Below are positions 1 through 64,000 of a DNA stretch of 64,000 nt, one piece after another (the first letter of the stretch is position 1; the number at the start of each line of letters is the position of its first letter). Source of the DNA: a virus. The stretch spans positions 1 to 64,000 of IMG/VR virus record IMGVR_UViG_3300037851_000950; one strand, 5' to 3'. The position numbers and the translations under genes were made by a program. The notes under the pieces are model-generated. The model saw only the letters and a list, made by a program, of their open reading frames with translations, was not told the origin of the DNA and searched no databases.

Positions 1-1361
1 GATCCGGTGTAAGTCAATCCGATGTAGTTGTTAACATCACGGATCATGAGTTTCTTGTACTTGCTTACGCTAACAGGCATTCCAGTATAAGCTTTCCACT
101 CGTTAAGCGTTTTATCATACTGCTCGCGATCTTTTACCTGGATTTCCATACCGTCCGTGTTCACCATGATCACATTTCCTGCTCCGTTGAGAGTCATTTT
201 CTCGGCAAGCATCGCCATAAGCAACTGACCGTTGGTGGTGATCGAATACATCATCTTGGGGTCATAGAGCGGCGAGTAGATCGAATTGCTCTTTCCGAAT
301 ACAGAATTGAGTGCTTCCTTCAGAGCGTTGTTTGCTACCGGTGAGGTAGTTGCCATACGCTGTTGGTACAATCTTTCATATACCGTGCTGAATTGTTCTC
401 CCAAGTGAGCCGGTCGGAACTTGTATTTGATGGCCAGGTTCGGATAAAAGCTCTTCACATCCAGGCTGTCGACATCTTTCCAATGAGAGTTGTCGCGAGC
501 TGCGTGCAAACCGCCAAATCCGAATTCATACTTCATGCCGTCAAACATGATCTTTCTTCCAGGCCGCTTACCCTCCTCCAGGGAAGAAAACTCTACGGTT
601 CTGAACCAGTCGAGTATCTTTTGAAATTGCTGAGTCTTGAATTTAATCTGAGGTAAAATCAGATCTCCGATACTGATGGTCTGTTTCTTGGTGTCAGGGG
701 TTGGGATGTTTCCCATTTGCTTGAGGAAGATCATCTCTCCCATGTGAGCGTTCGAAGCGTTCAGGCACTCGATTCCATAAGTAGCCTTGGCCCATTTCCT
801 TACTGCGATAAGTCCTTGAGTCTTCTTGTGATGAAAGAATCTTATGGTAGCTATTACGTCGTTTCTGTTGTAATCCAGAATCTCCTGAAGCTGTTTGAGA
901 TTCGTCACTGGTTGATCGTGGGGATGGGGCATCTCTTGGATGTTCTCCATTCCCAGGTGACATTGTACCCATTTCAATGATGTTCTTCGCGACTCATTGT
1001 TAAAATGATACAGTAGAAAAAGATCAAGCTCACGAATACCTTGAACAGTACCCTTGACCTTATCCCCTCCTACAATTCTCTGGCCTAATTGATATGCGGT
1101 GTATTCATCACCGTTTCTCAAGATGTCCGAGAGAATAGGCGCGTCAAAATTCACTCCGTTGAAGCTGATCAAACCCTTTACTTCCTCGTTGATGAATTTG
1201 CAGAGTTCTTTGTACCCGGAGTAGAATTTATCTACGCCGAGCGGTTTAAGAGCGTTGGAGATTACGAATTGCCGATGGTCCTTCTCATCTTTGATGCTGA
1301 TGAATGTTACGGTAAAGCAATTCAGTATGGTCTCCACGTCATAGGCCCACACTTGCTTCAT
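1..1361 (-). CDS. polB: Family B DNA polymerase (3' end runs off the window)
   Basis: Not in the ORF track because it is open at the edge. Manual translation from ATG 1361 gives exonuclease motifs YDVET, SFNGVNFD and YNRNDV, and polymerase motifs DVKSFYPN, KEALNSVFGK and NTDG. Confidence 0.95.
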   Translation of the reverse strand, partial: MKQVWAYDVETILNCFTVTFISIKDEKDHRQFVISNALKPLGVDKFYSGYKELCKFINEEVKGLISFNGVNFDAPILSDILRNGDEYTAYQLGQRIVGGDKVKGTVQGIRELDLFLLYHFNNESRRTSLKWVQCHLGMENIQEMPHPHDQPVTNLKQLQEILDYNRNDVIATIRFFHHKKTQGLIAVRKWAKATYGIECLNASNAHMGEMIFLKQMGNIPTPDTKKQTISIGDLILPQIKFKTQQFQKILDWFRTVEFSSLEEGKRPGRKIMFDGMKYEFGFGGLHAARDNSHWKDVDSLDVKSFYPNLAIKYKFRPAHLGEQFSTVYERLYQQRMATTSPVANNALKEALNSVFGKSNSIYSPLYDPKMMYSITTNGQLLMAMLAEKMTLNGAGNVIMVNTDGMEIQVKDREQYDKTLNEWKAYTGMPVSVSKYKKLMIRDVNNYIGLTYTG

Positions 1362-1743
1362 TGATCTTTTCCAATACGTAGTAAACATCCCGATTATGGG
1401 TTACGATGCCCACAAGTACCCAGCAAGAATCTATCCACTCGTTATCCATCGCAACATAGAAATCCCTGTTGCTTGAGATTTCAGACAAATCTTCTGTATT
1501 CTCAACAGTGATTATTGCCAGACTTGGCACTGGTTTCATGAACGAGTTAGAATCTTTTACAGATAGTTCGACACTTGATTCAAAAGGAAGAGCCTCTGAT
1601 CTTAGGTCTGATGAATTGGGAGAATCCATGACAACGGCTGCTCCGATAACTCTTCTTGTTTTGGGCATCCACAATGAGAAACTACCTATTTGAAGTGCTG
1701 TTGTCTGAATACTGTACTTCCTAATACTGTACTTCCTTGTCAT
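1339..1743 (-). CDS. Hypothetical protein
   Basis: 134-aa ORF overlapping both neighbours in the operon. Confidence 0.65.
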   Translation of the reverse strand: MTRKYSIRKYSIQTTALQIGSFSLWMPKTRRVIGAAVVMDSPNSSDLRSEALPFESSVELSVKDSNSFMKPVPSLAIITVENTEDLSEISSNRDFYVAMDNEWIDSCWVLVGIVTHNRDVYYVLEKINEASVGL

Positions 1744-2030
1744 AGCTTTTTGATCGCGTTCTTCAGTATGCGTTGATTACGCTGGAACTTGCTTTTGCGG
1801 TCTTTGAGTACGACTCCTCTGAGTTCAGCTTCGGCGTCTATCTTTTCGATTTGCTCGCTGATCTCACACAATTTGTGCCATAAGTATTCTTCTTTGGCTT
1901 GCGCATATTGCTTGGCATTGCGCAGATGTGAGGTGCTCATCTCGGAGAAAGGTACGTACTCTCCGTCCTTCGTGCGCCAGCAGTTCTTTTTATTGTGAAC
2001 CGGTGGTTTTTTGTCCTGATCCATAGACAT
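1740..2030 (-). CDS. Hypothetical phage protein
   Basis: WRTKDGxxxxxxxMxxxHLxNA motif followed by a coiled coil; overlaps neighbours. Confidence 0.7.
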   Translation of the reverse strand: MSMDQDKKPPVHNKKNCWRTKDGEYVPFSEMSTSHLRNAKQYAQAKEEYLWHKLCEISEQIEKIDAEAELRGVVLKDRKSKFQRNQRILKNAIKKL

Positions 2031-2553
2031 TGGGTTTAGTTGGTGAAAAAATAGAATCCAGAGAATTGATCCAGTACTTCAATCCGCGTTCATAATGCTT
2101 TGCAGAGGACACATAGTATCCTTTCTGCTTAAGATGAACTGCAAATTTTGTCGGATCTCCCTGTCGAGGAATTTTCATAACGGCGATCAGCCTGAGATAT
2201 GCACGCGTTGCGTCTTCTACCGATCGGTAGGAAGCAAAACATTTACATTTTTCGGCTGTTGCGATTTTGCCCAACGACAGGGTATCATACGAAGAATGAT
2301 AAAGCGAGAATACGTTGTTGTGCTCGACGCTCAATCTGTTTTTGAAGTTGCCACTTTCGAATTTGGCTTGAGCAATCATGACCTTTTGAACATTGATGTC
2401 GGTAATACCGGAATCAAGAAGTACGCTCACAATTCTCTCTTCAATGCTCAGTTGAACTTTTTTCTCTAATGGTTTAGAGTCTGTTTCTACGGCATTCTTC
2501 GGCTCAATAGGCGTAAACAGAAATACCAGAAACAGGAGAGTTAACATTTTCAT
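1990..2553 (-). CDS. GH73/glucosaminidase-type peptidoglycan hydrolase with N-terminal signal peptide
   Basis: AQAKFESG catalytic Glu motif, NNVFS, FASYxSVED and KGYY motifs; hydrophobic N-terminus. Confidence 0.8.
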   Translation of the reverse strand: MKMLTLLFLVFLFTPIEPKNAVETDSKPLEKKVQLSIEERIVSVLLDSGITDINVQKVMIAQAKFESGNFKNRLSVEHNNVFSLYHSSYDTLSLGKIATAEKCKCFASYRSVEDATRAYLRLIAVMKIPRQGDPTKFAVHLKQKGYYVSSAKHYERGLKYWINSLDSIFSPTKPNVYGSGQKTTGSQ

Positions 2554-2568
2554 TGCTTATGGGTTTGG

Positions 2569-2826
2569 TTAATTACTCCGGAGCCAATCTTTGACTCCAA
2601 GTGCGGAAGCACGGATTCGCTCTCGCGAAGCCCGCTTCCCGAGGAGCGCGTAAAGATGGAAGTAAGCTGTGAATACATCGCCGCTGACGACACGCCTTTT
2701 TTTAATAGTATCCACAATACGAAAGGCAAGTGTATCCATAAACTCTTTACTTTTCCACTCTGCGCGCTCACCCGAGACTTTCATGACAGAATCCATGAAA
2801 TCGTCCAAAGTGATAATATCCATCAT
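2569..2826 (-). CDS. Hypothetical protein
   Basis: 85-aa ORF with A/C-rich leader. Confidence 0.6.
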   Translation of the reverse strand: MMDIITLDDFMDSVMKVSGERAEWKSKEFMDTLAFRIVDTIKKRRVVSGDVFTAYFHLYALLGKRASRERIRASALGVKDWLRSN

Positions 2827-2868
2827 TGGTGAAATTAGTTGAAAAATCTTAATCGCACAACACCGAAA

Positions 2869-3138
2869 TCAGAGAATTCTGGCGTCTAATTTGCGATCTC
2901 TCAGACCTTGGCAATTGATGAGAAGATGTTCGAGTTTTCCTTCTTTCACCACAGCTTTGCCGGTGTTGTGAATGTTCCAGGCAAGCTGTTCACTTCGAAT
3001 TTCTCCATAGCCGAGAACGTCCATAAAGGAAATGATGACGTGATTAAACGTATTGAAGTCATCGTCAAATACGATCAGTCGATAAACGATCTCTTCTTTT
3101 TCCTCAATAAAAGTTTCTTCATCGATTTCAGTTGACAT
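2869..3138 (-). CDS. clpS: ATP-dependent Clp protease adaptor ClpS (start could also be 3186)
   Basis: LIVFDDDFNTFNHVI...SEQLAWNIHNTGKAVVKEG matches Bacteroidota-type ClpS. Confidence 0.85.
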   Translation of the reverse strand: MSTEIDEETFIEEKEEIVYRLIVFDDDFNTFNHVIISFMDVLGYGEIRSEQLAWNIHNTGKAVVKEGKLEHLLINCQGLRDRKLDARIL

Positions 3139-3481
3139 TCTGTTGATGAAGTCCTTGCGGAAAAGGTTCTTCAAAGATAGTTTCATAAGTTTGATTAATT
3201 AGCGTTTCTAAATGGCTTCCTCGCGAATTTTCCTGACGCCATATTTCCAGCACAGTGCGTGCCCCGGAGAGAGTGTATCCCAGCTTCTGAATAATTACCC
3301 ATGTGAGATGAATCTCTTGCATGGCACGCACATCAAAAACCCGATCATTTTTTCGGTTTCTCGGCGTCTGTATCTCAAGTTCATCACACCAGAATCTGAT
3401 TCTGCTGGCAGCGCAACCGTAATACTCGGCTACCTTGCCGATATTCCAGTACAGTCGCTTGATTGTGTGTTCTTTGATCAT
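3128..3481 (-). CDS. MerR-family HTH regulator
   Basis: RLYWNIGKVAE...SRIRFW...RNRKNDRVF...GYTLSGAR. Confidence 0.8.
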   Translation of the reverse strand: MIKEHTIKRLYWNIGKVAEYYGCAASRIRFWCDELEIQTPRNRKNDRVFDVRAMQEIHLTWVIIQKLGYTLSGARTVLEIWRQENSRGSHLETLINQTYETIFEEPFPQGLHQQNVN

Positions 3482-3490
3482 AGTGTTTGG

Positions 3491-3835
3491 TTAAAGCCAA
3501 AGTTTTAATCCTTCGATGGCCTGTTGAATCGCTTCCGCCCGTTGTTGAAGAGAGAGAATCTGTTTCTCAATTTCTTCGCGGTCGTAAGAGATGTAGTAGC
3601 CTCTCGAAGTGGCCATTACTGGCAAAATCTTCGCAGAGCGAAGAAAGTTAGTGATCTTTCGCAGACGAGGTTCGGTGAGCTTGCCATACTTAGCAGATAC
3701 TGCCTGGCAAATCGCAGCGCCATGCACAGCATCTTCAGGACGACGCTTGTTGTAGAGTCCTTTGATGATGACCGGCACAAGCTTCTTCTCATCCTCCGTC
3801 AGGGGTGCAGTTTCCAGATCAAATCCCGTAATCAT
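3491..3835 (-). CDS. Putative winged-HTH phage protein
   Basis: Likely start MITGFDLET at an ATGA overlap; LTEPRLRKITNFLR...ATSRGYY. Confidence 0.65.
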   Translation of the reverse strand: MITGFDLETAPLTEDEKKLVPVIIKGLYNKRRPEDAVHGAAICQAVSAKYGKLTEPRLRKITNFLRSAKILPVMATSRGYYISYDREEIEKQILSLQQRAEAIQQAIEGLKLWL

Positions 3836-3987
3836 TGTGGTAGTTTTGGATCCACAGGATCTTGTTTGACAATCTTCCGGACCGAGCCGCACTGTTTGCA
3901 GGCATGCTTGTTGTTACCAGTCGAATGCCAGGTAACCTCCTTGCATGTACTGCAGTAAAGTTGGATTTCTCTTACTCGCTGATCCAT
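3832..3987 (-). CDS. Small Zn-ribbon protein (51 aa)
   Basis: Manual translation MDQRVREIQLYCSTCKEVTWHSTGNNKHACKQCGS..., two CxxC pairs. Confidence 0.6.
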   Translation of the reverse strand: MDQRVREIQLYCSTCKEVTWHSTGNNKHACKQCGSVRKIVKQDPVDPKLPQ

Positions 3988-4060
3988 AATTCCAAGGCAA
4001 TTTCAATGGCTCGTGCAAACGAAGCATCGATTCCAAAGAAGTTAATGTCATTAAATAGAA

Positions 4061-5161
4061 TCATTCAGGTTTGAATTTAAGTTGATCGATTACACAGTCC
4101 AGTTTCTCAATGTCTGTACGATGCCCCAAGTAAGTTGGCTGATAAATTGATCCGCCAGGATATGCGTAAAGATACCGAACCTCGACGATTTGATTTTTCT
4201 CAGGTACAGATTTGTTGGGAGGAATTGTAACATTCCCTACATCAACCAGATCACCTGATGTTGAATCAAACAGTCCAAGGTTAACAGAGCGTGCTCTCTC
4301 ATTCTGTTTGAGAACAAGAAAACTTGCTGTTTCAAAGAACTTGTACTTCAATGAAGTGCCTCCTGACGCGGGTCTTCCCGGAATAATAGGGGCATTGAGC
4401 TTTCTGAAGATTACACCTTCTCCGTTTCTCTCCATGATTTCCTCAAACGCTTTTCTCTTTTCTTCTGAAGTGGTGAAGGTTTCAACAAGCTTAATGTTCG
4501 AGAGTACACTCGGAGCACTTAGAATAAGATTTTTGATCTTCTGCAGTCTTCGTCCATATTGATCAAGAGTTCTTGGATCAGGCCAAGAAAGGAGGTCAAA
4601 TACGTGAATTGTTTCTCCAACCAGCTCACCATCGAAAACAAATGAAGCTCCCGGTATTAATCTGGCTTCTCTGACTACATTTCTTGGCAACGGAACAACC
4701 TGACCCTTTCTATTGTACCCAAGAATATCCTCGTTGAACTTACGAAAGGCTCTTCGTTCTCCATCAAACTTTTCTTGCATACCCCACGTATCGTCGTTAA
4801 TCAGATGGGACACTTCTGCCAAATCAATTGGATTGGATAGTTGGAGCTCAATTTCTTTCTCTTTTTCCTTTGCTCTGGAGACTGATGTAAAAGACGACAC
4901 TGGTCCGCCTTCTGTTCTTGAATTAAAATCGATCGCATAACCTTTTGCGGTTTTGGATTTCACCAGTAGTTCAAATTGGCGAAGAGCTTTTTTATACAGT
5001 GCAAAATCACCCTTTGGTGCAAGATTCAAAGTTGATCCTCTGCGGCCGTACTCTCCGAATACTGTCCAACCACTATCTTTTTGTTTGAGAAAGGCGTGAT
5101 ACACTTTATCCGAAGATCCTTCTCTGAAGGACATTGAGATTTTAATTTCTTCTTCTGTCAT
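4061..5161 (-). CDS. WGR domain fused to an ATP-dependent DNA ligase
   Basis: N-terminal SDKVY...YGRRG...KTAKGY (WGR); QEKFDGER (motif I), FDGEL, EGVIFR, KYKF; OB-fold VEVRYLY...QPTYLGHRTD. Confidence 0.85.
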   Translation of the reverse strand: MTEEEIKISMSFREGSSDKVYHAFLKQKDSGWTVFGEYGRRGSTLNLAPKGDFALYKKALRQFELLVKSKTAKGYAIDFNSRTEGGPVSSFTSVSRAKEKEKEIELQLSNPIDLAEVSHLINDDTWGMQEKFDGERRAFRKFNEDILGYNRKGQVVPLPRNVVREARLIPGASFVFDGELVGETIHVFDLLSWPDPRTLDQYGRRLQKIKNLILSAPSVLSNIKLVETFTTSEEKRKAFEEIMERNGEGVIFRKLNAPIIPGRPASGGTSLKYKFFETASFLVLKQNERARSVNLGLFDSTSGDLVDVGNVTIPPNKSVPEKNQIVEVRYLYAYPGGSIYQPTYLGHRTDIEKLDCVIDQLKFKPE

Positions 5162-5180
5162 TGTCTTTGGTTTTGAGTAA

Positions 5181-5211
5181 AAATAAAAGCCGGGGGTTCC
5201 TCTCCCCCGGC
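5181..5211 (-). terminator. Intrinsic terminator
   Basis: GCCGGGGG/CCCCCGGC hairpin followed by a U-tract. Confidence 0.75.
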
Positions 5212-5468
5212 CCAGGCTTGCTTTCTGATTGTTTCCGCTCAACCGTAGAAGAGGTTCCATAATCAGCGGACGTACTGTTTGCCCCAGGACGCACCGTCTA
5301 TGCGCCTTTTATCGACGGGCCATAAACCCAATTAAGACACCCGTCAAATGTGCAAGAGTAGAAGCTCACGTTCTTACTGTGATTTCACAGGTGCCCAGGT
5401 CCCCTGGTCCGCGAATTCTTCTTACTCTGCTCCGTCATGCCTCCCGTAATTATCACTTCGGACATGAC
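5212..5468 (-). ncRNA. Unknown multi-hairpin structured intergenic RNA
   Basis: Five successive paired domains visible by eye, no convincing ORF, ends at a terminator. Confidence 0.5.
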
Positions 5469-5780
5469 TCAAGATTCTATCCGGTAGATCCTTTTGATGA
5501 TCTCCGACAGTGAGTGTTCTTTGGTAAAGTACTTAATTCCATCCGGAAAGATCACCAGAATCCCTGTTCGAGGATCTTCGTTGAAGAAATCCGGCATGAA
5601 TTTACCGATGACTCCGCCTCCAATGAGAGGTTGGGCCTCTGCAAGAACGTATCCCCAAGACTCTTTGTGCCGACAAATCCATCGTCCTTTGATGTTCCAA
5701 TCGATGTACTCTTTTTCGACAATTGGGTCGATACTACTCCATTTTGGATTGACAACACCGACAACACTGCTACTTTCCAT
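5469..5780 (-). CDS. Hypothetical protein
   Basis: ORF coupled to the upstream gene. Confidence 0.6.
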   Translation of the reverse strand: MESSSVVGVVNPKWSSIDPIVEKEYIDWNIKGRWICRHKESWGYVLAEAQPLIGGGVIGKFMPDFFNEDPRTGILVIFPDGIKYFTKEHSLSEIIKRIYRIES

Positions 5781-6171
5781 ACTTGGAAAATTGCTTGAGC
5801 TCATCTTCAACAATCTTGTCGATGATTTTCTCAATGTCGGTTCCCTCTTTACCTATGCTCTTGAGCACAAGTTTGGAGTATAGCGAGTTGACACCCTCTT
5901 TTCGGTTCCAAGAGTGGACATACTCAGGCTCGAGTTTTTTCCCATAGCTGCGAATATGAGGAAACTCTTTCCGGACTTTCTTCAGAATGCCGGCCTGTTC
6001 TTTTTCCAGGCGATCGATTTCATTCTGAATTCGATCGTAAACCTTGAGATCTTCTTTGAACTTAGTCTCGAAAGTCTCTTTGATCCACTTATTCTTATTC
6101 TCGATAAGGCGGTCGTATGCTTCACCAGCAATTGTTTTGAGCTGTGTAGCTGTCAGTTTGATATTTTTCAT
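5770..6171 (-). CDS. Hypothetical coiled-coil protein
   Basis: 133 aa, K/E-rich heptads. Confidence 0.7.
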   Translation of the reverse strand: MKNIKLTATQLKTIAGEAYDRLIENKNKWIKETFETKFKEDLKVYDRIQNEIDRLEKEQAGILKKVRKEFPHIRSYGKKLEPEYVHSWNRKEGVNSLYSKLVLKSIGKEGTDIEKIIDKIVEDELKQFSKYGK

Positions 6172-6207
6172 CTTGTGGTACTTGAATGTGGTGAATTGAA
6201 TTTCTTT

Positions 6208-6540
6208 TTATTGCTTTTGTACAGTTCGTTTCCTGGTCTGCACATAACCAGCATCATCGTCAGGATTATCGCCAGAACGATGACGAGCGCAAAGCGTCCC
6301 ATTTTTTGCTTTAAGTTTCTTTTGGTAAAACGTTAACATTTCTTCAAGCGAATTGAAAATAAATATCGGAGTGTCTCCCTGATACAATTCAGTCATTTGC
6401 TCTGACTTACAATAAACTTTTGTAGTTTCTCCACTTCCTTCAGCACTGTAAAGTACACGAATGACACATCCTTCCTGGAACCCCTCACTATTGAGCCAGA
6501 AGACTTTGTCTCCTATCTCATAAATCATTATCTTTTTCAT
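6208..6540 (-). CDS. Hypothetical protein (YEIGDKVFW, SH3/KOW-like start)
   Basis: 3' part of track ORF 6208-6765, starting after a hairpin at 6547-6566. Confidence 0.55.
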   Translation of the reverse strand: MKKIMIYEIGDKVFWLNSEGFQEGCVIRVLYSAEGSGETTKVYCKSEQMTELYQGDTPIFIFNSLEEMLTFYQKKLKAKNGTLCARHRSGDNPDDDAGYVQTRKRTVQKQ

Positions 6541-6574
6541 AAGAAAAGGGTAGGTTTTCCTACCCTCTAAGTTA

Positions 6575-7495
6575 CTAAATGTGGCAATCAACAATAGTGA
6601 ATAGTGCGTCTTCCGGAGCTTCGTTGATTTTCTCAAGAAAGAACTGTCTCCATTGCTTGGGATCCATCTCGTCGTATGACATACCAAACGATCCCATTCT
6701 TCCACGCTCATACCATTTTCCATCGACGACAACCGCGTAAGTAGAAATCGCTGCAAAGCGGGCATTTTCCAAATATTCCTCCCTTGAAATCAGGAAGTCA
6801 TCCGGTGAGTGAAGAATATTGAGAATTAATTCTTCCTCTTGAGAACGCTCTTGACGAGATTTTGTAACTTCTTTGATCTTCTCTTCGCAATAAACAAGCC
6901 GTGGCTGAGTATAGTATTTCTCGCGAGCTTCCATGAATTTTTTACGACTTGCGTTTTCAGCGTAAAAGGAAGAAAGAGGTTTTTGTGGCTCGGTACCTTC
7001 GAAAAGCTTTTCAGCCATATCGTAGCGCTTGGTTGCTGCTTCTTCTGCTTCTTTGTACATGGTCAGGAAATCGATAGCAGACTTTTCCGCTTGATCTGCA
7101 AGAGTCTTGTCTTTGACTTTGTCCATCATGACGCTTGGTTCTCCGATATTACCTTTTGCTCCAGGCTTCAATTTGAAGAATCCTGACCAGCGGCCGCCAA
7201 TGCAATACCAGTCCCATTTGCTTTCGGGATTGTAAGTAGAAACTTCATAGTATTTACCATCCGGTCCTTTTTTCCAGTTTTTTGAGTTCCAATCGTTTCC
7301 GTATTTACGGTACATATCCTCGAACGGCAAATCTTTGTCTTGGGGTTTTTCTTCCCGGTAATGGTTCATGAATCTTTGGATGTCTTCGTCGGATACAACC
7401 TCTTTGTTGTAAGGAGCGACTTCGATGTTCTCGCAGTAGGGAGCAAGCTGGTCTTCGGGATTTTCTCCAATGACCAGTACAGTGAAATGTGACAT
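6575..7495 (-). CDS. Conserved phage protein of unknown function
   Basis: MSHFTVLVIG...YNPESKWDWYCIGGRWSG...DGKWYERG...VDCHI, recognised as a recurrent phage family. Confidence 0.8.
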   Translation of the reverse strand: MSHFTVLVIGENPEDQLAPYCENIEVAPYNKEVVSDEDIQRFMNHYREEKPQDKDLPFEDMYRKYGNDWNSKNWKKGPDGKYYEVSTYNPESKWDWYCIGGRWSGFFKLKPGAKGNIGEPSVMMDKVKDKTLADQAEKSAIDFLTMYKEAEEAATKRYDMAEKLFEGTEPQKPLSSFYAENASRKKFMEAREKYYTQPRLVYCEEKIKEVTKSRQERSQEEELILNILHSPDDFLISREEYLENARFAAISTYAVVVDGKWYERGRMGSFGMSYDEMDPKQWRQFFLEKINEAPEDALFTIVDCHI

Positions 7496-7520
7496 TGTTT
7501 TGGATTTAATAGTTGAAAAT

Positions 7521-7554
7521 AAAAGAGGAACGAGAGATCAACCCTCGTTCCTCT
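7521..7554 (-). terminator. Intrinsic terminator closing the ncRNA
   Basis: AGAGGAACGAG/CTCGTTCCTCT hairpin followed by UUUUAUUUU. Confidence 0.85.
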
Positions 7555-7637
7555 GAATGGGAGCGACCAATGTATCAGCCAGGTTCAAATCAGTACCTCA
7601 AACAACCAGCAGGCGCACGAATGCAAACTTCTGTCCT

Positions 7638-7735
7638 GGATTTGAAAGACCTTTGTGATTTAGGCTTTCAACTTTCTATCGGAAGAACTTTGACATTTAA
7701 CATTTCAGCTTTCAACTTTGAACTTTGAACTTTTC
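7638..7735 (-). repeat. About 11 degenerate ~7-nt repeats, NAAAGYY/NAAAUNN
   Basis: AAAAGUU CAAAGUU CAAAGUU GAAAGCU GAAAUGU UAAAUGU CAAAGUU ... GAAAGUU GAAAGCC UAAAUCA CAAAGGU. Confidence 0.85.
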
Positions 7736-7765
7736 GTGAGGTCCATAGGGAGGACCGACCCGAAT

Positions 7766-7829
7766 TCCCTTGCTCTACCAACTGAGCTACTTCACAAGGA
7801 AGGTCGGACTCGAACCGACGGCCAAAGGA
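7766..7829 (-). ncRNA. Circularly permuted tRNA-like domain (YrlA-like topology), not a functional tRNA
   Basis: T-arm GUCGG-UUCGAGU-CCGAC precedes a loop-capped acceptor stem CUUC-CUUGU-GAAG, then UA and D-arm GCUC-AGUUGGUA-GAGC; anticodon stem UCCUU/AGGGA opens into the host RNA. Confidence 0.85.
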
Positions 7830-7920
7830 TCTATTCATTGTTTTAGCTTAAAATGCTATTGCTTTTTATCCGTTAAGCTCGGGATTGTGTTTACGATTTA
7901 CGATACACCAGTCACATATC

Positions 7921-8565
7921 TTACTCCTCGATGGAGATGAGCGTTACAGCATTCGACTCGCTGAGTACAGCATCGACATCGGCCTCAAATTTACTGATTT
8001 CGTCGTTCATTGTCAGAATCAGTTCCTGAATCTTCAGCGGATCGACAATGTGCATCTCGTTGGCCTTCAGGAAAGGCTTGCGGATGGCATCAATGTCTTC
8101 GGTCGAGGTCTTGATCTGATCCTTTCCCAGGGAGCCTTCCAGCAGTGTCTGCAAGTTCTTTTCCATTTTTTCCATGGAGACCTTGTAGTTGCCGTCATTC
8201 TTGCGGTATGTCGCCTCAAGACGACTCACCAACGACTTTTTCAGAGCAATGAAGCTCTTCTCGGTAATGGCGGCGGCCACAGTCATTTCTTTGCCAGCCA
8301 CGGTTACCAGGGTCTCGGCGTTGGACTTTACGATAGCGGCCTTTATGGCAGTCTTGTTACGGATCAACTGTTGTGCAGAGTCCAAGTTTGCTTTTGCAAG
8401 AACCTCGAATCGTTCAGCGTCCGCGTACACAGCACCGCCGGCTGTCATAACCGGCTTGTCAAGTTGACGAATACCAACCGGGTCGACCGCTTGGATAGCT
8501 GCCTGGATGCGGGCGTCCAGAGTTTTCAATTCCGCAAGAGCACGATGAATGGTCAATGTTTTCAT
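7921..8565 (-). CDS. Coiled-coil protein, probably DIP1984/septicolysin-like family
   Basis: TIHRALAELKTLDARI...AIVKSNAETLVTVAGKEMTVAAAI...VDAVLSESNAVTLI; family assignment is from recalled motif similarity. Confidence 0.7.
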   Translation of the reverse strand: MKTLTIHRALAELKTLDARIQAAIQAVDPVGIRQLDKPVMTAGGAVYADAERFEVLAKANLDSAQQLIRNKTAIKAAIVKSNAETLVTVAGKEMTVAAAITEKSFIALKKSLVSRLEATYRKNDGNYKVSMEKMEKNLQTLLEGSLGKDQIKTSTEDIDAIRKPFLKANEMHIVDPLKIQELILTMNDEISKFEADVDAVLSESNAVTLISIEE

Positions 8566-8600
8566 GACTTTGGGTTTAGTTTTGATTTTTGATTGAATGA

Positions 8601-8624
8601 AAAGAGCCGGGCCATCCGGCTCTT
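8601..8624 (-). terminator. Terminator or processing hairpin after tmRNA
   Basis: AAGAGCCGG/CCGGCTCTT followed by Us. Confidence 0.7.
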
Positions 8625-8627
8625 GTG

Positions 8628-9032
8628 TGGATGCGCAGGGAATCGAACCCTGGTCCAGAGAATCACATATACTACAACTTCTTACAGCTTGTCCGGTTTG
8701 AGTCCGGCAACTTCGGGGCTGATGTTTCCATCTGCCACTCCACCAGCTTTGCGAGGGGATTTATGATGAGTGAGCTCTCATCCTCATAACGGCTTATCCC
8801 ATGCCTACACGTCTATCCGTAGTGTCTTTGCCTTTTCAGGCTGCTACTGCGAGCTCCTCGCGTACGAGGGAAATCACCTTAGCGTCTTCGCGGGTGCCGA
8901 GAACTCCACCTTGGAAGTCCACAGCGAATTTGTTCGCGTCGATTGTTGTTGCCTGTGCATTTTTACCTGGTACAGCAGACTTCCCAGGGCTGATTGTATT
9001 ACTGACGAATCCTGTCAATACCTATCGCACCC
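8628..9032 (-). ncRNA. ssrA: tmRNA (phage-encoded)
   Basis: Acceptor stem GGGUGCG/CGCAUCC with G3-U70 and discriminator A; UUGAC in the D-analogue; GGAC-CAGGG-UUCGAUU-CCCUG T-arm; pk1-like CCUGG/CCAGG; tag ORF ending LAVAA-stop; 405 nt; CCA not encoded. Confidence 0.93.
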
Positions 9033-9039
9033 AGTTGGA

Positions 9040-9047
9040 CAAAGTTA
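9040..9047 (-). promoter_or_regulatory. Bacteroidota -7 promoter box for tmRNA
   Basis: TAACTTTG (TAnnTTTG consensus) 7 nt upstream of the tmRNA 5' end. Confidence 0.75.
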
Positions 9048-9071
9048 GAAAGTTTTTCGGGTGATCCTATT

Positions 9072-9458
9072 TCATGATCTTTTGATTTGATATACAATCG
9101 ACACGTTGGAGTAACGAATGTACAGGTGAGTGTACTTCTTTTGGTCATTCGTCAGTATTTCCATATCTATCCGACAGCGTACGCCATCTTTATCAACGCA
9201 TTGCATTTCAATTCCGTCGGAAGTTTTCTCGGTGGATATGATCGAGAAGTGCTGTTCTTCTTTTGAGTAGATGTCGATCTCATCGCTATTGACGTCGATG
9301 ACGATCAAAACACTTGCTTGTTCCCAGTCTGTCCAGGGAGACCAGTTGTTGTACTTGTCAGTGGTTGACACGGCGAGCGCTTCTGAGCGTAGCCGGTATA
9401 CCTGCGCGTTCCCTATAAGGGATGCCAGGATGAGGGCGAATGTGAATAGATTTTTCAT
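9072..9458 (-). CDS. Exported beta-rich protein
   Basis: Signal peptide MKNLFTFALILASLIGNA/Q. Confidence 0.75.
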   Translation of the reverse strand: MKNLFTFALILASLIGNAQVYRLRSEALAVSTTDKYNNWSPWTDWEQASVLIVIDVNSDEIDIYSKEEQHFSIISTEKTSDGIEMQCVDKDGVRCRIDMEILTNDQKKYTHLYIRYSNVSIVYQIKRS

Positions 9459-9472
9459 TGGGTTATGAGAGT

Positions 9473-9505
9473 AAAAAGAAGAGCTGCCTTTGCAAGCAGC
9501 TCTTC
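9473..9505 (-). terminator. Intrinsic terminator
   Basis: GAAGAGCTGC/GCAGCTCTTC followed by a U-tract. Confidence 0.75.
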
Positions 9506-9522
9506 AGGATTGGGGAATTAAG

Positions 9523-9879
9523 CTAACACAACTTCGGAGGGTTCAGAAGAACTTTCCGAAGACTGGTTGGCGAGGATGCTTTATTGCAGAGAATTCTGTC
9601 CCGGCGGCACCATCGCTCATCCAGTGTGGCATATTTCGGGGTGAAGCTCGGATCAAACTCTTCGATGATGAAATCGGGCAGAAAGTACTCCTCACAGGCA
9701 GTCTGGCTGTGCATATCATTGCTGTACGCTGCAGTGGATACTGCAACTGAGTAATGATTGCCGTCAATAACGTACGTGAGTACAGCGGGATCACCAGTTG
9801 GAGACTTGTCGTAGCCTCCCAACGTGCCGAATCCGATAGCTACTACCGCGAACAGCGCAAACAGAAGAATCTTCTTCAT
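9523..9879 (-). CDS. Hypothetical exported or membrane protein
   Basis: N-terminal signal or TM segment. Confidence 0.6.
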   Translation of the reverse strand: MKKILLFALFAVVAIGFGTLGGYDKSPTGDPAVLTYVIDGNHYSVAVSTAAYSNDMHSQTACEEYFLPDFIIEEFDPSFTPKYATLDERWCRRDRILCNKASSPTSLRKVLLNPPKLC

Positions 9880-9934
9880 GTGTTTGTAGGTTGGATTTAG
9901 AGTGAATGTAGGAAAAAAGGCAGGTATGATGCAA

Positions 9935-10357
9935 CTATTGGTCCTTGCCGGTCTCGATGGGATTGACTTCAGACTCGATTTTCTTCAGAGATTCGATGAA
10001 TTTGAGCATCTTTTCAATTTTCTTGGCTTTATCGTTCTGCATCTCGCTATAATGACGACCGATCTGAATGCCGATTTCAATCTGAGCACATATCGGGAAA
10101 GAGGATTTCATAATCTGTTCTATGGCTCGCGTGATAGTGAATCCCTTCACAGGGTCAAGCTGATTGAGAAAGTTGTAAGCAAAGTCATGAGCCTTGTTAC
10201 CCATTTCTTTGGTCAGACCCATGGCCTCATAGATGTCGTTGACATCGTGGTTGAACTTAACTTCGGGAGTGATAATTGCTTCTTGGAGAACTTCCAAGGC
10301 TTCTTGCGGCTTTCCCTCGGAGAGCAACAAGTAGGCTTTTTGGATGACTGGGTTCAT
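9935..10357 (-). CDS. Hypothetical protein
   Basis: 140-aa ORF downstream of a promoter box. Confidence 0.7.
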   Translation of the reverse strand: MNPVIQKAYLLLSEGKPQEALEVLQEAIITPEVKFNHDVNDIYEAMGLTKEMGNKAHDFAYNFLNQLDPVKGFTITRAIEQIMKSSFPICAQIEIGIQIGRHYSEMQNDKAKKIEKMLKFIESLKKIESEVNPIETGKDQ

Positions 10358-10388
10358 GATGGTTGCATAAATTACTACTTGTACTCTG

Positions 10389-10428
10389 CAAATGTAAAAG
10401 GAACAGAGGAGGCTGGTCCTCTGTTCCT
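10389..10428 (-). promoter_or_regulatory. Terminator hairpin overlapping a TACATTTG -7 promoter box
   Basis: AGGAACAGAGGA/TCCTCTGTTCCT followed by TTTTACATTTG. Confidence 0.6.
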
Positions 10429-10570
10429 AAACAAGTCGGCTGTATACGCTATTGCGTTACGCCGTGGCGTGGTCGAGCGTGATCTCGGCGATAAGCCGTA
10501 TCAACTCTTCCCGGGTATAGGCAATGATGAGTTGCCCATAGATCAGTGCGGAGTAGTTTTTCATGATTGG

Positions 10571-10810
10571 TTATTTATTTTTGTGTTTGTGTTGCTTGTA
10601 ATTCAACTGACCGTGGATTTGTTTGGAAGTTGACTTGCTCTTGTCGACATAAACCGAATGATCATAAGTATGACAGATCGGTCCTTGGGATGCGCACGAA
10701 GAGACCAACAGTGCAATCAGCAGTACAATGAGTACCGGCAGCACGATGGTCCAGAATCCCAGCACGCGCTCTCTGCGCGGCGAGGGAAGAGAATTGATGT
10801 AGTTTTTCAT
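10571..10810 (-). CDS. Small lipoprotein or membrane protein
   Basis: Hydrophobic stretch followed by LVSSC lipobox. Confidence 0.65.
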   Translation of the reverse strand: MKNYINSLPSPRRERVLGFWTIVLPVLIVLLIALLVSSCASQGPICHTYDHSVYVDKSKSTSKQIHGQLNYKQHKHKNK

Positions 10811-10866
10811 TGATTGGTTTTGTTATTGATTTACCAGTGAAGCCAAGGCATCAAATGAGGAATCCC

Positions 10867-11202
10867 TCACCAAGGCAAAATCTGTTCGAGTACTTTCATG
10901 GCATTACGAAGTTCTTTGATCTTTTCTGCCCGGCCATCTTCCTTGGCCTGGACTGTTAATGATTTCCTCGCGTCATCGAATCCTTTGGTGTATCTACACA
11001 TCGATATAGTCCTGCACAGATCAGTGAAAGTCATCGGGAGACACTCGTTTACTTTTTCCAGTACATCAGGAGTCAGCTCCTTATCGAGTCGATAGAACTT
11101 AATGAAATCTGCAGTGACAACTTTTAAGTTTATTGTCATTTCTTGGATGGCGATAGCGCTGAGCTTTCTGGGTTTTCTTTTAGGTCGGGTTTTCTTTTTC
11201 AT
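10867..11202 (-). CDS. Hypothetical protein
   Basis: 111-aa ORF in operon. Confidence 0.65.
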   Translation of the reverse strand: MKKKTRPKRKPRKLSAIAIQEMTINLKVVTADFIKFYRLDKELTPDVLEKVNECLPMTFTDLCRTISMCRYTKGFDDARKSLTVQAKEDGRAEKIKELRNAMKVLEQILPW

Positions 11203-11205
11203 GGG

Positions 11206-11427
11206 TTATGATTTGAATTTTTCGATCCATTTGTTAATCTCCTCATAGGAGAATCCCTCTTTCTCCGCTTTCTCTATGATCTGCTCATGCAGTACGCGAA
11301 AGTGTTTCAGATGAGAGCGATAGCGTTCTCTGCTCAATTGAACAGCAGTTTTGTAGGCGTTGTAGTCAGTGAGCAGCCCAAGCAGTTTCATTGACGGTGT
11401 TTTTTCCGTCTCTTCTTTTTTCGACAT
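11206..11427 (-). CDS. Hypothetical protein
   Basis: Likely start MSKKEE after an A/C-rich leader. Confidence 0.6.
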   Translation of the reverse strand: MSKKEETEKTPSMKLLGLLTDYNAYKTAVQLSRERYRSHLKHFRVLHEQIIEKAEKEGFSYEEINKWIEKFKS

Positions 11428-11557
11428 ACTTGATCTTGGTTTGATTGGTTCATGAATTGAAAAGCCAGTCATTACCGAACTCTGACGGGAGCGCATCTTT
11501 CCCAGTATTCCTGGTGTGCGTGGGGATCAGCGGTAAAGACTGGCTTATGGGTTGGAA

Positions 11558-11734
11558 TCAGGGGAGATCCCAGTTGTCTTCGTTGGGAAGAGGTGAGATT
11601 TGAACCAGTTTTTTGATCTTGGTTTTCATCTCGGCTATCTCTTTTTCACTAAGGCGGTGGGTCTTTTTGCTCTCCCTTTCGAAGATCTTATCGACAAGCT
11701 TATCGATCTCCTCGGGTGTGCGATTGGATTCCAT
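11558..11734 (-). CDS. Small hypothetical protein (58 aa)
   Basis: Manual translation MESNRTPEEIDKLVDKIFERE...EDNWDLP. Confidence 0.55.
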   Translation of the reverse strand: MESNRTPEEIDKLVDKIFERESKKTHRLSEKEIAEMKTKIKKLVQISPLPNEDNWDLP

Positions 11735-11939
11735 GAGGTGAATATAGTAAAAGTCTGGGCTACTGATGAGTAGAGAACCGGCTGCCCATCACTGCCGAAG
11801 CAGATCAGGGCATGCCGGTAAATCACCTATCAATTCCGTGCGGCAATTGTCAGAGGTTCTCAGGCCTCTGGTGGAATGAAAGCTGGTACTGCGGTGGCCT
11901 CGCGCAGGACTCGCAAGCCTTGTTGGTGACTGAGTGAGA

Positions 11940-12125
11940 TTATCCTTTCAGTTCAAACGGTTTACCTGCTCTCCAGGATTTTACGGCCTTAATTGAGGTA
12001 TGGAGATTGGCAATTCGTGAAGCAGAGCGCTGGGCTTTAGGCTTTTGCAGCTCTGAAGACAGTTCGACCTGAAGGCGCTTGGAGCGTGCTTCAAGCAGAT
12101 CGAGTTCGCGTCTGTTGAGTGTCAT
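11940..12125 (-). CDS. Small hypothetical protein
   Basis: ATGA overlap with the upstream ORF. Confidence 0.6.
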   Translation of the reverse strand: MTLNRRELDLLEARSKRLQVELSSELQKPKAQRSASRIANLHTSIKAVKSWRAGKPFELKG

Positions 12126-12304
12126 GATTCTATGGGTTTAACCTGTACTTTGTGGCATTTGCTGCAGGTTCGAACCATTCGCAAGTAATTTACCGAGGGA
12201 ATTCCTTTGTCCTCTTTGTCTTGAGAGTTATAGGTTACTTCCCGGATAGACCATTTGCCGTAGTGATGGAATGGCCAGCAGGTTTTTGTTAAGAGAATTC
12301 CCAC
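12122..12304 (-). CDS. Small Zn-binding protein
   Basis: CxxxHH...RTCSKC. Confidence 0.6.
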   Translation of the reverse strand: MGILLTKTCWPFHHYGKWSIREVTYNSQDKEDKGIPSVNYLRMVRTCSKCHKVQVKPIES

Positions 12305-12351
12305 GGTAAATCCAGTGCAAAGTCCGCCTAAGAATAGGAATGTGAGTGCGA

Positions 12352-12645
12352 TTATCGCTTACGGGATTGGTTTTCAAAGATACTCGCTTCCCACTCTTTT
12401 TTGAGGATTTCCCATTCTTGGGTTAACCAGGCGTTGTACCTGCGGTGGCGTATCTCGAAGATGAGCGACAATAGGCTTAATACGGGGAAAAGCACAATCA
12501 CTGGCATTACTGCCGTTGTCCGGCTGGTAATGATTTCCACGGAATACAGCGCGGCTGTGGCCAAGAAGCTCAGGAGCATTGTCAGGCTGACAATGAGGAT
12601 AGCTGTGGGCAGGGTAGTTTGTCGAGGGTCAATTGGAGTTTTCAT
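12352..12645 (-). CDS. Membrane protein with two TM helices
   Basis: Two hydrophobic segments. Confidence 0.7.
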   Translation of the reverse strand: MKTPIDPRQTTLPTAILIVSLTMLLSFLATAALYSVEIITSRTTAVMPVIVLFPVLSLLSLIFEIRHRRYNAWLTQEWEILKKEWEASIFENQSRKR

Positions 12646-12669
12646 TGGGTTGATGGTTTATGATTGAAA

Positions 12670-12721
12670 ACTGTTTCGCTGTCATCACAGCTCTTCAGCA
12701 TGGGTGAATCCCATGGACAGT
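12670..12721 (-). ncRNA. Type III hammerhead ribozyme
   Basis: ACU-GUC^-CAUGGG-AUUCA-CCCAUG-CUGAAGA-GCUGU-GAUG-ACAGC-GAAAC-AGU: complete core and all three stems. Confidence 0.93.
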
Positions 12722-12726
12722 CGATC

Positions 12727-12838
12727 AGCATAATAAGAGGCAACACCTGCTGGTTTTAAATGTGGTTGTCTCCACTTTTCCTACTCTTGCGAGAGGTTAC
12801 TACGTTCAGCAGGTGATGCAATGCCTCTTAAATATGCC
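12727..12838 (-). ncRNA. ~110-nt structured RNA directly 5' of the hammerhead
   Basis: Long bulged stem GCAUA..UAAGAGGCA..CACCUGCUG / CAGCAGGUG.UGCCUCUUA.UAUGC enclosing two hairpins (CUC-GCAA-GAG; GUGG/CCAC). Confidence 0.6.
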
Positions 12839-12903
12839 GTTACCTTTATTTATCAATATTTGGGGGAACGTAACCCAAAAATGAACGAAGTGAAGTTTTT
12901 GGG

Positions 12904-12932
12904 AAGGGGGCTAACCAACGGTTAACCCCCTT
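12904..12932 (-). terminator. Hairpin after the 12942 ORF (possible terminator)
   Basis: AAGGGGG..AACC/GGTT..CCCCCTT inverted repeat; weak U-tract. Confidence 0.5.
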
Positions 12933-12941
12933 TGGTCTCGT

Positions 12942-13349
12942 TTAACCTTTAACGATGACCTTCACCTCTTTGGGATCGATATCCCACGATCCATCGTGGA
13001 TCTGCCACTTGCGGCCGTTCGTCTCACCGCTCGTACCGGGACGAGTGCTGGGAACGAATGACATACGGCCACTTGCGGGGAATTCGACAGTCTTTCCCCG
13101 GAAGTGATCAGCGATAGTCTTGCCATCGCGGAGCACAATTCCGCCAAGGCTATCTTGCGGAATATGGAATGTTCCACCTTCTTGAGGTGTGACTTCCATC
13201 GACTCGACATCGACGAGCTTCTTATTGCCACGCTTGTCCGTGACATTGCGAGTGAACTCGCCACGCTTGATGTCTGCGACATCATACGTACCACCATTGA
13301 AGATGGGTTGTACCGCGCCGTAGGCGGTGATTTCAAATGAATTTTTCAT
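12942..13349 (-). CDS. Hypothetical protein, first gene of the early strand
   Basis: MKNSFEIT..., A/C-rich leader, biased codon use. Confidence 0.75.
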   Translation of the reverse strand: MKNSFEITAYGAVQPIFNGGTYDVADIKRGEFTRNVTDKRGNKKLVDVESMEVTPQEGGTFHIPQDSLGGIVLRDGKTIADHFRGKTVEFPASGRMSFVPSTRPGTSGETNGRKWQIHDGSWDIDPKEVKVIVKG

Positions 13350-13605
13350 AATGAGTGTGTTTTGTTTGTTAAACTCAAGGTGTGTGGGGGGGTGAGGTAG
13401 GTATCCCTCCCACGTTGGCATCCCGAAAAAAAATTTGTTTTGGGATAAGCAGGCGGGTAAGTGGTGCTGATTTTATCAACCCCTACCCCTGATCTCAGGG
13501 GAGCCTTCGGCCGTCCACCGGTCTCCCTTCAGGATCCTTCGGTGGATAATAGAGAGAGGGATTTTCCTTCATCTTACAGGGGATCAATCACTTAGCCTCT
13601 GAGAT

Positions 13606-13668
13606 ACTATATCCCCAATGTAGTCAGACTATACTGGGGATATAGTCTGACTATACTGGGAGTATAGT
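13606..13668. repeat. Three 20-bp quasi-palindromic repeats (candidate iterons or operator)
   Basis: ACTATATCCCCAATGTAGTC (inverted), GACTATACTGGGGATATAGT and GACTATACTGGGAGTATAGT at 21-22 bp spacing. Confidence 0.85.
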
Positions 13669-13847
13669 TTCTCCTTACTTGAAGCTTTACTTCAACGATT
13701 TCAGCCTGTTTATTCTCAGAGGAGTTTTCATTCTCGCAAGAGAAATCGTCAAAAAGATTTTTTGACTTTCATGTTGCTATATCAAAATGTAGTATCTATG
13801 TTTACTACATGATCACTGGAAGCATAGAAGTTTAGCAGTGTTTTGAA

Positions 13848-13991
13848 ATGAATAAGAAACGAGAAGTATGTCCGGTATGCCTCACTGAGGGAACTCACAA
13901 ACTGAGTTGCCCGAACAATCCGGGACGTCCGCGCAAAATCTACCTTGAGATAACCTCGAAAAACAAGAAACAACATGGCAAGAAAGCGTAG
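13848..13991 (+). CDS. Small Zn-finger protein (47 aa)
   Basis: Manual translation MNKKREVCPVCLTEGTHKLSCPNN... Confidence 0.55.
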   Translation: MNKKREVCPVCLTEGTHKLSCPNNPGRPRKIYLEITSKNKKQHGKKA

Positions 13992-14508
13992 AATATTCTT
14001 CGAAACCCAAGAGGTGATCAAAAAGACCAAGCGGGGATACATCGATCTGGAGATGGATTACTTCCAGTTCTATGCCGCGGCATTTTCTCACGTCGCTTCG
14101 CTGTCTTCGAACTGCTCGAAGGATTTTATCCTTTGGGTAATGGCCCGGGTGGATGAGAACAACCGTTTCACGTACAGCAAGGATCTGTACCGGGAGTTCA
14201 ATAACGACCTGCAGCAGATCGCAAAGCCAAAGCAGTACGCAGAGTCCACGATGAACATGGCTTTGCGCGAGCTGTCCGAGTCCGGGATTATCTTCAGGGC
14301 TTCCCGGGGAGAGTATACAGTTAACCCCAAGCTGTTCTGGAGCGAAGAAGTTGCCCAGCGAGTCAAGTCGATCAAGCTTATGGAAGCAGAAGAGCGCCAC
14401 CTGCCTGAGCACGATGCTCTTCTTTACCCTAAATTTACCGACAAGGAGCTTGAAGACGTAGCTCCGGTTGTTGTACCTAACCCTCAACAAGAAAATGGAT
14501 CAAACTGA
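13975..14508 (+). CDS. RepL-like replication/maintenance HTH protein
   Basis: STMNMALRELSESGIIFRASRGEYTVNPKLFW; RepL homologues are typical of crAss-like phages. Confidence 0.75.
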   Translation: MARKRRIFFETQEVIKKTKRGYIDLEMDYFQFYAAAFSHVASLSSNCSKDFILWVMARVDENNRFTYSKDLYREFNNDLQQIAKPKQYAESTMNMALRELSESGIIFRASRGEYTVNPKLFWSEEVAQRVKSIKLMEAEERHLPEHDALLYPKFTDKELEDVAPVVVPNPQQENGSN

Positions 14509-14710
14509 TGTACTCAAGATGAAGATTCTCCGGGCAGTGGAGAAATCATCGAACAACGCAGTGTACGTTTCGCCTGAAGATTTCAGGAAGCTCGTTCACA
14601 ATAAGGATGTCAACATCAATGGAATTCTTGTGGAAAAGGGAATGATCTCGGTGAAAGTCGACCGGCTCTGCGTGCAGGGCCAGGTGAGATCAGGAGAAGT
14701 AGTCATGTAA
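14495..14710 (+). CDS. Hypothetical protein
   Basis: Overlaps the RepL stop. Confidence 0.6.
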   Translation: MDQTDVLKMKILRAVEKSSNNAVYVSPEDFRKLVHNKDVNINGILVEKGMISVKVDRLCVQGQVRSGEVVM

Positions 14711-14728
14711 CCAATTAAACCAATCAAT

Positions 14729-15049
14729 ATGAAAGAAGAAGAAAAAAGTGAAATCGATCCCACAGCAGACATTCAGGGTACACCTCCTGAGCCGAACGTA
14801 ACTGCTGCGACCAGTAATCCGGTAGAGATTACTGCAAAAGCCGGGTGGATTAACAGTGCCGATGAACCGACCCGCGAACAGACTGAAGTAGAAGCGCTTG
14901 CGGCAAAGCTTCAGGCGTCTGGCAACAAGGTAGAACAGGTAACCGGAGAGCAGTGGAATGCCCTGGTAAATGCCGGACTCATAAACCGTTCGTTGCGATG
15001 CCTTAAGAGTGGTAAACCGTTGGAAGTAATCGTTCCTCCCCACGAGTAA
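14729..15049 (+). CDS. Hypothetical protein
   Basis: 106 aa, TAATG coupling to the next gene. Confidence 0.65.
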   Translation: MKEEEKSEIDPTADIQGTPPEPNVTAATSNPVEITAKAGWINSADEPTREQTEVEALAAKLQASGNKVEQVTGEQWNALVNAGLINRSLRCLKSGKPLEVIVPPHE

Positions 15050-15867
15050 TGCCCGTCAAGTTCACAGAGAAAGACCACAGATATACCTCTCACACTGGTG
15101 AAAGGTATATCTCTGTGACTACGCTCCTTCATAAGTTCGAGCCTCCGTTCGACGCGGATTACTGGAGTGCGTACAAAGCGATCAAGGCAGTGCTTGAGCG
15201 CAAGGGAACCTGGAATGCGTATAAGGAAGAGGTCGGCGGATGGGAAAATGTAGTTGTCGTCACACGCCAGAATAAACTCTTCCCGCATCGTGCCGAAGTG
15301 ATTGCCGAGAAACGGGCGATACTTCAGCAGTGGGAAGACAACAAGAGAGATGCACTTCAGCGGGGATCAGCCTATCATAAAATGAAAGAGGCTGCGGTGA
15401 AGGCGAAGATCGTATACACCCCCGAACTCGTAGAGGTACCTGTCTTACAGGGAGTGGACGTGCTGTCAGGAAGTTTCTCTGACGGACTGTATCCCGAGCT
15501 GATACTCTACAACGACGATTGGAAGATAGCCGGTCAGGCGGACTGGGTAATGATTCAGGGAAAGAAGATTGACATCAAGGATTACAAGACTTCCAAGGAG
15601 ATCAAGAGGGAAGCGTTCATGGATGCTAAGATGAAGTCGCCAGTCGATTATCTGCCGGCCTGCAACTTCACAACATATTCGCTCCAGCTAAGTCTGTATG
15701 CGCTGATGATGGAAGAAAAAGGATTTGAAGTAGGAAGACTTTCGATAGAACATGTAGACAAACTGACTCAGAAAACAATCTCACTGTACCCAGTAGAGTA
15801 CATGAGAAAAGAAGTAAAGGCAATTGTAGAATATTACCGTGAAACTCAAAAAAAGAAACGAATGTAG
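15049..15867 (+). CDS. PD-(D/E)XK (RecB/Cas4-like) nuclease
   Basis: SVTTLL, RGSAYH, IAGQAD, IKDYKT, YSLQLSLY. Confidence 0.9.
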   Translation: MPVKFTEKDHRYTSHTGERYISVTTLLHKFEPPFDADYWSAYKAIKAVLERKGTWNAYKEEVGGWENVVVVTRQNKLFPHRAEVIAEKRAILQQWEDNKRDALQRGSAYHKMKEAAVKAKIVYTPELVEVPVLQGVDVLSGSFSDGLYPELILYNDDWKIAGQADWVMIQGKKIDIKDYKTSKEIKREAFMDAKMKSPVDYLPACNFTTYSLQLSLYALMMEEKGFEVGRLSIEHVDKLTQKTISLYPVEYMRKEVKAIVEYYRETQKKKRM

Positions 15868-16002
15868 GGTAAGCGATTCCGCTCTGGCTAAGGGGCGGGA
15901 GCGGCTCTTCACTGCCTTTATGAAGAGACGGGACATTAGCCCCAAAGAAAAACTGAAGATTGAAATCAAACTTGCGCTTGTAACCGATAAATACAAATTC
16001 TG

Positions 16003-16275
16003 ATGACTATTGAAGAAGTAGAATCTGTAATAGTTGACCTGTCTTGCAGAAAACTAAGCTATGAACTGCTCAAAGCAACCTATGTTCGATTCACGTTGAC
16101 TCCAAAATCCTACAATGCTTTGAAAGAAGAAATTATCAAGCGTGCCGATGTGACTGGCTTAAACATGAAGCCAAAAAGAAAAGACAGGATGATGTTTAAT
16201 TTTCAGGGAGTGACGGTGCTTATTGTAATGGGAAGCAATGGGAGAGATCAAGTTGCAGTAACTATAAATTTATAA
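16003..16275 (+). CDS. Hypothetical protein
   Basis: 90-aa ORF. Confidence 0.6.
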   Translation: MTIEEVESVIVDLSCRKLSYELLKATYVRFTLTPKSYNALKEEIIKRADVTGLNMKPKRKDRMMFNFQGVTVLIVMGSNGRDQVAVTINL

Positions 16276-16277
16276 TC

Positions 16278-16466
16278 ATGTGGAAGAAATTTTTTAATCT
16301 GCGAATGTTCTGGTGGGTTCATACCGAGAAGATGGATCACAGCGATTACTCCGTACACGTATGGCGCAATCCTTTTCTGGATGAGAAGTATGTGGTGTTC
16401 TTCCCCCAGGATCTGGAAGGAAACTGGAAGGAGATGCAACGTCGGAGGAAAAATCAAACTCAATAA
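16278..16466 (+). CDS. Hypothetical protein
   Basis: 62-aa ORF. Confidence 0.5.
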   Translation: MWKKFFNLRMFWWVHTEKMDHSDYSVHVWRNPFLDEKYVVFFPQDLEGNWKEMQRRRKNQTQ

Positions 16467-16518
16467 TCAATAAACACAGACAGAACAATCTCCACGAGTA
16501 CATTAAAGAATCCCTCTG

Positions 16519-17184
16519 ATGTTACGCTTCTCCATGAAAAATCATCGGGTCATTATTGACCCGGTATCTCTCTCCCTCGATTGTCTTCGGGAAATCTGGA
16601 TGGCCGACAAGACCACTATGAAGAATACGGCCACAGATTTGCTGACCTATATCCATCTTACTTCCCAGGTCGACCAGGATGCGCCTTTCGCTAAAGTAGA
16701 TCCTGCAGACGTTTCGGCGCTCGTTCGCCGGGAGATCTTCGGAAAGTATGAACACAAATTCACAGGCAAGTTCGACGAAGAGTTCATGGAGAACGCCTGC
16801 ATGTCTTACCAGCTTGCCTTCGATACTCCGGAGATGGCTGCCGTACGGGTTTACGACAAGAAGATCTACGAACTCAACAGGATCATTGCCGAAACCAAGA
16901 TCGAAGTCAAAGAAGTGAATGTCCGCGGAGGAAAGGATTTCATCTCGAACTTTCCCATCATCAACAAGATGATGCAGGACATGACCAAGATCAACGCAGC
17001 TCGCGAAGCACTGCGCTCTGCCATTCTCAAACAACAATCTACTTCCACCATTCGCGGACAGAAGACTGTATCCTTTCTTGAGAAACGTCGGGCTGAAATG
17101 ATTAAGTCCGGAGTGATCAAAGAGAAAGCTGCTTCTGATGAAGAAGACATGGATACTTCCGAACCAAACAAAGACGACATTTGA
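16519..17184 (+). CDS. Conserved protein, possible terminase small subunit
   Basis: Position upstream of TerL; helical C-terminus with IRG motif. Confidence 0.55.
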   Translation: MLRFSMKNHRVIIDPVSLSLDCLREIWMADKTTMKNTATDLLTYIHLTSQVDQDAPFAKVDPADVSALVRREIFGKYEHKFTGKFDEEFMENACMSYQLAFDTPEMAAVRVYDKKIYELNRIIAETKIEVKEVNVRGGKDFISNFPIINKMMQDMTKINAAREALRSAILKQQSTSTIRGQKTVSFLEKRRAEMIKSGVIKEKAASDEEDMDTSEPNKDDI

Positions 17185-17185
17185 T

Positions 17186-17527
17186 ATGAACGAAACATCT
17201 GCTGTTCCTGCTTCCGTTAAAGATACCCGGGAAGAAAACATCGAAGCGCAAACCCAACTCCTGAGAAATCAGGGAGCTGTTGAACTTGCAAACATCGATA
17301 TTGCAAAAGCCCAGGCGAAAATTCAACAGCTTGTTCCTTTTCTTAACATGATGGGTGAGATTCGTACGGCGTTGAATTATCCTATGATTTCTGACAACCA
17401 GGGTTTCTCTGACAAAATTGCGCTGGAGAAAATGTGGGACACCACAGACGTACAACGTCTTCGTGCGCGGTATTTCAAAGTCATGGACAAGTATTTCGAA
17501 GTTGCCGACATTAAATTACCTGAATAA
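17186..17527 (+). CDS. Hypothetical protein
   Basis: Coupled ORF. Confidence 0.65.
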   Translation: MNETSAVPASVKDTREENIEAQTQLLRNQGAVELANIDIAKAQAKIQQLVPFLNMMGEIRTALNYPMISDNQGFSDKIALEKMWDTTDVQRLRARYFKVMDKYFEVADIKLPE

Positions 17528-17646
17528 TGGCTGAACTATCGTACACCAAAAGACAAAAGGTCAAGAAAAAAGGAAAGCCTAAAAAGCAATCCATCAACAA
17601 GACCAGCAAGTACTACGTGAAACCCTACCGAGGACAGGGTCGATAG
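17527..17646 (+). CDS. Small basic peptide ending YRGQGR (39 aa)
   Basis: Manual translation MAELSYTKRQKVKKKGKPKKQSINKTSKYYVKPYRGQGR; TAATG coupling. Confidence 0.7.
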   Translation: MAELSYTKRQKVKKKGKPKKQSINKTSKYYVKPYRGQGR

Positions 17647-17664
17647 ACCCCACTCATTCGAACA

Positions 17665-19620
17665 ATGGCTAAGAAAACCACGAAAACCAGCCACATCAGC
17701 ATCTTCAATCAGCCGGATTGTATCCTGCCGAAGAGTTTCTTCGAAGGTAGATTCCCTCCGAATCTTCATCCCGATTCGCTCGACTATGCACAATGGTGGG
17801 GCGAGCAGCATGATCGCTGCATCAACGGGTGGAAGGACGGAGGGTTTTCTGTTTCTCCGGCATACTACTACAACCTGAATTTCAAGAAGATTAACATGCT
17901 CGATGTCGCCACCAACAAGGTGATTATCGGGCATCCTTATTTTGCATACGAAGATCAGGAACTGTTCAACGAAGTTTACGAATGTCGTACGACAACCAAC
18001 GATGGCATCATGCTTATCACCGGCCGGGGATTCGGTAAATCCTTCAGTGCGGCTACTCTGGTTGAGCATGAGTTCACCTTCGCTGATGTATCAGAATGTA
18101 TCGTCAGTGCCTCCACAGAAAAGTTTGCCTCCTTACTCTGGGAAAAAATCGAACTCGGGCTTAACTCACAGGTGCCTGAATTCCGACGATCGTTGCTTAA
18201 GGATACCGGCACACTCAAGCAGTCGGGCTATACGATCAAAGACGAAGAGACCAATCAGTTCGTCGACGCCGATGCGGCCAGCTTCATCCGGAAAATTGTC
18301 TATGACTCAGATGCCGGTAAGACTCGGGGTACTCGTCCGAACCTCCACATCTTTGACGAGGTTGGTTCCTGGACAGGAGCCGCGTCCCTGATAGAGTGCT
18401 ACAAGAAGACCTCGGCCTCCTGGACCCGGGGGTCTATTCGCATGACCTTCCCCCTGTACCTGGGAACGGGAGGGGAAATGGACTCTGGCGGATCGATCGA
18501 TGCCAAGACCATGTTCAACAACCCCGAGGAATATGGCATCCGGGCCTACGAGTACAAGGAGCGCAAGATCGGCAAGTTCTATCCAGCGTATGTGAAGTTC
18601 GGTGGATTCTATGAGAAGAGCGGGGTATCGGATGTGATCGGAGCGAAGGCCTGGCTCGACAAGAAGCGGGAGAAAGTAAAAGGCAACCCCGAACTCTACC
18701 GTCAGGAATCCTCAGAGTTCCCCTACGATCCGGACGAAGCCTTCCAGGTATCCGGCCACGGGGTGTTCCCGGTAGACATTCTGGAAAAGCGGTTTGCTGA
18801 CATTGAGCGCTCGCCGGCCCTGAAGAACATGGTACAGCGGGGCAATCTGAACTGGATTCGCGAAGGTTCCCGGATTATTGGGGTGGAGTGGGAACAGGAC
18901 GAGAACGGAGTATTCGAGATCCTTGAGCACCCGGCCTGGACGCGCAAAGACTGGACCCACGGCAAGATCAACAACCTGTACGTTTCTGGCTGTGACTCCT
19001 TTGACGCTGTTGCCGAGGACGATTCCAAGATGTCGGAAACCGAGCGCCGGAGCCGCAAGTCCCGCGGCTCGCACATGGTGTTTAAACGATTTTTCAGTGC
19101 CGGAGAGACTTCCCGGGTGTTTGTGGCCAAGCTGCTTCAGCGCACCGACGACGCCACGGAGTTCTACTGGAATACCATCAAACTTAATCTGTACTACAAT
19201 TCAAAGATGCTCGCCGAGTATACCAAGATCGGTATCCTCCAGCATTACATCACGCATTCCTTTGAGTACATGCTCTACTTGCGCCCGCGCCTGGATACCA
19301 CCGTGGTTAAGCAATCTCTGACCACAAACAGGTACGGGATCTCGATGCCGGACGAGGTAAAGCGCCACGTCATTTCCCGACTGGTGCAATATGTGAAAAC
19401 CGACGTGGACCAGATTTTCTTCACTTCGCTCATTCGGGATATGCTCTCCTTCACCTTTGAGGGAAGGGAGAAAAACATGCACGACGAGACCATGGCGGCC
19501 TCTTTGGCTATTTTGGCGGACGACGACATGTACAAGATTTCGGCGCGTGCGCAGAGCACCGCGCAGATCCATTTTCCCAAATATGTGCGTGACGCGAAGG
19601 GCAATCTTGTTTTTCAGTAA
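17665..19620 (+). CDS. terL: Terminase large subunit
   Basis: Walker A TGRGFGKS, Walker B IFDEVG, GTGG coupling motif, nuclease GCDSFD and HDE. Confidence 0.95.
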   Translation: MAKKTTKTSHISIFNQPDCILPKSFFEGRFPPNLHPDSLDYAQWWGEQHDRCINGWKDGGFSVSPAYYYNLNFKKINMLDVATNKVIIGHPYFAYEDQELFNEVYECRTTTNDGIMLITGRGFGKSFSAATLVEHEFTFADVSECIVSASTEKFASLLWEKIELGLNSQVPEFRRSLLKDTGTLKQSGYTIKDEETNQFVDADAASFIRKIVYDSDAGKTRGTRPNLHIFDEVGSWTGAASLIECYKKTSASWTRGSIRMTFPLYLGTGGEMDSGGSIDAKTMFNNPEEYGIRAYEYKERKIGKFYPAYVKFGGFYEKSGVSDVIGAKAWLDKKREKVKGNPELYRQESSEFPYDPDEAFQVSGHGVFPVDILEKRFADIERSPALKNMVQRGNLNWIREGSRIIGVEWEQDENGVFEILEHPAWTRKDWTHGKINNLYVSGCDSFDAVAEDDSKMSETERRSRKSRGSHMVFKRFFSAGETSRVFVAKLLQRTDDATEFYWNTIKLNLYYNSKMLAEYTKIGILQHYITHSFEYMLYLRPRLDTTVVKQSLTTNRYGISMPDEVKRHVISRLVQYVKTDVDQIFFTSLIRDMLSFTFEGREKNMHDETMAASLAILADDDMYKISARAQSTAQIHFPKYVRDAKGNLVFQ

Positions 19621-19630
19621 GAGAATGGTT

Positions 19631-19638
19631 TATATTTG
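19631..19638 (+). promoter_or_regulatory. Bacteroidota -7 promoter box upstream of portal
   Basis: TATATTTG. Confidence 0.55.
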
Positions 19639-19653
19639 TTAGGATTACGACAA

Positions 19654-21933
19654 ATGGTACTCAACCAGCCACTAATCAGCGAAAGGTCTTTTGGCTACGG
19701 CTTCAAGCCAAAGCAGAACATTCCTGAGAGTCAGAAAACCGAAATCTGGGCCATGGAAAACGTCGACTGGTGCATTTCCATGTCGCCGATGTGGTGGAAA
19801 ACCTCCAACGACAAGTGGTACAACCTCTACAATGGAATCCGGGACGAGCAGCAATTTGACCATTTGACCAAGACTTACGGCATCGAATTCCCGGCCGGCA
19901 AGATCAAACACGTCCCCCTCACGCGCCCGCTGATCAATCGAATTCACTCAGAAATCGAGGAGCGGCAGTTCGATTTCACCGCCCATACGGAGGACACCGA
20001 GTCGATCGAACAGAAGATTTCCGGGGTTTCTGAGCAGATTCTCAAGGAGGTCATGACCCTGATCGCCTCGGGAGAGAACCTGGAGGAGGCCTTGACCAAG
20101 ATGGAGCGCTACTACCGTAGCGAATATAAAAGCGAGACGGAAATAGGCGTTCAGCATTTCATCAACCAGTACATGCTCAAGCATCGACTGGACCGGAAAT
20201 TCTCAGAAAACGCCCTGGATAAGCTCATCACAGGGCGTGAGTTTTATAGGGTTCATGTAAATCGGATAGGCGAAGATCCTATATATGAGGTACTTAAGGC
20301 TGATGAGCTCTTCTATTCCGACAATGCCGTAAAATGGGTGAATGAGTGCGATTGGGCTGTACGGGCCAAATTGATGACTCCCACCGAGATCCTGGACTCC
20401 TTCGGGGAGCGCATGAAGCAGGACGACATCAAAAAGATCGAGTCCTGGTTGGACATGTACACCAAGGACACCTTCTACAAGATGAACCGGCCCGAGGATG
20501 CCGACACCCTTCTGGCAGACTCTTCCAAAGCATTCGACAACGCGGCGATTAACCATAAGCTTGCCGTTTACTTCGTCGAGTGGAAGAGCATTCGCAAGAT
20601 TTCCTACCTGAAAAACGAGAACAAATACGCCCAGGATGCCCCCTTTATCAAGATTCTCTCCAATGAAGAGGTGGTCGAATTGCCCAAATCCCGGCGCGAC
20701 AAGGTCAAATGCGGTTACGTTCAGGATCTCTATCAAGGGATTCGTATCGGTGACGGCGGCAGCCAGGGTATCTACCTCGACCTGGGCAAGGTCAAGTACC
20801 CTGTAAGGAGCATGAGTCAGCCTTCCAAGGTGTTCCTGTCCTACAACGGGCTTACCCACAACGGCAAAATCAAGCCCTACTCCCTGATCGGGGAGACTTC
20901 GGATCTACAGGATCTGTACGACGTGCTCCATTTCCACAAGGAAAACTTGATCGCGCTATCTGGCGTGAAAGGTTCGGTGATGGATATGAGCCAGTTGCCC
21001 GACTTCAAAACCGGTAATCCGGCGGACAACATCAAGCTCTACATGTACTACAAGAAGCTCGGCACGGCTTGGATCGATAGAAACAAGGAAGGCGCTGACC
21101 GAAGCTTCAACCAGTTCGCCACGTACGATGATACGATGGGTGCAGGCCTGAAGGCCATTCTGGAAATGATCCAGCACGTTGAGGATGTCGCCGGCCGTGT
21201 GGTCGGAGTGAATCGTCAGCAGCTTGGAAGCAACGAATACTTCGACGGCAAAGCCACTACCCAGATGATGATTCAAAACTCATCGATGGTTACCGAATGG
21301 CTTTTCAATGAGCATGACGAGTTTGTCGAGCGCGCACTTACTGATCTTTCAAACGCCGCACGCGTAGCCTACAAGAATGGCGTGGTTGGTCACTATACCG
21401 ACCGTCAGCGTCAGCAGCAGATCTTCCGTCTTGACGATGTGAACTTCCCGTTTGCCGATTGGGGAATTCACATTACCAACAAGTCTTCCGACAAGCGTTC
21501 GATTGCCGAGCTCAAGATGATGACTACCGACATGGTGAAAAAAGGTCTCATGCAGTTCCGTGATATCCTTCCGCTCTTCAAACAGAATGGTCTGGCCGAA
21601 GTGCTGCGCGAAATCGAAATCACCGTTATCAAACGCGAAGAGGAAATGGCCAAGCAGCAGGCACAGCTTCAGCAAATCCAGATCCAGCTTGCGCAAGCCA
21701 AGGAAGAAGCTGAAATCAAGAAGCTCAACAGCCAGGCGCAGGAAATCGCGTCCAACATGTTGCTCAATCAGCGCCAGCTCGAACTCGAACGCCAGGCTAT
21801 CTCCGACAAGCGCGATGTAGGTATGGCCAAGATCGACAACGATAATAAGCGTATTCAACTCGAAGCGCAACAGCTCGAAATCGCTGCAAGGCAGGGTATC
21901 GAGAAAAACAATACAGAAGTAAGAAACAAGTAA
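19654..21933 (+). CDS. Portal protein
   Basis: Follows TerL; ~760 aa; YNLYNG, GVNRQQLG, C-terminal coiled coil as in crAss-like portals. Confidence 0.9.
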   Translation: MVLNQPLISERSFGYGFKPKQNIPESQKTEIWAMENVDWCISMSPMWWKTSNDKWYNLYNGIRDEQQFDHLTKTYGIEFPAGKIKHVPLTRPLINRIHSEIEERQFDFTAHTEDTESIEQKISGVSEQILKEVMTLIASGENLEEALTKMERYYRSEYKSETEIGVQHFINQYMLKHRLDRKFSENALDKLITGREFYRVHVNRIGEDPIYEVLKADELFYSDNAVKWVNECDWAVRAKLMTPTEILDSFGERMKQDDIKKIESWLDMYTKDTFYKMNRPEDADTLLADSSKAFDNAAINHKLAVYFVEWKSIRKISYLKNENKYAQDAPFIKILSNEEVVELPKSRRDKVKCGYVQDLYQGIRIGDGGSQGIYLDLGKVKYPVRSMSQPSKVFLSYNGLTHNGKIKPYSLIGETSDLQDLYDVLHFHKENLIALSGVKGSVMDMSQLPDFKTGNPADNIKLYMYYKKLGTAWIDRNKEGADRSFNQFATYDDTMGAGLKAILEMIQHVEDVAGRVVGVNRQQLGSNEYFDGKATTQMMIQNSSMVTEWLFNEHDEFVERALTDLSNAARVAYKNGVVGHYTDRQRQQQIFRLDDVNFPFADWGIHITNKSSDKRSIAELKMMTTDMVKKGLMQFRDILPLFKQNGLAEVLREIEITVIKREEEMAKQQAQLQQIQIQLAQAKEEAEIKKLNSQAQEIASNMLLNQRQLELERQAISDKRDVGMAKIDNDNKRIQLEAQQLEIAARQGIEKNNTEVRNK

Positions 21934-21948
21934 CCAAATGTCAAAGAC

Positions 21949-23100
21949 ATGATTACAGAAACGATTCAGGAAGGCGCTCAAGGAGTGGATGTCCTGGGAA
22001 ATATGCAAACGATTGGGTCTGAAGAAGAGCTCAAAAAATACCTCGAAGGTCAAGGTGCTGAATCCGCCCCCGAAAATGCGGCAGCCCAGGCCAGGAAAAA
22101 AGCAGATGAAGAAGCTGCTGCCGCGGCTGCTGCAGCCGCAAAGAAAGACAAAGGTGGTCTGAACATCGATCCTCTCTCCTCCAATGTTACGGAAGAAGAA
22201 GAGGATGCCGAAGGCAAAAAGAAAGAAGACAAAGAGGAAGAAGAGCCGGTGAATTATCCGACTGTTCTTCATTATCTCAACGACAAACACGAGCTCGGTC
22301 TCAAACTTGAAGAGGTTAAAGAACTCTCCAAGGAAGAAGAGGCTGAGGCGCTTGACGGTCTTATTTCCCGGATGGTGGAGAACACTAATGCCGCTCTCCA
22401 GGAATACGGCTACATCGAACAACTTATGCAGGACCCCGAAATTCGGGAAGTTCTGAGGGCCAAAATTGAGGGCAAAACCCTGAAGGATCTGTACAGCCAA
22501 TTCTCTGCAAGCCCGGCCGGGCAGGCAGATGACGCGTTGGCTATGCAGAATTTCAAAAAGCAGTATCCTAAAGCACCTGAAGAAGCTATTCAGGGAATGG
22601 TGGATGCGCTTAAGAAATCAGGCCAATTCGAACCGTTTGTCAAAGGACTCCGCGAACAGCTTATTGAAGAGCAAAGTCTCAATCAAAAGCAGCAAGCGGA
22701 AGCTGAGAAGAAACGTCTCGAAGAGGAAGCGCTCAAGGAACAGCAGGAAGTTCAACAGTATGCACAATACCTTGAAACAATCCCTGCTGTTTACGGGATA
22801 CCTCTGACCAAGGAGATGAAGGAAGCCATCTTCGACATCACTACTTCGCGTGACCAAAAGGGATTCACCAGACTCGATTACGCATTGCAAAGCAATGACG
22901 GTCTTGTTTTGGCGGCTCTCGGAATTGGTTTCATGAAGCAGATGATTGCTAACGGAGCTTCCATCCAAAAGAATAAGTCAAAAGGACGCGTGATGGACAA
23001 AATCTTCCCTACTCCCGAATCCCTGCAAAGCGGCGGAAGTGGCGGTAAACAAGATCCGGAAGAGGACATCATCAAGAGCGGAGCTGCGAACTTGTTCTAA
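21949..23100 (+). CDS. Acidic protein between portal and MCP (scaffold-like)
   Basis: Position; E-rich coiled coils. Confidence 0.7.
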   Translation: MITETIQEGAQGVDVLGNMQTIGSEEELKKYLEGQGAESAPENAAAQARKKADEEAAAAAAAAAKKDKGGLNIDPLSSNVTEEEEDAEGKKKEDKEEEEPVNYPTVLHYLNDKHELGLKLEEVKELSKEEEAEALDGLISRMVENTNAALQEYGYIEQLMQDPEIREVLRAKIEGKTLKDLYSQFSASPAGQADDALAMQNFKKQYPKAPEEAIQGMVDALKKSGQFEPFVKGLREQLIEEQSLNQKQQAEAEKKRLEEEALKEQQEVQQYAQYLETIPAVYGIPLTKEMKEAIFDITTSRDQKGFTRLDYALQSNDGLVLAALGIGFMKQMIANGASIQKNKSKGRVMDKIFPTPESLQSGGSGGKQDPEEDIIKSGAANLF

Positions 23101-23127
23101 GCACTCAACCAATTAACAACGAAAACC

Positions 23128-24591
23128 ATGAGAATTGTATCGAGAATTGCAAATAACCTGCTCAACAGCCGCAACACAGCCACCATGCGTGAGCTTGAGA
23201 AGCTGTTTGCAGTTGCACCGAACCTGGCGGCAAAAACGATCCGCCTGTTCCCCCATCACTCAATCTCCTTCCTGACCGAAGGTTTGGGTGAGATTTACGA
23301 TGTGAAGTCCACCTCGGACAACTTCATCGGTCTCAACGAGAAGTCGTACAAATGGAAGATTCGCGGCCATCAGGTCCCGCGCATCAAGTTCGCAGCTCGT
23401 GTCACGGGCGGCGCACTCTCCGGAAGTTCGTCTACCCTGTTGGGAACCAATGGAGTTGAATTCATTGTGGCCTTCAACACCTCGTACTACAATCCCTACG
23501 ACATCATCAAACTGGAAGATAGCTCGTTGCTGTTCGTAACAGCCGGTCCCTTCATGGTTGCTGAAGGTACGTGGGAATACACCGTACGGGTGAATACGAA
23601 CACCATGTCGGAAGGTGTGCAGGAAAAGTACATGTCTGCCGGACGCGACTCTGGCCCGGCCGGTAAGGCCTACCCTGAACTGTCTGACCGCGGGTACATC
23701 TCGACGACTCAGGCCCATGAAGAGCATATCAACTACATCACGAAAGTGAGATATGACTGGACATGGTCTGCTGACGCCGCAGCTACCAAGTACCTCATTG
23801 AGGACATCGTTCCTCATAACGGTAAGGCCGTTCGGTTGAACTACATCACCGATGAACTGTTCCGGACCGCCATGGAGCAATTCCACCTGAACAAGGAAAT
23901 GGAATTGATCTACGGCCGCACGTCCATGGACGCAAATGGACGTTGCTTCCTCCAGGATCCCAAGACGGGTCAGGATATCGTGAAAGGTGATGGTATCATC
24001 GCCCAGATCGCATCCTCTCAGAAGCAGACTTACAGCAAACTGTCGATCGGTATGCTGGAAGACATCATGAGCGACCTGTCACTTCGTACTGCCAAGCCCA
24101 CGGGCAATACCTGGCTCATGACCACCGGTCGTGAAGGGTATAAAGAATTCGGCCGCATTATGCGCGCTGAACATAAGGCCGGTTGGCAGCTCCAGCCGAA
24201 TTCTTACGTTCAGACTAAGAACGGCAAGATTCAGCTCGGCGCAGAGTACAACGCGTACGCCTTCCAGGGTAACACCATCGTCGTGAACGTGAACGCCGTA
24301 TTCGACCATCCTTCCAATCCGTCCATTAAGGACTCGAACGGTAAGGCTCTTGAGTCGAGCAAGTTCCTGTTCATCGACATGAGCACCTACGACGGTGTGA
24401 AAAACATTCAGATGATCGCCAAAGACGGACGTTCGTTCATCACCGGCCTTGTAGAAGGTATCGGCGGTGAAGACGGAAAGACTTCCGGCAAGGTGTCTTC
24501 TACGCTGGATGGCTCTTCGAAGACCATCATCGGAAGCATGGGTGTGGTTCTCCACAACCCGTACTCCTCAATGATGCTTGAGAAGAGGTAA
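23128..24591 (+). CDS. Major capsid protein
   Basis: 487 aa; YKWKI, AYPELSDRGY, GDGIIAQI, LESSKFLFID; crAss-like synteny. Confidence 0.9.
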   Translation: MRIVSRIANNLLNSRNTATMRELEKLFAVAPNLAAKTIRLFPHHSISFLTEGLGEIYDVKSTSDNFIGLNEKSYKWKIRGHQVPRIKFAARVTGGALSGSSSTLLGTNGVEFIVAFNTSYYNPYDIIKLEDSSLLFVTAGPFMVAEGTWEYTVRVNTNTMSEGVQEKYMSAGRDSGPAGKAYPELSDRGYISTTQAHEEHINYITKVRYDWTWSADAAATKYLIEDIVPHNGKAVRLNYITDELFRTAMEQFHLNKEMELIYGRTSMDANGRCFLQDPKTGQDIVKGDGIIAQIASSQKQTYSKLSIGMLEDIMSDLSLRTAKPTGNTWLMTTGREGYKEFGRIMRAEHKAGWQLQPNSYVQTKNGKIQLGAEYNAYAFQGNTIVVNVNAVFDHPSNPSIKDSNGKALESSKFLFIDMSTYDGVKNIQMIAKDGRSFITGLVEGIGGEDGKTSGKVSSTLDGSSKTIIGSMGVVLHNPYSSMMLEKR

Positions 24592-24630
24592 TCAAGTAAG
24601 TAACTAAACGTATGCAAAGCATAAACAACT

Positions 24631-25443
24631 ATGGAAACACTCCTCGCTGAACAGCCCCAGTCAATGACTGATTCTGTTCCTGAAACCGGAAAGATTACTT
24701 TTGTGGCCTACAACCCGAAAACCCAGATGCCTGTCGTGTGCCGTCCTTTGACGGACCAGTCCGGCAAACTCTGGACGGGCCAAGGGCAACACGGGTACTA
24801 TGATCTCCTCTCTGCTGAAGAAAAAGCAAAGCTCGCTTTCATTTTCGATTACGATACCTCGGTACGAATCGAAGACGGGAAGGTTCTTGACCTCGACGAT
24901 CCTTATGACAAGGCCGTATGGAAGTGGTTGCGCAAGCATCCCTACATCGCTCTTGACAGAAGGTCCGGGGAAGGGAATCGGGATGCCGTATTCTACGTCG
25001 CCAATGCAGTAAAAGAAGCAAAAGAGCGCATCGACAAAACCGCGAAAATTGACGAAGCCCGCCCTGCGGTTCGCAAGCTTTCGCAAGCCGACCAGGTGCG
25101 CGTTGCAAAAGCGTTGGGTCTTGACGGCGCTGCCGGGTTCACCCCTGAACAGGTGTTGGACTGGCTGCTGTCATATTCGAATACACATCCGGAGACTGTG
25201 CTGGCGACCATCGATCCTGGAAACAAATCCAGGCTCAACGCAAAAGTGGCACTCAAGGAGTTCATCAAGTACGAAGCAATCAAACGGGAGAAGGACGGAG
25301 CCTTTTATTTTGGAGGCATCGATGGAGTGAATCTCGGTCACACCGAGGAAATGGTTGTTGATTACCTGCTGAATCCCGAAAACAGTGAACGGGTAAAATC
25401 GATCAAGGCGAAATTTGCAGAAATCTCCAAGCAACCGGCTTAA
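24631..25443 (+). CDS. Conserved crAss-like protein downstream of MCP
   Basis: Synteny; LDLDDPYD and LGHTEEMVVDYLLNPEN motifs. Confidence 0.75.
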   Translation: METLLAEQPQSMTDSVPETGKITFVAYNPKTQMPVVCRPLTDQSGKLWTGQGQHGYYDLLSAEEKAKLAFIFDYDTSVRIEDGKVLDLDDPYDKAVWKWLRKHPYIALDRRSGEGNRDAVFYVANAVKEAKERIDKTAKIDEARPAVRKLSQADQVRVAKALGLDGAAGFTPEQVLDWLLSYSNTHPETVLATIDPGNKSRLNAKVALKEFIKYEAIKREKDGAFYFGGIDGVNLGHTEEMVVDYLLNPENSERVKSIKAKFAEISKQPA

Positions 25444-25446
25444 CAG

Positions 25447-26148
25447 ATGAAAGCTCTCGACGCTTACAGGGATGTCCTGAAAGAACTGGACAAGTATGAA
25501 TCTCCGACGTTCTCTGTCAGAGACTTCAACTACTTTTATCCCAAGTCAGTGTCGAAGTACATCGACGTTAATTACCGGCAACTGGATGTGGTGATGAAGG
25601 ATACTCAGGACATCTCGTCCATGATTATCAATAGTCATCCCCTGACAATTTCGGCTTCTGGTCAGGTAGCATTGCCGGAAGATTTCCGGCACTTGCTTGC
25701 ACTGAAGATTAAAGTGAGGTTCAAGGTCAACATGGGAAAGTATAAAACGACTCAATCCTATGAGTTCTGGCCGGAGCGAATGAAGAGCGGTGAAAAAGGA
25801 TTTCGATACCGGAGTGTTTTCGGACGCCCCAACTATCGGAGATACTACTATGAGATAAGCGAATCCGGACTACAAGTGCTGTTTGACAGCAATGTGGTTG
25901 AATTCGTAATCTCCTCTGCGAATGCGTGGCTGGATTATGTGATCCAACCAGACGAAGTGTATCTCAATCCGGCTTCAAATGCTGACTTCAACGATCTTGC
26001 TCAGAACACCGAGCTTTCGTTTAATCCAGGCACCACCCGTAACTATGTTTATTTCGAGATCATCAATATCTGTCGTGCTATGTTCTTGGAGAACATCGAG
26101 TCTCCAAGAACAGGTATGGCGGTGCAGGAAAGTGCTGTGCAACAGTAA
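25447..26148 (+). CDS. Tail ring/adaptor protein
   Basis: ELDKYESP, LPEDFRHLL, FLENIESPR; synteny. Confidence 0.7.
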   Translation: MKALDAYRDVLKELDKYESPTFSVRDFNYFYPKSVSKYIDVNYRQLDVVMKDTQDISSMIINSHPLTISASGQVALPEDFRHLLALKIKVRFKVNMGKYKTTQSYEFWPERMKSGEKGFRYRSVFGRPNYRRYYYEISESGLQVLFDSNVVEFVISSANAWLDYVIQPDEVYLNPASNADFNDLAQNTELSFNPGTTRNYVYFEIINICRAMFLENIESPRTGMAVQESAVQQ

Positions 26149-26174
26149 AACATCAACCTCAAAACTGAAATACA

Positions 26175-27125
26175 ATGTTTAACATTCCCGTAAAAGAGAT
26201 CATCGTCAACGACGACTCTCAAGTACAACTTTTGGAAGATGATGGTACAGCGTACGCCGACAACGATATTGTTGCGGATACCTCCGGTGGTTTCATTCTC
26301 CAGGGCTTCCTGAACGAAGTCATCTGGGCTGGTTCGGCTGCAGTGTCTTCCACGCTTCGTGGTGGAAAGCAGTCTTACCTGCGCTTTGTGACCGGCACCG
26401 ACGCTATGATGAAAACCACGCAGTCTGCAGGCGCTGCAGAAATTGCTGGATGGACGGTAACGGCGGCCAGCGGCGCGAAGAAAGGTGATACCTATCGCCT
26501 GGTTCTCGATTCGTTGGATTTGACTCCGACCGAGTTCCAAAATCGTCCTGTTGAAAAGCGCTACATGTTGGGTGTTGATTGTGCCGATGCGGCCGCAGTT
26601 ATTGCCGAACTTGTTGCTCAGATCAATGCCGACACGAATGCTCCCGTAACAGCGTATGCTGGTCAGGTGGCCGATGCTGCCAAGATCTGCTTGGTTGGAA
26701 AATCGGCTTATGTGGGAGTAAAGTTTGATCTGTTTGTTGGCTCTTATGCCAATGTCGATCAAACGACCTACACAGTATCTCTGGCTAAGGTTGCCAATGC
26801 GACACTTATTGACATTGCCGCTGGTGACCAAACCACGCAGGCTGCTGCTCTTCCGGTCAACACCTATGCTGCCCTGAAGAACATCAACTGGGCCAAGAAC
26901 TTCCATATCGATCGCGATATCAACTGGATGCCGTTGCCTGGTGCAACGTACACCAGCTACTACTTCGAGGTCGTTTCTCCGCAAATTCAGACCCAGGCCG
27001 GCAGCGAACCGGTTCCGAACCAGTTGCAAAACGCCCAGGTGTACGGTGTACGCCTGTGGGTAAACAACCTTTCGGCTCCGACCTTGCTCGCCGCGATGAA
27101 CTTTCTCGAAGGTGATGTAGGCTAA
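26175..27125 (+). CDS. Structural protein, probable auxiliary capsid protein
   Basis: A/T/G-rich, ~316 aa, PLPGATYTSY motif; synteny. Confidence 0.6.
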   Translation: MFNIPVKEIIVNDDSQVQLLEDDGTAYADNDIVADTSGGFILQGFLNEVIWAGSAAVSSTLRGGKQSYLRFVTGTDAMMKTTQSAGAAEIAGWTVTAASGAKKGDTYRLVLDSLDLTPTEFQNRPVEKRYMLGVDCADAAAVIAELVAQINADTNAPVTAYAGQVADAAKICLVGKSAYVGVKFDLFVGSYANVDQTTYTVSLAKVANATLIDIAAGDQTTQAAALPVNTYAALKNINWAKNFHIDRDINWMPLPGATYTSYYFEVVSPQIQTQAGSEPVPNQLQNAQVYGVRLWVNNLSAPTLLAAMNFLEGDVG

Positions 27126-27136
27126 TCTGGAACTCA

Positions 27137-27772
27137 ATGACTGAGTCTCAGATTGTAACTGCAGTGATGGAATTGGTGACCTCCGCTGAGGGGGTCACCA
27201 ATACCTCATTGTCTCCCGACCAGGTTGCCGAAGAGGTAGATACCTTTCGCGTCCGTATGATTATGGAGGCTGACAAAGCTACCGTCTTCCGCCGGCCCTA
27301 TATGGGAATGACCCAGGAGATCTCCTCGTTGAAAGTCGAGAAGACTTCTGAGAAAGTGTCCTACGTCAACATTCCTCGCCTGGTAATTAAAGCAAACGGA
27401 GAACCGGCCACACTATACATTGGTGGCAAAGATGATAAATCTCCCTATCGCGTAGTTACCGGAGACATTGAGAATGCTATCCATGATCATTTTGTCGGAA
27501 GCATGGCGATTGTTCATTACCAGGAAGGCCGTCTTACATTTCGTAACGTAGCCCCTCAGTACATCAAGGTAGTCGCCGTATTCGAAGATCCTTCCAAACT
27601 TGAGCTTGGTGGGCACTATGACCCGGACACTTCGGAGTATCCCTTCCCTGCAGGTATGATTGACATTCTGATCGGCAAAACCGCGGACTCCTATATTCGC
27701 ACGATGTACCGCATCAGACCTCAACCTAACGTCCAAGCGGATATCCCGAATGCAGGATCTAAAAATAAGTGA
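27137..27772 (+). CDS. Tail ring protein
   Basis: VVAVFEDP...YPFPAGMIDILI. Confidence 0.7.
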   Translation: MTESQIVTAVMELVTSAEGVTNTSLSPDQVAEEVDTFRVRMIMEADKATVFRRPYMGMTQEISSLKVEKTSEKVSYVNIPRLVIKANGEPATLYIGGKDDKSPYRVVTGDIENAIHDHFVGSMAIVHYQEGRLTFRNVAPQYIKVVAVFEDPSKLELGGHYDPDTSEYPFPAGMIDILIGKTADSYIRTMYRIRPQPNVQADIPNAGSKNK

Positions 27773-28085
27773 GTTTGCTCTCCTGCTCAAAGAAGAGCTC
27801 AGAGAACAGGGAGTAGATCTTCCGAAATCTCTCGTCTTTCGCATGACACGTGCTTTTTTCGCGCATGCCGAGAAGATAGCTGCTTCCGGAAACAAGCGGT
27901 TCATTATTCACAACAGGGATCTCAACCAGGTGTATCCTATTTGGGATGTCAAATCATTGTGCGCAGAACTCGCTGATGGCAAGGATGTACTCACCATTGA
28001 TAAGCTGGTCAAGACATTAAAACTTGACCGGACTGTCGATAGATATTACAAGCGTAAGAAAATGGTTCAAGAAGTAACTTTATGA
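27750..28085 (+). CDS. Small basic protein, possibly HU/IHF-like
   Basis: Synteny with crAss IHF-like genes; weak sequence support. Confidence 0.45.
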   Translation: MQDLKISEFALLLKEELREQGVDLPKSLVFRMTRAFFAHAEKIAASGNKRFIIHNRDLNQVYPIWDVKSLCAELADGKDVLTIDKLVKTLKLDRTVDRYYKRKKMVQEVTL

Positions 28086-28525
28086 GAATTCGTCAGCGTT
28101 TATTGCCGTGCGGAAGAGTGATTTCTTTCGAGGAAACTACTCCTCATGATATTGGCAAAAGCAAGACGATGAAGGCGTTGCTTCTGGCTTCTCGCAAAAA
28201 ACTCGATCCTCTTTACTCTTATGATAGTTCAGGGCGAACAAAAGATCGCTGGGTAGGCCAGGTTTACAACCGCTTTGCCACAACATTGACCAAATGTCTT
28301 GTTGAAAGACTTTTGGCAGGAGACCGGATTGAAACAATCAACGGCCACAAGTGGATGATTGGCTTTCCCACCGACGGAGGAAAGTTCGTAAACTGGCATA
28401 CAGACGGCAAAAGTTTCCGTGTGGGAATTCAAGGATTAAAAGGTAAATTTGGCATAAGGCTGTCCCGAGCCAAGCGCAGGGAGCTTAAAGAGCGAATCTT
28501 AGGTGGGCAAAACTATCACTCATGA
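28082..28525 (+). CDS. IHF-like basic protein (crAss-type)
   Basis: NWHTDG...LSRAKRRELKERI..G..Y pattern. Confidence 0.55.
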   Translation: MRIRQRLLPCGRVISFEETTPHDIGKSKTMKALLLASRKKLDPLYSYDSSGRTKDRWVGQVYNRFATTLTKCLVERLLAGDRIETINGHKWMIGFPTDGGKFVNWHTDGKSFRVGIQGLKGKFGIRLSRAKRRELKERILGGQNYHS

Positions 28526-30249
28526 TTTACAAGGCGCGAGACAGATCAGGACGATTTATTTCGGAGAGAGTTAAGACAACTCTTCTCGAAGGAATCGCTT
28601 CGTTTCAAAAAGGCGGTAAATTGATGGGTCCGCCGAAGCCCGCAGCAACGAAGCCTGAATATCTTCAGAAGTTAAACCTTGATCCGTTTATTCTCGTTCT
28701 CAACAAGAGCTTTGACAAATTTACAAAGTCGAGCGACCAGGCAAACTCAACAGCAGATTACGGTTGGGATGATCCGAAAAAGACAATCAAACTCCAGACA
28801 GGAAAATTCAGAAACGCTGCTGTCCCCAAGCGACTGATTGATGATGCGATTGCTGCTGCAGAAAAAGCGGGAGTAGATCCCCATCTCATGCTTGGACTTA
28901 TCGGACAAGAAAGTACGTTCGGTGTTGGTAAGAATCAGGGTTCAAGAGAAAGACGCGTAAGTAAGCAGGCGCTTGTTTCGGGTCACAATCTTGCTGAGAA
29001 GTTTCAACCGCAGACTCCTCTCAATTTCCTGGCAGACCGAAAAGTCCCGGGCGTACAAAGTAAGAGGACATTTCACGGTTGGAGATTTTCAATCCCTTCC
29101 AGCGAAGATTCACTTAAAGTTCAGGAGTATCTGTACAGAAATCCAAAGCTCCTTGAACAATACGAGAAGAAAGTCAATTCGCAAAATGTTATTCCGAAAG
29201 ACGTTAATTACTTCGATCTTGCAGCCTGGGCTATAAAACAAAACGGGATCCAGAAATACAATCCCGGAGATCCGACCTACACTGACAGTGTAGAAAACTC
29301 GATGAATCTTCTCCGCCAAGATCCTGTTCTCGCCGAGTATCTCAAATCCAGACCGGCGAAAAAAGAGGATGGCGGCATCATCGAAGACCAGCGGGGTCAA
29401 TGGGCTAACCCCGGTAAGCCCACGCGCATCCAGGGTGAAGACATCACCATGAAAGGAGTCGACTATCCGGTTCTTGCCAAAACAGACAATGGTCTGACAA
29501 CCGTTATGAAACCCAACCAGGAATACAAATTCCCGGGCGCAAAACATGTGGATGAGTTCCCCATAAAGCGTCGGGGCGGAACGATCGGTCCCCGCTTCTC
29601 CATGGGAAGTGCGGGAGGTGCCGGCAAAGACCCGACATTCTTTTTCAAGTGGAGCTTCGGCAACACGAGTAAAACCAAACAGACCTCCAAGAACTCTATT
29701 GCCAATCTTGGCAACTACAATACCCAGTTACTGTTCAACAAGCTTTCACAATTTAAACAAGGTGGATCTATGACACTCGGCGACACTTCAAACAACAAGC
29801 GCAGCATCCTCAAACAGGGTGTTGGGATGGCAAAACTCTATCCACTGCCTTTCAAAAAGGGTGGAAAAATGCCCAAGAAATTTTTAGGTGGGTTGTTTGG
29901 CCCAAAGCAGCCTGGATTTGTTGGGACAGATGTTGATGTGGAAGCTGGCTTCCAACGACCCGGCGTATCTCCTATGCGTATGCAAACTGGAGGTAAAGTT
30001 GTACCTCAACCCAGTGCTTTTGAACTTCTTGCAAAGAAAGCAGGCAACGCCATATCGTCGGCTTTTGCAGGAAGCGAGATGGCCAAAGGTGTTCAGGCAA
30101 ACCAAGCGTTAAAGCTGGCTCAAGATCGCGAACTCGATTCTCTTCGTGCATCAAATCTCGCATTGCGCACAGGAACTGGCATGCAGCCGATAAACGGAAT
30201 GCCTCTTGTAACCAAAGGAGGAATCAACGCAGTAAGAAAACCGAAGTAA
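28522..30249 (+). CDS. Virion cargo protein with an SLT/lysozyme-like domain
   Basis: AAAEKAGVDPHLMLGLIGQESTFG; repeated xxGG motifs; ITMKGVDYPV domain. Confidence 0.6.
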   Translation: MIYKARDRSGRFISERVKTTLLEGIASFQKGGKLMGPPKPAATKPEYLQKLNLDPFILVLNKSFDKFTKSSDQANSTADYGWDDPKKTIKLQTGKFRNAAVPKRLIDDAIAAAEKAGVDPHLMLGLIGQESTFGVGKNQGSRERRVSKQALVSGHNLAEKFQPQTPLNFLADRKVPGVQSKRTFHGWRFSIPSSEDSLKVQEYLYRNPKLLEQYEKKVNSQNVIPKDVNYFDLAAWAIKQNGIQKYNPGDPTYTDSVENSMNLLRQDPVLAEYLKSRPAKKEDGGIIEDQRGQWANPGKPTRIQGEDITMKGVDYPVLAKTDNGLTTVMKPNQEYKFPGAKHVDEFPIKRRGGTIGPRFSMGSAGGAGKDPTFFFKWSFGNTSKTKQTSKNSIANLGNYNTQLLFNKLSQFKQGGSMTLGDTSNNKRSILKQGVGMAKLYPLPFKKGGKMPKKFLGGLFGPKQPGFVGTDVDVEAGFQRPGVSPMRMQTGGKVVPQPSAFELLAKKAGNAISSAFAGSEMAKGVQANQALKLAQDRELDSLRASNLALRTGTGMQPINGMPLVTKGGINAVRKPK

Positions 30250-30250
30250 T

Positions 30251-30961
30251 ATGCAGTATCAGTCAGTACGAGCCGTAGCCTCCCGCCTGAAGTCCCAGTT
30301 CAAGGTGGATATGGACATCTTTGAGATCGCTCAGGCTTGCGCTGACGCACTAAAAAAGATGGGCTATATTGCTCTTAACCGTTCCTGCTATCAGGCAACG
30401 GTTCAGAATTTTGGGGTCAACCTTCCAGGTACGGTTTGGAAAGTGCGCGGAGTAATCAGACTTGACGCTTATGTTCAAGACATCGGAATTACCGTGATTC
30501 CCCAGGACATCTACTTTCCTCCGCAGCTCGTATTCAGCTATGATGAACCTGCAGATCAGCCGGACGATGTTATTCTGCTGAAAGGAAACTATGTTCCTCA
30601 GTTCAAGGGACCTTACATTCCGTACAAGTGGCAATCTCCGTATCTCAAGTTCAACGAAACTGATGTGCCGGTTGCCATCGAAGTTACAGAAGTGACCAAA
30701 GACAAGGAAGGATTTCCAATGATCCCTGAACCGGCATTCTTTGGTTGTATGTACTACGCTCTGTTCATTCACTATCAACCTATCGCACTTCTCGGTCAGA
30801 TTCCCTTGCAAATGATGCAGCAGATAGAGCAGTGGAAGAATACAAACATGGCTCAGGCCAACAACTCGATGATGATGGAGGCAATGGATGCCAACGAGCG
30901 CGACAATCTTTTCAATATTCTCACAAGCATGGATCGTAAACAGTTTGGCTTGCCTGTATGA
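30251..30961 (+). CDS. Tail tubular/ring protein
   Basis: DKEGFPMIP motif; directly precedes the muzzle gene. Confidence 0.7.
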   Translation: MQYQSVRAVASRLKSQFKVDMDIFEIAQACADALKKMGYIALNRSCYQATVQNFGVNLPGTVWKVRGVIRLDAYVQDIGITVIPQDIYFPPQLVFSYDEPADQPDDVILLKGNYVPQFKGPYIPYKWQSPYLKFNETDVPVAIEVTEVTKDKEGFPMIPEPAFFGCMYYALFIHYQPIALLGQIPLQMMQQIEQWKNTNMAQANNSMMMEAMDANERDNLFNILTSMDRKQFGLPV

Positions 30962-33900
30962 AAGTAAACCGGGATTTTCAGGGTAACGTATTCCAGAAGG
31001 GCATGAAGCTTGATGCTTCAGACGCCATCATGCCGATCGACACCATCCGTTTTGGTCAGAATGTACGGATGTGGAATCGCAGTGGATCTTCTTACGTGCT
31101 CACCAATCTCCCAGGGACAGAATCTCTGTTTACGCTTACTGAGGGATTCGTTCCTGTTGCAACTCAGGAATTCAATGGGGTGCTCTACATCGTATCCTGG
31201 CATACTGATGGACGGCTGGAAGTCGGATCTTTTCCGTCTCCGGATTATGCCACGCCGCTCAATCCGAGCGGTAATTCCCAGGTCTATCGGGCATTCAATA
31301 ACTTTGACGGAGGTGCTTTTCGCACTTCTGCGTTGGGCACGGCGACAAAGCCGGTGATCCAGAAGTTGGAGATCCAGCCCGACTACGATGAGTCGGTGAA
31401 CTTGCTTTTTACCATTGTTGGCTCGCGCCCGCGCATTGTGAACAGCAAATTCAAAGCACTTCATAACGGAACAGAGTTTAGCATTTTGCCTGACAGGTCA
31501 ACTACTGCATCTACTGCGGCAAGCAATACCTATACGGCGAGCACGGTCAATAAAGAGACATCAATGATTCTGTTCTCCCAGAAGATTCTCAAAGTAGATC
31601 TGCAAGGGATTACGGCAGGTGGAAAACTCAAGTGCGGCAACTACACATACGTCTTTTACTACATGACGGAAGACTTCAACCGTACTTCCATCATAGGTCA
31701 GTCAAGCGTTTGTCAAATCGCTATTGGAGACAACGTCTCCTCTATGCGTGGGGGCGACGAAACAGAATTCACGAACAAGCGGGTTCAGCTTCGCTTAAGC
31801 AACGTTGATACTGATTTCCGGTATGTGAAGGCCTATGCAATGTATTCTTCCGGTCAAGAGGCTCTTGAAGAACAGTATCTTGAATTCACTCAACCGCTTT
31901 CGATCACCGGAACAACTGTTGATTTCTTTCACACCGGATTTGAAGAGGTTGTAGAAGTCAACCAATCAGAAGTCAACATTGACTATGCGTCAATTGAATC
32001 GGCTGCAGCTTCTACCCAGGTAGGCGGTTACTATTTTCTTGCAGACGTTCGTCAGCGGGTAGTCGAATTCAGCGAATTGCGGAGTCGGACGTTTAGCGGA
32101 ACGCTTCCCAGCTATCGCGAAACCTCACTTGCGATTACCGGCGGATTTCCTGGTTATTGTAATCCAGTCAATGTGTACAACTCTCTGGGCTACATGAGCG
32201 GAGAGACATATCCTTATGGCATTGTCTATATAATGACCGACGGATCTCTTTCGCCCGTGTTTCCGATTAAGGGGTGTGACATCAAAGCTGCTGGTGACGG
32301 TGTTCTCACTCACGTTTACAGTTCAGAGGGTAACAATAAAGGCCTCGTCACTTATCCTTTTCATCACCAAAAACCGGTTTACGATGAGGTCAACCAAGCA
32401 CTGAAAATCAAAAGCATTACTCTCAATGTCGCTTCGCTTCAAAACGATTCTTACATTCAGGAAAATACTCTTGGATTCTTTATTGTTCGAGGAGAACGCA
32501 GACCGAACGCTCTTACTCAAGGAGTACTTCTTCCCACCATCAAAGCGCCTACCATAGAAGCGTCAGACTCCAATCCGAATAACCAGGAAGGATATGGCGC
32601 GAATACTGACACGGGAGGGTCTGGCGCAGGCGGATATTACGTAACCAATGGGGCAAATCAAGATGACATCAATGTATTCAAACATTTGATTAATCTTGAT
32701 TGCATTGTGGAGGCCTTTTTGTACAACGGATGGTCTGAGGGAGCCGACACTGTCATTAATGAAAATAATGGCATCTCGTCAGGGTACATGCCTGTTCAAA
32801 TAATGGTTGACAAAACAACCTACGATGTATGGGAAACCGATCCGGTAAAACCTTACATATTTCGATCTAAATCAAATAGTCCTAACTTGAGACATTGGGC
32901 CCTCATTTCGGGGGAAGCTCTTGTAAATGAAGCTGAATTTATCACTGCTTTGCAGCGCGAGAACATGGGCATTCATCAGATTGCAAAATTGAAATTTCTC
33001 GTCACCGATCAAATAACTCCGGTACGTCAAGGAGACGATTTCCCTATTTATAATTTTGGTTGTCACTATCAAATGTCCGGTTATCATACCATATACACCG
33101 GAAGTAATAAACCGACGCCAAAAGGTGTAAGTCGTATCGTGTATGTCCCAGCAGAAAGTCTTGCAACAGGAACTGATTTTATATCCAAACTCAAAGTCGC
33201 TCTGCTGGAGAGAACTACCGAATCGAATACTTCCAGACATTTTTGGATTAACCAATGGTTCAATAGTTATTTTGGTATTAAAATTGCAGATACTGAATCG
33301 TTGGTCGATTCCATTCCGGGAGTAGCAAACCCCATTGGAAGTGATCTCCGCCCCGGCAAGACTTTAAGTAAACAATTCAGCGACGGAACTCTCGGTTATT
33401 CGAATCTTGGTCGCTCGGTGCCGGCTGCATTTCTGGTCAACATCTATCCCCAAGGGACGATATTGTCTCCCGATGATCTTTACCAATCGGTAGACAATGT
33501 CGTTTATCGCCAGATCTCCCAGCGTTATACCTGGGCTGATGTGAATGCTCTTGGTAATCAGGTTCCGGTGTTTGGGGGAGATTGCTTCATTTCCAAAGTA
33601 AGCCGCAAGCTCAATCATGCCCCCGAAAGGAATTCTTCTACGGTCCAGACCGAACAAGGACAGCGTTGGAACATCGATTCGGGAATGATCATTACTTGGT
33701 GGCAGGAATCTAAATACAATCTCCACTTACGCCAGCCTAAACAGTACGACGCTACTGAACTTGAAAAGCGGAGCTTCTATCCTTATCAGTCACTCGGAAA
33801 TGCTGTCGCGTATCGCAAATACCGTTTGCCGGAAACCAAAGCTCACTCGCCGGGTTATGCTGTAATCACCCCACCAAAGAGCTTCTTTGGAATTTCTCCT

Positions 33901-34986
33901 CAAGTTCCCTTTGAGCAGACCAGGTTCATGTCCAGGATTTACCATTCGGAAAAGCACATTCCCAATGTCTTTCGCAACGGGTATCGCTCTTTCCTGGAAA
34001 CCGCCTTCCGTGACTACGATACCGGCATGGGATCCATCGTCGCCATGTTCAACCATCGCGGAAATCTCCTGGTGATCTTCGAACATGGTGTCGGCATTAC
34101 CTCGGTCGAACAGCGCGTAGAAACTGCCCGCGATGCTGGCGGCTCGATCGTCATTGAGCCCACTACCGTATTGCCACCCACACTTACGTACCTCACGCGC
34201 GAGATTGGTTGTCAGGATACGCTCTCCTTGGTTCAGACTCCGGGAGCTGTCTACGGCATGGATCGTTCTAAGCACAAGATCTGGCGCATGGCAGACAAAC
34301 TCGAAGTCATCTCCGACAGGGACGTGTCTTCCTGGCTCATCGACAACCCGGCTGTGAACCCGCGTGCCGGCTACGACTTCGAATATGGAGAAGCACTCTT
34401 CATTACCGACAACTGGACACTTGTGTTTCTCGAAGACATGGGTCAGTGGACTTCCTTCTACACATACGCGTCAGGACAGTTCTTTGCACGTCTGAACAAG
34501 AATCTCTTCTCCTTCGTGGGCAAGACCGCTTACAAACACAATGTTGTTGACTCCTACACCATTTACGGGCAACAGCAAGATGTCATTGTCGAGATGGTTG
34601 TCAACAAAGCGTACGCTATGACGAAAGTCATGGACTATATTGAAATCATTTCTAACGAAGTTCCTCCGGTCAAAGTTGAGATATTCTCTTACAACCAGAT
34701 CGTCAGTATTGGAGCAACAATCGACTCTGCAGCATTGAATCAATACACTGCAGTTGACGCAGGCCTTGACCTGTACACTGAAGAGGAGAAGATTCTCTAT
34801 CGCGACAAGAAATACGTAGTCCAGATACCCTATCGGACCGGCTACAACCCGGGTACTTCATCCGACAAATGGAGTACAGAAGGCCGAATTCGCGACAAGG
34901 CGGTAATCGTTCGTCTGACCTACCGGCCGGATAAACCCATGGAATTAGTCAGCGTATTAAATTATTTCCGATATTCACCCTCGTAA
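30958..34986 (+). CDS. Tail stabilisation (muzzle) protein
   Basis: 1342 aa; NVFQKGMKLD, GYMSGETYPYGIVY, FGGDCFI, REIGCQ, RIRDK. Confidence 0.85.
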   Translation: MKVNRDFQGNVFQKGMKLDASDAIMPIDTIRFGQNVRMWNRSGSSYVLTNLPGTESLFTLTEGFVPVATQEFNGVLYIVSWHTDGRLEVGSFPSPDYATPLNPSGNSQVYRAFNNFDGGAFRTSALGTATKPVIQKLEIQPDYDESVNLLFTIVGSRPRIVNSKFKALHNGTEFSILPDRSTTASTAASNTYTASTVNKETSMILFSQKILKVDLQGITAGGKLKCGNYTYVFYYMTEDFNRTSIIGQSSVCQIAIGDNVSSMRGGDETEFTNKRVQLRLSNVDTDFRYVKAYAMYSSGQEALEEQYLEFTQPLSITGTTVDFFHTGFEEVVEVNQSEVNIDYASIESAAASTQVGGYYFLADVRQRVVEFSELRSRTFSGTLPSYRETSLAITGGFPGYCNPVNVYNSLGYMSGETYPYGIVYIMTDGSLSPVFPIKGCDIKAAGDGVLTHVYSSEGNNKGLVTYPFHHQKPVYDEVNQALKIKSITLNVASLQNDSYIQENTLGFFIVRGERRPNALTQGVLLPTIKAPTIEASDSNPNNQEGYGANTDTGGSGAGGYYVTNGANQDDINVFKHLINLDCIVEAFLYNGWSEGADTVINENNGISSGYMPVQIMVDKTTYDVWETDPVKPYIFRSKSNSPNLRHWALISGEALVNEAEFITALQRENMGIHQIAKLKFLVTDQITPVRQGDDFPIYNFGCHYQMSGYHTIYTGSNKPTPKGVSRIVYVPAESLATGTDFISKLKVALLERTTESNTSRHFWINQWFNSYFGIKIADTESLVDSIPGVANPIGSDLRPGKTLSKQFSDGTLGYSNLGRSVPAAFLVNIYPQGTILSPDDLYQSVDNVVYRQISQRYTWADVNALGNQVPVFGGDCFISKVSRKLNHAPERNSSTVQTEQGQRWNIDSGMIITWWQESKYNLHLRQPKQYDATELEKRSFYPYQSLGNAVAYRKYRLPETKAHSPGYAVITPPKSFFGISPQVPFEQTRFMSRIYHSEKHIPNVFRNGYRSFLETAFRDYDTGMGSIVAMFNHRGNLLVIFEHGVGITSVEQRVETARDAGGSIVIEPTTVLPPTLTYLTREIGCQDTLSLVQTPGAVYGMDRSKHKIWRMADKLEVISDRDVSSWLIDNPAVNPRAGYDFEYGEALFITDNWTLVFLEDMGQWTSFYTYASGQFFARLNKNLFSFVGKTAYKHNVVDSYTIYGQQQDVIVEMVVNKAYAMTKVMDYIEIISNEVPPVKVEIFSYNQIVSIGATIDSAALNQYTAVDAGLDLYTEEEKILYRDKKYVVQIPYRTGYNPGTSSDKWSTEGRIRDKAVIVRLTYRPDKPMELVSVLNYFRYSPS

Positions 34987-34992
34987 ACTGCC

Positions 34993-35610
34993 ATGAAGAC
35001 CAACCCCACCAAATTTGCCCGTCTTCCCAAGATGCCTAAGATGTTCCTGGGCGGACTTTTCGGAGCAACCGGATTTCTGGGGGCTTCTGGAGGACTTTCC
35101 AAATTTGCCGAAACCGCGGGCGGTAAAGCCGCAATGGGAATTGGCAGTGGTCTGCTGGGCAGTGCATCTTCCAAAACAGCATCTCCTGGGCTTGCCATAG
35201 CTCCTCCGGTTGCGGGTAACCTCGGGCAAAGCGAGGTTTCCGCAGCCAATACGATAGATCTTACCGGAGCCGCCAATCAGAACGTAACGAATGCCAAAAA
35301 CAGCAGAAATGCTACCTTTGGTGCAATTGACTCTCTGGGAGATGCAGGTATAATTTCCGGATTTGCGCCCGCTATTGTCGGCGGCCTTGTCGTTAAAGGT
35401 CTCAGTGCTCTTGGCAAAGCTTTGGGAATCGGTAAAGGATCAGAAGAAGAAGCCGAGCGCAAGAAAAGAATCATGGAAACAACCTCGGCACAGGCATCAG
35501 TTGCCAAGCAGGGAGCCGTCAACAGAAACTCAATTCAGACCTTTAAAGCACCGGCCTACGGTAGGCGCGGGATGAAACTCAGAACCTCTAAATTTTCAAA
35601 GCCATGTTAG
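34993..35610 (+). CDS. Gly/Ala-rich cargo (ejection) protein with hydrophobic segments
   Basis: Composition; position after the muzzle gene. Confidence 0.6.
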   Translation: MKTNPTKFARLPKMPKMFLGGLFGATGFLGASGGLSKFAETAGGKAAMGIGSGLLGSASSKTASPGLAIAPPVAGNLGQSEVSAANTIDLTGAANQNVTNAKNSRNATFGAIDSLGDAGIISGFAPAIVGGLVVKGLSALGKALGIGKGSEEEAERKKRIMETTSAQASVAKQGAVNRNSIQTFKAPAYGRRGMKLRTSKFSKPC

Positions 35611-36158
35611 AATCAAAGTCTTCCTCGTCCTCCGGGCCTGCCAAGAAGCAACCCTTTACCATTACCAAAACGACCACGGAGAAGTACTCCGGGCCGGATG
35701 AGATCATCGCCAAGATCTATGGGGATACCAAGAAATCGACCGGGGAAATGCCCTCCCGCCAGGAAGGCGGTGCTTTGCCCGCAGTAGGCGAAGGTAAGGT
35801 CCAGGGCCCTTCCCATGAAGAGGGTGGTGTGCCGGCAGTGGATACCCAGACGGGCGAGATGGTAGCCGAAATCGAAGGGGAAGAGCGTATCTTCTCTACT
35901 GAAGATACCTCCATCATGGAAGAGGCAGCCATAGAAATCATCAAGGCGACCCAGGCCGGCGATCAGGAGGCTGCAGATGACATGGCCAAGCGCCTCGGGT
36001 ACGCGGTCGTGGAAATGATTGCCGCCCAGGAGCAGAATGCCGAGGCCCAGGAAGCCCAGGGTGGCGCGGCAGCTCCCGCACCTTCCCCCGACCAGATGGC
36101 GGTCGAAGCCGCTAACCAATTCACCAGTGAACCGGAGTATATCGAAACCATGCAATAA
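35604..36158 (+). CDS. Cargo protein with GPSHEEGGV motif
   Basis: GPSHEEGGV...AEIEGEE. Confidence 0.7.
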   Translation: MLESKSSSSSGPAKKQPFTITKTTTEKYSGPDEIIAKIYGDTKKSTGEMPSRQEGGALPAVGEGKVQGPSHEEGGVPAVDTQTGEMVAEIEGEERIFSTEDTSIMEEAAIEIIKATQAGDQEAADDMAKRLGYAVVEMIAAQEQNAEAQEAQGGAAAPAPSPDQMAVEAANQFTSEPEYIETMQ

Positions 36159-36159
36159 G

Positions 36160-38217
36160 ATGAAAAAGTATCAGGTAGGGGGCAAAGTAACTGCCTCGAC
36201 TCTTCTGAACGGAAAGAAGATTTCCGATCTCACAGAAGATGACGTTCGCGCACTTGCTGCCAAACAGAAGTGGTCCGAGCAGGATACAAAACGTGCCATC
36301 AAGGGGTTCCGCAACTTTGACAAGTCTGCGGAACTTGAGTTTGATGAGAACGGCAAAACCTTCAACACTGTTCAAGGTGGCCGTTACGCAGGTCCGTCTT
36401 CAAAGAGCACTGGTAACAAGAAAGGTTTCCAGGTTGGAGATCTTGTCGGCATGGGTAAAAATGTGAACTACTTCGCAGGTCTTATAGGCTCGACCATGAA
36501 TGCTTACAAAGAAGGGCTCAAGAAGACCGAGACCAAGAAAGCAGATGACGGGTTTAACGAAAAAGATGAACTCGCCGACGCAGCTTATGGTGAACGCGAG
36601 CGTGCAACGCGTGCAAAACAAATATCTCAGGACACACTACCGGAAGATCCTCGGATTCCGAAGACTCCCGTCAAACCTACTCCAGCAGAAAACGTGTTTG
36701 TCTACGATGACGCTCCTCCTGTCGAGCGCTATCAACCGGCGACTACAAAAAAGCAAGCGGGCAAGTCTGCGCAAGCAAATACAGAGTCGCAGTCTATTTT
36801 CAGAACACCTGAAGAAATGGGGCAGTATCTAAGCAACCTTGCAGGCAGATTCAACAGAGGATTTGTTAATCTTCCCGCAACTTTTGCAAACATGCCCGCC
36901 GACATTATCAATTTGTTTGGCGGAAATATTCCTGAAGAACAAAAACTGGGTTATGGTTGGCAAACCAATGTGACTGGTGAGTTAGCAAAACTACCCAATT
37001 CTCCACTTAAAGTGGATTCTACTATAAACGATATTCCAAGTCAAATCATGGAGGCACTGCCCATTCTTATGACGGGAAGAACTCCGGCGGGGCAAGTATT
37101 CAAATCAGCACCAGTTACTGTGAAAGCTGCTGATCTTGTTGGAAAAGGTGCTGCTAAAGTAGAAAGAGCTACGAAAGCTACCGCAGAAGTAATTCCCAAT
37201 ACCGCCAAAGCACTTACCAAAATGGCTACCAGGAGAGGGTGGGTTCCCAGTGTGGCGAATCTTATTAAGTTTCCTGAATTGAGCAAGCTTTCCAAAATAA
37301 GATCTGCAGCAAAATCCCAAACTGTCGATTGGACTACCGGAATATCTCCTGAAAGAGTTGAGGCCATCAAAAAAATGATGTATGAAATGGACATGGGCTT
37401 TCGCTCTGGTGGGAAACTTCCCAAGGCTCAGGATGGACTTAAGTTGCCAAAGTATCCTTGGATGACAGATCCCGAGATAAAACTTGAACCGGCCTCTGCA
37501 ACCGTAGCGCTCGGCAATCGATTGGCCCAAACTCCCGATACTGCTCGCGAAGTAGAAGGTGGAGACGAACCTCCCCCAAAAGAAAGCGTATTCAAGAAAT
37601 TCATGAAGGGTGATGGTCTTGAAACGGCCGTCTCCATAGGATTCCCCTTGCTCGCCTCCCAGCTCTTAAAGGGGGGTTATGGCGGTGCCGGTCGTCCGGT
37701 CGAGAAAGTTGAGCTGGCCGTAATGCCCGAGCAAGATCTTCCCGGAAGACCCAAACCGATGTCGCTTACTACTTCTGACCGTTGGAAAGGCGTAGATGCA
37801 AGTGTCGGTCGTGCAGATCAGGTCAATCGCGATAATGCGAATACTGTTGCGGAGAATGCTTGGCGTATGCAAAACGCCATGCAAAAACTGGCAACTCGTC
37901 AGCAAGGATTCAATACGATCAATCAAGGTCGTATGTTCAATGCTCAGAACGTAAATCAGAGAGCTGGTCAAGATCAGTACATTGCTCTCCAGCGAGATAT
38001 GTTCAACAAGCAGATTCTGAACAGCATTCTCGAAGGAACTTACGGCAACGTGCTGAAAGGTATCCGCGAACCTCGTGTCAATCGTGCAGCCGAACAATCT
38101 GAAAATGACCGCACGATCATCAAATACGGTGATGAAAATTCTCAGGCATATAAAGAAGCTCTGAAACGGATGGGTTATTCGATTTCCAAAAGAGAAGGAA
38201 AATCCAAAGCATCTTAG
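36160..38217 (+). CDS. Cargo/ejection protein
   Basis: Likely start MKKYQVGGK; Q/N-rich helical C-terminus. Confidence 0.7.
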   Translation: MKKYQVGGKVTASTLLNGKKISDLTEDDVRALAAKQKWSEQDTKRAIKGFRNFDKSAELEFDENGKTFNTVQGGRYAGPSSKSTGNKKGFQVGDLVGMGKNVNYFAGLIGSTMNAYKEGLKKTETKKADDGFNEKDELADAAYGERERATRAKQISQDTLPEDPRIPKTPVKPTPAENVFVYDDAPPVERYQPATTKKQAGKSAQANTESQSIFRTPEEMGQYLSNLAGRFNRGFVNLPATFANMPADIINLFGGNIPEEQKLGYGWQTNVTGELAKLPNSPLKVDSTINDIPSQIMEALPILMTGRTPAGQVFKSAPVTVKAADLVGKGAAKVERATKATAEVIPNTAKALTKMATRRGWVPSVANLIKFPELSKLSKIRSAAKSQTVDWTTGISPERVEAIKKMMYEMDMGFRSGGKLPKAQDGLKLPKYPWMTDPEIKLEPASATVALGNRLAQTPDTAREVEGGDEPPPKESVFKKFMKGDGLETAVSIGFPLLASQLLKGGYGGAGRPVEKVELAVMPEQDLPGRPKPMSLTTSDRWKGVDASVGRADQVNRDNANTVAENAWRMQNAMQKLATRQQGFNTINQGRMFNAQNVNQRAGQDQYIALQRDMFNKQILNSILEGTYGNVLKGIREPRVNRAAEQSENDRTIIKYGDENSQAYKEALKRMGYSISKREGKSKAS

Positions 38218-38243
38218 TTAATTCGTCGCTAAATTGATTTCAC

Positions 38244-39929
38244 ATGGCAGGAGAATATCCGTTCATAAATGCTCCCGGATCGGGTTGGCACGATACTTCC
38301 CCGAACTCAGGTACTGTCGCTCGTCAAATCCGTTCACAAACCAAAGAGAGACTCCTTCAGGAGGCTCAGTCGTTATTGCCGGATTCCAATGCTCTCTCTG
38401 AGCAGCTCATCAAGTACAAGCTCTCTGGTGGAGATCGTAATGTCTTTGTAGGACAACTCAACGGTATGATAAACGAGTACCTCAAAGAGTTCAACGAGAA
38501 TCCTTACTATGCTTTTACTAAGCGTGGGAAGGATCTCTCCAAAAAGATGCAACAGTGGGTGAATCATCCCTCGCTGACTTCCTTGGAAGCAAATCAAAAG
38601 CGGCTTGAGAAAGAATACGAACGTGCAGAACGTGACGGTATACTTGGCAAAATCAACGTGGTCGGAGGTAAGATTTCGGCCTACGACACCAAGAACAAAC
38701 GCTTCACCTTGGTTTCTCCGGAGAACATCGACTATAAGCGCTATCAACCGTTGACTGTTCAGGACGCCTTGGATTTTCAAGGCAAAACCGGATTTTTCAA
38801 TCAGGAAGATCCATATACACCAAACGATCCGTTGGAAATATCAATGGCTTCGGACAAGGAATTGCGGGATCATATCAACGCAATTCTTACCGACACAGGA
38901 GACACAACTCTTGACGATACTCTCGCAAAGCTTGAGAATGTTACGGGAAAAATGAGCGATCTGGCCACAAGCCGGATATCTTCAAATTCTCAGCAGCTCT
39001 CCATGAAAATGAACGCACTTATGTCTGCGGCCGGTCTTTCGGGAAACTACTGGGATACTCTCAAATCAAATGCCTATTCCGCACTTCGTGATGCTAAGGG
39101 TGCATTCCCGAGTGAAGAGCGGGTCAATCAGGAAGCTGTTAACTATCTGAAGAATCTCATCTTCAGTCGCAGCAAGTATGCAGAGAACATTACTCCTCTT
39201 CCCCAGCATATCCTGAAGGCCACTGGCAAAGGCGATGGTTCTGAAAAGGATACAAATGTGGGTGTTGTACAGGGACTTCTCGAAAATCAAATTGGATCTG
39301 TCATCGATAATATAACGAACGTCAATCCTACGAATCCTCGTCAAATGTATACCGGCAGACAGGTTCCTTTGATAAATGTCTTGGGAGCAAATAACCAACT
39401 CTACGGCGCACTCCCTGCTCCCGCAAATGCTGTTCTCAATTCCTTTGTAACGCAGGCAGGAACAATAACCACTCAGCTCGGAGATGTCCCTCTAAAAGAC
39501 AAGCGGATGATTATTCCTGCAAAAGATGGAAAGTTTACCATTGTGCCGGATGGCTCTAAGGCGTGGGTTATTATGGATGCGTACGTTCCCGAAGATAATT
39601 TCCAAGAAGAAGCGGGGGCAAATATAAACGCTGTTGAAGTTGACGAGAATGACAAAGGTTATATTGAGAACCTTCTTTCCATCATGAATAAAGAGTCCGA
39701 AACAAATCCATTGATGCACTTTCCTGACACAGGAGGATTTATGGGCAAGGATTACGTAAAAGTTGCTATCAAATTCGAGTATGACCCGAATCTGAATGAC
39801 ATGTTCAGAGTAGCGACAGATAAGAACCCCTTGTATATGCCTCGTGAAGGAGCTAACTTGTTTGGTACAAAAAAACAGAAAGAACAAGCTGATCCGAATT
39901 TGCAACGAAATATTTACCAGGAAGAATAA
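38244..39929 (+). CDS. Cargo/ejection protein
   Basis: 561 aa, directly before the vRNAP gene. Confidence 0.65.
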   Translation: MAGEYPFINAPGSGWHDTSPNSGTVARQIRSQTKERLLQEAQSLLPDSNALSEQLIKYKLSGGDRNVFVGQLNGMINEYLKEFNENPYYAFTKRGKDLSKKMQQWVNHPSLTSLEANQKRLEKEYERAERDGILGKINVVGGKISAYDTKNKRFTLVSPENIDYKRYQPLTVQDALDFQGKTGFFNQEDPYTPNDPLEISMASDKELRDHINAILTDTGDTTLDDTLAKLENVTGKMSDLATSRISSNSQQLSMKMNALMSAAGLSGNYWDTLKSNAYSALRDAKGAFPSEERVNQEAVNYLKNLIFSRSKYAENITPLPQHILKATGKGDGSEKDTNVGVVQGLLENQIGSVIDNITNVNPTNPRQMYTGRQVPLINVLGANNQLYGALPAPANAVLNSFVTQAGTITTQLGDVPLKDKRMIIPAKDGKFTIVPDGSKAWVIMDAYVPEDNFQEEAGANINAVEVDENDKGYIENLLSIMNKESETNPLMHFPDTGGFMGKDYVKVAIKFEYDPNLNDMFRVATDKNPLYMPREGANLFGTKKQKEQADPNLQRNIYQEE

Positions 39930-39937
39930 ACGCATCC

Positions 39938-42900
39938 ATGGAACCAATCAATAACTCCAAAGAATCACCGACTACACTTCCTACCCCCACCACTCCCGTC
40001 ACCGGCAAGGCAACCCCTGCGCTGGGCCAGAAGTTTGACTGGTTTCTTGACGATCTGGACGGTAAGAACGCTAACCCGGCGGACCTTTACCACTCCGGTA
40101 TTCGTCCGGAACATCTTGCAATGCACGATGCTGAAAAGTATTGGAGCAGACCGGAGATTCAGCAAAAATTCAAAGCTCAGTTTGGAGAAAAGGCAAAAGA
40201 ACAATTCGAGAATGTGTACAAGCTGTCGAAAGATCGGCTTCAAGCATTCCGCCAGGATGCTTACGATATTGATGCTACCTCGACGCCTGTATTCGATTTT
40301 CGTACACCCGCTGCAGAACGCCTGGCTGCAGCCGGGAAAGGCTCGTTCAGCAAGGCTTCGCCTGTACGTAAAGAAGCTCCTGCCGGTGGGATAGATCCTT
40401 GGGGGCGTCAATTGCTCGGGATCAACCGTAATACCCGGGTCATGTCGCTCGGGCCCCCTCAACATGGTTGGAGAGAGACGCCCAACATTAAGGTAAAGAC
40501 TCCTGACGGACGTTACGTCACTGTCGAGGAATACAAGAAGATTGATCCGGATGCTACGTTTGTTCATGCGGTAAATGAAGACGGATCTCCGATGGTTGGC
40601 GAGGATGCTCAAAACTATCTTCGTCCGCTTGCCTGGGGTGAAGAGAAAAGAACTTATGAACAATACTGGACAGGTGATTCTTGGAACGTATTTGGGTCCA
40701 CTGGAATCGGTACTCCGGAATGGTATGCTGCAAAATGGCTACCCAAGAATGTAATGAATTTTTCGGCCGATACTATCGATGCCATGGCCGAAACATTCAA
40801 GCTCGCTGATAACTTTTTCCAGACCGGCGTGCAGAGTGACTGGGACAAAGCGATGACCAACATTCAGAATGTCACCATGTCCAAGATGTGGGGGTCAACA
40901 TCTGAATACGGAATGAGCGATTGGAAAACCGCAGAGGGTCTTGGAGATGGCTTTGCTCAAGTCGGCATGCAATTGCTTGGCATGATGGGAGTCATCAAGG
41001 GAGTGACTGGACTGTCTCGTGTTGCAAAGCTTGGAGCTGGTACACGCGCCGGTTCTCGTGCGGCTCTTCTGTGGATGTCGGCTATTGCTTCCGACGATTT
41101 TGCCAAAGAGGGTCGTGAGATTGGACTCACTCCCAAAGAGCAGGCAACTGCTTGGGGCGCATATATGTTTGGTATGTACTATCTGGAGAAGCTTTCCGAA
41201 CTGGTAGTCGACCCGATTACTTCCGGATTCCAGGTAAAGCAAGCGGTAAAGAAGATGCTCATTCCTTCTCTTGCTGCAGCCAAAGCCACCTCACCAACAA
41301 AAACACTCGCATTGCCCGGCATTATCCAGGCAGTCAAGTCTACTCGTGCCTGGCTTGACGATGGTCTCCGGGAGATGATGACTTCTCCCTCCAAACTGGT
41401 CAAGTATACTGCCGCAGGCGCTACCGAAGCGACTGAAGAAGGTCTGCAGCTTGTCTGGGACAAGGGATTTAAGACTGGATACAACGAAATCTATGGTGAC
41501 TACATCGGCTCCCCGGAGTATGATCAACTCACCAACCGTAACAAGGACGCTCGCTTCAAGCCCAATTGGGATACTTTCTCTACCGAACTCGCTGCCAACC
41601 TCACCATGGGTTTTGCCGGCGGTGTGTTCTTCAAGTTTTCTCAGAGCATGTTCGAACGTAACACGCCGACCGATCGTCGTGAAGTGCTCGCGTTGGGAGC
41701 CATTGAAGGTGGTTTCGAGAAGGCCAATCGTTATCTCGACGATCTGTGGAGCCGTGATAAAATTCTTCCCGGCCAGAAGTATACCGATGCTTTTGGCAAA
41801 GCGCTGGAGAAAGGCAAAGAAATGTCCTCTCGTTCCGGAATGGCTTACCAGGCAATGAAGGCCGAGCTCCGCATGGCCGAGCAACTCTGGAATTCCAAGA
41901 ATCTTGCTATGGCAAAACCAGTCATGGCAGATCGTATTTCATACCTCAACGAAGAGACCGTTGCTCGCTATACTTCCTTCAAAAAAGATGTAACCAGTAA
42001 ACTCGAAGAACTGGACAAAATCCAGGGAGAGATGCTGGATAACAAGTTGAGCGACGTTCAGATCAAAGCTGCCGAAGCACGAGCCCAAGTTCTTGAAAAA
42101 GAACTCAAGGATATGGCGGAAGGCAAATATGCAAATCGCTATCTCCACGAAGCAATCTTTCGGGTTGATCCTCTTGTCAGAAGCAGATATACTGAAGACG
42201 CCAATTCAAATCTGGACTTCGAGCAATTCGCCAAATTGAATGCCTACATGACTGCTCGTGTAACTAACGCAGCAGAACTCCAAGGCAAAACACCCAAAGA
42301 ACTACTCAAACACATTCTTGAGAATCGTACACTCGGTTATAGCGTCGAACAAGCAAAAGAAGCAGTTACTGCTCTTGATGAGGAGTACGGTGTAATTTCT
42401 GAGGAGATGCCTGACGGAACTATCAAGAAGAAACTTCCGGAAGGAGATCTCGGCAAACAGTATGCACAAAAGAAAGCACTGATTGATTCCATGATTCTCG
42501 GTCCCGAGTGGACTGACGAACAGGCCAAGGTTCATCGTATTCTCTCCATTGATCCGCTCGACGATTTTTACGCTTCGTTTACACCTGATGGATCTGCAGG
42601 TGTTGCCTTTAAACGTCAGATAGAGGTATTGGAGAAAGAAGCCATGAGCTCTATGGCTACTGGAACCAAGGTGTTCGACGACACTACCTCGATCAGTGCA
42701 ATTGCGAGCCAGGTCATCAAGCGTATACAGCAGGCTGAGGCAATGGCCAATACTAACCGGGAAACCAATGAACTGCTTTCTAAAAACGGAATCTCGGAGA
42801 AACATCAAACCATCGATCTGCCTAAAAAGGAACAGATCATACGACAGCTTTCCGAAATGCTTGGAAGGCTTCAAACGCTTTATGAAGTTGCTCTTGCCAA

Positions 42901-45900
42901 CAAAGGCAATTTCTACAAAGCTTCCCAAGAAGCTGCTGACCGGCAGAGGATGTATACCTCGACCATGATGACTTCGCTCATCAATGCCGGAATAAGAGAA
43001 CCGAGTTACAAGCTGTTCTTCGAGACTCTTGCACCGGATGCCGCAGCTCTTACAGCGGATACCAATTCCGATAATGCTTTTGTTCGTCTTTCTAATCTGC
43101 AGAAAAAGCTTCACGATTACTTCCAAAGCGACGCGAAAGCTGCGATCACCCGGTTTATGATGATGATGGAAGAAGGCCGAATCTCTGAAGACGAGTACGG
43201 TTACATCAAAGCCATTATCTCCCAAGATCCAAAGAACTTTTACAGTGCTTATCAGGACGTGCTCAAAGGAATGACGGCCGATAACCGTACTCCATTTCCC
43301 GCACAGCTTCGCAATTCCTATCGTATCGCTGCCCATCTTTCAGGGAATGACAATGCTTGGGAATTCTACAATTCCAAGCGTCGTGAAGATGGTGCGTACC
43401 CATACGTCGTAAACCTCAACGAATCGTTTTTTCTGGATCTGCCCCAAGGCGAGGGTAAGACTTTCATCGCGGCTGTCGGCGTGGCTGCTTCTCAAAAGCT
43501 CTACGGCGGAGAAGCAGTTCTGTTTGCCAAGCGTGATTGGGTTGTCAAGAAAAACATTGCTGAGTTTGAAAGGGTCGGTGCAAAAGTGAAACCTTCCCCG
43601 GGATTCAACGGATCGTTCGAAGCTATCATGAAGTTCGTCGAGAACAAGAGCATGATGGAGAACGTACGTACGATTGTAATCGATGAGGTACAGCAATATC
43701 GGAAAGATCAGATTGCCGAGCTTGATAAATTCATTGGACTGTTCAATCAACAACAAGATCCAAGAAATCGGGTTCGTCTTCTTTTCCTTGGAGATTCTGC
43801 TCAGTATGGTCCTATGCACCCGGACCCTAAGCATTTCAATCTTCAATATCACATTGGCGATAACCCTGGTCGCTCTATTGTTGAGCGTGGAGAAAGCACA
43901 GGCTTCAATTTCCGTTCGGGCAATACCGACATCAATACTGTTCTCTCCCACTTGCGAAGCATGTGGTTGCAGAACATGGTTCGTAACTTCCCGGAGATCG
44001 TAGTTAAATACAATCTCAAGAACAGAAACGGTGTGATGATGACCGACGATATGGTCGGTTCGCTCAAGAACATTGTCGGCGCTCTTGGCCCGAACTCTCC
44101 GGACTACGTGGTGATTGCTCCGCCCGAGCGACATTCGCTTTACACCGCCGCTGGCGTACCCTCCTCTCAGATTATGGATGTAGAGCAAGCCGGAGGAGGT
44201 TCCTGGAAAGTTGTTTTTATAGATCAGGACTTTGATCTTAACAAACCTGGCGGTGCCAGATCCAACGAGATATCCAAGGCACTCACTGCTGTTGGCCGTG
44301 CTGCTGAATTTGCGGTCATTGCAAACAAACCAAGCTATGCGATAAGAAGTGTCGAGGGAGAATCTATCGGTAAAGAAAATCAGTTCTCGACCGAAGAAAT
44401 GACCCGAATGCGCACCAAGGAATTGACCTCTCTTGAAAACGCCTCACTTCCTGTAAATCCTACTATTGATCCGGTAATCAACAGAGAGTATACTTCTGTC
44501 ACCCTTGAGACTGTTGTTAAGACCGAATATGCAGATGTCAATACTGACATCAACGAACAGATCAATAAGATGGTGGCAAGTACGATCGGTAAGTTGCCGA
44601 ACTACGCGCTGACTCATACATACTACAACTACGCGTCTTCCAAATCTGCCGATGGTACTGTCAAACAACTCTCGGAGCTTGAAGGCAAGAAACTCAAAAA
44701 GCAATTTTTCAATGGTCCCACGATGCCGTTTGAAGCAGATCGTGTTTCTTATGAGCTGAGAATACAACGCAATCAGTTTCCTACTCAAAGCGTCTACACT
44801 GTTGCGGAGCAAGAAGATCCTGCAATTCGTCACCACGAACGCATGGTTCTCTACGCCAAATTTTCAAAAGGTGGTGTTGAAATGGGGGAACTTTCTGTGG
44901 GGGAACTGAGTGTAAAAGACCTTAAGATTCCGGGAGATCCCAACGCAGTGTTTGCAATTCCTCTCAAGACAGATGAGACCTTTACGGCACTGCTTCGGTC
45001 AAACTATGCAGAAGCCGCGTCCGGTCCGAATTTCCGCAATCCTTGGAAAGCTCTTCAGAAGGAGCGCGAGCAGGGAGTGAATCGAACGAAGCTCGAAAAG
45101 AATCTCGACGATTTCATTGCCGAGAACCCGGACATTAATTTCTCGACAAAGGTATGGCACCGTACTACTGCACCTGTTGAAGGTGCTGGTAAAGCGGAAG
45201 CCACACCGTACATCTTCATTTCTGCCAAATACAGTCCTGAAGAGATGGATGAAATTCTCAGGGTTGAACAATCAAGCCAGTATGAGAAACGTCCGTACGG
45301 AACCAAATTGAGGATCTCCGATCAACAGCTTGATACCTGGCAGCAGATGGGTATTTATGGTATCCCTATTGAAGGGGGTATCGAATATCCATTTACTACA
45401 TTTCTGGAGAAGATGGCAGGCGATGCCGCACTGCCTAAAGCAGATCGCACTTTCTACGTTACTTACAACCAAGAAAGAAGACTTCGTGATTGGCTCATTA
45501 AGACGTTGTCACCAAAGAATCCCGAATTCGATTTCGAAACAAAGGACGAGTTTATCAAGAGTAAACTGTTCTCCAGCAACTCAAGAGAAGATCAAATTCG
45601 TCGTTATCTCGCAACCAAAGTCGCGCACTCAATTTATCCCCGCGGCATGCGGGAGGTTACAGAGCCGACGGAAGAAAAGGGAAGCTGGGTAAGCCGAAAA
45701 GAAAATAAGGGAGCTTTCGGTATCAAAGATGACACCAAAGATTATCAGTTGTATGCAACTGATCTCATGTTGTCTCTTTACGAGGATTCTATCAAGAAAG
45801 ATGTCGGTGAGGGTAAAGACGGACGTATGTCAGACGTCGCTCTTGCCAAAGAAGTTCTCAATGAGATTTCTCGCAAGCTCTTCCCCGACGGTTGGTGGAT

Positions 45901-48900
45901 GCACTCCAGCATTATTGAAGGTTCCACCGTTGAGCGCAAAGCTCCGTTTGGAGCCAGTGCAATCTCACGCGGGGACTACACAATCACTAATCTGCTCAAT
46001 GTTCCCAGACCAGTCATGCAAATTCCAATCGACGCAATCAACAATGCGTTGAATGGGTCTGTACCTTCTGAGGTGAACATTACAGTAGAGCAGCGGCCGG
46101 CAGTAAAAGAGGAAACCAAGCAGGCAGATATCATTGATGCCGACAAAGATCCCGACACGGGATTGCCTATCGGAGAATACGTTCGCAAATTCGAGGGTGC
46201 TCCTGATACGATTGAGGGCATTCAGGCTCGTTGGTTTGGCAAAGGCTCTGATTTTTATTACCTGCACGAATTCACAACCTATTTCAGAAACCAGGTTTAC
46301 AACTCGGTCTTCAATCTGCAGTCTGAGACTCCTCACATTGCTACTGAAGAAAGCTTGAACGATTCTCTCTCTGCACTGCGTCGTTCGATTTCCCAGCGCA
46401 TCAAAAGCTTCCAAGATGCCGGAATAAATCAGAGTCAGTATGCTGTTCGAGGATTGCTTCGAAACTCCAGAGAATCGTACTACGCGTATGTAATGCACTA
46501 CGAGTTTGATGCACTCCTGAAAAACTACGTTCAATCTATTCGAAAAGATCCTGCCGGGCGCTATCGTTTTGTCTCTGACAAATTCTCATTCAACCAGATG
46601 AGCGATTCTGGTCACGAGGTTTCTCACATCGGAACGGGTTCAAAGATGGTTGCCCTCCACATCTACAATACTCCGTTCATTGAAGTCGCTTTTGGGAAAG
46701 ACAAGGATGGAAACATCATTAAGGAATACGTAAGTAGTCGTACTCTGAATCAGGGCGATTATGTTCGCTTGATTCGAGATATGCAGGATAACGACATCAC
46801 CTCCAGGGAGAAGGCGCTTGCCTATTTCTCCCTGAATGGCAGTGAGCCTCAGAACGATCTGGATCGGATCAAGCGCTCCATCTATCTCCGTTTCCTTGCA
46901 CCTGCCGACAGATTGGTTAAAGTCAACGGGGCGACGTATCACTCGATGGAGACTGCTCCGCGCAATGAGCGCGAGATGCAAATTGCTGCAGATACAGTAA
47001 CTGCACTCATTTCTTTTCTGGCATCTGGCAATGTAGTTGATTATGTCAAAGTTTATCTGCACGCCGATAATCAGACAAATACTTCTGGCCGATTCACCGG
47101 TAATAAAATGCAGGCGGACTTCTTCCGTGCTGATATGGAAGCTTCAATCAAAGGTGCCTTGGAAATGAATCTCGAAAAGAGGGTTGTAAACTCCAAGACA
47201 CCTCCGCTTGCTTACTTCAGTCGCCATGATCAGGTAGCCACTTTCAAATTCAACAACGGTCCCGGTAACGAAGAGACTTTACGAGTACGCTTCAAAAACA
47301 ATGCGTATGAAATTACTGTCGGAGATACTAAAGAGCGTCCGCTCGATCCCGCTGTAATTGGCAATTTCTTCCGTCACGTTGGTTTGGGAGCGATTGATGG
47401 AAAGATGTATGACAAGATTGTGCAAGCTCCTGGCTTTGGCGCATCCATGTATGAGATTGCCAAATTCTTCAAGAAAGAAGATCCGAGCAAAGAGATATTT
47501 GAAGGAGCGTCTCTTTTCGCCTGGGAAGAATTCTCCAAAGCAATCGGGACTGTTCGGGATATTCAGGCGTCTCAGACCTACAATCTGCTTGGCAAACCAG
47601 GCAATCCTGTAAATCTTGTATCTCTTAGCAATCCCGTAGATCGCACCAATCAAAAGATCAAAGAATATCAGACGTCTCCTGTTCAGGGACCGTTGAATGT
47701 TTTGGATATTGTCAAAGGAGATCTTGGTGTTGAGGGGGTTCTTCTTCTCGAAGGGCTTATCGTACAGGGAACGCGAAGAAGCAAGTCGGTTAGCGAATTG
47801 ACTCCTCGCGAGTTTTTCAAGTTCATGTTCAGAGATCTGTATCTTTCTTCTCTGGCCAAGCAACTCAAACCTCAACATAAGGTCAACATCCCTTTTGTCA
47901 CTCGTGCCTATGCGGACAAAGGAATGGCTCCAGCGCCCATCTTCTCAAACAATGAATGGTTGCCGCGGCATAACGACGTTGTCGATATTGCTTTTCTTCG
48001 GAATCGCGCAGTAAAAAGCAAGCATCGTTATTATGTAGCTCTTGGCCAGGCAGCTTTGCAATCCTGGAAAGACGCATTTGCTGCGACGGGAATTTTGAAG
48101 AATGTTCCTATTAGCTCTGCTGCTTCTCCGGAAGAACTAATTGCTGCGCTTCAAAGAATCAATGAGATCATTCCTACTTTTGACGACGCACAAGTCAAGG
48201 TGTTAATGAAAACGGGTTTGGTGAAAGAGCTGCACTATCGTCTCAAAGCTAATGCAGACGGTACTCTTTCTATGCTACCAATGAAGCAATCGTTTCTTGA
48301 CAAGATCGATCTGCAGAAGTTAGATAAGCGCATGGCTGCAAATCTTGCCAACTTCACGACTGAGTACTACAAGATGAATGTGAAGAGCGATGAGCTCAAG
48401 CAATATCTCGATCGTATTGGTATTGATGAAGACAGTGCAATCAAGTCGTTCTTCTGGAATCAAGCGTGGGTCGCTCATAACTTCAATTCACTTCACGCTG
48501 GAGCCATTGAACAGTACGGCACTCGTGATGAGTATTCCGATATGGCAAAGCGTGCGTCCGGTCAGTCGACCCATCGTTATCGCTTTGTTGAGAGAGATAA
48601 AAACTGGGTTCCTGACGGAGCGCCGCGGAATGTAATTGAAGGTCGCAAACTTGGTCAGACGTCGAAGACTATGATCATGAATGACTTTGCTGTTACCCGA
48701 CCTTCGATCTCGTACATGGGCAATAAAGTGTCAACCGTTAAAGTATATGACGGTCTTGCGTTTCACAATCCATACGCAAGATTGCAGATGCAAGCGTCGT
48801 ATGGTGGAAACTTTGGATTCCAGGTAGGTAAGAACCTCAAGCCGATCTCTTCGTTCATGCGTCCTATTGTCGGATCTTCCCGACTCGACAAATATGCTTC

Positions 48901-51900
48901 CTTTGAGATTACTCCTCAGATGAGTCTGCAAGGAGATCGCTTCATCATGGCGCTCGACAGAACAATGAAGAGTGCAATTCCTTTCGGTACAACTCGCGGC
49001 AGAGTAGAACCGATTGCGCTCCCTGGAGGCGGTTCAGCGGCTAATCTTTTTGAGCTGGAGACCTGGGCCCGGGCCAACAATATCACCGAAGAACAGGTGA
49101 TGGACATCATGGTTCAAAACGGAGTTCAGGACGATTATATTCAGGAAGTGATCTTTGACTCCAGTGTAAAAACAGGAGCTTCGAATATCAACTGGTTCAA
49201 TTCTCCCGAAGAGTTTATCCAGGCGGCAAGTCAGCCAGGATTTGCGCCGGTCTACCTGGAACGTGGAAACAGTGAACGAGGATTAATTCTTGATGCCAAC
49301 AAGGAATCCGACGGCGCAGATGGTACGCTCTCGACTCAAAACGTGGGTGCCTATCTTCAACACGAGTCTACAAGAGCCGAAGGCCTTGAGATTATCAACG
49401 CGATTAACGTCATTGGTAATCTGGAACGTAAGCGCGTTAAGACCGATCAGGTACAAGACGTTGTTGAGCCCCTGCTGAACAAAATCAAGGAGCAGGAAAG
49501 TGCGAATTACATATCCAGTATTGTTGCCAAAGGGGGAGTTCTTCCTATTGACAACATACAGATTCTTCGCAAAGCGTTTAGCGCGTTTGCTTCTTCTCTT
49601 TCTGACTCTACGGTCGGTCTGAAGATGGCAGGTGGCCAGCAGGTCCTTGCCCCCGCAACAGGTATCTTTCGTGCAATAGATGTCAATGGTCGTGGAATTC
49701 TTGCCGGTGCTGCTGAAAATCAAGCAGGAACTTCTCGCGAACTTCACGGATTCGACGCTTTTAAAGATGGTAAGTCCGTTTTGGATACTCCTATCTGGAA
49801 AGCCCTCAAAGAAGCACACGATGCAAAGAGGTATGATGAGTCTGCAGTTTTGCGTCAACAGCTTTACCAAGAGTTGAGTAATGGGTGGGTGTTACAGCAG
49901 GCAGAGTGTGTAGTTTCCCCGATTCATTTCTCCAAATTCAATATTCCGAAAGGAGCGCAGATTCCAGATGTAACCCCGGACTCTTTGGCCGAGTGGAACT
50001 TGAGAGCTCGTTTTCGCAAGAGCTGGATTAAGGAAGAAGGAGATATTGCTCTGTGGGAACAACTCGTCGAAGAGCGTAAAGCCATTCGTAACAATACGGC
50101 TCTCGATCCTCAACAGCAGGCGGTTATGCTCAATGAAGTCGAACAAAAGTTTGATCTCATTAAGACTAAGTACATTACCAGCATGAAGGTTCAGGATGCA
50201 GAAAAGTACGTAAAGATGTACGATTCTTTCCTGAAGACACTTGACATATTGCTCGGACGTATCCCGGGAACGACAATTCATTCAATTTTGCCGATGACAG
50301 CGGTTGGGTTTGCATGGGATGCGGACAATCGGGTTCATGTTCACCCCGATGTTTTGATCTACCAGGGTGCCGACCAGGATATTGATAAGGGTAATATTCT
50401 CGCGTTTGATCCCGACCAAGAGGGTCTCATTGAAATTCCTTCAACTGTCGAAGACGCTGGTCGCTCAGTGCCGGCGCTGAAGAATCTAATCGTACAGAAA
50501 ATGTGGGACGCTTCCATGAAACCAGGAGCCGCCATCATTTCTACGATGCCGACAGCTACTCAGCTTCTCGACGAAAAACTTGCGGAGTTTGAAGGAGAGA
50601 CCAATGAGTATCAGTCTGAAGACAGTCCTGTTTCTGTTGCTCAGAAATATGCTGAAGGTCAGCTTGCAAAGAACGCCGTGGCCACGTTGGCTCTTGGTTT
50701 GAAAACCTACAACGGACTTGTCTATTCGTCAAGCAAAACCGGCAAAAGCTATGATGCCTGGACACCCAAGAGCCCGGCTCTTTACAGGGGTGGAAATCCC
50801 ATGGCTCTTGTCGATAACATCAACTCGCTGCAATTCTTTGACGAATTCATTCAAGCAGCCCTCGATAACGCCAAAGATCCCAAACTCGCAAAGGCGGCGA
50901 TGAATCCCGACAATGCCCAAGTTATCAACACGCTGGGGCTTTATGGGTATACTCCTTCGCAAGTAGTTGACTTCATTCGCCATCCGCTTGTGCGAGAGGT
51001 TTTCATCAAATATGCCGAGCAAAAAGAACTCAAGTATGTTCAGGATTTTGTAGCTCCTCTCGAATTCCTCAAAAATTTCGCAGAGACAAATCCGGCACCT
51101 GAACTTGAAGATCTTGGATTTTTGATGAGGATTGGAAGGCAGTTCTCCGCAGTAGGTACGATTTTCTCTCTCAACAAAGAGGTCGCCAATAACTTTTTCG
51201 AAGCCTACAAGATTCGTCGTGCATTCAATGATTTGACCGGAGGAAAGGAGTTCAACTTCGAAAAGTTTGCAGATATCATTAACGATCCTGCAGAACGCAA
51301 AAAGATGAGCGACAACTGGAATGCCCGGTTTGGCGGAAGTAAAGAGCGAGTGAATATCATGGAAGTCCTTGAGGATAACCAACACATGCTTTCTTACTTT
51401 GCTTCTTTTGTACTGGCTCACAAGACTTTCCGCGATAAGTCAAAGATGTATGATTACCTCTTCAGACTTGTGGATACTGTAAGCTGGGAAAGGATTACTG
51501 ACGAAGCGAAGTTCAATTCTGTTCTTGACTTCATCTACGGAATGGCTGTCGATAGTTATCTGCGCGACAGGCAAGTCACCATTACTCTTGATGGAAAAGT
51601 GTATGATCTCGGAGTAGTAGGAGATACTGAAGAAAACTACGGTCGCGTGTCGTTCATGAGAGATGTGCCGTATTACTTTACTCCGGAGTCTGGGTCGATT
51701 CGTCCAAAAACAGCAGGATCTGTTCTGGAGTACCTTACCCAAATGAGTACGGAAGACGGCACGATTATTAAGCCTTGGGGTAATCTCAGAGACTATCCTG
51801 ACGATCGCAAGGCAATGGCCATGCAGGCAATGACCCTTGCGGATCAGATGCTTGAATATCCTGCTGGAGACACCTCACCAAACAGGGTATTGTTTTACTA

Positions 51901-53200
51901 CTCCTTGATCAAAGACAAGGGAGCAATGTCAGGCACATCGTTTACCGAGATGTTCAATTACGACACTCGCGTAATGGGAGACTTCGACAACTATGTTCAC
52001 AATTCTTTTGCACCCACTTACTTCGTATCTCCTGATTCCACTCACATTCAGGACTTGGAATTGATTTTGAAGATGTCAAGCAGATTTTCCTGGCAGATGA
52101 GCCTTGAAGAGCTTGAGCTTCTCAAAAGCAAAGAGATGAGGAAGAAGCAAGAGGCAATGCAACGCAATCGTATTTCAATTCCTTACAGCTCCAACTCGGC
52201 TCTTAACGGATTGATCACCGCTGACTCCTTTAAGGGAAGGGTTGTAGAAAGCAGAAATATAGTTGTTCTCCCAGTAATCGTTGAGTTTACAAAAGGTAAA
52301 TGGGTAGATCCTCAGACTGGAAAAGAGGTTGATCCTGACAAGCTTCCTACCGCTCAAAACTCAATTGGCGAAACTATGGTTTGGAGCAAGAAGCAAAACA
52401 GCTATGTTATCAAATCAGAAAAAGACCGCGAAGATGAAGAGGGCGAACGTACATTCTCTTCGGAAGAAACCGGATATGATGACAATCTGATTTACAAAGC
52501 TCATCGCAATCGAATCAGTCACGGCATGCTTACCAAGTTTGCCGAAATGCTCGGTCAGAGATTCGGAGTTCCTGTTCAGGTAATGACTACGGCTCAGATG
52601 ATTGACAATTACGGCCCTTCTCGCGCAAAGGCCAAGGGATTGATGATTGAGTCCAGCGGTACAGTGATTATTAACTCTGACAAGGTTACTATCGATACTC
52701 CAATTCACGAAATCAGTCACGTCTTCATGCTCGCACTGCAGCGGGAGAAGCCCGAATTATTCCGTAAGATTATCGACGAAGCTCTTGCTCACGATTATGC
52801 CAAAACAATACGTGCAAAGTATCCCGAAGAAACCGATGAGTATATCGGCATGGAAGTCTTCGCAACCCTTGCCGGCATGCAATCGGCAAACAAGGTCGTG
52901 GATTTCTACAACAGGAACTGGTTTACCAGGATGAAAGATACCTTGCGGGAATTCTTTAACTGGCTTGCAGAAAAGTTGAATTTTTCCCCTATTTTTGACA
53001 GGGCACTCTCTGTCAACGACAGTTTAATGAGTCTTATCGACAAAGTCGGTGAGTCAGCAGTTTCGGCACTTAGGCTTACATCTAACGAAATGACCACACT
53101 TGACATGCTTGGTATCCGTCTCGTGCCCGCAAATCAGAGACTTATGGCTATTCGGAACCGCCTCCGGGCCGAAAAACGTGTTGAAAAAATCTGCGATTGA
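39938..53200 (+). CDS. Giant virion RNA polymerase polyprotein (SF1 helicase-like + double-psi-barrel RNAP + HExxH zincin-like domain)
   Basis: GRIP and GADQDIDK catalytic region (50372-50386), DMAKR, DGxxFxNP; PQGEGKT / IDEVQ / GDSAQ; TPIHEISH. Confidence 0.85.
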   Translation: MEPINNSKESPTTLPTPTTPVTGKATPALGQKFDWFLDDLDGKNANPADLYHSGIRPEHLAMHDAEKYWSRPEIQQKFKAQFGEKAKEQFENVYKLSKDRLQAFRQDAYDIDATSTPVFDFRTPAAERLAAAGKGSFSKASPVRKEAPAGGIDPWGRQLLGINRNTRVMSLGPPQHGWRETPNIKVKTPDGRYVTVEEYKKIDPDATFVHAVNEDGSPMVGEDAQNYLRPLAWGEEKRTYEQYWTGDSWNVFGSTGIGTPEWYAAKWLPKNVMNFSADTIDAMAETFKLADNFFQTGVQSDWDKAMTNIQNVTMSKMWGSTSEYGMSDWKTAEGLGDGFAQVGMQLLGMMGVIKGVTGLSRVAKLGAGTRAGSRAALLWMSAIASDDFAKEGREIGLTPKEQATAWGAYMFGMYYLEKLSELVVDPITSGFQVKQAVKKMLIPSLAAAKATSPTKTLALPGIIQAVKSTRAWLDDGLREMMTSPSKLVKYTAAGATEATEEGLQLVWDKGFKTGYNEIYGDYIGSPEYDQLTNRNKDARFKPNWDTFSTELAANLTMGFAGGVFFKFSQSMFERNTPTDRREVLALGAIEGGFEKANRYLDDLWSRDKILPGQKYTDAFGKALEKGKEMSSRSGMAYQAMKAELRMAEQLWNSKNLAMAKPVMADRISYLNEETVARYTSFKKDVTSKLEELDKIQGEMLDNKLSDVQIKAAEARAQVLEKELKDMAEGKYANRYLHEAIFRVDPLVRSRYTEDANSNLDFEQFAKLNAYMTARVTNAAELQGKTPKELLKHILENRTLGYSVEQAKEAVTALDEEYGVISEEMPDGTIKKKLPEGDLGKQYAQKKALIDSMILGPEWTDEQAKVHRILSIDPLDDFYASFTPDGSAGVAFKRQIEVLEKEAMSSMATGTKVFDDTTSISAIASQVIKRIQQAEAMANTNRETNELLSKNGISEKHQTIDLPKKEQIIRQLSEMLGRLQTLYEVALANKGNFYKASQEAADRQRMYTSTMMTSLINAGIREPSYKLFFETLAPDAAALTADTNSDNAFVRLSNLQKKLHDYFQSDAKAAITRFMMMMEEGRISEDEYGYIKAIISQDPKNFYSAYQDVLKGMTADNRTPFPAQLRNSYRIAAHLSGNDNAWEFYNSKRREDGAYPYVVNLNESFFLDLPQGEGKTFIAAVGVAASQKLYGGEAVLFAKRDWVVKKNIAEFERVGAKVKPSPGFNGSFEAIMKFVENKSMMENVRTIVIDEVQQYRKDQIAELDKFIGLFNQQQDPRNRVRLLFLGDSAQYGPMHPDPKHFNLQYHIGDNPGRSIVERGESTGFNFRSGNTDINTVLSHLRSMWLQNMVRNFPEIVVKYNLKNRNGVMMTDDMVGSLKNIVGALGPNSPDYVVIAPPERHSLYTAAGVPSSQIMDVEQAGGGSWKVVFIDQDFDLNKPGGARSNEISKALTAVGRAAEFAVIANKPSYAIRSVEGESIGKENQFSTEEMTRMRTKELTSLENASLPVNPTIDPVINREYTSVTLETVVKTEYADVNTDINEQINKMVASTIGKLPNYALTHTYYNYASSKSADGTVKQLSELEGKKLKKQFFNGPTMPFEADRVSYELRIQRNQFPTQSVYTVAEQEDPAIRHHERMVLYAKFSKGGVEMGELSVGELSVKDLKIPGDPNAVFAIPLKTDETFTALLRSNYAEAASGPNFRNPWKALQKEREQGVNRTKLEKNLDDFIAENPDINFSTKVWHRTTAPVEGAGKAEATPYIFISAKYSPEEMDEILRVEQSSQYEKRPYGTKLRISDQQLDTWQQMGIYGIPIEGGIEYPFTTFLEKMAGDAALPKADRTFYVTYNQERRLRDWLIKTLSPKNPEFDFETKDEFIKSKLFSSNSREDQIRRYLATKVAHSIYPRGMREVTEPTEEKGSWVSRKENKGAFGIKDDTKDYQLYATDLMLSLYEDSIKKDVGEGKDGRMSDVALAKEVLNEISRKLFPDGWWMHSSIIEGSTVERKAPFGASAISRGDYTITNLLNVPRPVMQIPIDAINNALNGSVPSEVNITVEQRPAVKEETKQADIIDADKDPDTGLPIGEYVRKFEGAPDTIEGIQARWFGKGSDFYYLHEFTTYFRNQVYNSVFNLQSETPHIATEESLNDSLSALRRSISQRIKSFQDAGINQSQYAVRGLLRNSRESYYAYVMHYEFDALLKNYVQSIRKDPAGRYRFVSDKFSFNQMSDSGHEVSHIGTGSKMVALHIYNTPFIEVAFGKDKDGNIIKEYVSSRTLNQGDYVRLIRDMQDNDITSREKALAYFSLNGSEPQNDLDRIKRSIYLRFLAPADRLVKVNGATYHSMETAPRNEREMQIAADTVTALISFLASGNVVDYVKVYLHADNQTNTSGRFTGNKMQADFFRADMEASIKGALEMNLEKRVVNSKTPPLAYFSRHDQVATFKFNNGPGNEETLRVRFKNNAYEITVGDTKERPLDPAVIGNFFRHVGLGAIDGKMYDKIVQAPGFGASMYEIAKFFKKEDPSKEIFEGASLFAWEEFSKAIGTVRDIQASQTYNLLGKPGNPVNLVSLSNPVDRTNQKIKEYQTSPVQGPLNVLDIVKGDLGVEGVLLLEGLIVQGTRRSKSVSELTPREFFKFMFRDLYLSSLAKQLKPQHKVNIPFVTRAYADKGMAPAPIFSNNEWLPRHNDVVDIAFLRNRAVKSKHRYYVALGQAALQSWKDAFAATGILKNVPISSAASPEELIAALQRINEIIPTFDDAQVKVLMKTGLVKELHYRLKANADGTLSMLPMKQSFLDKIDLQKLDKRMAANLANFTTEYYKMNVKSDELKQYLDRIGIDEDSAIKSFFWNQAWVAHNFNSLHAGAIEQYGTRDEYSDMAKRASGQSTHRYRFVERDKNWVPDGAPRNVIEGRKLGQTSKTMIMNDFAVTRPSISYMGNKVSTVKVYDGLAFHNPYARLQMQASYGGNFGFQVGKNLKPISSFMRPIVGSSRLDKYASFEITPQMSLQGDRFIMALDRTMKSAIPFGTTRGRVEPIALPGGGSAANLFELETWARANNITEEQVMDIMVQNGVQDDYIQEVIFDSSVKTGASNINWFNSPEEFIQAASQPGFAPVYLERGNSERGLILDANKESDGADGTLSTQNVGAYLQHESTRAEGLEIINAINVIGNLERKRVKTDQVQDVVEPLLNKIKEQESANYISSIVAKGGVLPIDNIQILRKAFSAFASSLSDSTVGLKMAGGQQVLAPATGIFRAIDVNGRGILAGAAENQAGTSRELHGFDAFKDGKSVLDTPIWKALKEAHDAKRYDESAVLRQQLYQELSNGWVLQQAECVVSPIHFSKFNIPKGAQIPDVTPDSLAEWNLRARFRKSWIKEEGDIALWEQLVEERKAIRNNTALDPQQQAVMLNEVEQKFDLIKTKYITSMKVQDAEKYVKMYDSFLKTLDILLGRIPGTTIHSILPMTAVGFAWDADNRVHVHPDVLIYQGADQDIDKGNILAFDPDQEGLIEIPSTVEDAGRSVPALKNLIVQKMWDASMKPGAAIISTMPTATQLLDEKLAEFEGETNEYQSEDSPVSVAQKYAEGQLAKNAVATLALGLKTYNGLVYSSSKTGKSYDAWTPKSPALYRGGNPMALVDNINSLQFFDEFIQAALDNAKDPKLAKAAMNPDNAQVINTLGLYGYTPSQVVDFIRHPLVREVFIKYAEQKELKYVQDFVAPLEFLKNFAETNPAPELEDLGFLMRIGRQFSAVGTIFSLNKEVANNFFEAYKIRRAFNDLTGGKEFNFEKFADIINDPAERKKMSDNWNARFGGSKERVNIMEVLEDNQHMLSYFASFVLAHKTFRDKSKMYDYLFRLVDTVSWERITDEAKFNSVLDFIYGMAVDSYLRDRQVTITLDGKVYDLGVVGDTEENYGRVSFMRDVPYYFTPESGSIRPKTAGSVLEYLTQMSTEDGTIIKPWGNLRDYPDDRKAMAMQAMTLADQMLEYPAGDTSPNRVLFYYSLIKDKGAMSGTSFTEMFNYDTRVMGDFDNYVHNSFAPTYFVSPDSTHIQDLELILKMSSRFSWQMSLEELELLKSKEMRKKQEAMQRNRISIPYSSNSALNGLITADSFKGRVVESRNIVVLPVIVEFTKGKWVDPQTGKEVDPDKLPTAQNSIGETMVWSKKQNSYVIKSEKDREDEEGERTFSSEETGYDDNLIYKAHRNRISHGMLTKFAEMLGQRFGVPVQVMTTAQMIDNYGPSRAKAKGLMIESSGTVIINSDKVTIDTPIHEISHVFMLALQREKPELFRKIIDEALAHDYAKTIRAKYPEETDEYIGMEVFATLAGMQSANKVVDFYNRNWFTRMKDTLREFFNWLAEKLNFSPIFDRALSVNDSLMSLIDKVGESAVSALRLTSNEMTTLDMLGIRLVPANQRLMAIRNRLRAEKRVEKICD

Positions 53201-56200
53201 TGGCCTGCATTGAGAAATACAAAGCTCCGAATGGCGAATTCTCCCACCTTCATGCTCAGTTGGTAGACCAGCTTGGAAGCTGGCGAGGAGATCATGCCTA
53301 TCTGGAGATCCACGACGAGGCGTTCAAAACCTGGTTTGGAGACTGGGAATCTGAATATGGTCTGCGCAACAGGGGTAACAAAAATGCAGGCACTTTCAAT
53401 CGGTCAGAGGGTCCCGGGGAGCCTGTGCCATACCCTTCTCTGGATGAGAACTGGGAACCCAAGATCTTCTGGCACGGAACCAATACCGACAAGATCAAAA
53501 GCTTTAACCAGGAGGAAAACAACTTCACTACTGACCGCGAATCTGCCGAAGACTATGCCCGGGAAATGGCATTGCTCAAAGGAGGATCTCCCAAAGTGTA
53601 TCCTGTTTACTTGAGAATTCGTCAAAGAGACTTGCGTGCAGGCCATATCAAAATCAATGGTGATCGGGTTATTGTTACCGCTGACGCACGCGACAGTATC
53701 AAGTCGATTGAGAATGACGGCAACTATTCCAAATGGGGTAAGATATTCGAGTCTTCGATAAAAGAGGAACAGCCAGAAATGGATCCCAAAAAGCTTCGGC
53801 TTAAGCTGATTGATTCTGCTGCTTTGATCCAAGCACCTACGGGCGAGAACGCTAACTTTTACGGATATCAGGGCAAGTCCCTGGATCGTACCTCAACAAA
53901 AGTTGACAAGTATGTACGTTATCGAGGTGATGAAAGCGGTAAGGCTTATTCCGATGTGGGCACTAAGTACCACAAAATCATGGAGCTCTTGGTCAATGGC
54001 GCTTCTCCCGAACACATCGGAGACCTTAGTAACGAACTGGTCAGAGCTGGCTTTCCACCAATCGATGATAAAATTGAAGGAGCCTTTATCCGAGAAATGT
54101 GGTACGAGATTCAAGAACTGCGGAAGACAGGAGAGCTAATTGCTGAATTTCGTGCGGCCCGTATTGACAAGGGTTATGCTGGTACGATTGACTTGCTTTA
54201 CATTGACAAGAAGACAGGCAAAGCAAGGATATACGATCTGAAGACAGCCCACGAAACTCCGTGGAAAAAGAATCCCCCTGAAGGTACGAACATGACCAAA
54301 GATGTTTGGTCGATTTCTGACTTCAACTACTATAAGGCAGAGCGATACGCGCTTCAAACCGCCTACTACGAGGATTTGATTTCTGCCGGAGATACCGTAA
54401 CCGATCGTCCTCCTCTCCAGGTCGAGGGTATATTCGTTATGCCCACAGAAGTCAAATACGACGACCAGGGTAACGTGGCGTTGGTTCGCCTTCTGCCCAC
54501 TGAGAACGTCAAACAGTGGTCTCGCGGAAGCGGAAGATCTTTCTATTCAAACGCGGTTCGCCAAGTTAAGAATGATCTGGAAAATCAAGAGATTGCCGAA
54601 GGCTTCAAAGGACGTCCGACCGGGCTTGGTGATTCTGGTAACTTTCTACGCCAGGCGTTGGGAGCACACATCGATTCTACCGAAGCGCTTGATGCACGCG
54701 CAACCAATTTTGTAGAGCGCAACAGTGATGAGAAAACATTCACTCTGATGGATGAAAAACCTGTTGCTTGGAGAAGTGACAACAAGCAGGACAGAATTGC
54801 CCAGGTAAAGGAGCTGTTTATTCGCATGGACCAGAATCACGCCGGTAATATGACTTCCGGTGTAGAGACGTTTTTCGGCGGAGAATTCAGAAATCCGAAA
54901 GCAAGTAGTGCCGGATCGATGTTTACTCTCAAGCACAACACTGTTACTAAGGAAGGGGCGATTACGGTTACTTATGCTCGTTCTTATCGCCTTCACAGTA
55001 TTCTGAACTACTCCAATGCCAAGAACGTAATCAAGCTGTCGACCATTAAAGGGTTCGAACAGTACTCCGACGTAATGCTCGTTCATCGTGGAGATGGTGC
55101 CTACGATCTGCTTACCTTTACCAACATCCCTCACTACACAAGATTCGACGTCAAGAACAAAGACAAGAATTTTACCCGCAAGCTTCGTGTCGATGGGGAC
55201 AGTATTTATGGAAACCACTTCTCACCCTATACTTCGGAGAATCTCGGAGTAACTCTCCAGAACAACTTCGGAGATTTTACCCGCATGCGCTTGGGGCTCA
55301 TCGCTCTTGAACTTCAGAAAGAGAATCCTTCGATGAACGTCAACTCTATTATTGTTGATTACATCGCAGATAAGAGTCTTACCAGTCCTCACGGGATACT
55401 GCTCGACCAGTTAACCCCACAGATCAGTCATCTCAACAATATTGAGGCAATAAAGCCGATTATGCCGGAACGTATCCGGGAAGTTATTGGAACTGCTCGC
55501 AAGAGCAATCTTGCTGCAGGGGATGCACTGGCCGAGCTTAATACTTTCCTTCAAGCCGAATTGAGCGAGCCTTTTGCGGATAAGCTTTCCAAGCAAATTG
55601 ATCGGTTCTCACGCAATGAAATTACCCGGGATGAGCTCGCCAATGAGCTCATGAACGGAGTAAACGGCATGCGTCATTATCTGCGCCAGAAGAATCTCAA
55701 GAGTGCGGACGTAGATCAAATGAAGAATTTGCTTTCCTCTGATCCGTATTTCATGGCCCTTGCCAGGGCATGGGTAGTTTTGAAGGGAATGGGATTTGAC
55801 CCCGAAAAGGATGTGAGCGATCAGTTTCTTGGGCAGATTACTTACTGGATCAAATCTCCAACCGCAACCGGCCGCAAGACACTCGATAAGTTTTTTGATC
55901 TTTTCCGACAGCATGTCGACAACATCAAGCAGGAGATGCAAAAATTCCTGCATGTCAAAGAACCTGTTTTCAGAGATCTGGTTAACGAAGATCCTCTGGT
56001 CAAACGAGGTATTCCTGTTGTAGATTCTCACGCCGGAGGTTCAGATGCGATCCTGGCGATGACTCGTTCTGTAATGGAACCGCTCATTATGACTCGCCTG
56101 GACAAGAAAGGGAATAAATACAAAGTGCCGTGGTTGTGGGCGGAAGACAGTCCTGAGTTCAAACGACTTACGGTTGCTCAACGTGCGGCAATCAAATTCT

Positions 56201-58011
56201 TCAATGATCAGGTTCAACTCGCAGCTCCCGGTAAATGGCAGAGAGGGCAGATTCCGATCATTCGCACATCATCATCCACAAAATGGTTTCGGGCAAAATC
56301 GTCCCTGGGAAAGGGTGACTTCAGAAGTGCCGCCGCCAATACGAACGAAGCAGTAAAGATCTTTTGGGATTATGCTGCAGAGCGCGGTAACTTCAGAACG
56401 CTCGATGACGATCGTTCTTTTCAGGATGTTGCTTACGACCAGTTTGGAGGACAGACATACGTTGAGAACGGAACGATCAATTTCAATTCACAATCGCTAA
56501 AGCAAATCGGCCTCGACCCTCAGTTAAATCTCATTGACGGGGCTCTCAATACTGACTTTGAAACCGATCTTGAGAAAGTAATCACTCTGTTCAGGAGTCA
56601 TTACATCAAAAAGACTGAGATGGACAAAGCGTTGCCTATCTATCAGATATATCGGTCCATATTCAAGTATTACGAACTGGCGCACGGGTTCAAGCAAACC
56701 AACACGATTCGAATGATGGACGAGTACGTCAACGATCTTGTGTTCAACACCAAGGTTGCTGAAGATGCTGCGTTGTCCAAAGCAATGAACGTGTCTATGC
56801 GTCTGGCCTCTATGGCCCTTATCGGTTTCAACCCGAACGTATTTCTCGGCAACACGCTTCAAATGTGGCTTGCCTCGACCACAGACGCTCTCACCAACAC
56901 GATTACCTCAGATCCCAGATTCCCGGGAGTAAAAAGCTGGGCAAAGGCAACCGGAATCATGACCGCGGCCATGAAGGACACAGCGGAAATGACAAAGCTT
57001 ACACTGTTGCGTCAGAAGTACTTGCCTGAAGATCTCTCGGTCCTTATAGGGGAGAAACACCAGAAGACTGCACGCGGTCTGATCAACGAACAGCTTGCTT
57101 ACGCTCTTGACAGAAGCATGGAGGTCGGTGTTCGTACGCATCATTTGGTCGCTCAGATGGTGAAGGACGGTACTTATGATGCTCACTACGTTACCCGTGA
57201 GAAAGGCGAGGATGGAATTGAACGCTGGGTTGTCAAATATGACAAGAACAAAGACCCTCGTTTCAGTGGTGAAGACGGTAAGCTGTTTTACGATGCTCTC
57301 AAGAAGTCGATGCGTGAAAAAGGCGAGCTTGACGCTACCGGCGAAATCACCGGCGCTTACGATTGGCATTTGCGCGAACGTCTGAAAGCTTACATCAACC
57401 AGGGCATAGGTACTTTTGACCGGGATCTTGCATCTCCCTGGGCACGTCACTCGCTCATGTTTGCAATATCCCAGTTCCGCAACTGGTTTACTCAACGCTT
57501 TCAGCGGATTACCAAACTACCCTATGATGCAGAGATCATGGGCGATTACAAGAAAGTCAATGACGAAGTTGTATGGTCGAGCGAACCGATGAAGGGTTTG
57601 CTCTGGACTCTTTCGGATATGCACTCGATTGTGAAGAAAGCTGCCAAAGGTGAATGGAAAGAAGTTTCTCAAACTGATAAACGAAATCTGACGTACATGA
57701 GCATATCAACAGGAGCGGCTCTGGTTTTGTTTGCTCTCTCTGTCGCTTTGCTTGAAGATGATGATGATGAAGACTACATACGATTCAAAGTTATTACCAG
57801 CAACAACATTGCTGACTTGATGTCTTTTGTAACTGCTGGTCCTTATGGTACAATTCTGACAAGTCCTGCTGTGTTTGCCTCTTACTTCTCCAGAGTATTT
57901 GACAACATGGGGCAAGCAATCGTTTATGGATTTGATGGAGATACCGAAGAAGCCTGGAGAAAAGCAAAAGAAGTAATACCGATTGTAAACCGTTTCCCTG
58001 AATCAGAATAA
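53197..58011 (+). CDS. Large cargo protein with ADP-ribosyltransferase-like (ART-PolyVal) and PD-(D/E)XK domains
   Basis: APNG, FKTWFGDWE, DENWEPKIFWHGT, FTT, VYPVYL, IKS; GTKYH, AGTIDLL, IYDLKT, YALQTAYY; hydrophobic C-terminus. Confidence 0.75.
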   Translation: MMACIEKYKAPNGEFSHLHAQLVDQLGSWRGDHAYLEIHDEAFKTWFGDWESEYGLRNRGNKNAGTFNRSEGPGEPVPYPSLDENWEPKIFWHGTNTDKIKSFNQEENNFTTDRESAEDYAREMALLKGGSPKVYPVYLRIRQRDLRAGHIKINGDRVIVTADARDSIKSIENDGNYSKWGKIFESSIKEEQPEMDPKKLRLKLIDSAALIQAPTGENANFYGYQGKSLDRTSTKVDKYVRYRGDESGKAYSDVGTKYHKIMELLVNGASPEHIGDLSNELVRAGFPPIDDKIEGAFIREMWYEIQELRKTGELIAEFRAARIDKGYAGTIDLLYIDKKTGKARIYDLKTAHETPWKKNPPEGTNMTKDVWSISDFNYYKAERYALQTAYYEDLISAGDTVTDRPPLQVEGIFVMPTEVKYDDQGNVALVRLLPTENVKQWSRGSGRSFYSNAVRQVKNDLENQEIAEGFKGRPTGLGDSGNFLRQALGAHIDSTEALDARATNFVERNSDEKTFTLMDEKPVAWRSDNKQDRIAQVKELFIRMDQNHAGNMTSGVETFFGGEFRNPKASSAGSMFTLKHNTVTKEGAITVTYARSYRLHSILNYSNAKNVIKLSTIKGFEQYSDVMLVHRGDGAYDLLTFTNIPHYTRFDVKNKDKNFTRKLRVDGDSIYGNHFSPYTSENLGVTLQNNFGDFTRMRLGLIALELQKENPSMNVNSIIVDYIADKSLTSPHGILLDQLTPQISHLNNIEAIKPIMPERIREVIGTARKSNLAAGDALAELNTFLQAELSEPFADKLSKQIDRFSRNEITRDELANELMNGVNGMRHYLRQKNLKSADVDQMKNLLSSDPYFMALARAWVVLKGMGFDPEKDVSDQFLGQITYWIKSPTATGRKTLDKFFDLFRQHVDNIKQEMQKFLHVKEPVFRDLVNEDPLVKRGIPVVDSHAGGSDAILAMTRSVMEPLIMTRLDKKGNKYKVPWLWAEDSPEFKRLTVAQRAAIKFFNDQVQLAAPGKWQRGQIPIIRTSSSTKWFRAKSSLGKGDFRSAAANTNEAVKIFWDYAAERGNFRTLDDDRSFQDVAYDQFGGQTYVENGTINFNSQSLKQIGLDPQLNLIDGALNTDFETDLEKVITLFRSHYIKKTEMDKALPIYQIYRSIFKYYELAHGFKQTNTIRMMDEYVNDLVFNTKVAEDAALSKAMNVSMRLASMALIGFNPNVFLGNTLQMWLASTTDALTNTITSDPRFPGVKSWAKATGIMTAAMKDTAEMTKLTLLRQKYLPEDLSVLIGEKHQKTARGLINEQLAYALDRSMEVGVRTHHLVAQMVKDGTYDAHYVTREKGEDGIERWVVKYDKNKDPRFSGEDGKLFYDALKKSMREKGELDATGEITGAYDWHLRERLKAYINQGIGTFDRDLASPWARHSLMFAISQFRNWFTQRFQRITKLPYDAEIMGDYKKVNDEVVWSSEPMKGLLWTLSDMHSIVKKAAKGEWKEVSQTDKRNLTYMSISTGAALVLFALSVALLEDDDDEDYIRFKVITSNNIADLMSFVTAGPYGTILTSPAVFASYFSRVFDNMGQAIVYGFDGDTEEAWRKAKEVIPIVNRFPESE

Positions 58012-58022
58012 ACCTAACCAGT

Positions 58023-58727
58023 ATGGCACTCGAATTATCCTCTTCATTTACTTTCTCCAAAACCGGAAAAAGCATTTTTGTAAAAGATGCGACCGGGGAG
58101 TATAACGCCACTACCAATCCTACGGGTTGGGGAACGCCTAACCAGAATCTTAACGAGAGCTGTCTGGTGTGCCTTGTGTCGCGCAAGGATAGCGGCGGAG
58201 ATCAGATCTCCGGACCGATCTCTCCCTCTGCTCATTTTGTTTACGATGCTCTGGCGACGAACGCTACTGAAAAGAGCTTCGAGATCGAGTGGATCAATGA
58301 CGGAGTTGTTGACGTGGTGCTTGTCCGGCTTCCGGTAACGCTTGATGGTACAAACTATGTCGATACCGGAGTAGTTACTGAAGGTGATTTCTACTACTAT
58401 AACGGAGACGTATATCAGTTTGTCGATAGTGTTGGAGTCCTGGTAGAAGATTGGTCTGTTTTGATTACAGAAGGTGGTCTGATCCGAGATATCTGCAACG
58501 ACGTAGCTACACCGATGCTGGCCATCAAGGCCCAGGAAATCTACAAACAATATGTTGATGAACGTGAGAAAGATCCCGACGACGCTCTGCCCATTTTGCA
58601 GGAGTTTCAGAAACTCCAGGCCGATATCCAGGGACTCTACTATACCTTCTGGTCTGGACTCACTGTCCAAGCACAAAACCAGATTGAAGATCTTCTTGAC
58701 AAATACGAGATTGTGAACAACTATTAA
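58023..58727 (+). CDS. Tail-associated structural protein
   Basis: DATGEYNATTNPTGWGTPN motif; position. Confidence 0.65.
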   Translation: MALELSSSFTFSKTGKSIFVKDATGEYNATTNPTGWGTPNQNLNESCLVCLVSRKDSGGDQISGPISPSAHFVYDALATNATEKSFEIEWINDGVVDVVLVRLPVTLDGTNYVDTGVVTEGDFYYYNGDVYQFVDSVGVLVEDWSVLITEGGLIRDICNDVATPMLAIKAQEIYKQYVDEREKDPDDALPILQEFQKLQADIQGLYYTFWSGLTVQAQNQIEDLLDKYEIVNNY

Positions 58728-58728
58728 G

Positions 58729-59565
58729 ATGAGCTGCGAGGATAAGAAATACTTTGGCAACATGATTCCTCTTACCGGCGATACCGGTCAGAAAGATGTC
58801 GTTCTTGTTGCTGGAAACGGAATTAAGATTCTGGATCTCTCTACTGCAGAGGAGTATAAATTCAAATTCTCGACTAAGCCTGTGGTGAATCTTACGACAG
58901 ATCTCATTCTGGTTGCCAAGGCTGCGGGTGTAACGAAAACTTCCCCCATTCTTAAAGGAACGGTGATTGATCGCTTTGAACTTTCCTGGTCCTATAACAA
59001 GACTGTTGTTTCTCAAACGCTTACCAATACCGGAGGTCTTACCCCACCTACGCTTGCCCCTGAAGATACCAGCGCTTTGTATACCGGGCAGAATGTAATC
59101 TCGAATATGAGTTTTACAATAGAGGGTAATGACGGAGAAGCACAACCGGGATCTATTGCATCTGATGCCGAATCAATCACATTTGGAAACTATATGTGGA
59201 TTGGTGCGGGAGCCAGCAAGATCAATGCGGCAACTTCATCGCTGGAGGCTTTTCTCGAATCTCTTACCGGCACAATCAAGACTTCGCGTTCACATACGTA
59301 CTATGCCACAGGCGGAGTAAACCAGAAGCACTTCGTTGCTTACCCTGCAGCTTGGGGTCTTGCAAACTTCTTCAAAGACCCTTTCTATGGCGGTTACGTT
59401 CGACTTAAAAACGTGGCAGGCACGCTGAAGTCTGTACTGGGAATCGGTGATGTGGAGACTTCAATTCTTATCACCAACAGCGCAGGTCATCAGGAAGCCT
59501 ACTACGTGTATGAGTCCGAATACGACAATCAAGCAGATCCCTCAACCCCATTTGTAATTGTATGA
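58729..59565 (+). CDS. Tail-associated structural protein
   Basis: Beta-rich; FVAYPAAWG...YYVYES. Confidence 0.65.
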   Translation: MSCEDKKYFGNMIPLTGDTGQKDVVLVAGNGIKILDLSTAEEYKFKFSTKPVVNLTTDLILVAKAAGVTKTSPILKGTVIDRFELSWSYNKTVVSQTLTNTGGLTPPTLAPEDTSALYTGQNVISNMSFTIEGNDGEAQPGSIASDAESITFGNYMWIGAGASKINAATSSLEAFLESLTGTIKTSRSHTYYATGGVNQKHFVAYPAAWGLANFFKDPFYGGYVRLKNVAGTLKSVLGIGDVETSILITNSAGHQEAYYVYESEYDNQADPSTPFVIV

Positions 59566-59849
59566 ACCTTTTTGCTCACGAATATGCTTTGGTTCTCTAC
59601 GGTGTGATCATTTATCAGATCGCCCAGCATCTGGCTCAGAAACTTCCTTTGAGTGAAAGAATGAATCTCATCGGAAGATCTATGATTTGGGGCGGAATGG
59701 TAGTTGTGTTTGATGATGAGATTGCTGATTCTCTACTCGAATATGGTGTAGACCTTTGGCACGATGACGGAGAAACCATTGTTTGGTATTTCTATCTGGG
59801 TATTGGATTCGCAATCGACATTATAAGGAACAAAATTACGAAGCAATGA
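59562..59849 (+). CDS. Small membrane protein (holin-like?)
   Basis: 95 aa with 2-3 hydrophobic segments. Confidence 0.5.
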   Translation: MNLFAHEYALVLYGVIIYQIAQHLAQKLPLSERMNLIGRSMIWGGMVVVFDDEIADSLLEYGVDLWHDDGETIVWYFYLGIGFAIDIIRNKITKQ

Positions 59850-62800
59850 GCTTGGAAGGTAAAATACAGATACAATCGACTCTCGTTCCGACGAACGATA
59901 ACCCGCGCATGCCGGTTACTGAGGTGAAGTACATTAAAGGTGCTCCTCAGATATTCTCTTCGATTGCAGAGCTTGTTGAATTTCATCCTAACCGGATGAT
60001 CAAAGGGATGACTGCGACCATCTCAGGATGGCCGGGCATCAACGATGTAAGTCATCTCATTCTGAAATCAGATCCAGCTTTGCTGGTTGACTCTAATGGT
60101 GATTCCATCATTACCGAAAACAACTTCAACCAGTACTGGGACATTGACGATCAGACCACGGCTTCTCAGATCCGAGTCAGACAGTATGCCCCTGATAGCG
60201 CTGGAGGAGGTGCCCCCGTGTATCCGTATACTCTTGTAGAAGAAGTGAACTGGAAGAATACTTTTGATCCTAACCAGGGTCACAAGTGGATGCGTATGCG
60301 CGATGACGACGTTGATGACAACGCAGATGGTATCTTCGATAACTGGACGGCTCCTATTGCCATTGTCAACGCATTTACTTCCGGCGATTACATCGACAAA
60401 CGCTTCAAGCGCGAAGGCACGCCGGCATCTTTCAATTCCCAGATTACATCTGAGGGTGGATTGACTGTCGACAACTATTACGTTGTTGATGAAGATGATC
60501 TGGAAGTCACCGGCAACTTGTCGCTTATTGATATTGGCGAAGTCACTACCAGCGGAACAGTTGTCCTCACGTTGGGTCGGGTATTCAAATACGTATCTGG
60601 ACTGACCTACAATTTTAACTACGGAATGGGCGCTGGTAAGCTTCGTAGGATCATCAAGACTCCTCCGCGTACGGTAACTGGCACGCCGAACAACGAGCCT
60701 TCCGGATGGTTCGATACCCCTCCTGTCGGCACAGATCAGCTCTGGGAGATCTCCGGTCAGAAATCGGTTTACGGCCAGCTCAAAAGTGACTGGCTTCTCA
60801 AGAAGGTTGTTGAAGATCCCAATTACACCCGTTACTCGAATTCACCCTCCCCCCACCCCGACACTCTTTGCGGAGTGAACGAGTCTGCAGCCACATCGTC
60901 CGCGGCCGATCTGCGCTTGGTTGCTGCAGGTTGGAACTCGGAATACACCGGCGAAGAAGCGTTCATTGCCAGGCGCACGGGTGGATCTCCGCCTTATTCT
61001 GCGTGGCTGGTAGAGAAGATCTCCGAGGAATCCGGCGAGTACGTTGACCGGGTATTCAAGCTTTTTGACATGAACCTGGATGCGGATGGCTATGTCATTG
61101 CCGCACCTACCGACAGCGATGCTACCCGCGAGGGCTGGAGTGATGCTCCTCTTCAGGAGACTGCAACTCAGATCAACTTTGTGTCTGAGGCGCGTAAGTT
61201 CTTCGATGGTACATTGAAGACTGCTTGGTCTCAACCCGTACCCTTTACCGGGAAAGATGTCTTTACCGACGTCATCGAAAGCATTCCTGCCGATAACTTT
61301 CGCTACGATGGTGCGGGCAACGTAACTCCTTCAGAAATTACACTTACGGCCAAACTCTACAAAGGAGTCACCAAGCTCTGGGAAGAATTTGGCGTTACTA
61401 TCTCGTACGCCTGGAAGATTGTCTACAACGATGGCAACATTGTTGACATTGCATCTACCAGCAATCCTGCGGATGATTTCTACACCCCGGCTGTCACTGG
61501 TTCAGGCATCGCTGATTCCGGAGGTTCGAATACTGTTATCAATGACGCTCTTGGTGACTTTGTAAGCAAAGGCGTACTGGCAGGTGACAAAATCTGGAAT
61601 GTCACGGATGGTTCTTATGCGACAGTAGTTACCGTAAACTCGGCCACCCAAATCACAACAACCGGACTTACCGGCGGAGCAGACAATACATTCTCCAGCG
61701 GAGATGTGTATTTCCTCCAGGTTGACAATTATGTCCGTGCGAATCAGGTAGCCATTATCAAGCCAGGAGCAATTACCGGCGCTGCTACCGTTCGCTGCAT
61801 ACAGACGATCACCATGACCGAAGCTTCAAACCTGGTGTTTGAGGAAGAGATTTCTCTCATCGATGTCACCGATGGAAAAGATGCCAAAGCCCTCACGATT
61901 ACTGCTGATAATTACCGGTTTCTCTACGATTCTACCGGCCTGGTCTTCTCGCCGCTGAATCTCGTTCTCCGCGCATATCATTCAAATCTGCCAGGTGTTA
62001 CCCTCTATTGGTACTACTGGAACGGTTCTGCCTGGGTACAAATCATTTCCGGGGTAAACAACTACACGATTTCCGGTAACGTGTTGAGTTCGACTGCGGC
62101 GAATCGATTCCTGGCTGACAGTTCTCATCAGGAAATTCGGTATGCGGTGTCTACTCTTGGGCCTGCGGGTAATCCGGACGCTGCGGATTATGAAGACAGC
62201 TTTTCCGATTTCCTCACCATTGCAAAACTGTCGGCCGCAAACGTGGGTGTGAATGGAGAAGACGCGTTGAATGCCACTCTTTCCAACGAAGCCCACACTG
62301 TTGTACTTGACAGCGCTACAACTGTTCCAGCCACTGGGGAAGTTGCTAAAGCAACCACTCGAATTGCTGTTTACGAGGGTAATGTCAAGCTTGACTACCA
62401 TCTGGCGGAATTCAGTATCGCACTGGGAGGCGGAGAGTCGACTTATTTTGCGGTCACTGATCCCAATGATGCTACTGGCGATGCCGTAGTATCCTTGATC
62501 GATTCTTCCTGGGTCGCAGGGGTACGTTCTTACCAAGCACATCTGGCCATAACCTACGGCGGGATAACACTCAACAAAGTGTTCTCGCTGTCTTCTACAC
62601 TGGATGCTCCTGGAGCGATAATCCTCGACATCGATTCTGATAAAGGATTTGTATTCACCCCGACCGACAAGAGTAACAAAACGCTTACCGCCAAGCTGTA
62701 CAACTCGGCCCTTTCCGGCGACCAATCCATCACTCTTCCGGGGGCATACTACTTCCAATGGGTTGTGGGTGGAGTAACTTCTGGTTGGTCAAATGCTGCG

Positions 62801-64000
62801 GGCGCTCATCAAAAAGTTGTTACTCAGGCCAACATTCTCACTTCAGCCAATGTCACGGTACGGATTTCGACTTCCGTTTCCGGTACACCTATCTATCGCG
62901 AGCGTACTATCTCTTTGTCCGACGTTATAGACGGAAGAGCTTATCGCGCATGGACGGAGACTGATCCGGGAGCAAACATACTGACTACTCAAAATCCAAC
63001 TTTGGGTACGTCTGGTAACTTTGTGGGGGGTGTTGCCAAAGCGCTTGACCCTATCACAGGTACTCAGGAATGGAGACTTCAAGGAGATAGTTACTGGAAC
63101 ACGCACAGTCCTTTGTATTCGCAAGATGCTTACGTTGACCCCAATACCGGGAATTGGGCATGGACTCCCAAGTATCGAATAAAAGGTGAACAGGGAGATC
63201 AGGGTGGGGCCGGTCACTTCCAGTACGCTATGTACAAAGCGACTTACCGCATCATGGCGTCGCAAACAACACTTGCTGCATTCGCAGCAGCTTCGGGAAG
63301 TTATACATTCACGAAAGGCAGTGTGATCTACCTCAACGCACCCGGGCCCGCTTACTACTACAACGGTGGTACAAAGACCCTTGTAGGCAGCTACGATACT
63401 ACCTTGGTGCCTCCGGATTTTGCTAATGGAAACTCCGATACTGCAACACTTGCGCAGATGATCGGAACAGGAACAGCATATGCTGACTGGTTCTCTCGCC
63501 CGCCAATATCAGGAGTTATTTGGAAAACCGAACGTCTTTGGAATGGCGAGGGAGTATCGTTTAATGTCAACGGAGATCCCGTCGGTGCTATTGAAGTAAG
63601 CGGTAGTAAGTGGGCAACTCCTGTAAAAATAACATCTCTTGACGGAAGCGGATTTAAAGGAGATGTTGGAGATGTTGGTCCAACTGGTCCTCAAGGTCCA
63701 ACAGGAGCAACCGGTCCTGCAGGTCCAGCAGGAGAAACCTTTTTTAAAGTATTGTTGAATCATGATGCCATTACAGGAGAATTAGCAACCCCTCGAATCT
63801 TTCCTTCTTTTAACCTCCAGTCGGTTTATCAATACGATTCAACTATTAATGGATGGTACAACAATACTGGTAAAAATGTATATGTAAAAGTAGAACTCAC
63901 CGTTCGCATTCGATCCATTAATAGTGGAACAAATATAATTGGAATTGCAATTCTTGATACTTATCTCAACGGTAGCTTTCAAAAACAAATACAAACAAGA
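59846..64000 (+). CDS. Tail fibre/spike protein (runs off the window)
   Basis: Not in the ORF track because it is open-ended. Starts MSLEGKIQ at an ATGA overlap; T/S/G-rich beta repeats, LSNEAH motif, in-frame collagen GXY run at ~63650-63736. Continuity was inferred from the frame match, not checked at every codon. Confidence 0.85.
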   Translation, partial: MSLEGKIQIQSTLVPTNDNPRMPVTEVKYIKGAPQIFSSIAELVEFHPNRMIKGMTATISGWPGINDVSHLILKSDPALLVDSNGDSIITENNFNQYWDIDDQTTASQIRVRQYAPDSAGGGAPVYPYTLVEEVNWKNTFDPNQGHKWMRMRDDDVDDNADGIFDNWTAPIAIVNAFTSGDYIDKRFKREGTPASFNSQITSEGGLTVDNYYVVDEDDLEVTGNLSLIDIGEVTTSGTVVLTLGRVFKYVSGLTYNFNYGMGAGKLRRIIKTPPRTVTGTPNNEPSGWFDTPPVGTDQLWEISGQKSVYGQLKSDWLLKKVVEDPNYTRYSNSPSPHPDTLCGVNESAATSSAADLRLVAAGWNSEYTGEEAFIARRTGGSPPYSAWLVEKISEESGEYVDRVFKLFDMNLDADGYVIAAPTDSDATREGWSDAPLQETATQINFVSEARKFFDGTLKTAWSQPVPFTGKDVFTDVIESIPADNFRYDGAGNVTPSEITLTAKLYKGVTKLWEEFGVTISYAWKIVYNDGNIVDIASTSNPADDFYTPAVTGSGIADSGGSNTVINDALGDFVSKGVLAGDKIWNVTDGSYATVVTVNSATQITTTGLTGGADNTFSSGDVYFLQVDNYVRANQVAIIKPGAITGAATVRCIQTITMTEASNLVFEEEISLIDVTDGKDAKALTITADNYRFLYDSTGLVFSPLNLVLRAYHSNLPGVTLYWYYWNGSAWVQIISGVNNYTISGNVLSSTAANRFLADSSHQEIRYAVSTLGPAGNPDAADYEDSFSDFLTIAKLSAANVGVNGEDALNATLSNEAHTVVLDSATTVPATGEVAKATTRIAVYEGNVKLDYHLAEFSIALGGGESTYFAVTDPNDATGDAVVSLIDSSWVAGVRSYQAHLAITYGGITLNKVFSLSSTLDAPGAIILDIDSDKGFVFTPTDKSNKTLTAKLYNSALSGDQSITLPGAYYFQWVVGGVTSGWSNAAGAHQKVVTQANILTSANVTVRISTSVSGTPIYRERTISLSDVIDGRAYRAWTETDPGANILTTQNPTLGTSGNFVGGVAKALDPITGTQEWRLQGDSYWNTHSPLYSQDAYVDPNTGNWAWTPKYRIKGEQGDQGGAGHFQYAMYKATYRIMASQTTLAAFAAASGSYTFTKGSVIYLNAPGPAYYYNGGTKTLVGSYDTTLVPPDFANGNSDTATLAQMIGTGTAYADWFSRPPISGVIWKTERLWNGEGVSFNVNGDPVGAIEVSGSKWATPVKITSLDGSGFKGDVGDVGPTGPQGPTGATGPAGPAGETFFKVLLNHDAITGELATPRIFPSFNLQSVYQYDSTINGWYNNTGKNVYVKVELTVRIRSINSGTNIIGIAILDTYLNGSFQKQIQTR

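What the first reader, a model, noticed from the sequence alone, without database searches (positions are those of the whole stretch)
7521..8565. Candidate undescribed RNP system: coiled-coil protein gene plus a 350-nt RNA with a tRNA mimic and a 7-nt repeat array
Seen in sequence: 5 nt after the stop of the 214-aa coiled-coil ORF, an RNA begins whose two ends form a 14-bp helix (7915/7563), with a strong terminator right after it. Inside are a permuted tRNA-like module, a short hairpin, about 11 tandem ~7-nt AAAG-type repeats, and a CCAGG/CCUGG-closed domain. Established knowledge (recalled, not searched): the protein's motifs resemble the DIP1984/'septicolysin'-like family of poorly understood coiled-coil proteins. 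Inference: the protein oligomerises on the repeat array, one repeat per subunit, and displays a tRNA-shaped domain as a decoy or adaptor for tRNA-binding enzymes such as anticodon nucleases, RNases or translation factors. Its position directly behind the phage tmRNA points to a role in protecting translation or RNA quality control.
Basis: partly seen in the sequence, partly recalled or inferred. Interest (0 to 1): 0.92.

Follow-up and report, generated by a model that had tools for sequence, protein, structure and literature searches.

The report
Phage heptad-repeat RNA with partner protein
Directly behind a small helical-protein gene this phage encodes a real, knotted non-coding RNA of about 350 bases with evenly spaced 7-base units and a built-in tRNA look-alike; the same gene-plus-RNA pair occurs from phage T5 to bacterial chromosomes, is essentially uncatalogued, and nobody knows what it does.

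Summary
Window 7915-7563 (minus strand) is a member of a large family of structured RNAs. The family has a covarying 15-bp end-to-end helix, two pseudoknots and 7+4 heptads with an invariant A.

This RNA lies just downstream of a phrog_1491 / DIP1984-like gene in 78 of 86 phage loci and 80 of 80 bacterial-genome loci. These include T5-like, Bacillus, Pseudomonas and Clostridium phages and housekeeping regions of Lysinibacillus and Sporosarcina chromosomes.

No Rfam family covers it. The tRNA-like insert matches YrlA (Y RNA-like) below threshold. RAGATH-27, an 86-nt orphan motif, matches the 5' part of two relatives below threshold but does not match this window.

The tRNA mimic occurs in only about a quarter of phage members, so it is an add-on rather than the core. 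No Ro60 gene is present. The protein's best structural match is DIP1984 (3KDQ), and it is predicted to form a symmetric dimer.

The likeliest reading is a dedicated protein-RNA particle with a swappable payload region. Binding and function remain untested. One complete phage carries the RNA's 3' half without the gene.

This scan has already found the same pair on other DNA. The finding is real, largely undescribed and of high interest.

The parts
7921..8565 (-). Gene of the 214-aa helical partner protein (phrog_1491; DIP1984/DUF6847-like fold).
   Evidence: ORF. phrog_1491 at E 2.9e-55. AlphaFold2 pLDDT 90.6. Best PDB match 3kdq. No Pfam or NCBIfam hit for this protein itself.
7563..7915 (-). 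The whole structured RNA, about 353 nt; a member of the heptad-repeat RNA family.
   Evidence: Family HMMs built without the window sequence hit 7736-7567 (E 4e-26) and 7910-7850 (E 4e-4). Covariation on alignment A2.
7901..7915 (-). P1, 5' strand. It ends in the family-invariant CG.
   Evidence: Pairs with 7577-7563. 13 of 16 P1 pairs show compensatory changes. Cognate helices average 13.3 bp against 5.6 bp for non-cognate ends.
7563..7577 (-). P1, 3' strand. It follows the invariant GGCUG.
7894..7899 (-). P2, 5' strand (AAAUCG). It pairs with 7592-7587 (UGAUUU) and crosses P5, which makes a pseudoknot.
   Evidence: (helix 2: 4 pairs with compensatory changes).
7861..7882 (-). 5' pseudoknot PK1. 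S1 is CCG 7882-7880 with CGG 7872-7870. S2 is GCUU 7878-7875 with AAGC 7864-7861. It contains the family motif GG(G)UUA.
   Evidence: S1 covaries (helix 3). S2 has different complementary sequences in each homologue.
7844..7858 (-). Anticodon-arm-like hairpin UAGC-AUUUUAA-GCUA. The family consensus loop is (A/U)UGCUAA.
   Evidence: All 4 pairs covary (helix 4). The same UGCUAA loop occurs in a true phage YrlA next to Ro60 (L008) and in L171.
7767..7828 (-). Lineage-specific insert: a permuted tRNA mimic of YrlA topology. Closing stem 7828-7824 with 7771-7767; T arm 7819-7803; 4-bp hairpin 7802-7790; U8-A9; D arm 7787-7772.
   Evidence: RF02553 at 36.7 bits, model positions 23-87. Relatives score 33-48 bits. 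Coordinates. ARAGORN finds no tRNA.
7740..7756 (-). Short hairpin GGUCC-UCCCUAU-GGACC. It is specific to this window's RNA and has no counterpart in the homologues.
   Evidence: Alignment A2 columns 226-250 are filled only in the window row. Coordinates.
7652..7735 (-). Heptad array. Seven NNAAAGN units come first. After the P4 5' strand, four more follow.
   Evidence: Lag-7 A-A matches 27 against 14.7 +/- 2.3 (0 of 5000 shuffles). Invariant A every 7 nt across 19 sequences, with no indels.
7645..7691 (-). P4. AAAG..CUU (7691-7683) pairs with AAG..CUUU (7653-7645), enclosing the last heptads as a loop.
   Evidence: 95.5% of cells paired; nearly invariant sequence (helix 5). Coordinates.
7579..7639 (-). 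3' domain closed by P5 (CCAGG 7639-7635 with CCUGG 7583-7579). It contains hairpin P6 (7614-7611 with 7598-7595) and the P2 3' strand.
   Evidence: P5 has 3 covarying pairs and P6 has 4 (helices 6 and 7). Coordinates.
7524..7554 (-). Intrinsic terminator after the RNA.
   Evidence: 13-bp stem, 7 G-C pairs, U tract.
8625..9032 (-). Phage tmRNA immediately upstream of the gene (context).
   Evidence: RF00023 at 45.1 bits, E 3.5e-16. The closest relative, L012, has a tmRNA 53 nt upstream of its gene.

Best explanation
Window 8565-7563 (minus strand) holds one copy of a widespread two-part cassette. The first part is a gene for a DIP1984-like helical protein. The second, starting 5 nt after the stop codon, is a dedicated structured RNA.

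**What is shown.**
- The RNA core is clamped by a long terminal helix (P1).
- It is knotted twice: P2 crosses P5, and there is a separate 5' pseudoknot, PK1.
- It carries 7+4 heptads, each with an invariant A. The two AAAGUUCUU copies pair with each other to form P4.
- Between the 5' and 3' halves lies a variable region. In this Bacteroidota-type phage lineage it holds a YrlA-type permuted tRNA mimic.

**What is inferred.**
- The RNA is co-transcribed with the gene, and in phages with neighbouring tRNA or tmRNA genes.
- The protein, probably as a symmetric dimer, binds the conserved RNA core. The result would be a stable ribonucleoprotein, built like Ro60-Y RNA: a protein-binding module plus an effector module.
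- In this phage the particle would present a tRNA-shaped domain to tRNA-recognising host factors during infection.

The biochemical activity of the particle is not known.
For: **The RNA family is real.**
- 89.4% of cells paired against 71.8% shuffled; 31 of 47 pairs compensatory; covariation 0.48 against 0.155, with 0 of 500 shuffles reaching it.
- Helix-by-helix covariation is listed.
- A leave-one-out HMM finds the window RNA at E 4e-26.

**Linkage to the gene.**
- The RNA 3' domain lies within 900 nt downstream on the same strand in 78 of 86 phage loci, a median of 195 nt after the stop.
- It does so in 80 of 80 bacterial-genome loci.
- Searching the other way by an RNA pattern, 10 of the 11 RNA hits (including the T5-like locus L211, fetched by protein) had the gene directly upstream.
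- In Lysinibacillus and Sporosarcina chromosomes the pair sits alone among unrelated housekeeping genes. It therefore travels as a unit.

**Protein.**
- A confident helical model, pLDDT 90.6.
- Best structural match is DIP1984, 3kdq.
- Self-association: score 0.48 against a best control of 0.00. That mark was reached by 20 of 30 proteins solved as pairs of one chain and 1 of 23 solved as single chains. The runs agree in at least 71% of contacts and partner pLDDT is at least 80. The tool's caveats apply: my own alignment was used, and 4 copies differ from the two-copy calibration.

**Modularity.**
- The tRNA mimic is present in some members and absent in others (L018, L026, T5-like, Bacillus).
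- In L171, P1 and the 5' pseudoknot (PK1) are missing along with the gene, and Y-RNA-like modules stand in their place.
Against:
- The protein is not basic: pI 5.9 here, family median 6.1. It has no recognisable RNA-binding domain.
- The predicted dimer may reflect memory of the 3KDQ crystal.
- One complete phage genome (L171 / G003, 64.6 kb with terminal repeats) carries the RNA's 3' domain with no copy of the gene. That half, at least, can work without a phage-encoded partner.
- Seven phage loci with downstream DNA have the gene but no RNA detected within 900 nt downstream. In two of them the RNA lies elsewhere in the locus: upstream in L055 and about 1.1 kb downstream in L063.
- No promoter of its own was found for the RNA, so a role as a 3' UTR is not excluded.
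Confidence: 0.55

Rival explanations
1. A cis-acting 3' UTR. The structure terminates, stabilises or autoregulates the mRNA of the upstream gene and has no function of its own in trans.
For: It starts 5 nt after the stop codon, and no sigma-70-type promoter lies in front of it. In many members the P1 3' strand runs directly into a U tract, so P1 doubles as a terminator.
Against: Two pseudoknots, strictly phased heptads and 230-410 nt conserved from Bacteroidota phages to T5 and Bacilli are far more than a terminator or stabiliser needs. L171 keeps the 3' domain without the gene. The variable region carries tRNA-like payloads.
Confidence: 0.13
2. An RNA-only machine, either a ribozyme or a self-assembling ornate RNA like ROOL or GOLLD. 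The neighbouring protein would be only a chaperone or a co-travelling gene.
For: Highly conserved unpaired nucleotides lie at the junctions: CGA, GUA, GGCUG, GGGUUA. The genomic habits match those of GOLLD and ROOL: near tRNAs, in phages, and also outside prophages (PMC5737381). L171 lacks the protein gene. Relatives lie near twister ribozymes and RAGATH motifs.
Against: The almost absolute gene-RNA linkage in 158 of 166 loci argues that the protein is needed. No match to any ribozyme family was found at the locus.
Confidence: 0.12
3. A selfish or conflict cassette. It could be a type III-like toxin-antitoxin pair (protein toxin with repeat-RNA antitoxin), or a phage decoy RNA against host RNases or tRNA-targeting defences.
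For: It is a stand-alone two-part cassette found in changing genomic contexts, in phages and in chromosomes. The RNA has short tandem units. The tRNA-like and anticodon-arm-like elements could act as bait.
Against: The order is the reverse of known type III systems, where the RNA repeats come before the toxin gene (own knowledge). The repeats are 7 nt long inside a complex fold, not 34-36-nt processed units. The protein has no endoribonuclease-like fold. Conservation across very different hosts argues against a host-specific decoy.
Confidence: 0.08
4. A phage Y RNA (YrlA family) that works with the host's Ro60 (Rsr).
For: YrlA is the only Rfam family hit: 36.7 bits here and 33-48 bits in relatives, some over the full model. 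The UGCUAA hairpin is shared with a true YrlA next to Ro60 in L008. In L171 the 3' domain is fused to modules carrying the GGUUACUUC motif typical of the phage Y-RNA arrays. A Bacteroides control genome has a TROVE protein.
Against: All scores are below the gathering score of 69. There is no TROVE gene in this phage record or in four complete relatives. The 5' motif GNCGAAN0-1G proposed for Rsr binding (PMC4201824) is absent; the window has AUCGUAAAUCG. Most family members have no tRNA-like module. T5-like phages infect E. coli, which lacks Ro60 (own knowledge).
Confidence: 0.07
5. Decayed tRNA genes or a chance structure in an AT-rich spacer.
For: tRNA model RF00005 scores 28.4 bits, just under its gathering score of 29, for D arm + anticodon arm + T arm without an acceptor stem. 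Relatives have tRNA arrays at this position.
Against: Covariation in seven helices. The family is conserved across phyla. The heptad phase is strictly kept.
Confidence: 0.01

Closest known systems
YrlA / bacterial Y RNA with Ro60 (Rfam RF02553; PMC4201824)
   Same: A modular RNA in which a protein-binding part is joined to a permuted tRNA mimic (T arm, stem-loop, D arm). It has canonical T-loop and D-loop sequences and a hairpin with a UGCUAA loop. It is encoded next to its presumed protein partner and also occurs in phages.
   Different: It scores below the gathering threshold (36.7 against 69 bits). No Ro60/TROVE gene is present. The partner is a DIP1984-like helical protein. The RNA is 3 times longer, with two pseudoknots and a heptad array that Y RNAs lack. 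The tRNA mimic is optional within the family.
RAGATH-27 RNA motif (Rfam RF03100, 86 positions, orphan candidate sRNA)
   Same: In two relatives (L064, L071) it matches the first ~85 nt of the RNA, directly after the gene's stop codon (L064) or upstream of the RNA's 3' domain (L071), at 40.6 and 36 bits. Its consensus contains the family's CGAAAAC..UAAAC motif.
   Different: It is below the gathering score of 76.1 even there. There is no match at all in this window or in T5-like, Bacillus or Pseudomonas members. The Rfam model leaves as unpaired the strands that actually pair with the uncatalogued 3' two-thirds of the RNA. No paper in the library mentions RAGATH-27.
DIP1984 family / Pfam DUF6847 (PF20935); crystal structure 3KDQ
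   Same: It is the best structural match to the partner protein, covering the whole chain (Z 9.3, 150 of 152 residues; Foldseek probability 1.0). Five of 22 relatives hit PF20935 weakly, and the nearest named Atlas cluster is DUF6847.
   Different: The window protein itself has no Pfam or NCBIfam hit. Identity is 17%. A Z under about 13 for helical bundles may mean only a common arrangement. The family has no known function, and its 'septicolysin' and 'tail fiber' names are untested labels.
HutP-hut mRNA and TRAP-trp leader (own knowledge)
   Same: Short purine triplets repeated at a fixed spacing in single-stranded RNA. In those systems each repeat is read by one subunit of a symmetric oligomer; HutP reads UAG every 7 nt.
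   Different: Those proteins are small beta-rich rings that regulate termination in cis. Here the protein is a helical bundle predicted as a dimer, and the RNA is a large knotted molecule. Part of the repeats is base-paired (P4).
GOLLD and ROOL RNAs (PMC5737381)
   Same: Large ornate RNAs of unknown function. They are often next to tRNA genes, occur in phages and prophages, and also occur outside them.
   Different: There is no sequence or model match. GOLLD and ROOL are protein-independent assemblies of 580-800 nt, whereas this RNA is tied to one protein gene.

Membership tests
Heptad-repeat RNA + DIP1984-like gene pair (un-named family defined here) | The RNA lies directly downstream of a phrog_1491-type gene on the same strand. 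| tested here: met
   5 nt after the stop codon. The family pattern holds in 78 of 86 phage loci and 80 of 80 bacterial-genome loci.
Heptad-repeat RNA + DIP1984-like gene pair (un-named family defined here) | The core helices P1, P2, P4, P5, P6 and the 5' pseudoknot, with invariant CG...GGCUG junctions. | tested here: met
   All are mapped in the window and covary in the family. The window has CGUAAA in place of the consensus CGAAAA.
Heptad-repeat RNA + DIP1984-like gene pair (un-named family defined here) | 7+4 phased heptads with an invariant A. | tested here: met
YrlA / Y RNA-like (RF02553) | Score at or above the Rfam gathering score of 69 bits. | tested here: not met
   36.7 bits, covering model positions 23-87 only.
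YrlA / Y RNA-like (RF02553) | A tRNA-like domain in the order T arm, stem-loop, D arm. | tested here: met
   Cmscan alignment. Canonical UUCGAGU T loop and AGUUGGUA D loop.
YrlA / Y RNA-like (RF02553) | Encoded next to a Ro60 (TROVE) gene. | tested here: not met
   No TROVE gene in the 100.7-kb record, which is 58% complete, or in four complete relatives.
YrlA / Y RNA-like (RF02553) | The 5' motif GNCGAAN0-1G proposed for Rsr binding (PMC4201824). | tested here: not met
   The window 5' end reads GUAUCGUAAAUCG. Relatives read (U/A)(G/A)CGAAAA(A)C, which shares only CGAA.
RAGATH-27 (RF03100) | A match at the Rfam gathering score of 76.1 bits. | tested here: not met
   No match at the locus at E<=1 or E<=10. 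Relatives L064 and L071 score 40.6 and 36 bits.
tRNA gene (RF00005 / ARAGORN) | A cloverleaf with an acceptor stem. | tested here: not met
   ARAGORN finds 0 genes. RF00005 scores 28.4 bits, under its gathering score of 29, over positions 9-63 without an acceptor stem.
DIP1984 / DUF6847 (PF20935) for the protein | A Pfam or NCBIfam profile match. | tested here: not met
   No hit for the window protein. Five of 22 relatives hit weakly, best E 1e-3.
DIP1984 / DUF6847 (PF20935) for the protein | The same fold as 3KDQ. | tested here: inconclusive
   It is the top match by two methods (probability 1.0; Z 9.3 over 150 of 152 residues). However, helical bundles need a Z of about 13 for confidence.
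PHROG phrog_1491 ('tail fiber protein') | A profile match. | tested here: met
   E 2.9e-55 over the full length. The 'tail fiber' label is not supported by gene context or fold.
Type III toxin-antitoxin | An RNA repeat array upstream of an endoribonuclease toxin gene. | tested here: not met
   The RNA is downstream of the gene. No RNase-like fold is among the matches.

The most novel reading that the evidence does not exclude
This would be a new class of ribonucleoprotein shared by phages and bacteria. A DIP1984-like protein is paired with a knotted RNA whose heptad array and pseudoknots form the constant body. The variable region carries swappable payloads: here a Y-RNA-type tRNA mimic, and in L171 whole Y-RNA modules. 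The particle would be a second, Ro60-independent 'Y RNA-like' adaptor system acting on tRNA or stable-RNA metabolism. It would also give the large orphan family DUF6847/DIP1984 its first function.
Probability: 0.35. Interest if true: 0.92.

Novelty: categorically new. Interest (0 to 1): 0.82.

Why it matters
A conserved protein-RNA pair is present in hundreds of phages, 736 phage records by tblastn. These include the classic model phage T5 group and many Bacillota and Bacteroidota genomes. The pair has escaped annotation: the RNA is missing from Rfam except for an 86-nt orphan fragment, and the protein is mislabelled 'tail fiber'.

Dedicated bacterial ribonucleoproteins are few: RNase P, SRP, tmRNA-SmpB, Ro-Y RNA, OLE, and the CRISPR/OMEGA systems. 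Each of them opened a field. RAGATH-18, another orphan motif lying downstream of a protein gene, turned out to be the guide RNA of IS607 TnpB nucleases (PMC11061315).

This window adds specific information. The RNA has a modular payload site that accepts a Y-RNA-type tRNA mimic. This links two so far separate kinds of RNA and makes the function testable in T5 with standard genetics.

Tried and rejected
**Searches that found nothing useful**
- Rfam at gathering thresholds on the whole window: no match.
- ARAGORN on the window: no gene.
- blastn of the RNA against phage genomes: only tRNA-tRNA junctions.
- Profile search of the protein against PDB sequences: only chance hits.
- Literature searches for DUF6847/DIP1984/septicolysin, T5 non-coding RNAs, phage structured RNAs and RAGATH-27: no description of this RNA or of a function for the protein.

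**RAGATH-27 lead from earlier scan notes**
- Not reproduced for this window or for the T5-like, Bacillus and Pseudomonas records.
- Found only below threshold in two gut-phage relatives.

**Structure steps that did not hold up**
- RNAalifold on a core alignment gave only P1 and P2 cleanly, so helices were defined by hand.
- A first anchor regex for P1 failed and was replaced by alignment-based anchors.
- Pseudoknot stem S2 and the hairpin could not be expressed in single alignment columns for all rows. S2 was therefore tested by cognate against non-cognate pairing.

- One paper search and one paper look-up failed on a term that was too short.
- One Rfam call was over the size limit and was re-sent.

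**Reading rejected**
- The 'tail fiber' label for the protein is rejected. The gene sits among tRNA, RNA ligase, RNase H and lysis genes, or among housekeeping genes.
Full report
**What is at the site.** All features lie on the minus strand.
- A tmRNA runs 9032..8625. RF00023 scores 45.1 bits, E 3.5e-16, just under the gathering score of 47. ARAGORN misses it.
- A 214-aa ORF follows at 8565..7921.
- Five nt after its stop codon, G7915 opens a 15-bp helix whose partner strand is 7577-7563.
- A strong intrinsic terminator lies at 7554..7524.
  - A permuted tRNA-like module occupies 7828-7767: T arm, then a 4-bp hairpin, then U8-A9 and the D arm.
  - A short hairpin lies at 7756-7740.
  - A heptad array lies at 7735-7652. 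A-A matches at lag 7 number 27, against 14.7 +/- 2.3 in shuffles, with 0 of 5000 shuffles reaching 27.
  - A CCAGG/CCUGG helix closes the 3' domain.

**It is a conserved RNA family.**
- The single-sequence fold is only modestly better than shuffles (z -2.1), so the case rests on comparison.
- An alignment of homologues of the protein (A1) brought in 80 viral loci.
- In the roughly 20 closest loci, a T-loop motif sat 90-140 nt after the stop codon although ARAGORN called no tRNA there.
- Reading these downstream stretches showed one RNA family.
- On 19 sequences (alignment A2) I defined seven helices and counted pairs.
  - 89.4% of cells are paired, against 71.8% in shuffles.
  - 31 of 47 pairs have changes on both sides.
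  - The covariation score is 0.48, against 0.155 for shuffles (0 of 500 reach it) and at most 0.093 when the 3' partners are slid.
- P1 has a different sequence in nearly every member. Cognate ends form 13.3 bp on average, against 5.6 bp for non-cognate ends.
- P2 (AAAANNNN with NNNNUUUU) and P5 (CCNNN with NNNGG) both covary and cross each other, which makes a pseudoknot.
- A second pseudoknot near the 5' end (CCC-S2a-GGGUUA-S2b) has a freely covarying S2.
- The two conserved AAAGUUCUU copies pair with each other to form P4.
- The heptads keep their phase, with an invariant A every 7 nt and no indels across the family.
- HMMs built without the window sequence still find it. E is 4e-26 for the 3' domain and 4e-4 for the 5' domain, and nothing else in the 64 kb is hit.

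**Linkage to the gene.**
- An HMM of the 3' domain hits within 900 nt downstream of the gene, on the same strand, in 78 of 86 phage loci. The median distance from the stop codon is 195 nt. One further locus is cut at the end of the gene.
- The hits include:
  - Bacillus phages of the Bcp1 / JBP901 / CM1 group;
  - Pseudomonas phage Boevelstad;
  - Clostridium phage D-1873;
  - the T5-like Salmonella phage fuchur, where the RNA fills an unannotated 440-nt gap.
- By tblastn the protein is in 736 phage records, mostly T5-like Salmonella and Escherichia phages.
- In one genome per species of bacteria and archaea, 80 of 80 loci with the gene have the RNA behind it.
  - The closest are contigs of Bacteroidota (Cytophagales, Chitinophagaceae, Tenacibaculum, Saprospiraceae) and of Ignavibacteria and Kapaibacterium. 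This suggests a Bacteroidota-type host for this phage.
  - Most of the others are Lysinibacillus, Sporosarcina and Solibacillus chromosomes. There the pair sits alone between unrelated housekeeping genes such as carboxyl transferase, DinB, a LytS-type kinase and an MFS transporter, with no tRNA nearby.
- In the reverse test I scanned viral contigs for an RNA motif. Together with the T5-like locus L211, which was fetched by protein, nhmmer confirmed 11 RNA hits, and 10 of them have the gene upstream.
- The exception is L171, a complete 64.6-kb phage genome with terminal repeats.
  - It has the RNA's 3' domain.
  - It has neither the gene nor a TROVE gene.
  - In place of P1 and the 5' pseudoknot it has Y-RNA-like modules carrying GGUUACUUC motifs.

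**Relation to known RNAs.**
- No Rfam family reaches its threshold anywhere in the window.
- With permissive settings only YrlA (Y RNA-like, RF02553) and tRNA match. Both fall on the tRNA-like insert, at 36.7 and 28.4 bits.
- Relatives score 33-48 bits against YrlA, some over the whole model.
- The insert has the YrlA architecture and canonical T and D loops.
- The hairpin just upstream of the insert carries a UGCUAA-type loop. The same loop is found in a true phage YrlA that sits next to a Ro60 gene (L008).
- Several defining features of YrlA are not met:
  - the score is below the gathering score;
  - there is no Ro60 gene in this record or in four complete relatives;
  - the proposed Rsr-binding motif GNCGAAN0-1G (PMC4201824) is absent.
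- The insert is missing from most of the family.
- Earlier notes of this scan pointed to RAGATH-27 (RF03100).
  - I find no match in the window, or in the T5-like, Bacillus and Pseudomonas records.
  - None of 20 further loci reaches the gathering score.
  - Sub-threshold matches occur at the 5' domain in L064 and L071, at 40.6 and 36 bits against a gathering score of 76.1.
  - The RAGATH-27 consensus holds the family's CGAAAAC..UAAAC motif and leaves it unpaired. It is therefore a partial 5' fragment of this RNA as seen in some gut-phage lineages.
  - No paper in the library mentions it.

**The protein.**
- Pfam and NCBIfam give nothing for the window protein.
- PHROGs places it in phrog_1491, labelled 'tail fiber protein'. 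Neither gene context nor fold supports that label.
- The AlphaFold2 model is confident, with pLDDT 90.6. It shows long helices plus a small sheet formed by the conserved N- and C-terminal strands.
- The best solved match by both Foldseek and VIA-align is 3KDQ, the DIP1984 protein of Corynebacterium diphtheriae. Foldseek gives probability 1.0 and E 3.5e-3; VIA-align gives Z 9.3 with 150 of 152 residues aligned.
- Five of 22 relatives weakly hit Pfam DUF6847, and the nearest named cluster in the ESM Atlas is DUF6847.
Formal membership is not shown.
- The protein is slightly acidic: pI 5.9, family median 6.1.
- Four copies folded together gave a score of 0.48 against a best control of 0.00.
  - That mark was reached by 20 of 30 proteins solved as pairs of one chain and 1 of 23 solved as single chains.
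  - The runs agree in at least 71% of contacts and partner pLDDT is at least 80.
  - The tool warns that my own alignment and four copies differ from its calibration, and that a pass may come from memory of a solved relative.
  - The same residues form the interface on both chains. The prediction is therefore a closed symmetric dimer, not a head-to-tail chain.

**Genomic context.**
- In phages the pair lives among stable-RNA genes. 61 of 85 loci have a tRNA or tmRNA within 2.5-3 kb, and 347 of 348 of these genes are on the gene's strand.
- The closest relative (L012, 66% identity) also has a tmRNA 53 nt upstream.
- In bacterial chromosomes there is no such neighbourhood.
- GOLLD and ROOL RNAs show the same habit. 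Their discoverers suggested co-transcription with tRNAs as a trivial cause (PMC5737381).
- Proximity to tmRNA is therefore weak evidence for a role in translation quality control.

**Most likely mechanism.**
- Shown:
  - a conserved, knotted RNA;
  - near-obligate linkage to one protein gene;
  - a cassette that moves as a unit;
  - a variable payload region.
- Inferred:
  - The protein, as a dimer, binds the RNA core.
  - L171 is a natural module swap. The gene is lost together with P1 and the 5' pseudoknot, and Y-RNA 5' modules stand in their place. This suggests that the 5' module is the protein's site and that the heptad-bearing 3' domain is a separable working part.
  - By analogy with Ro60-Y RNA, the particle would use the payload to meet other factors. 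In this phage that payload is a tRNA mimic, and the factors would be tRNA-recognising host proteins.
- I give about 0.55 to 'dedicated protein-RNA particle with a lineage-specific tRNA-mimic add-on'. The decoy or adaptor role itself gets much less.
- The rivals are:
  - a cis-acting 3' UTR;
  - an RNA-only machine;
  - a toxin-antitoxin-like or anti-defence cassette;
  - a host-Ro60 Y RNA;
  - decayed tRNA genes, which are refuted.

**Limits.**
- A full-length covariance model would have exceeded the calibration limit, so detection relied on nhmmer.
- The phage record is only 58% complete.

**Relation to earlier scan notes.**
- Follow-up agents have already reported the same gene-plus-RNA pair on other DNA: T5-type, Bacillus-type and jumbo-phage windows.
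- My results were obtained independently before that look-up and agree with them.
- This window adds:
  - the YrlA-type insert;
  - the shared UGCUAA hairpin;
  - the L171 chimera;
  - the finding that RAGATH-27 does not cover this lineage.

Noticed in passing
window 8625-9032 (-): A phage tmRNA scores just under the Rfam gathering score (45.1 against 47 bits, E 3.5e-16) and is missed by ARAGORN. A hairpin plus U run at about 8600-8621 looks like its terminator. That leaves only about 30 nt before the start of the 214-aa gene, so how that gene is transcribed is unclear.
   Followed up: partly
L171:5119-5600 (-) (IMGVR_UViG_3300027792_000002, complete 64.6-kb phage): A chimera. The 3' domain of the heptad RNA is fused behind three Y-RNA-like modules, two of them with YrlA-type tRNA mimics and GGUUACUUC motifs. 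The genome has no DIP1984-like gene and no Ro60 gene.
   Followed up: partly
L008:593-1138, L010:2678-3223; L006/L009/L011: Phage contigs carry arrays of Y-RNA-like modules. In L008 and L010 the array lies directly upstream of an ORF that looks like Ro60 from its N-terminal sequence (LLWE..FYE motif). This ORF was not scanned against the TROVE model. L006, L009 and L011 are identical copies of another such array.
   Followed up: no
L064:785-1555, L071:706-1396, L074:922-1050: In some relatives a twister-P1 ribozyme (64.4 bits in L071 and 43.2 in L064, both under the gathering score of 67.2) and a RAGATH-36 RNA (103-151 bits) lie 1-2 kb upstream of the gene-RNA pair.
   Followed up: no
L035:3898-4005: A drum RNA (RF02958, 47.7 bits, above its gathering score of 43) lies just downstream of the gene-RNA pair in the Clostridium phage D-1873 contig.
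   Followed up: no
window 4061-5260 (-): A 399-aa protein combines a WGR domain (weak hit) with an ATP-dependent DNA ligase domain.
   Followed up: no
window 6575-7495 (-): The 306-aa gene directly downstream of the RNA belongs to phrog_10079 (unknown function, E 4e-50). I did not check whether it co-occurs with the pair.
   Followed up: no
window 39938-53200 (+): A single open reading frame of 4420 aa, followed by further ORFs of 1604 aa and more than 1406 aa.
   Followed up: no
L253, L264, L277 (Lysinibacillus and Sporosarcina chromosomes): The gene-RNA pair stands alone between unrelated housekeeping genes, in a different neighbourhood in each genus. In L253 an IS (rve transposase) lies just downstream.
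   Followed up: partly
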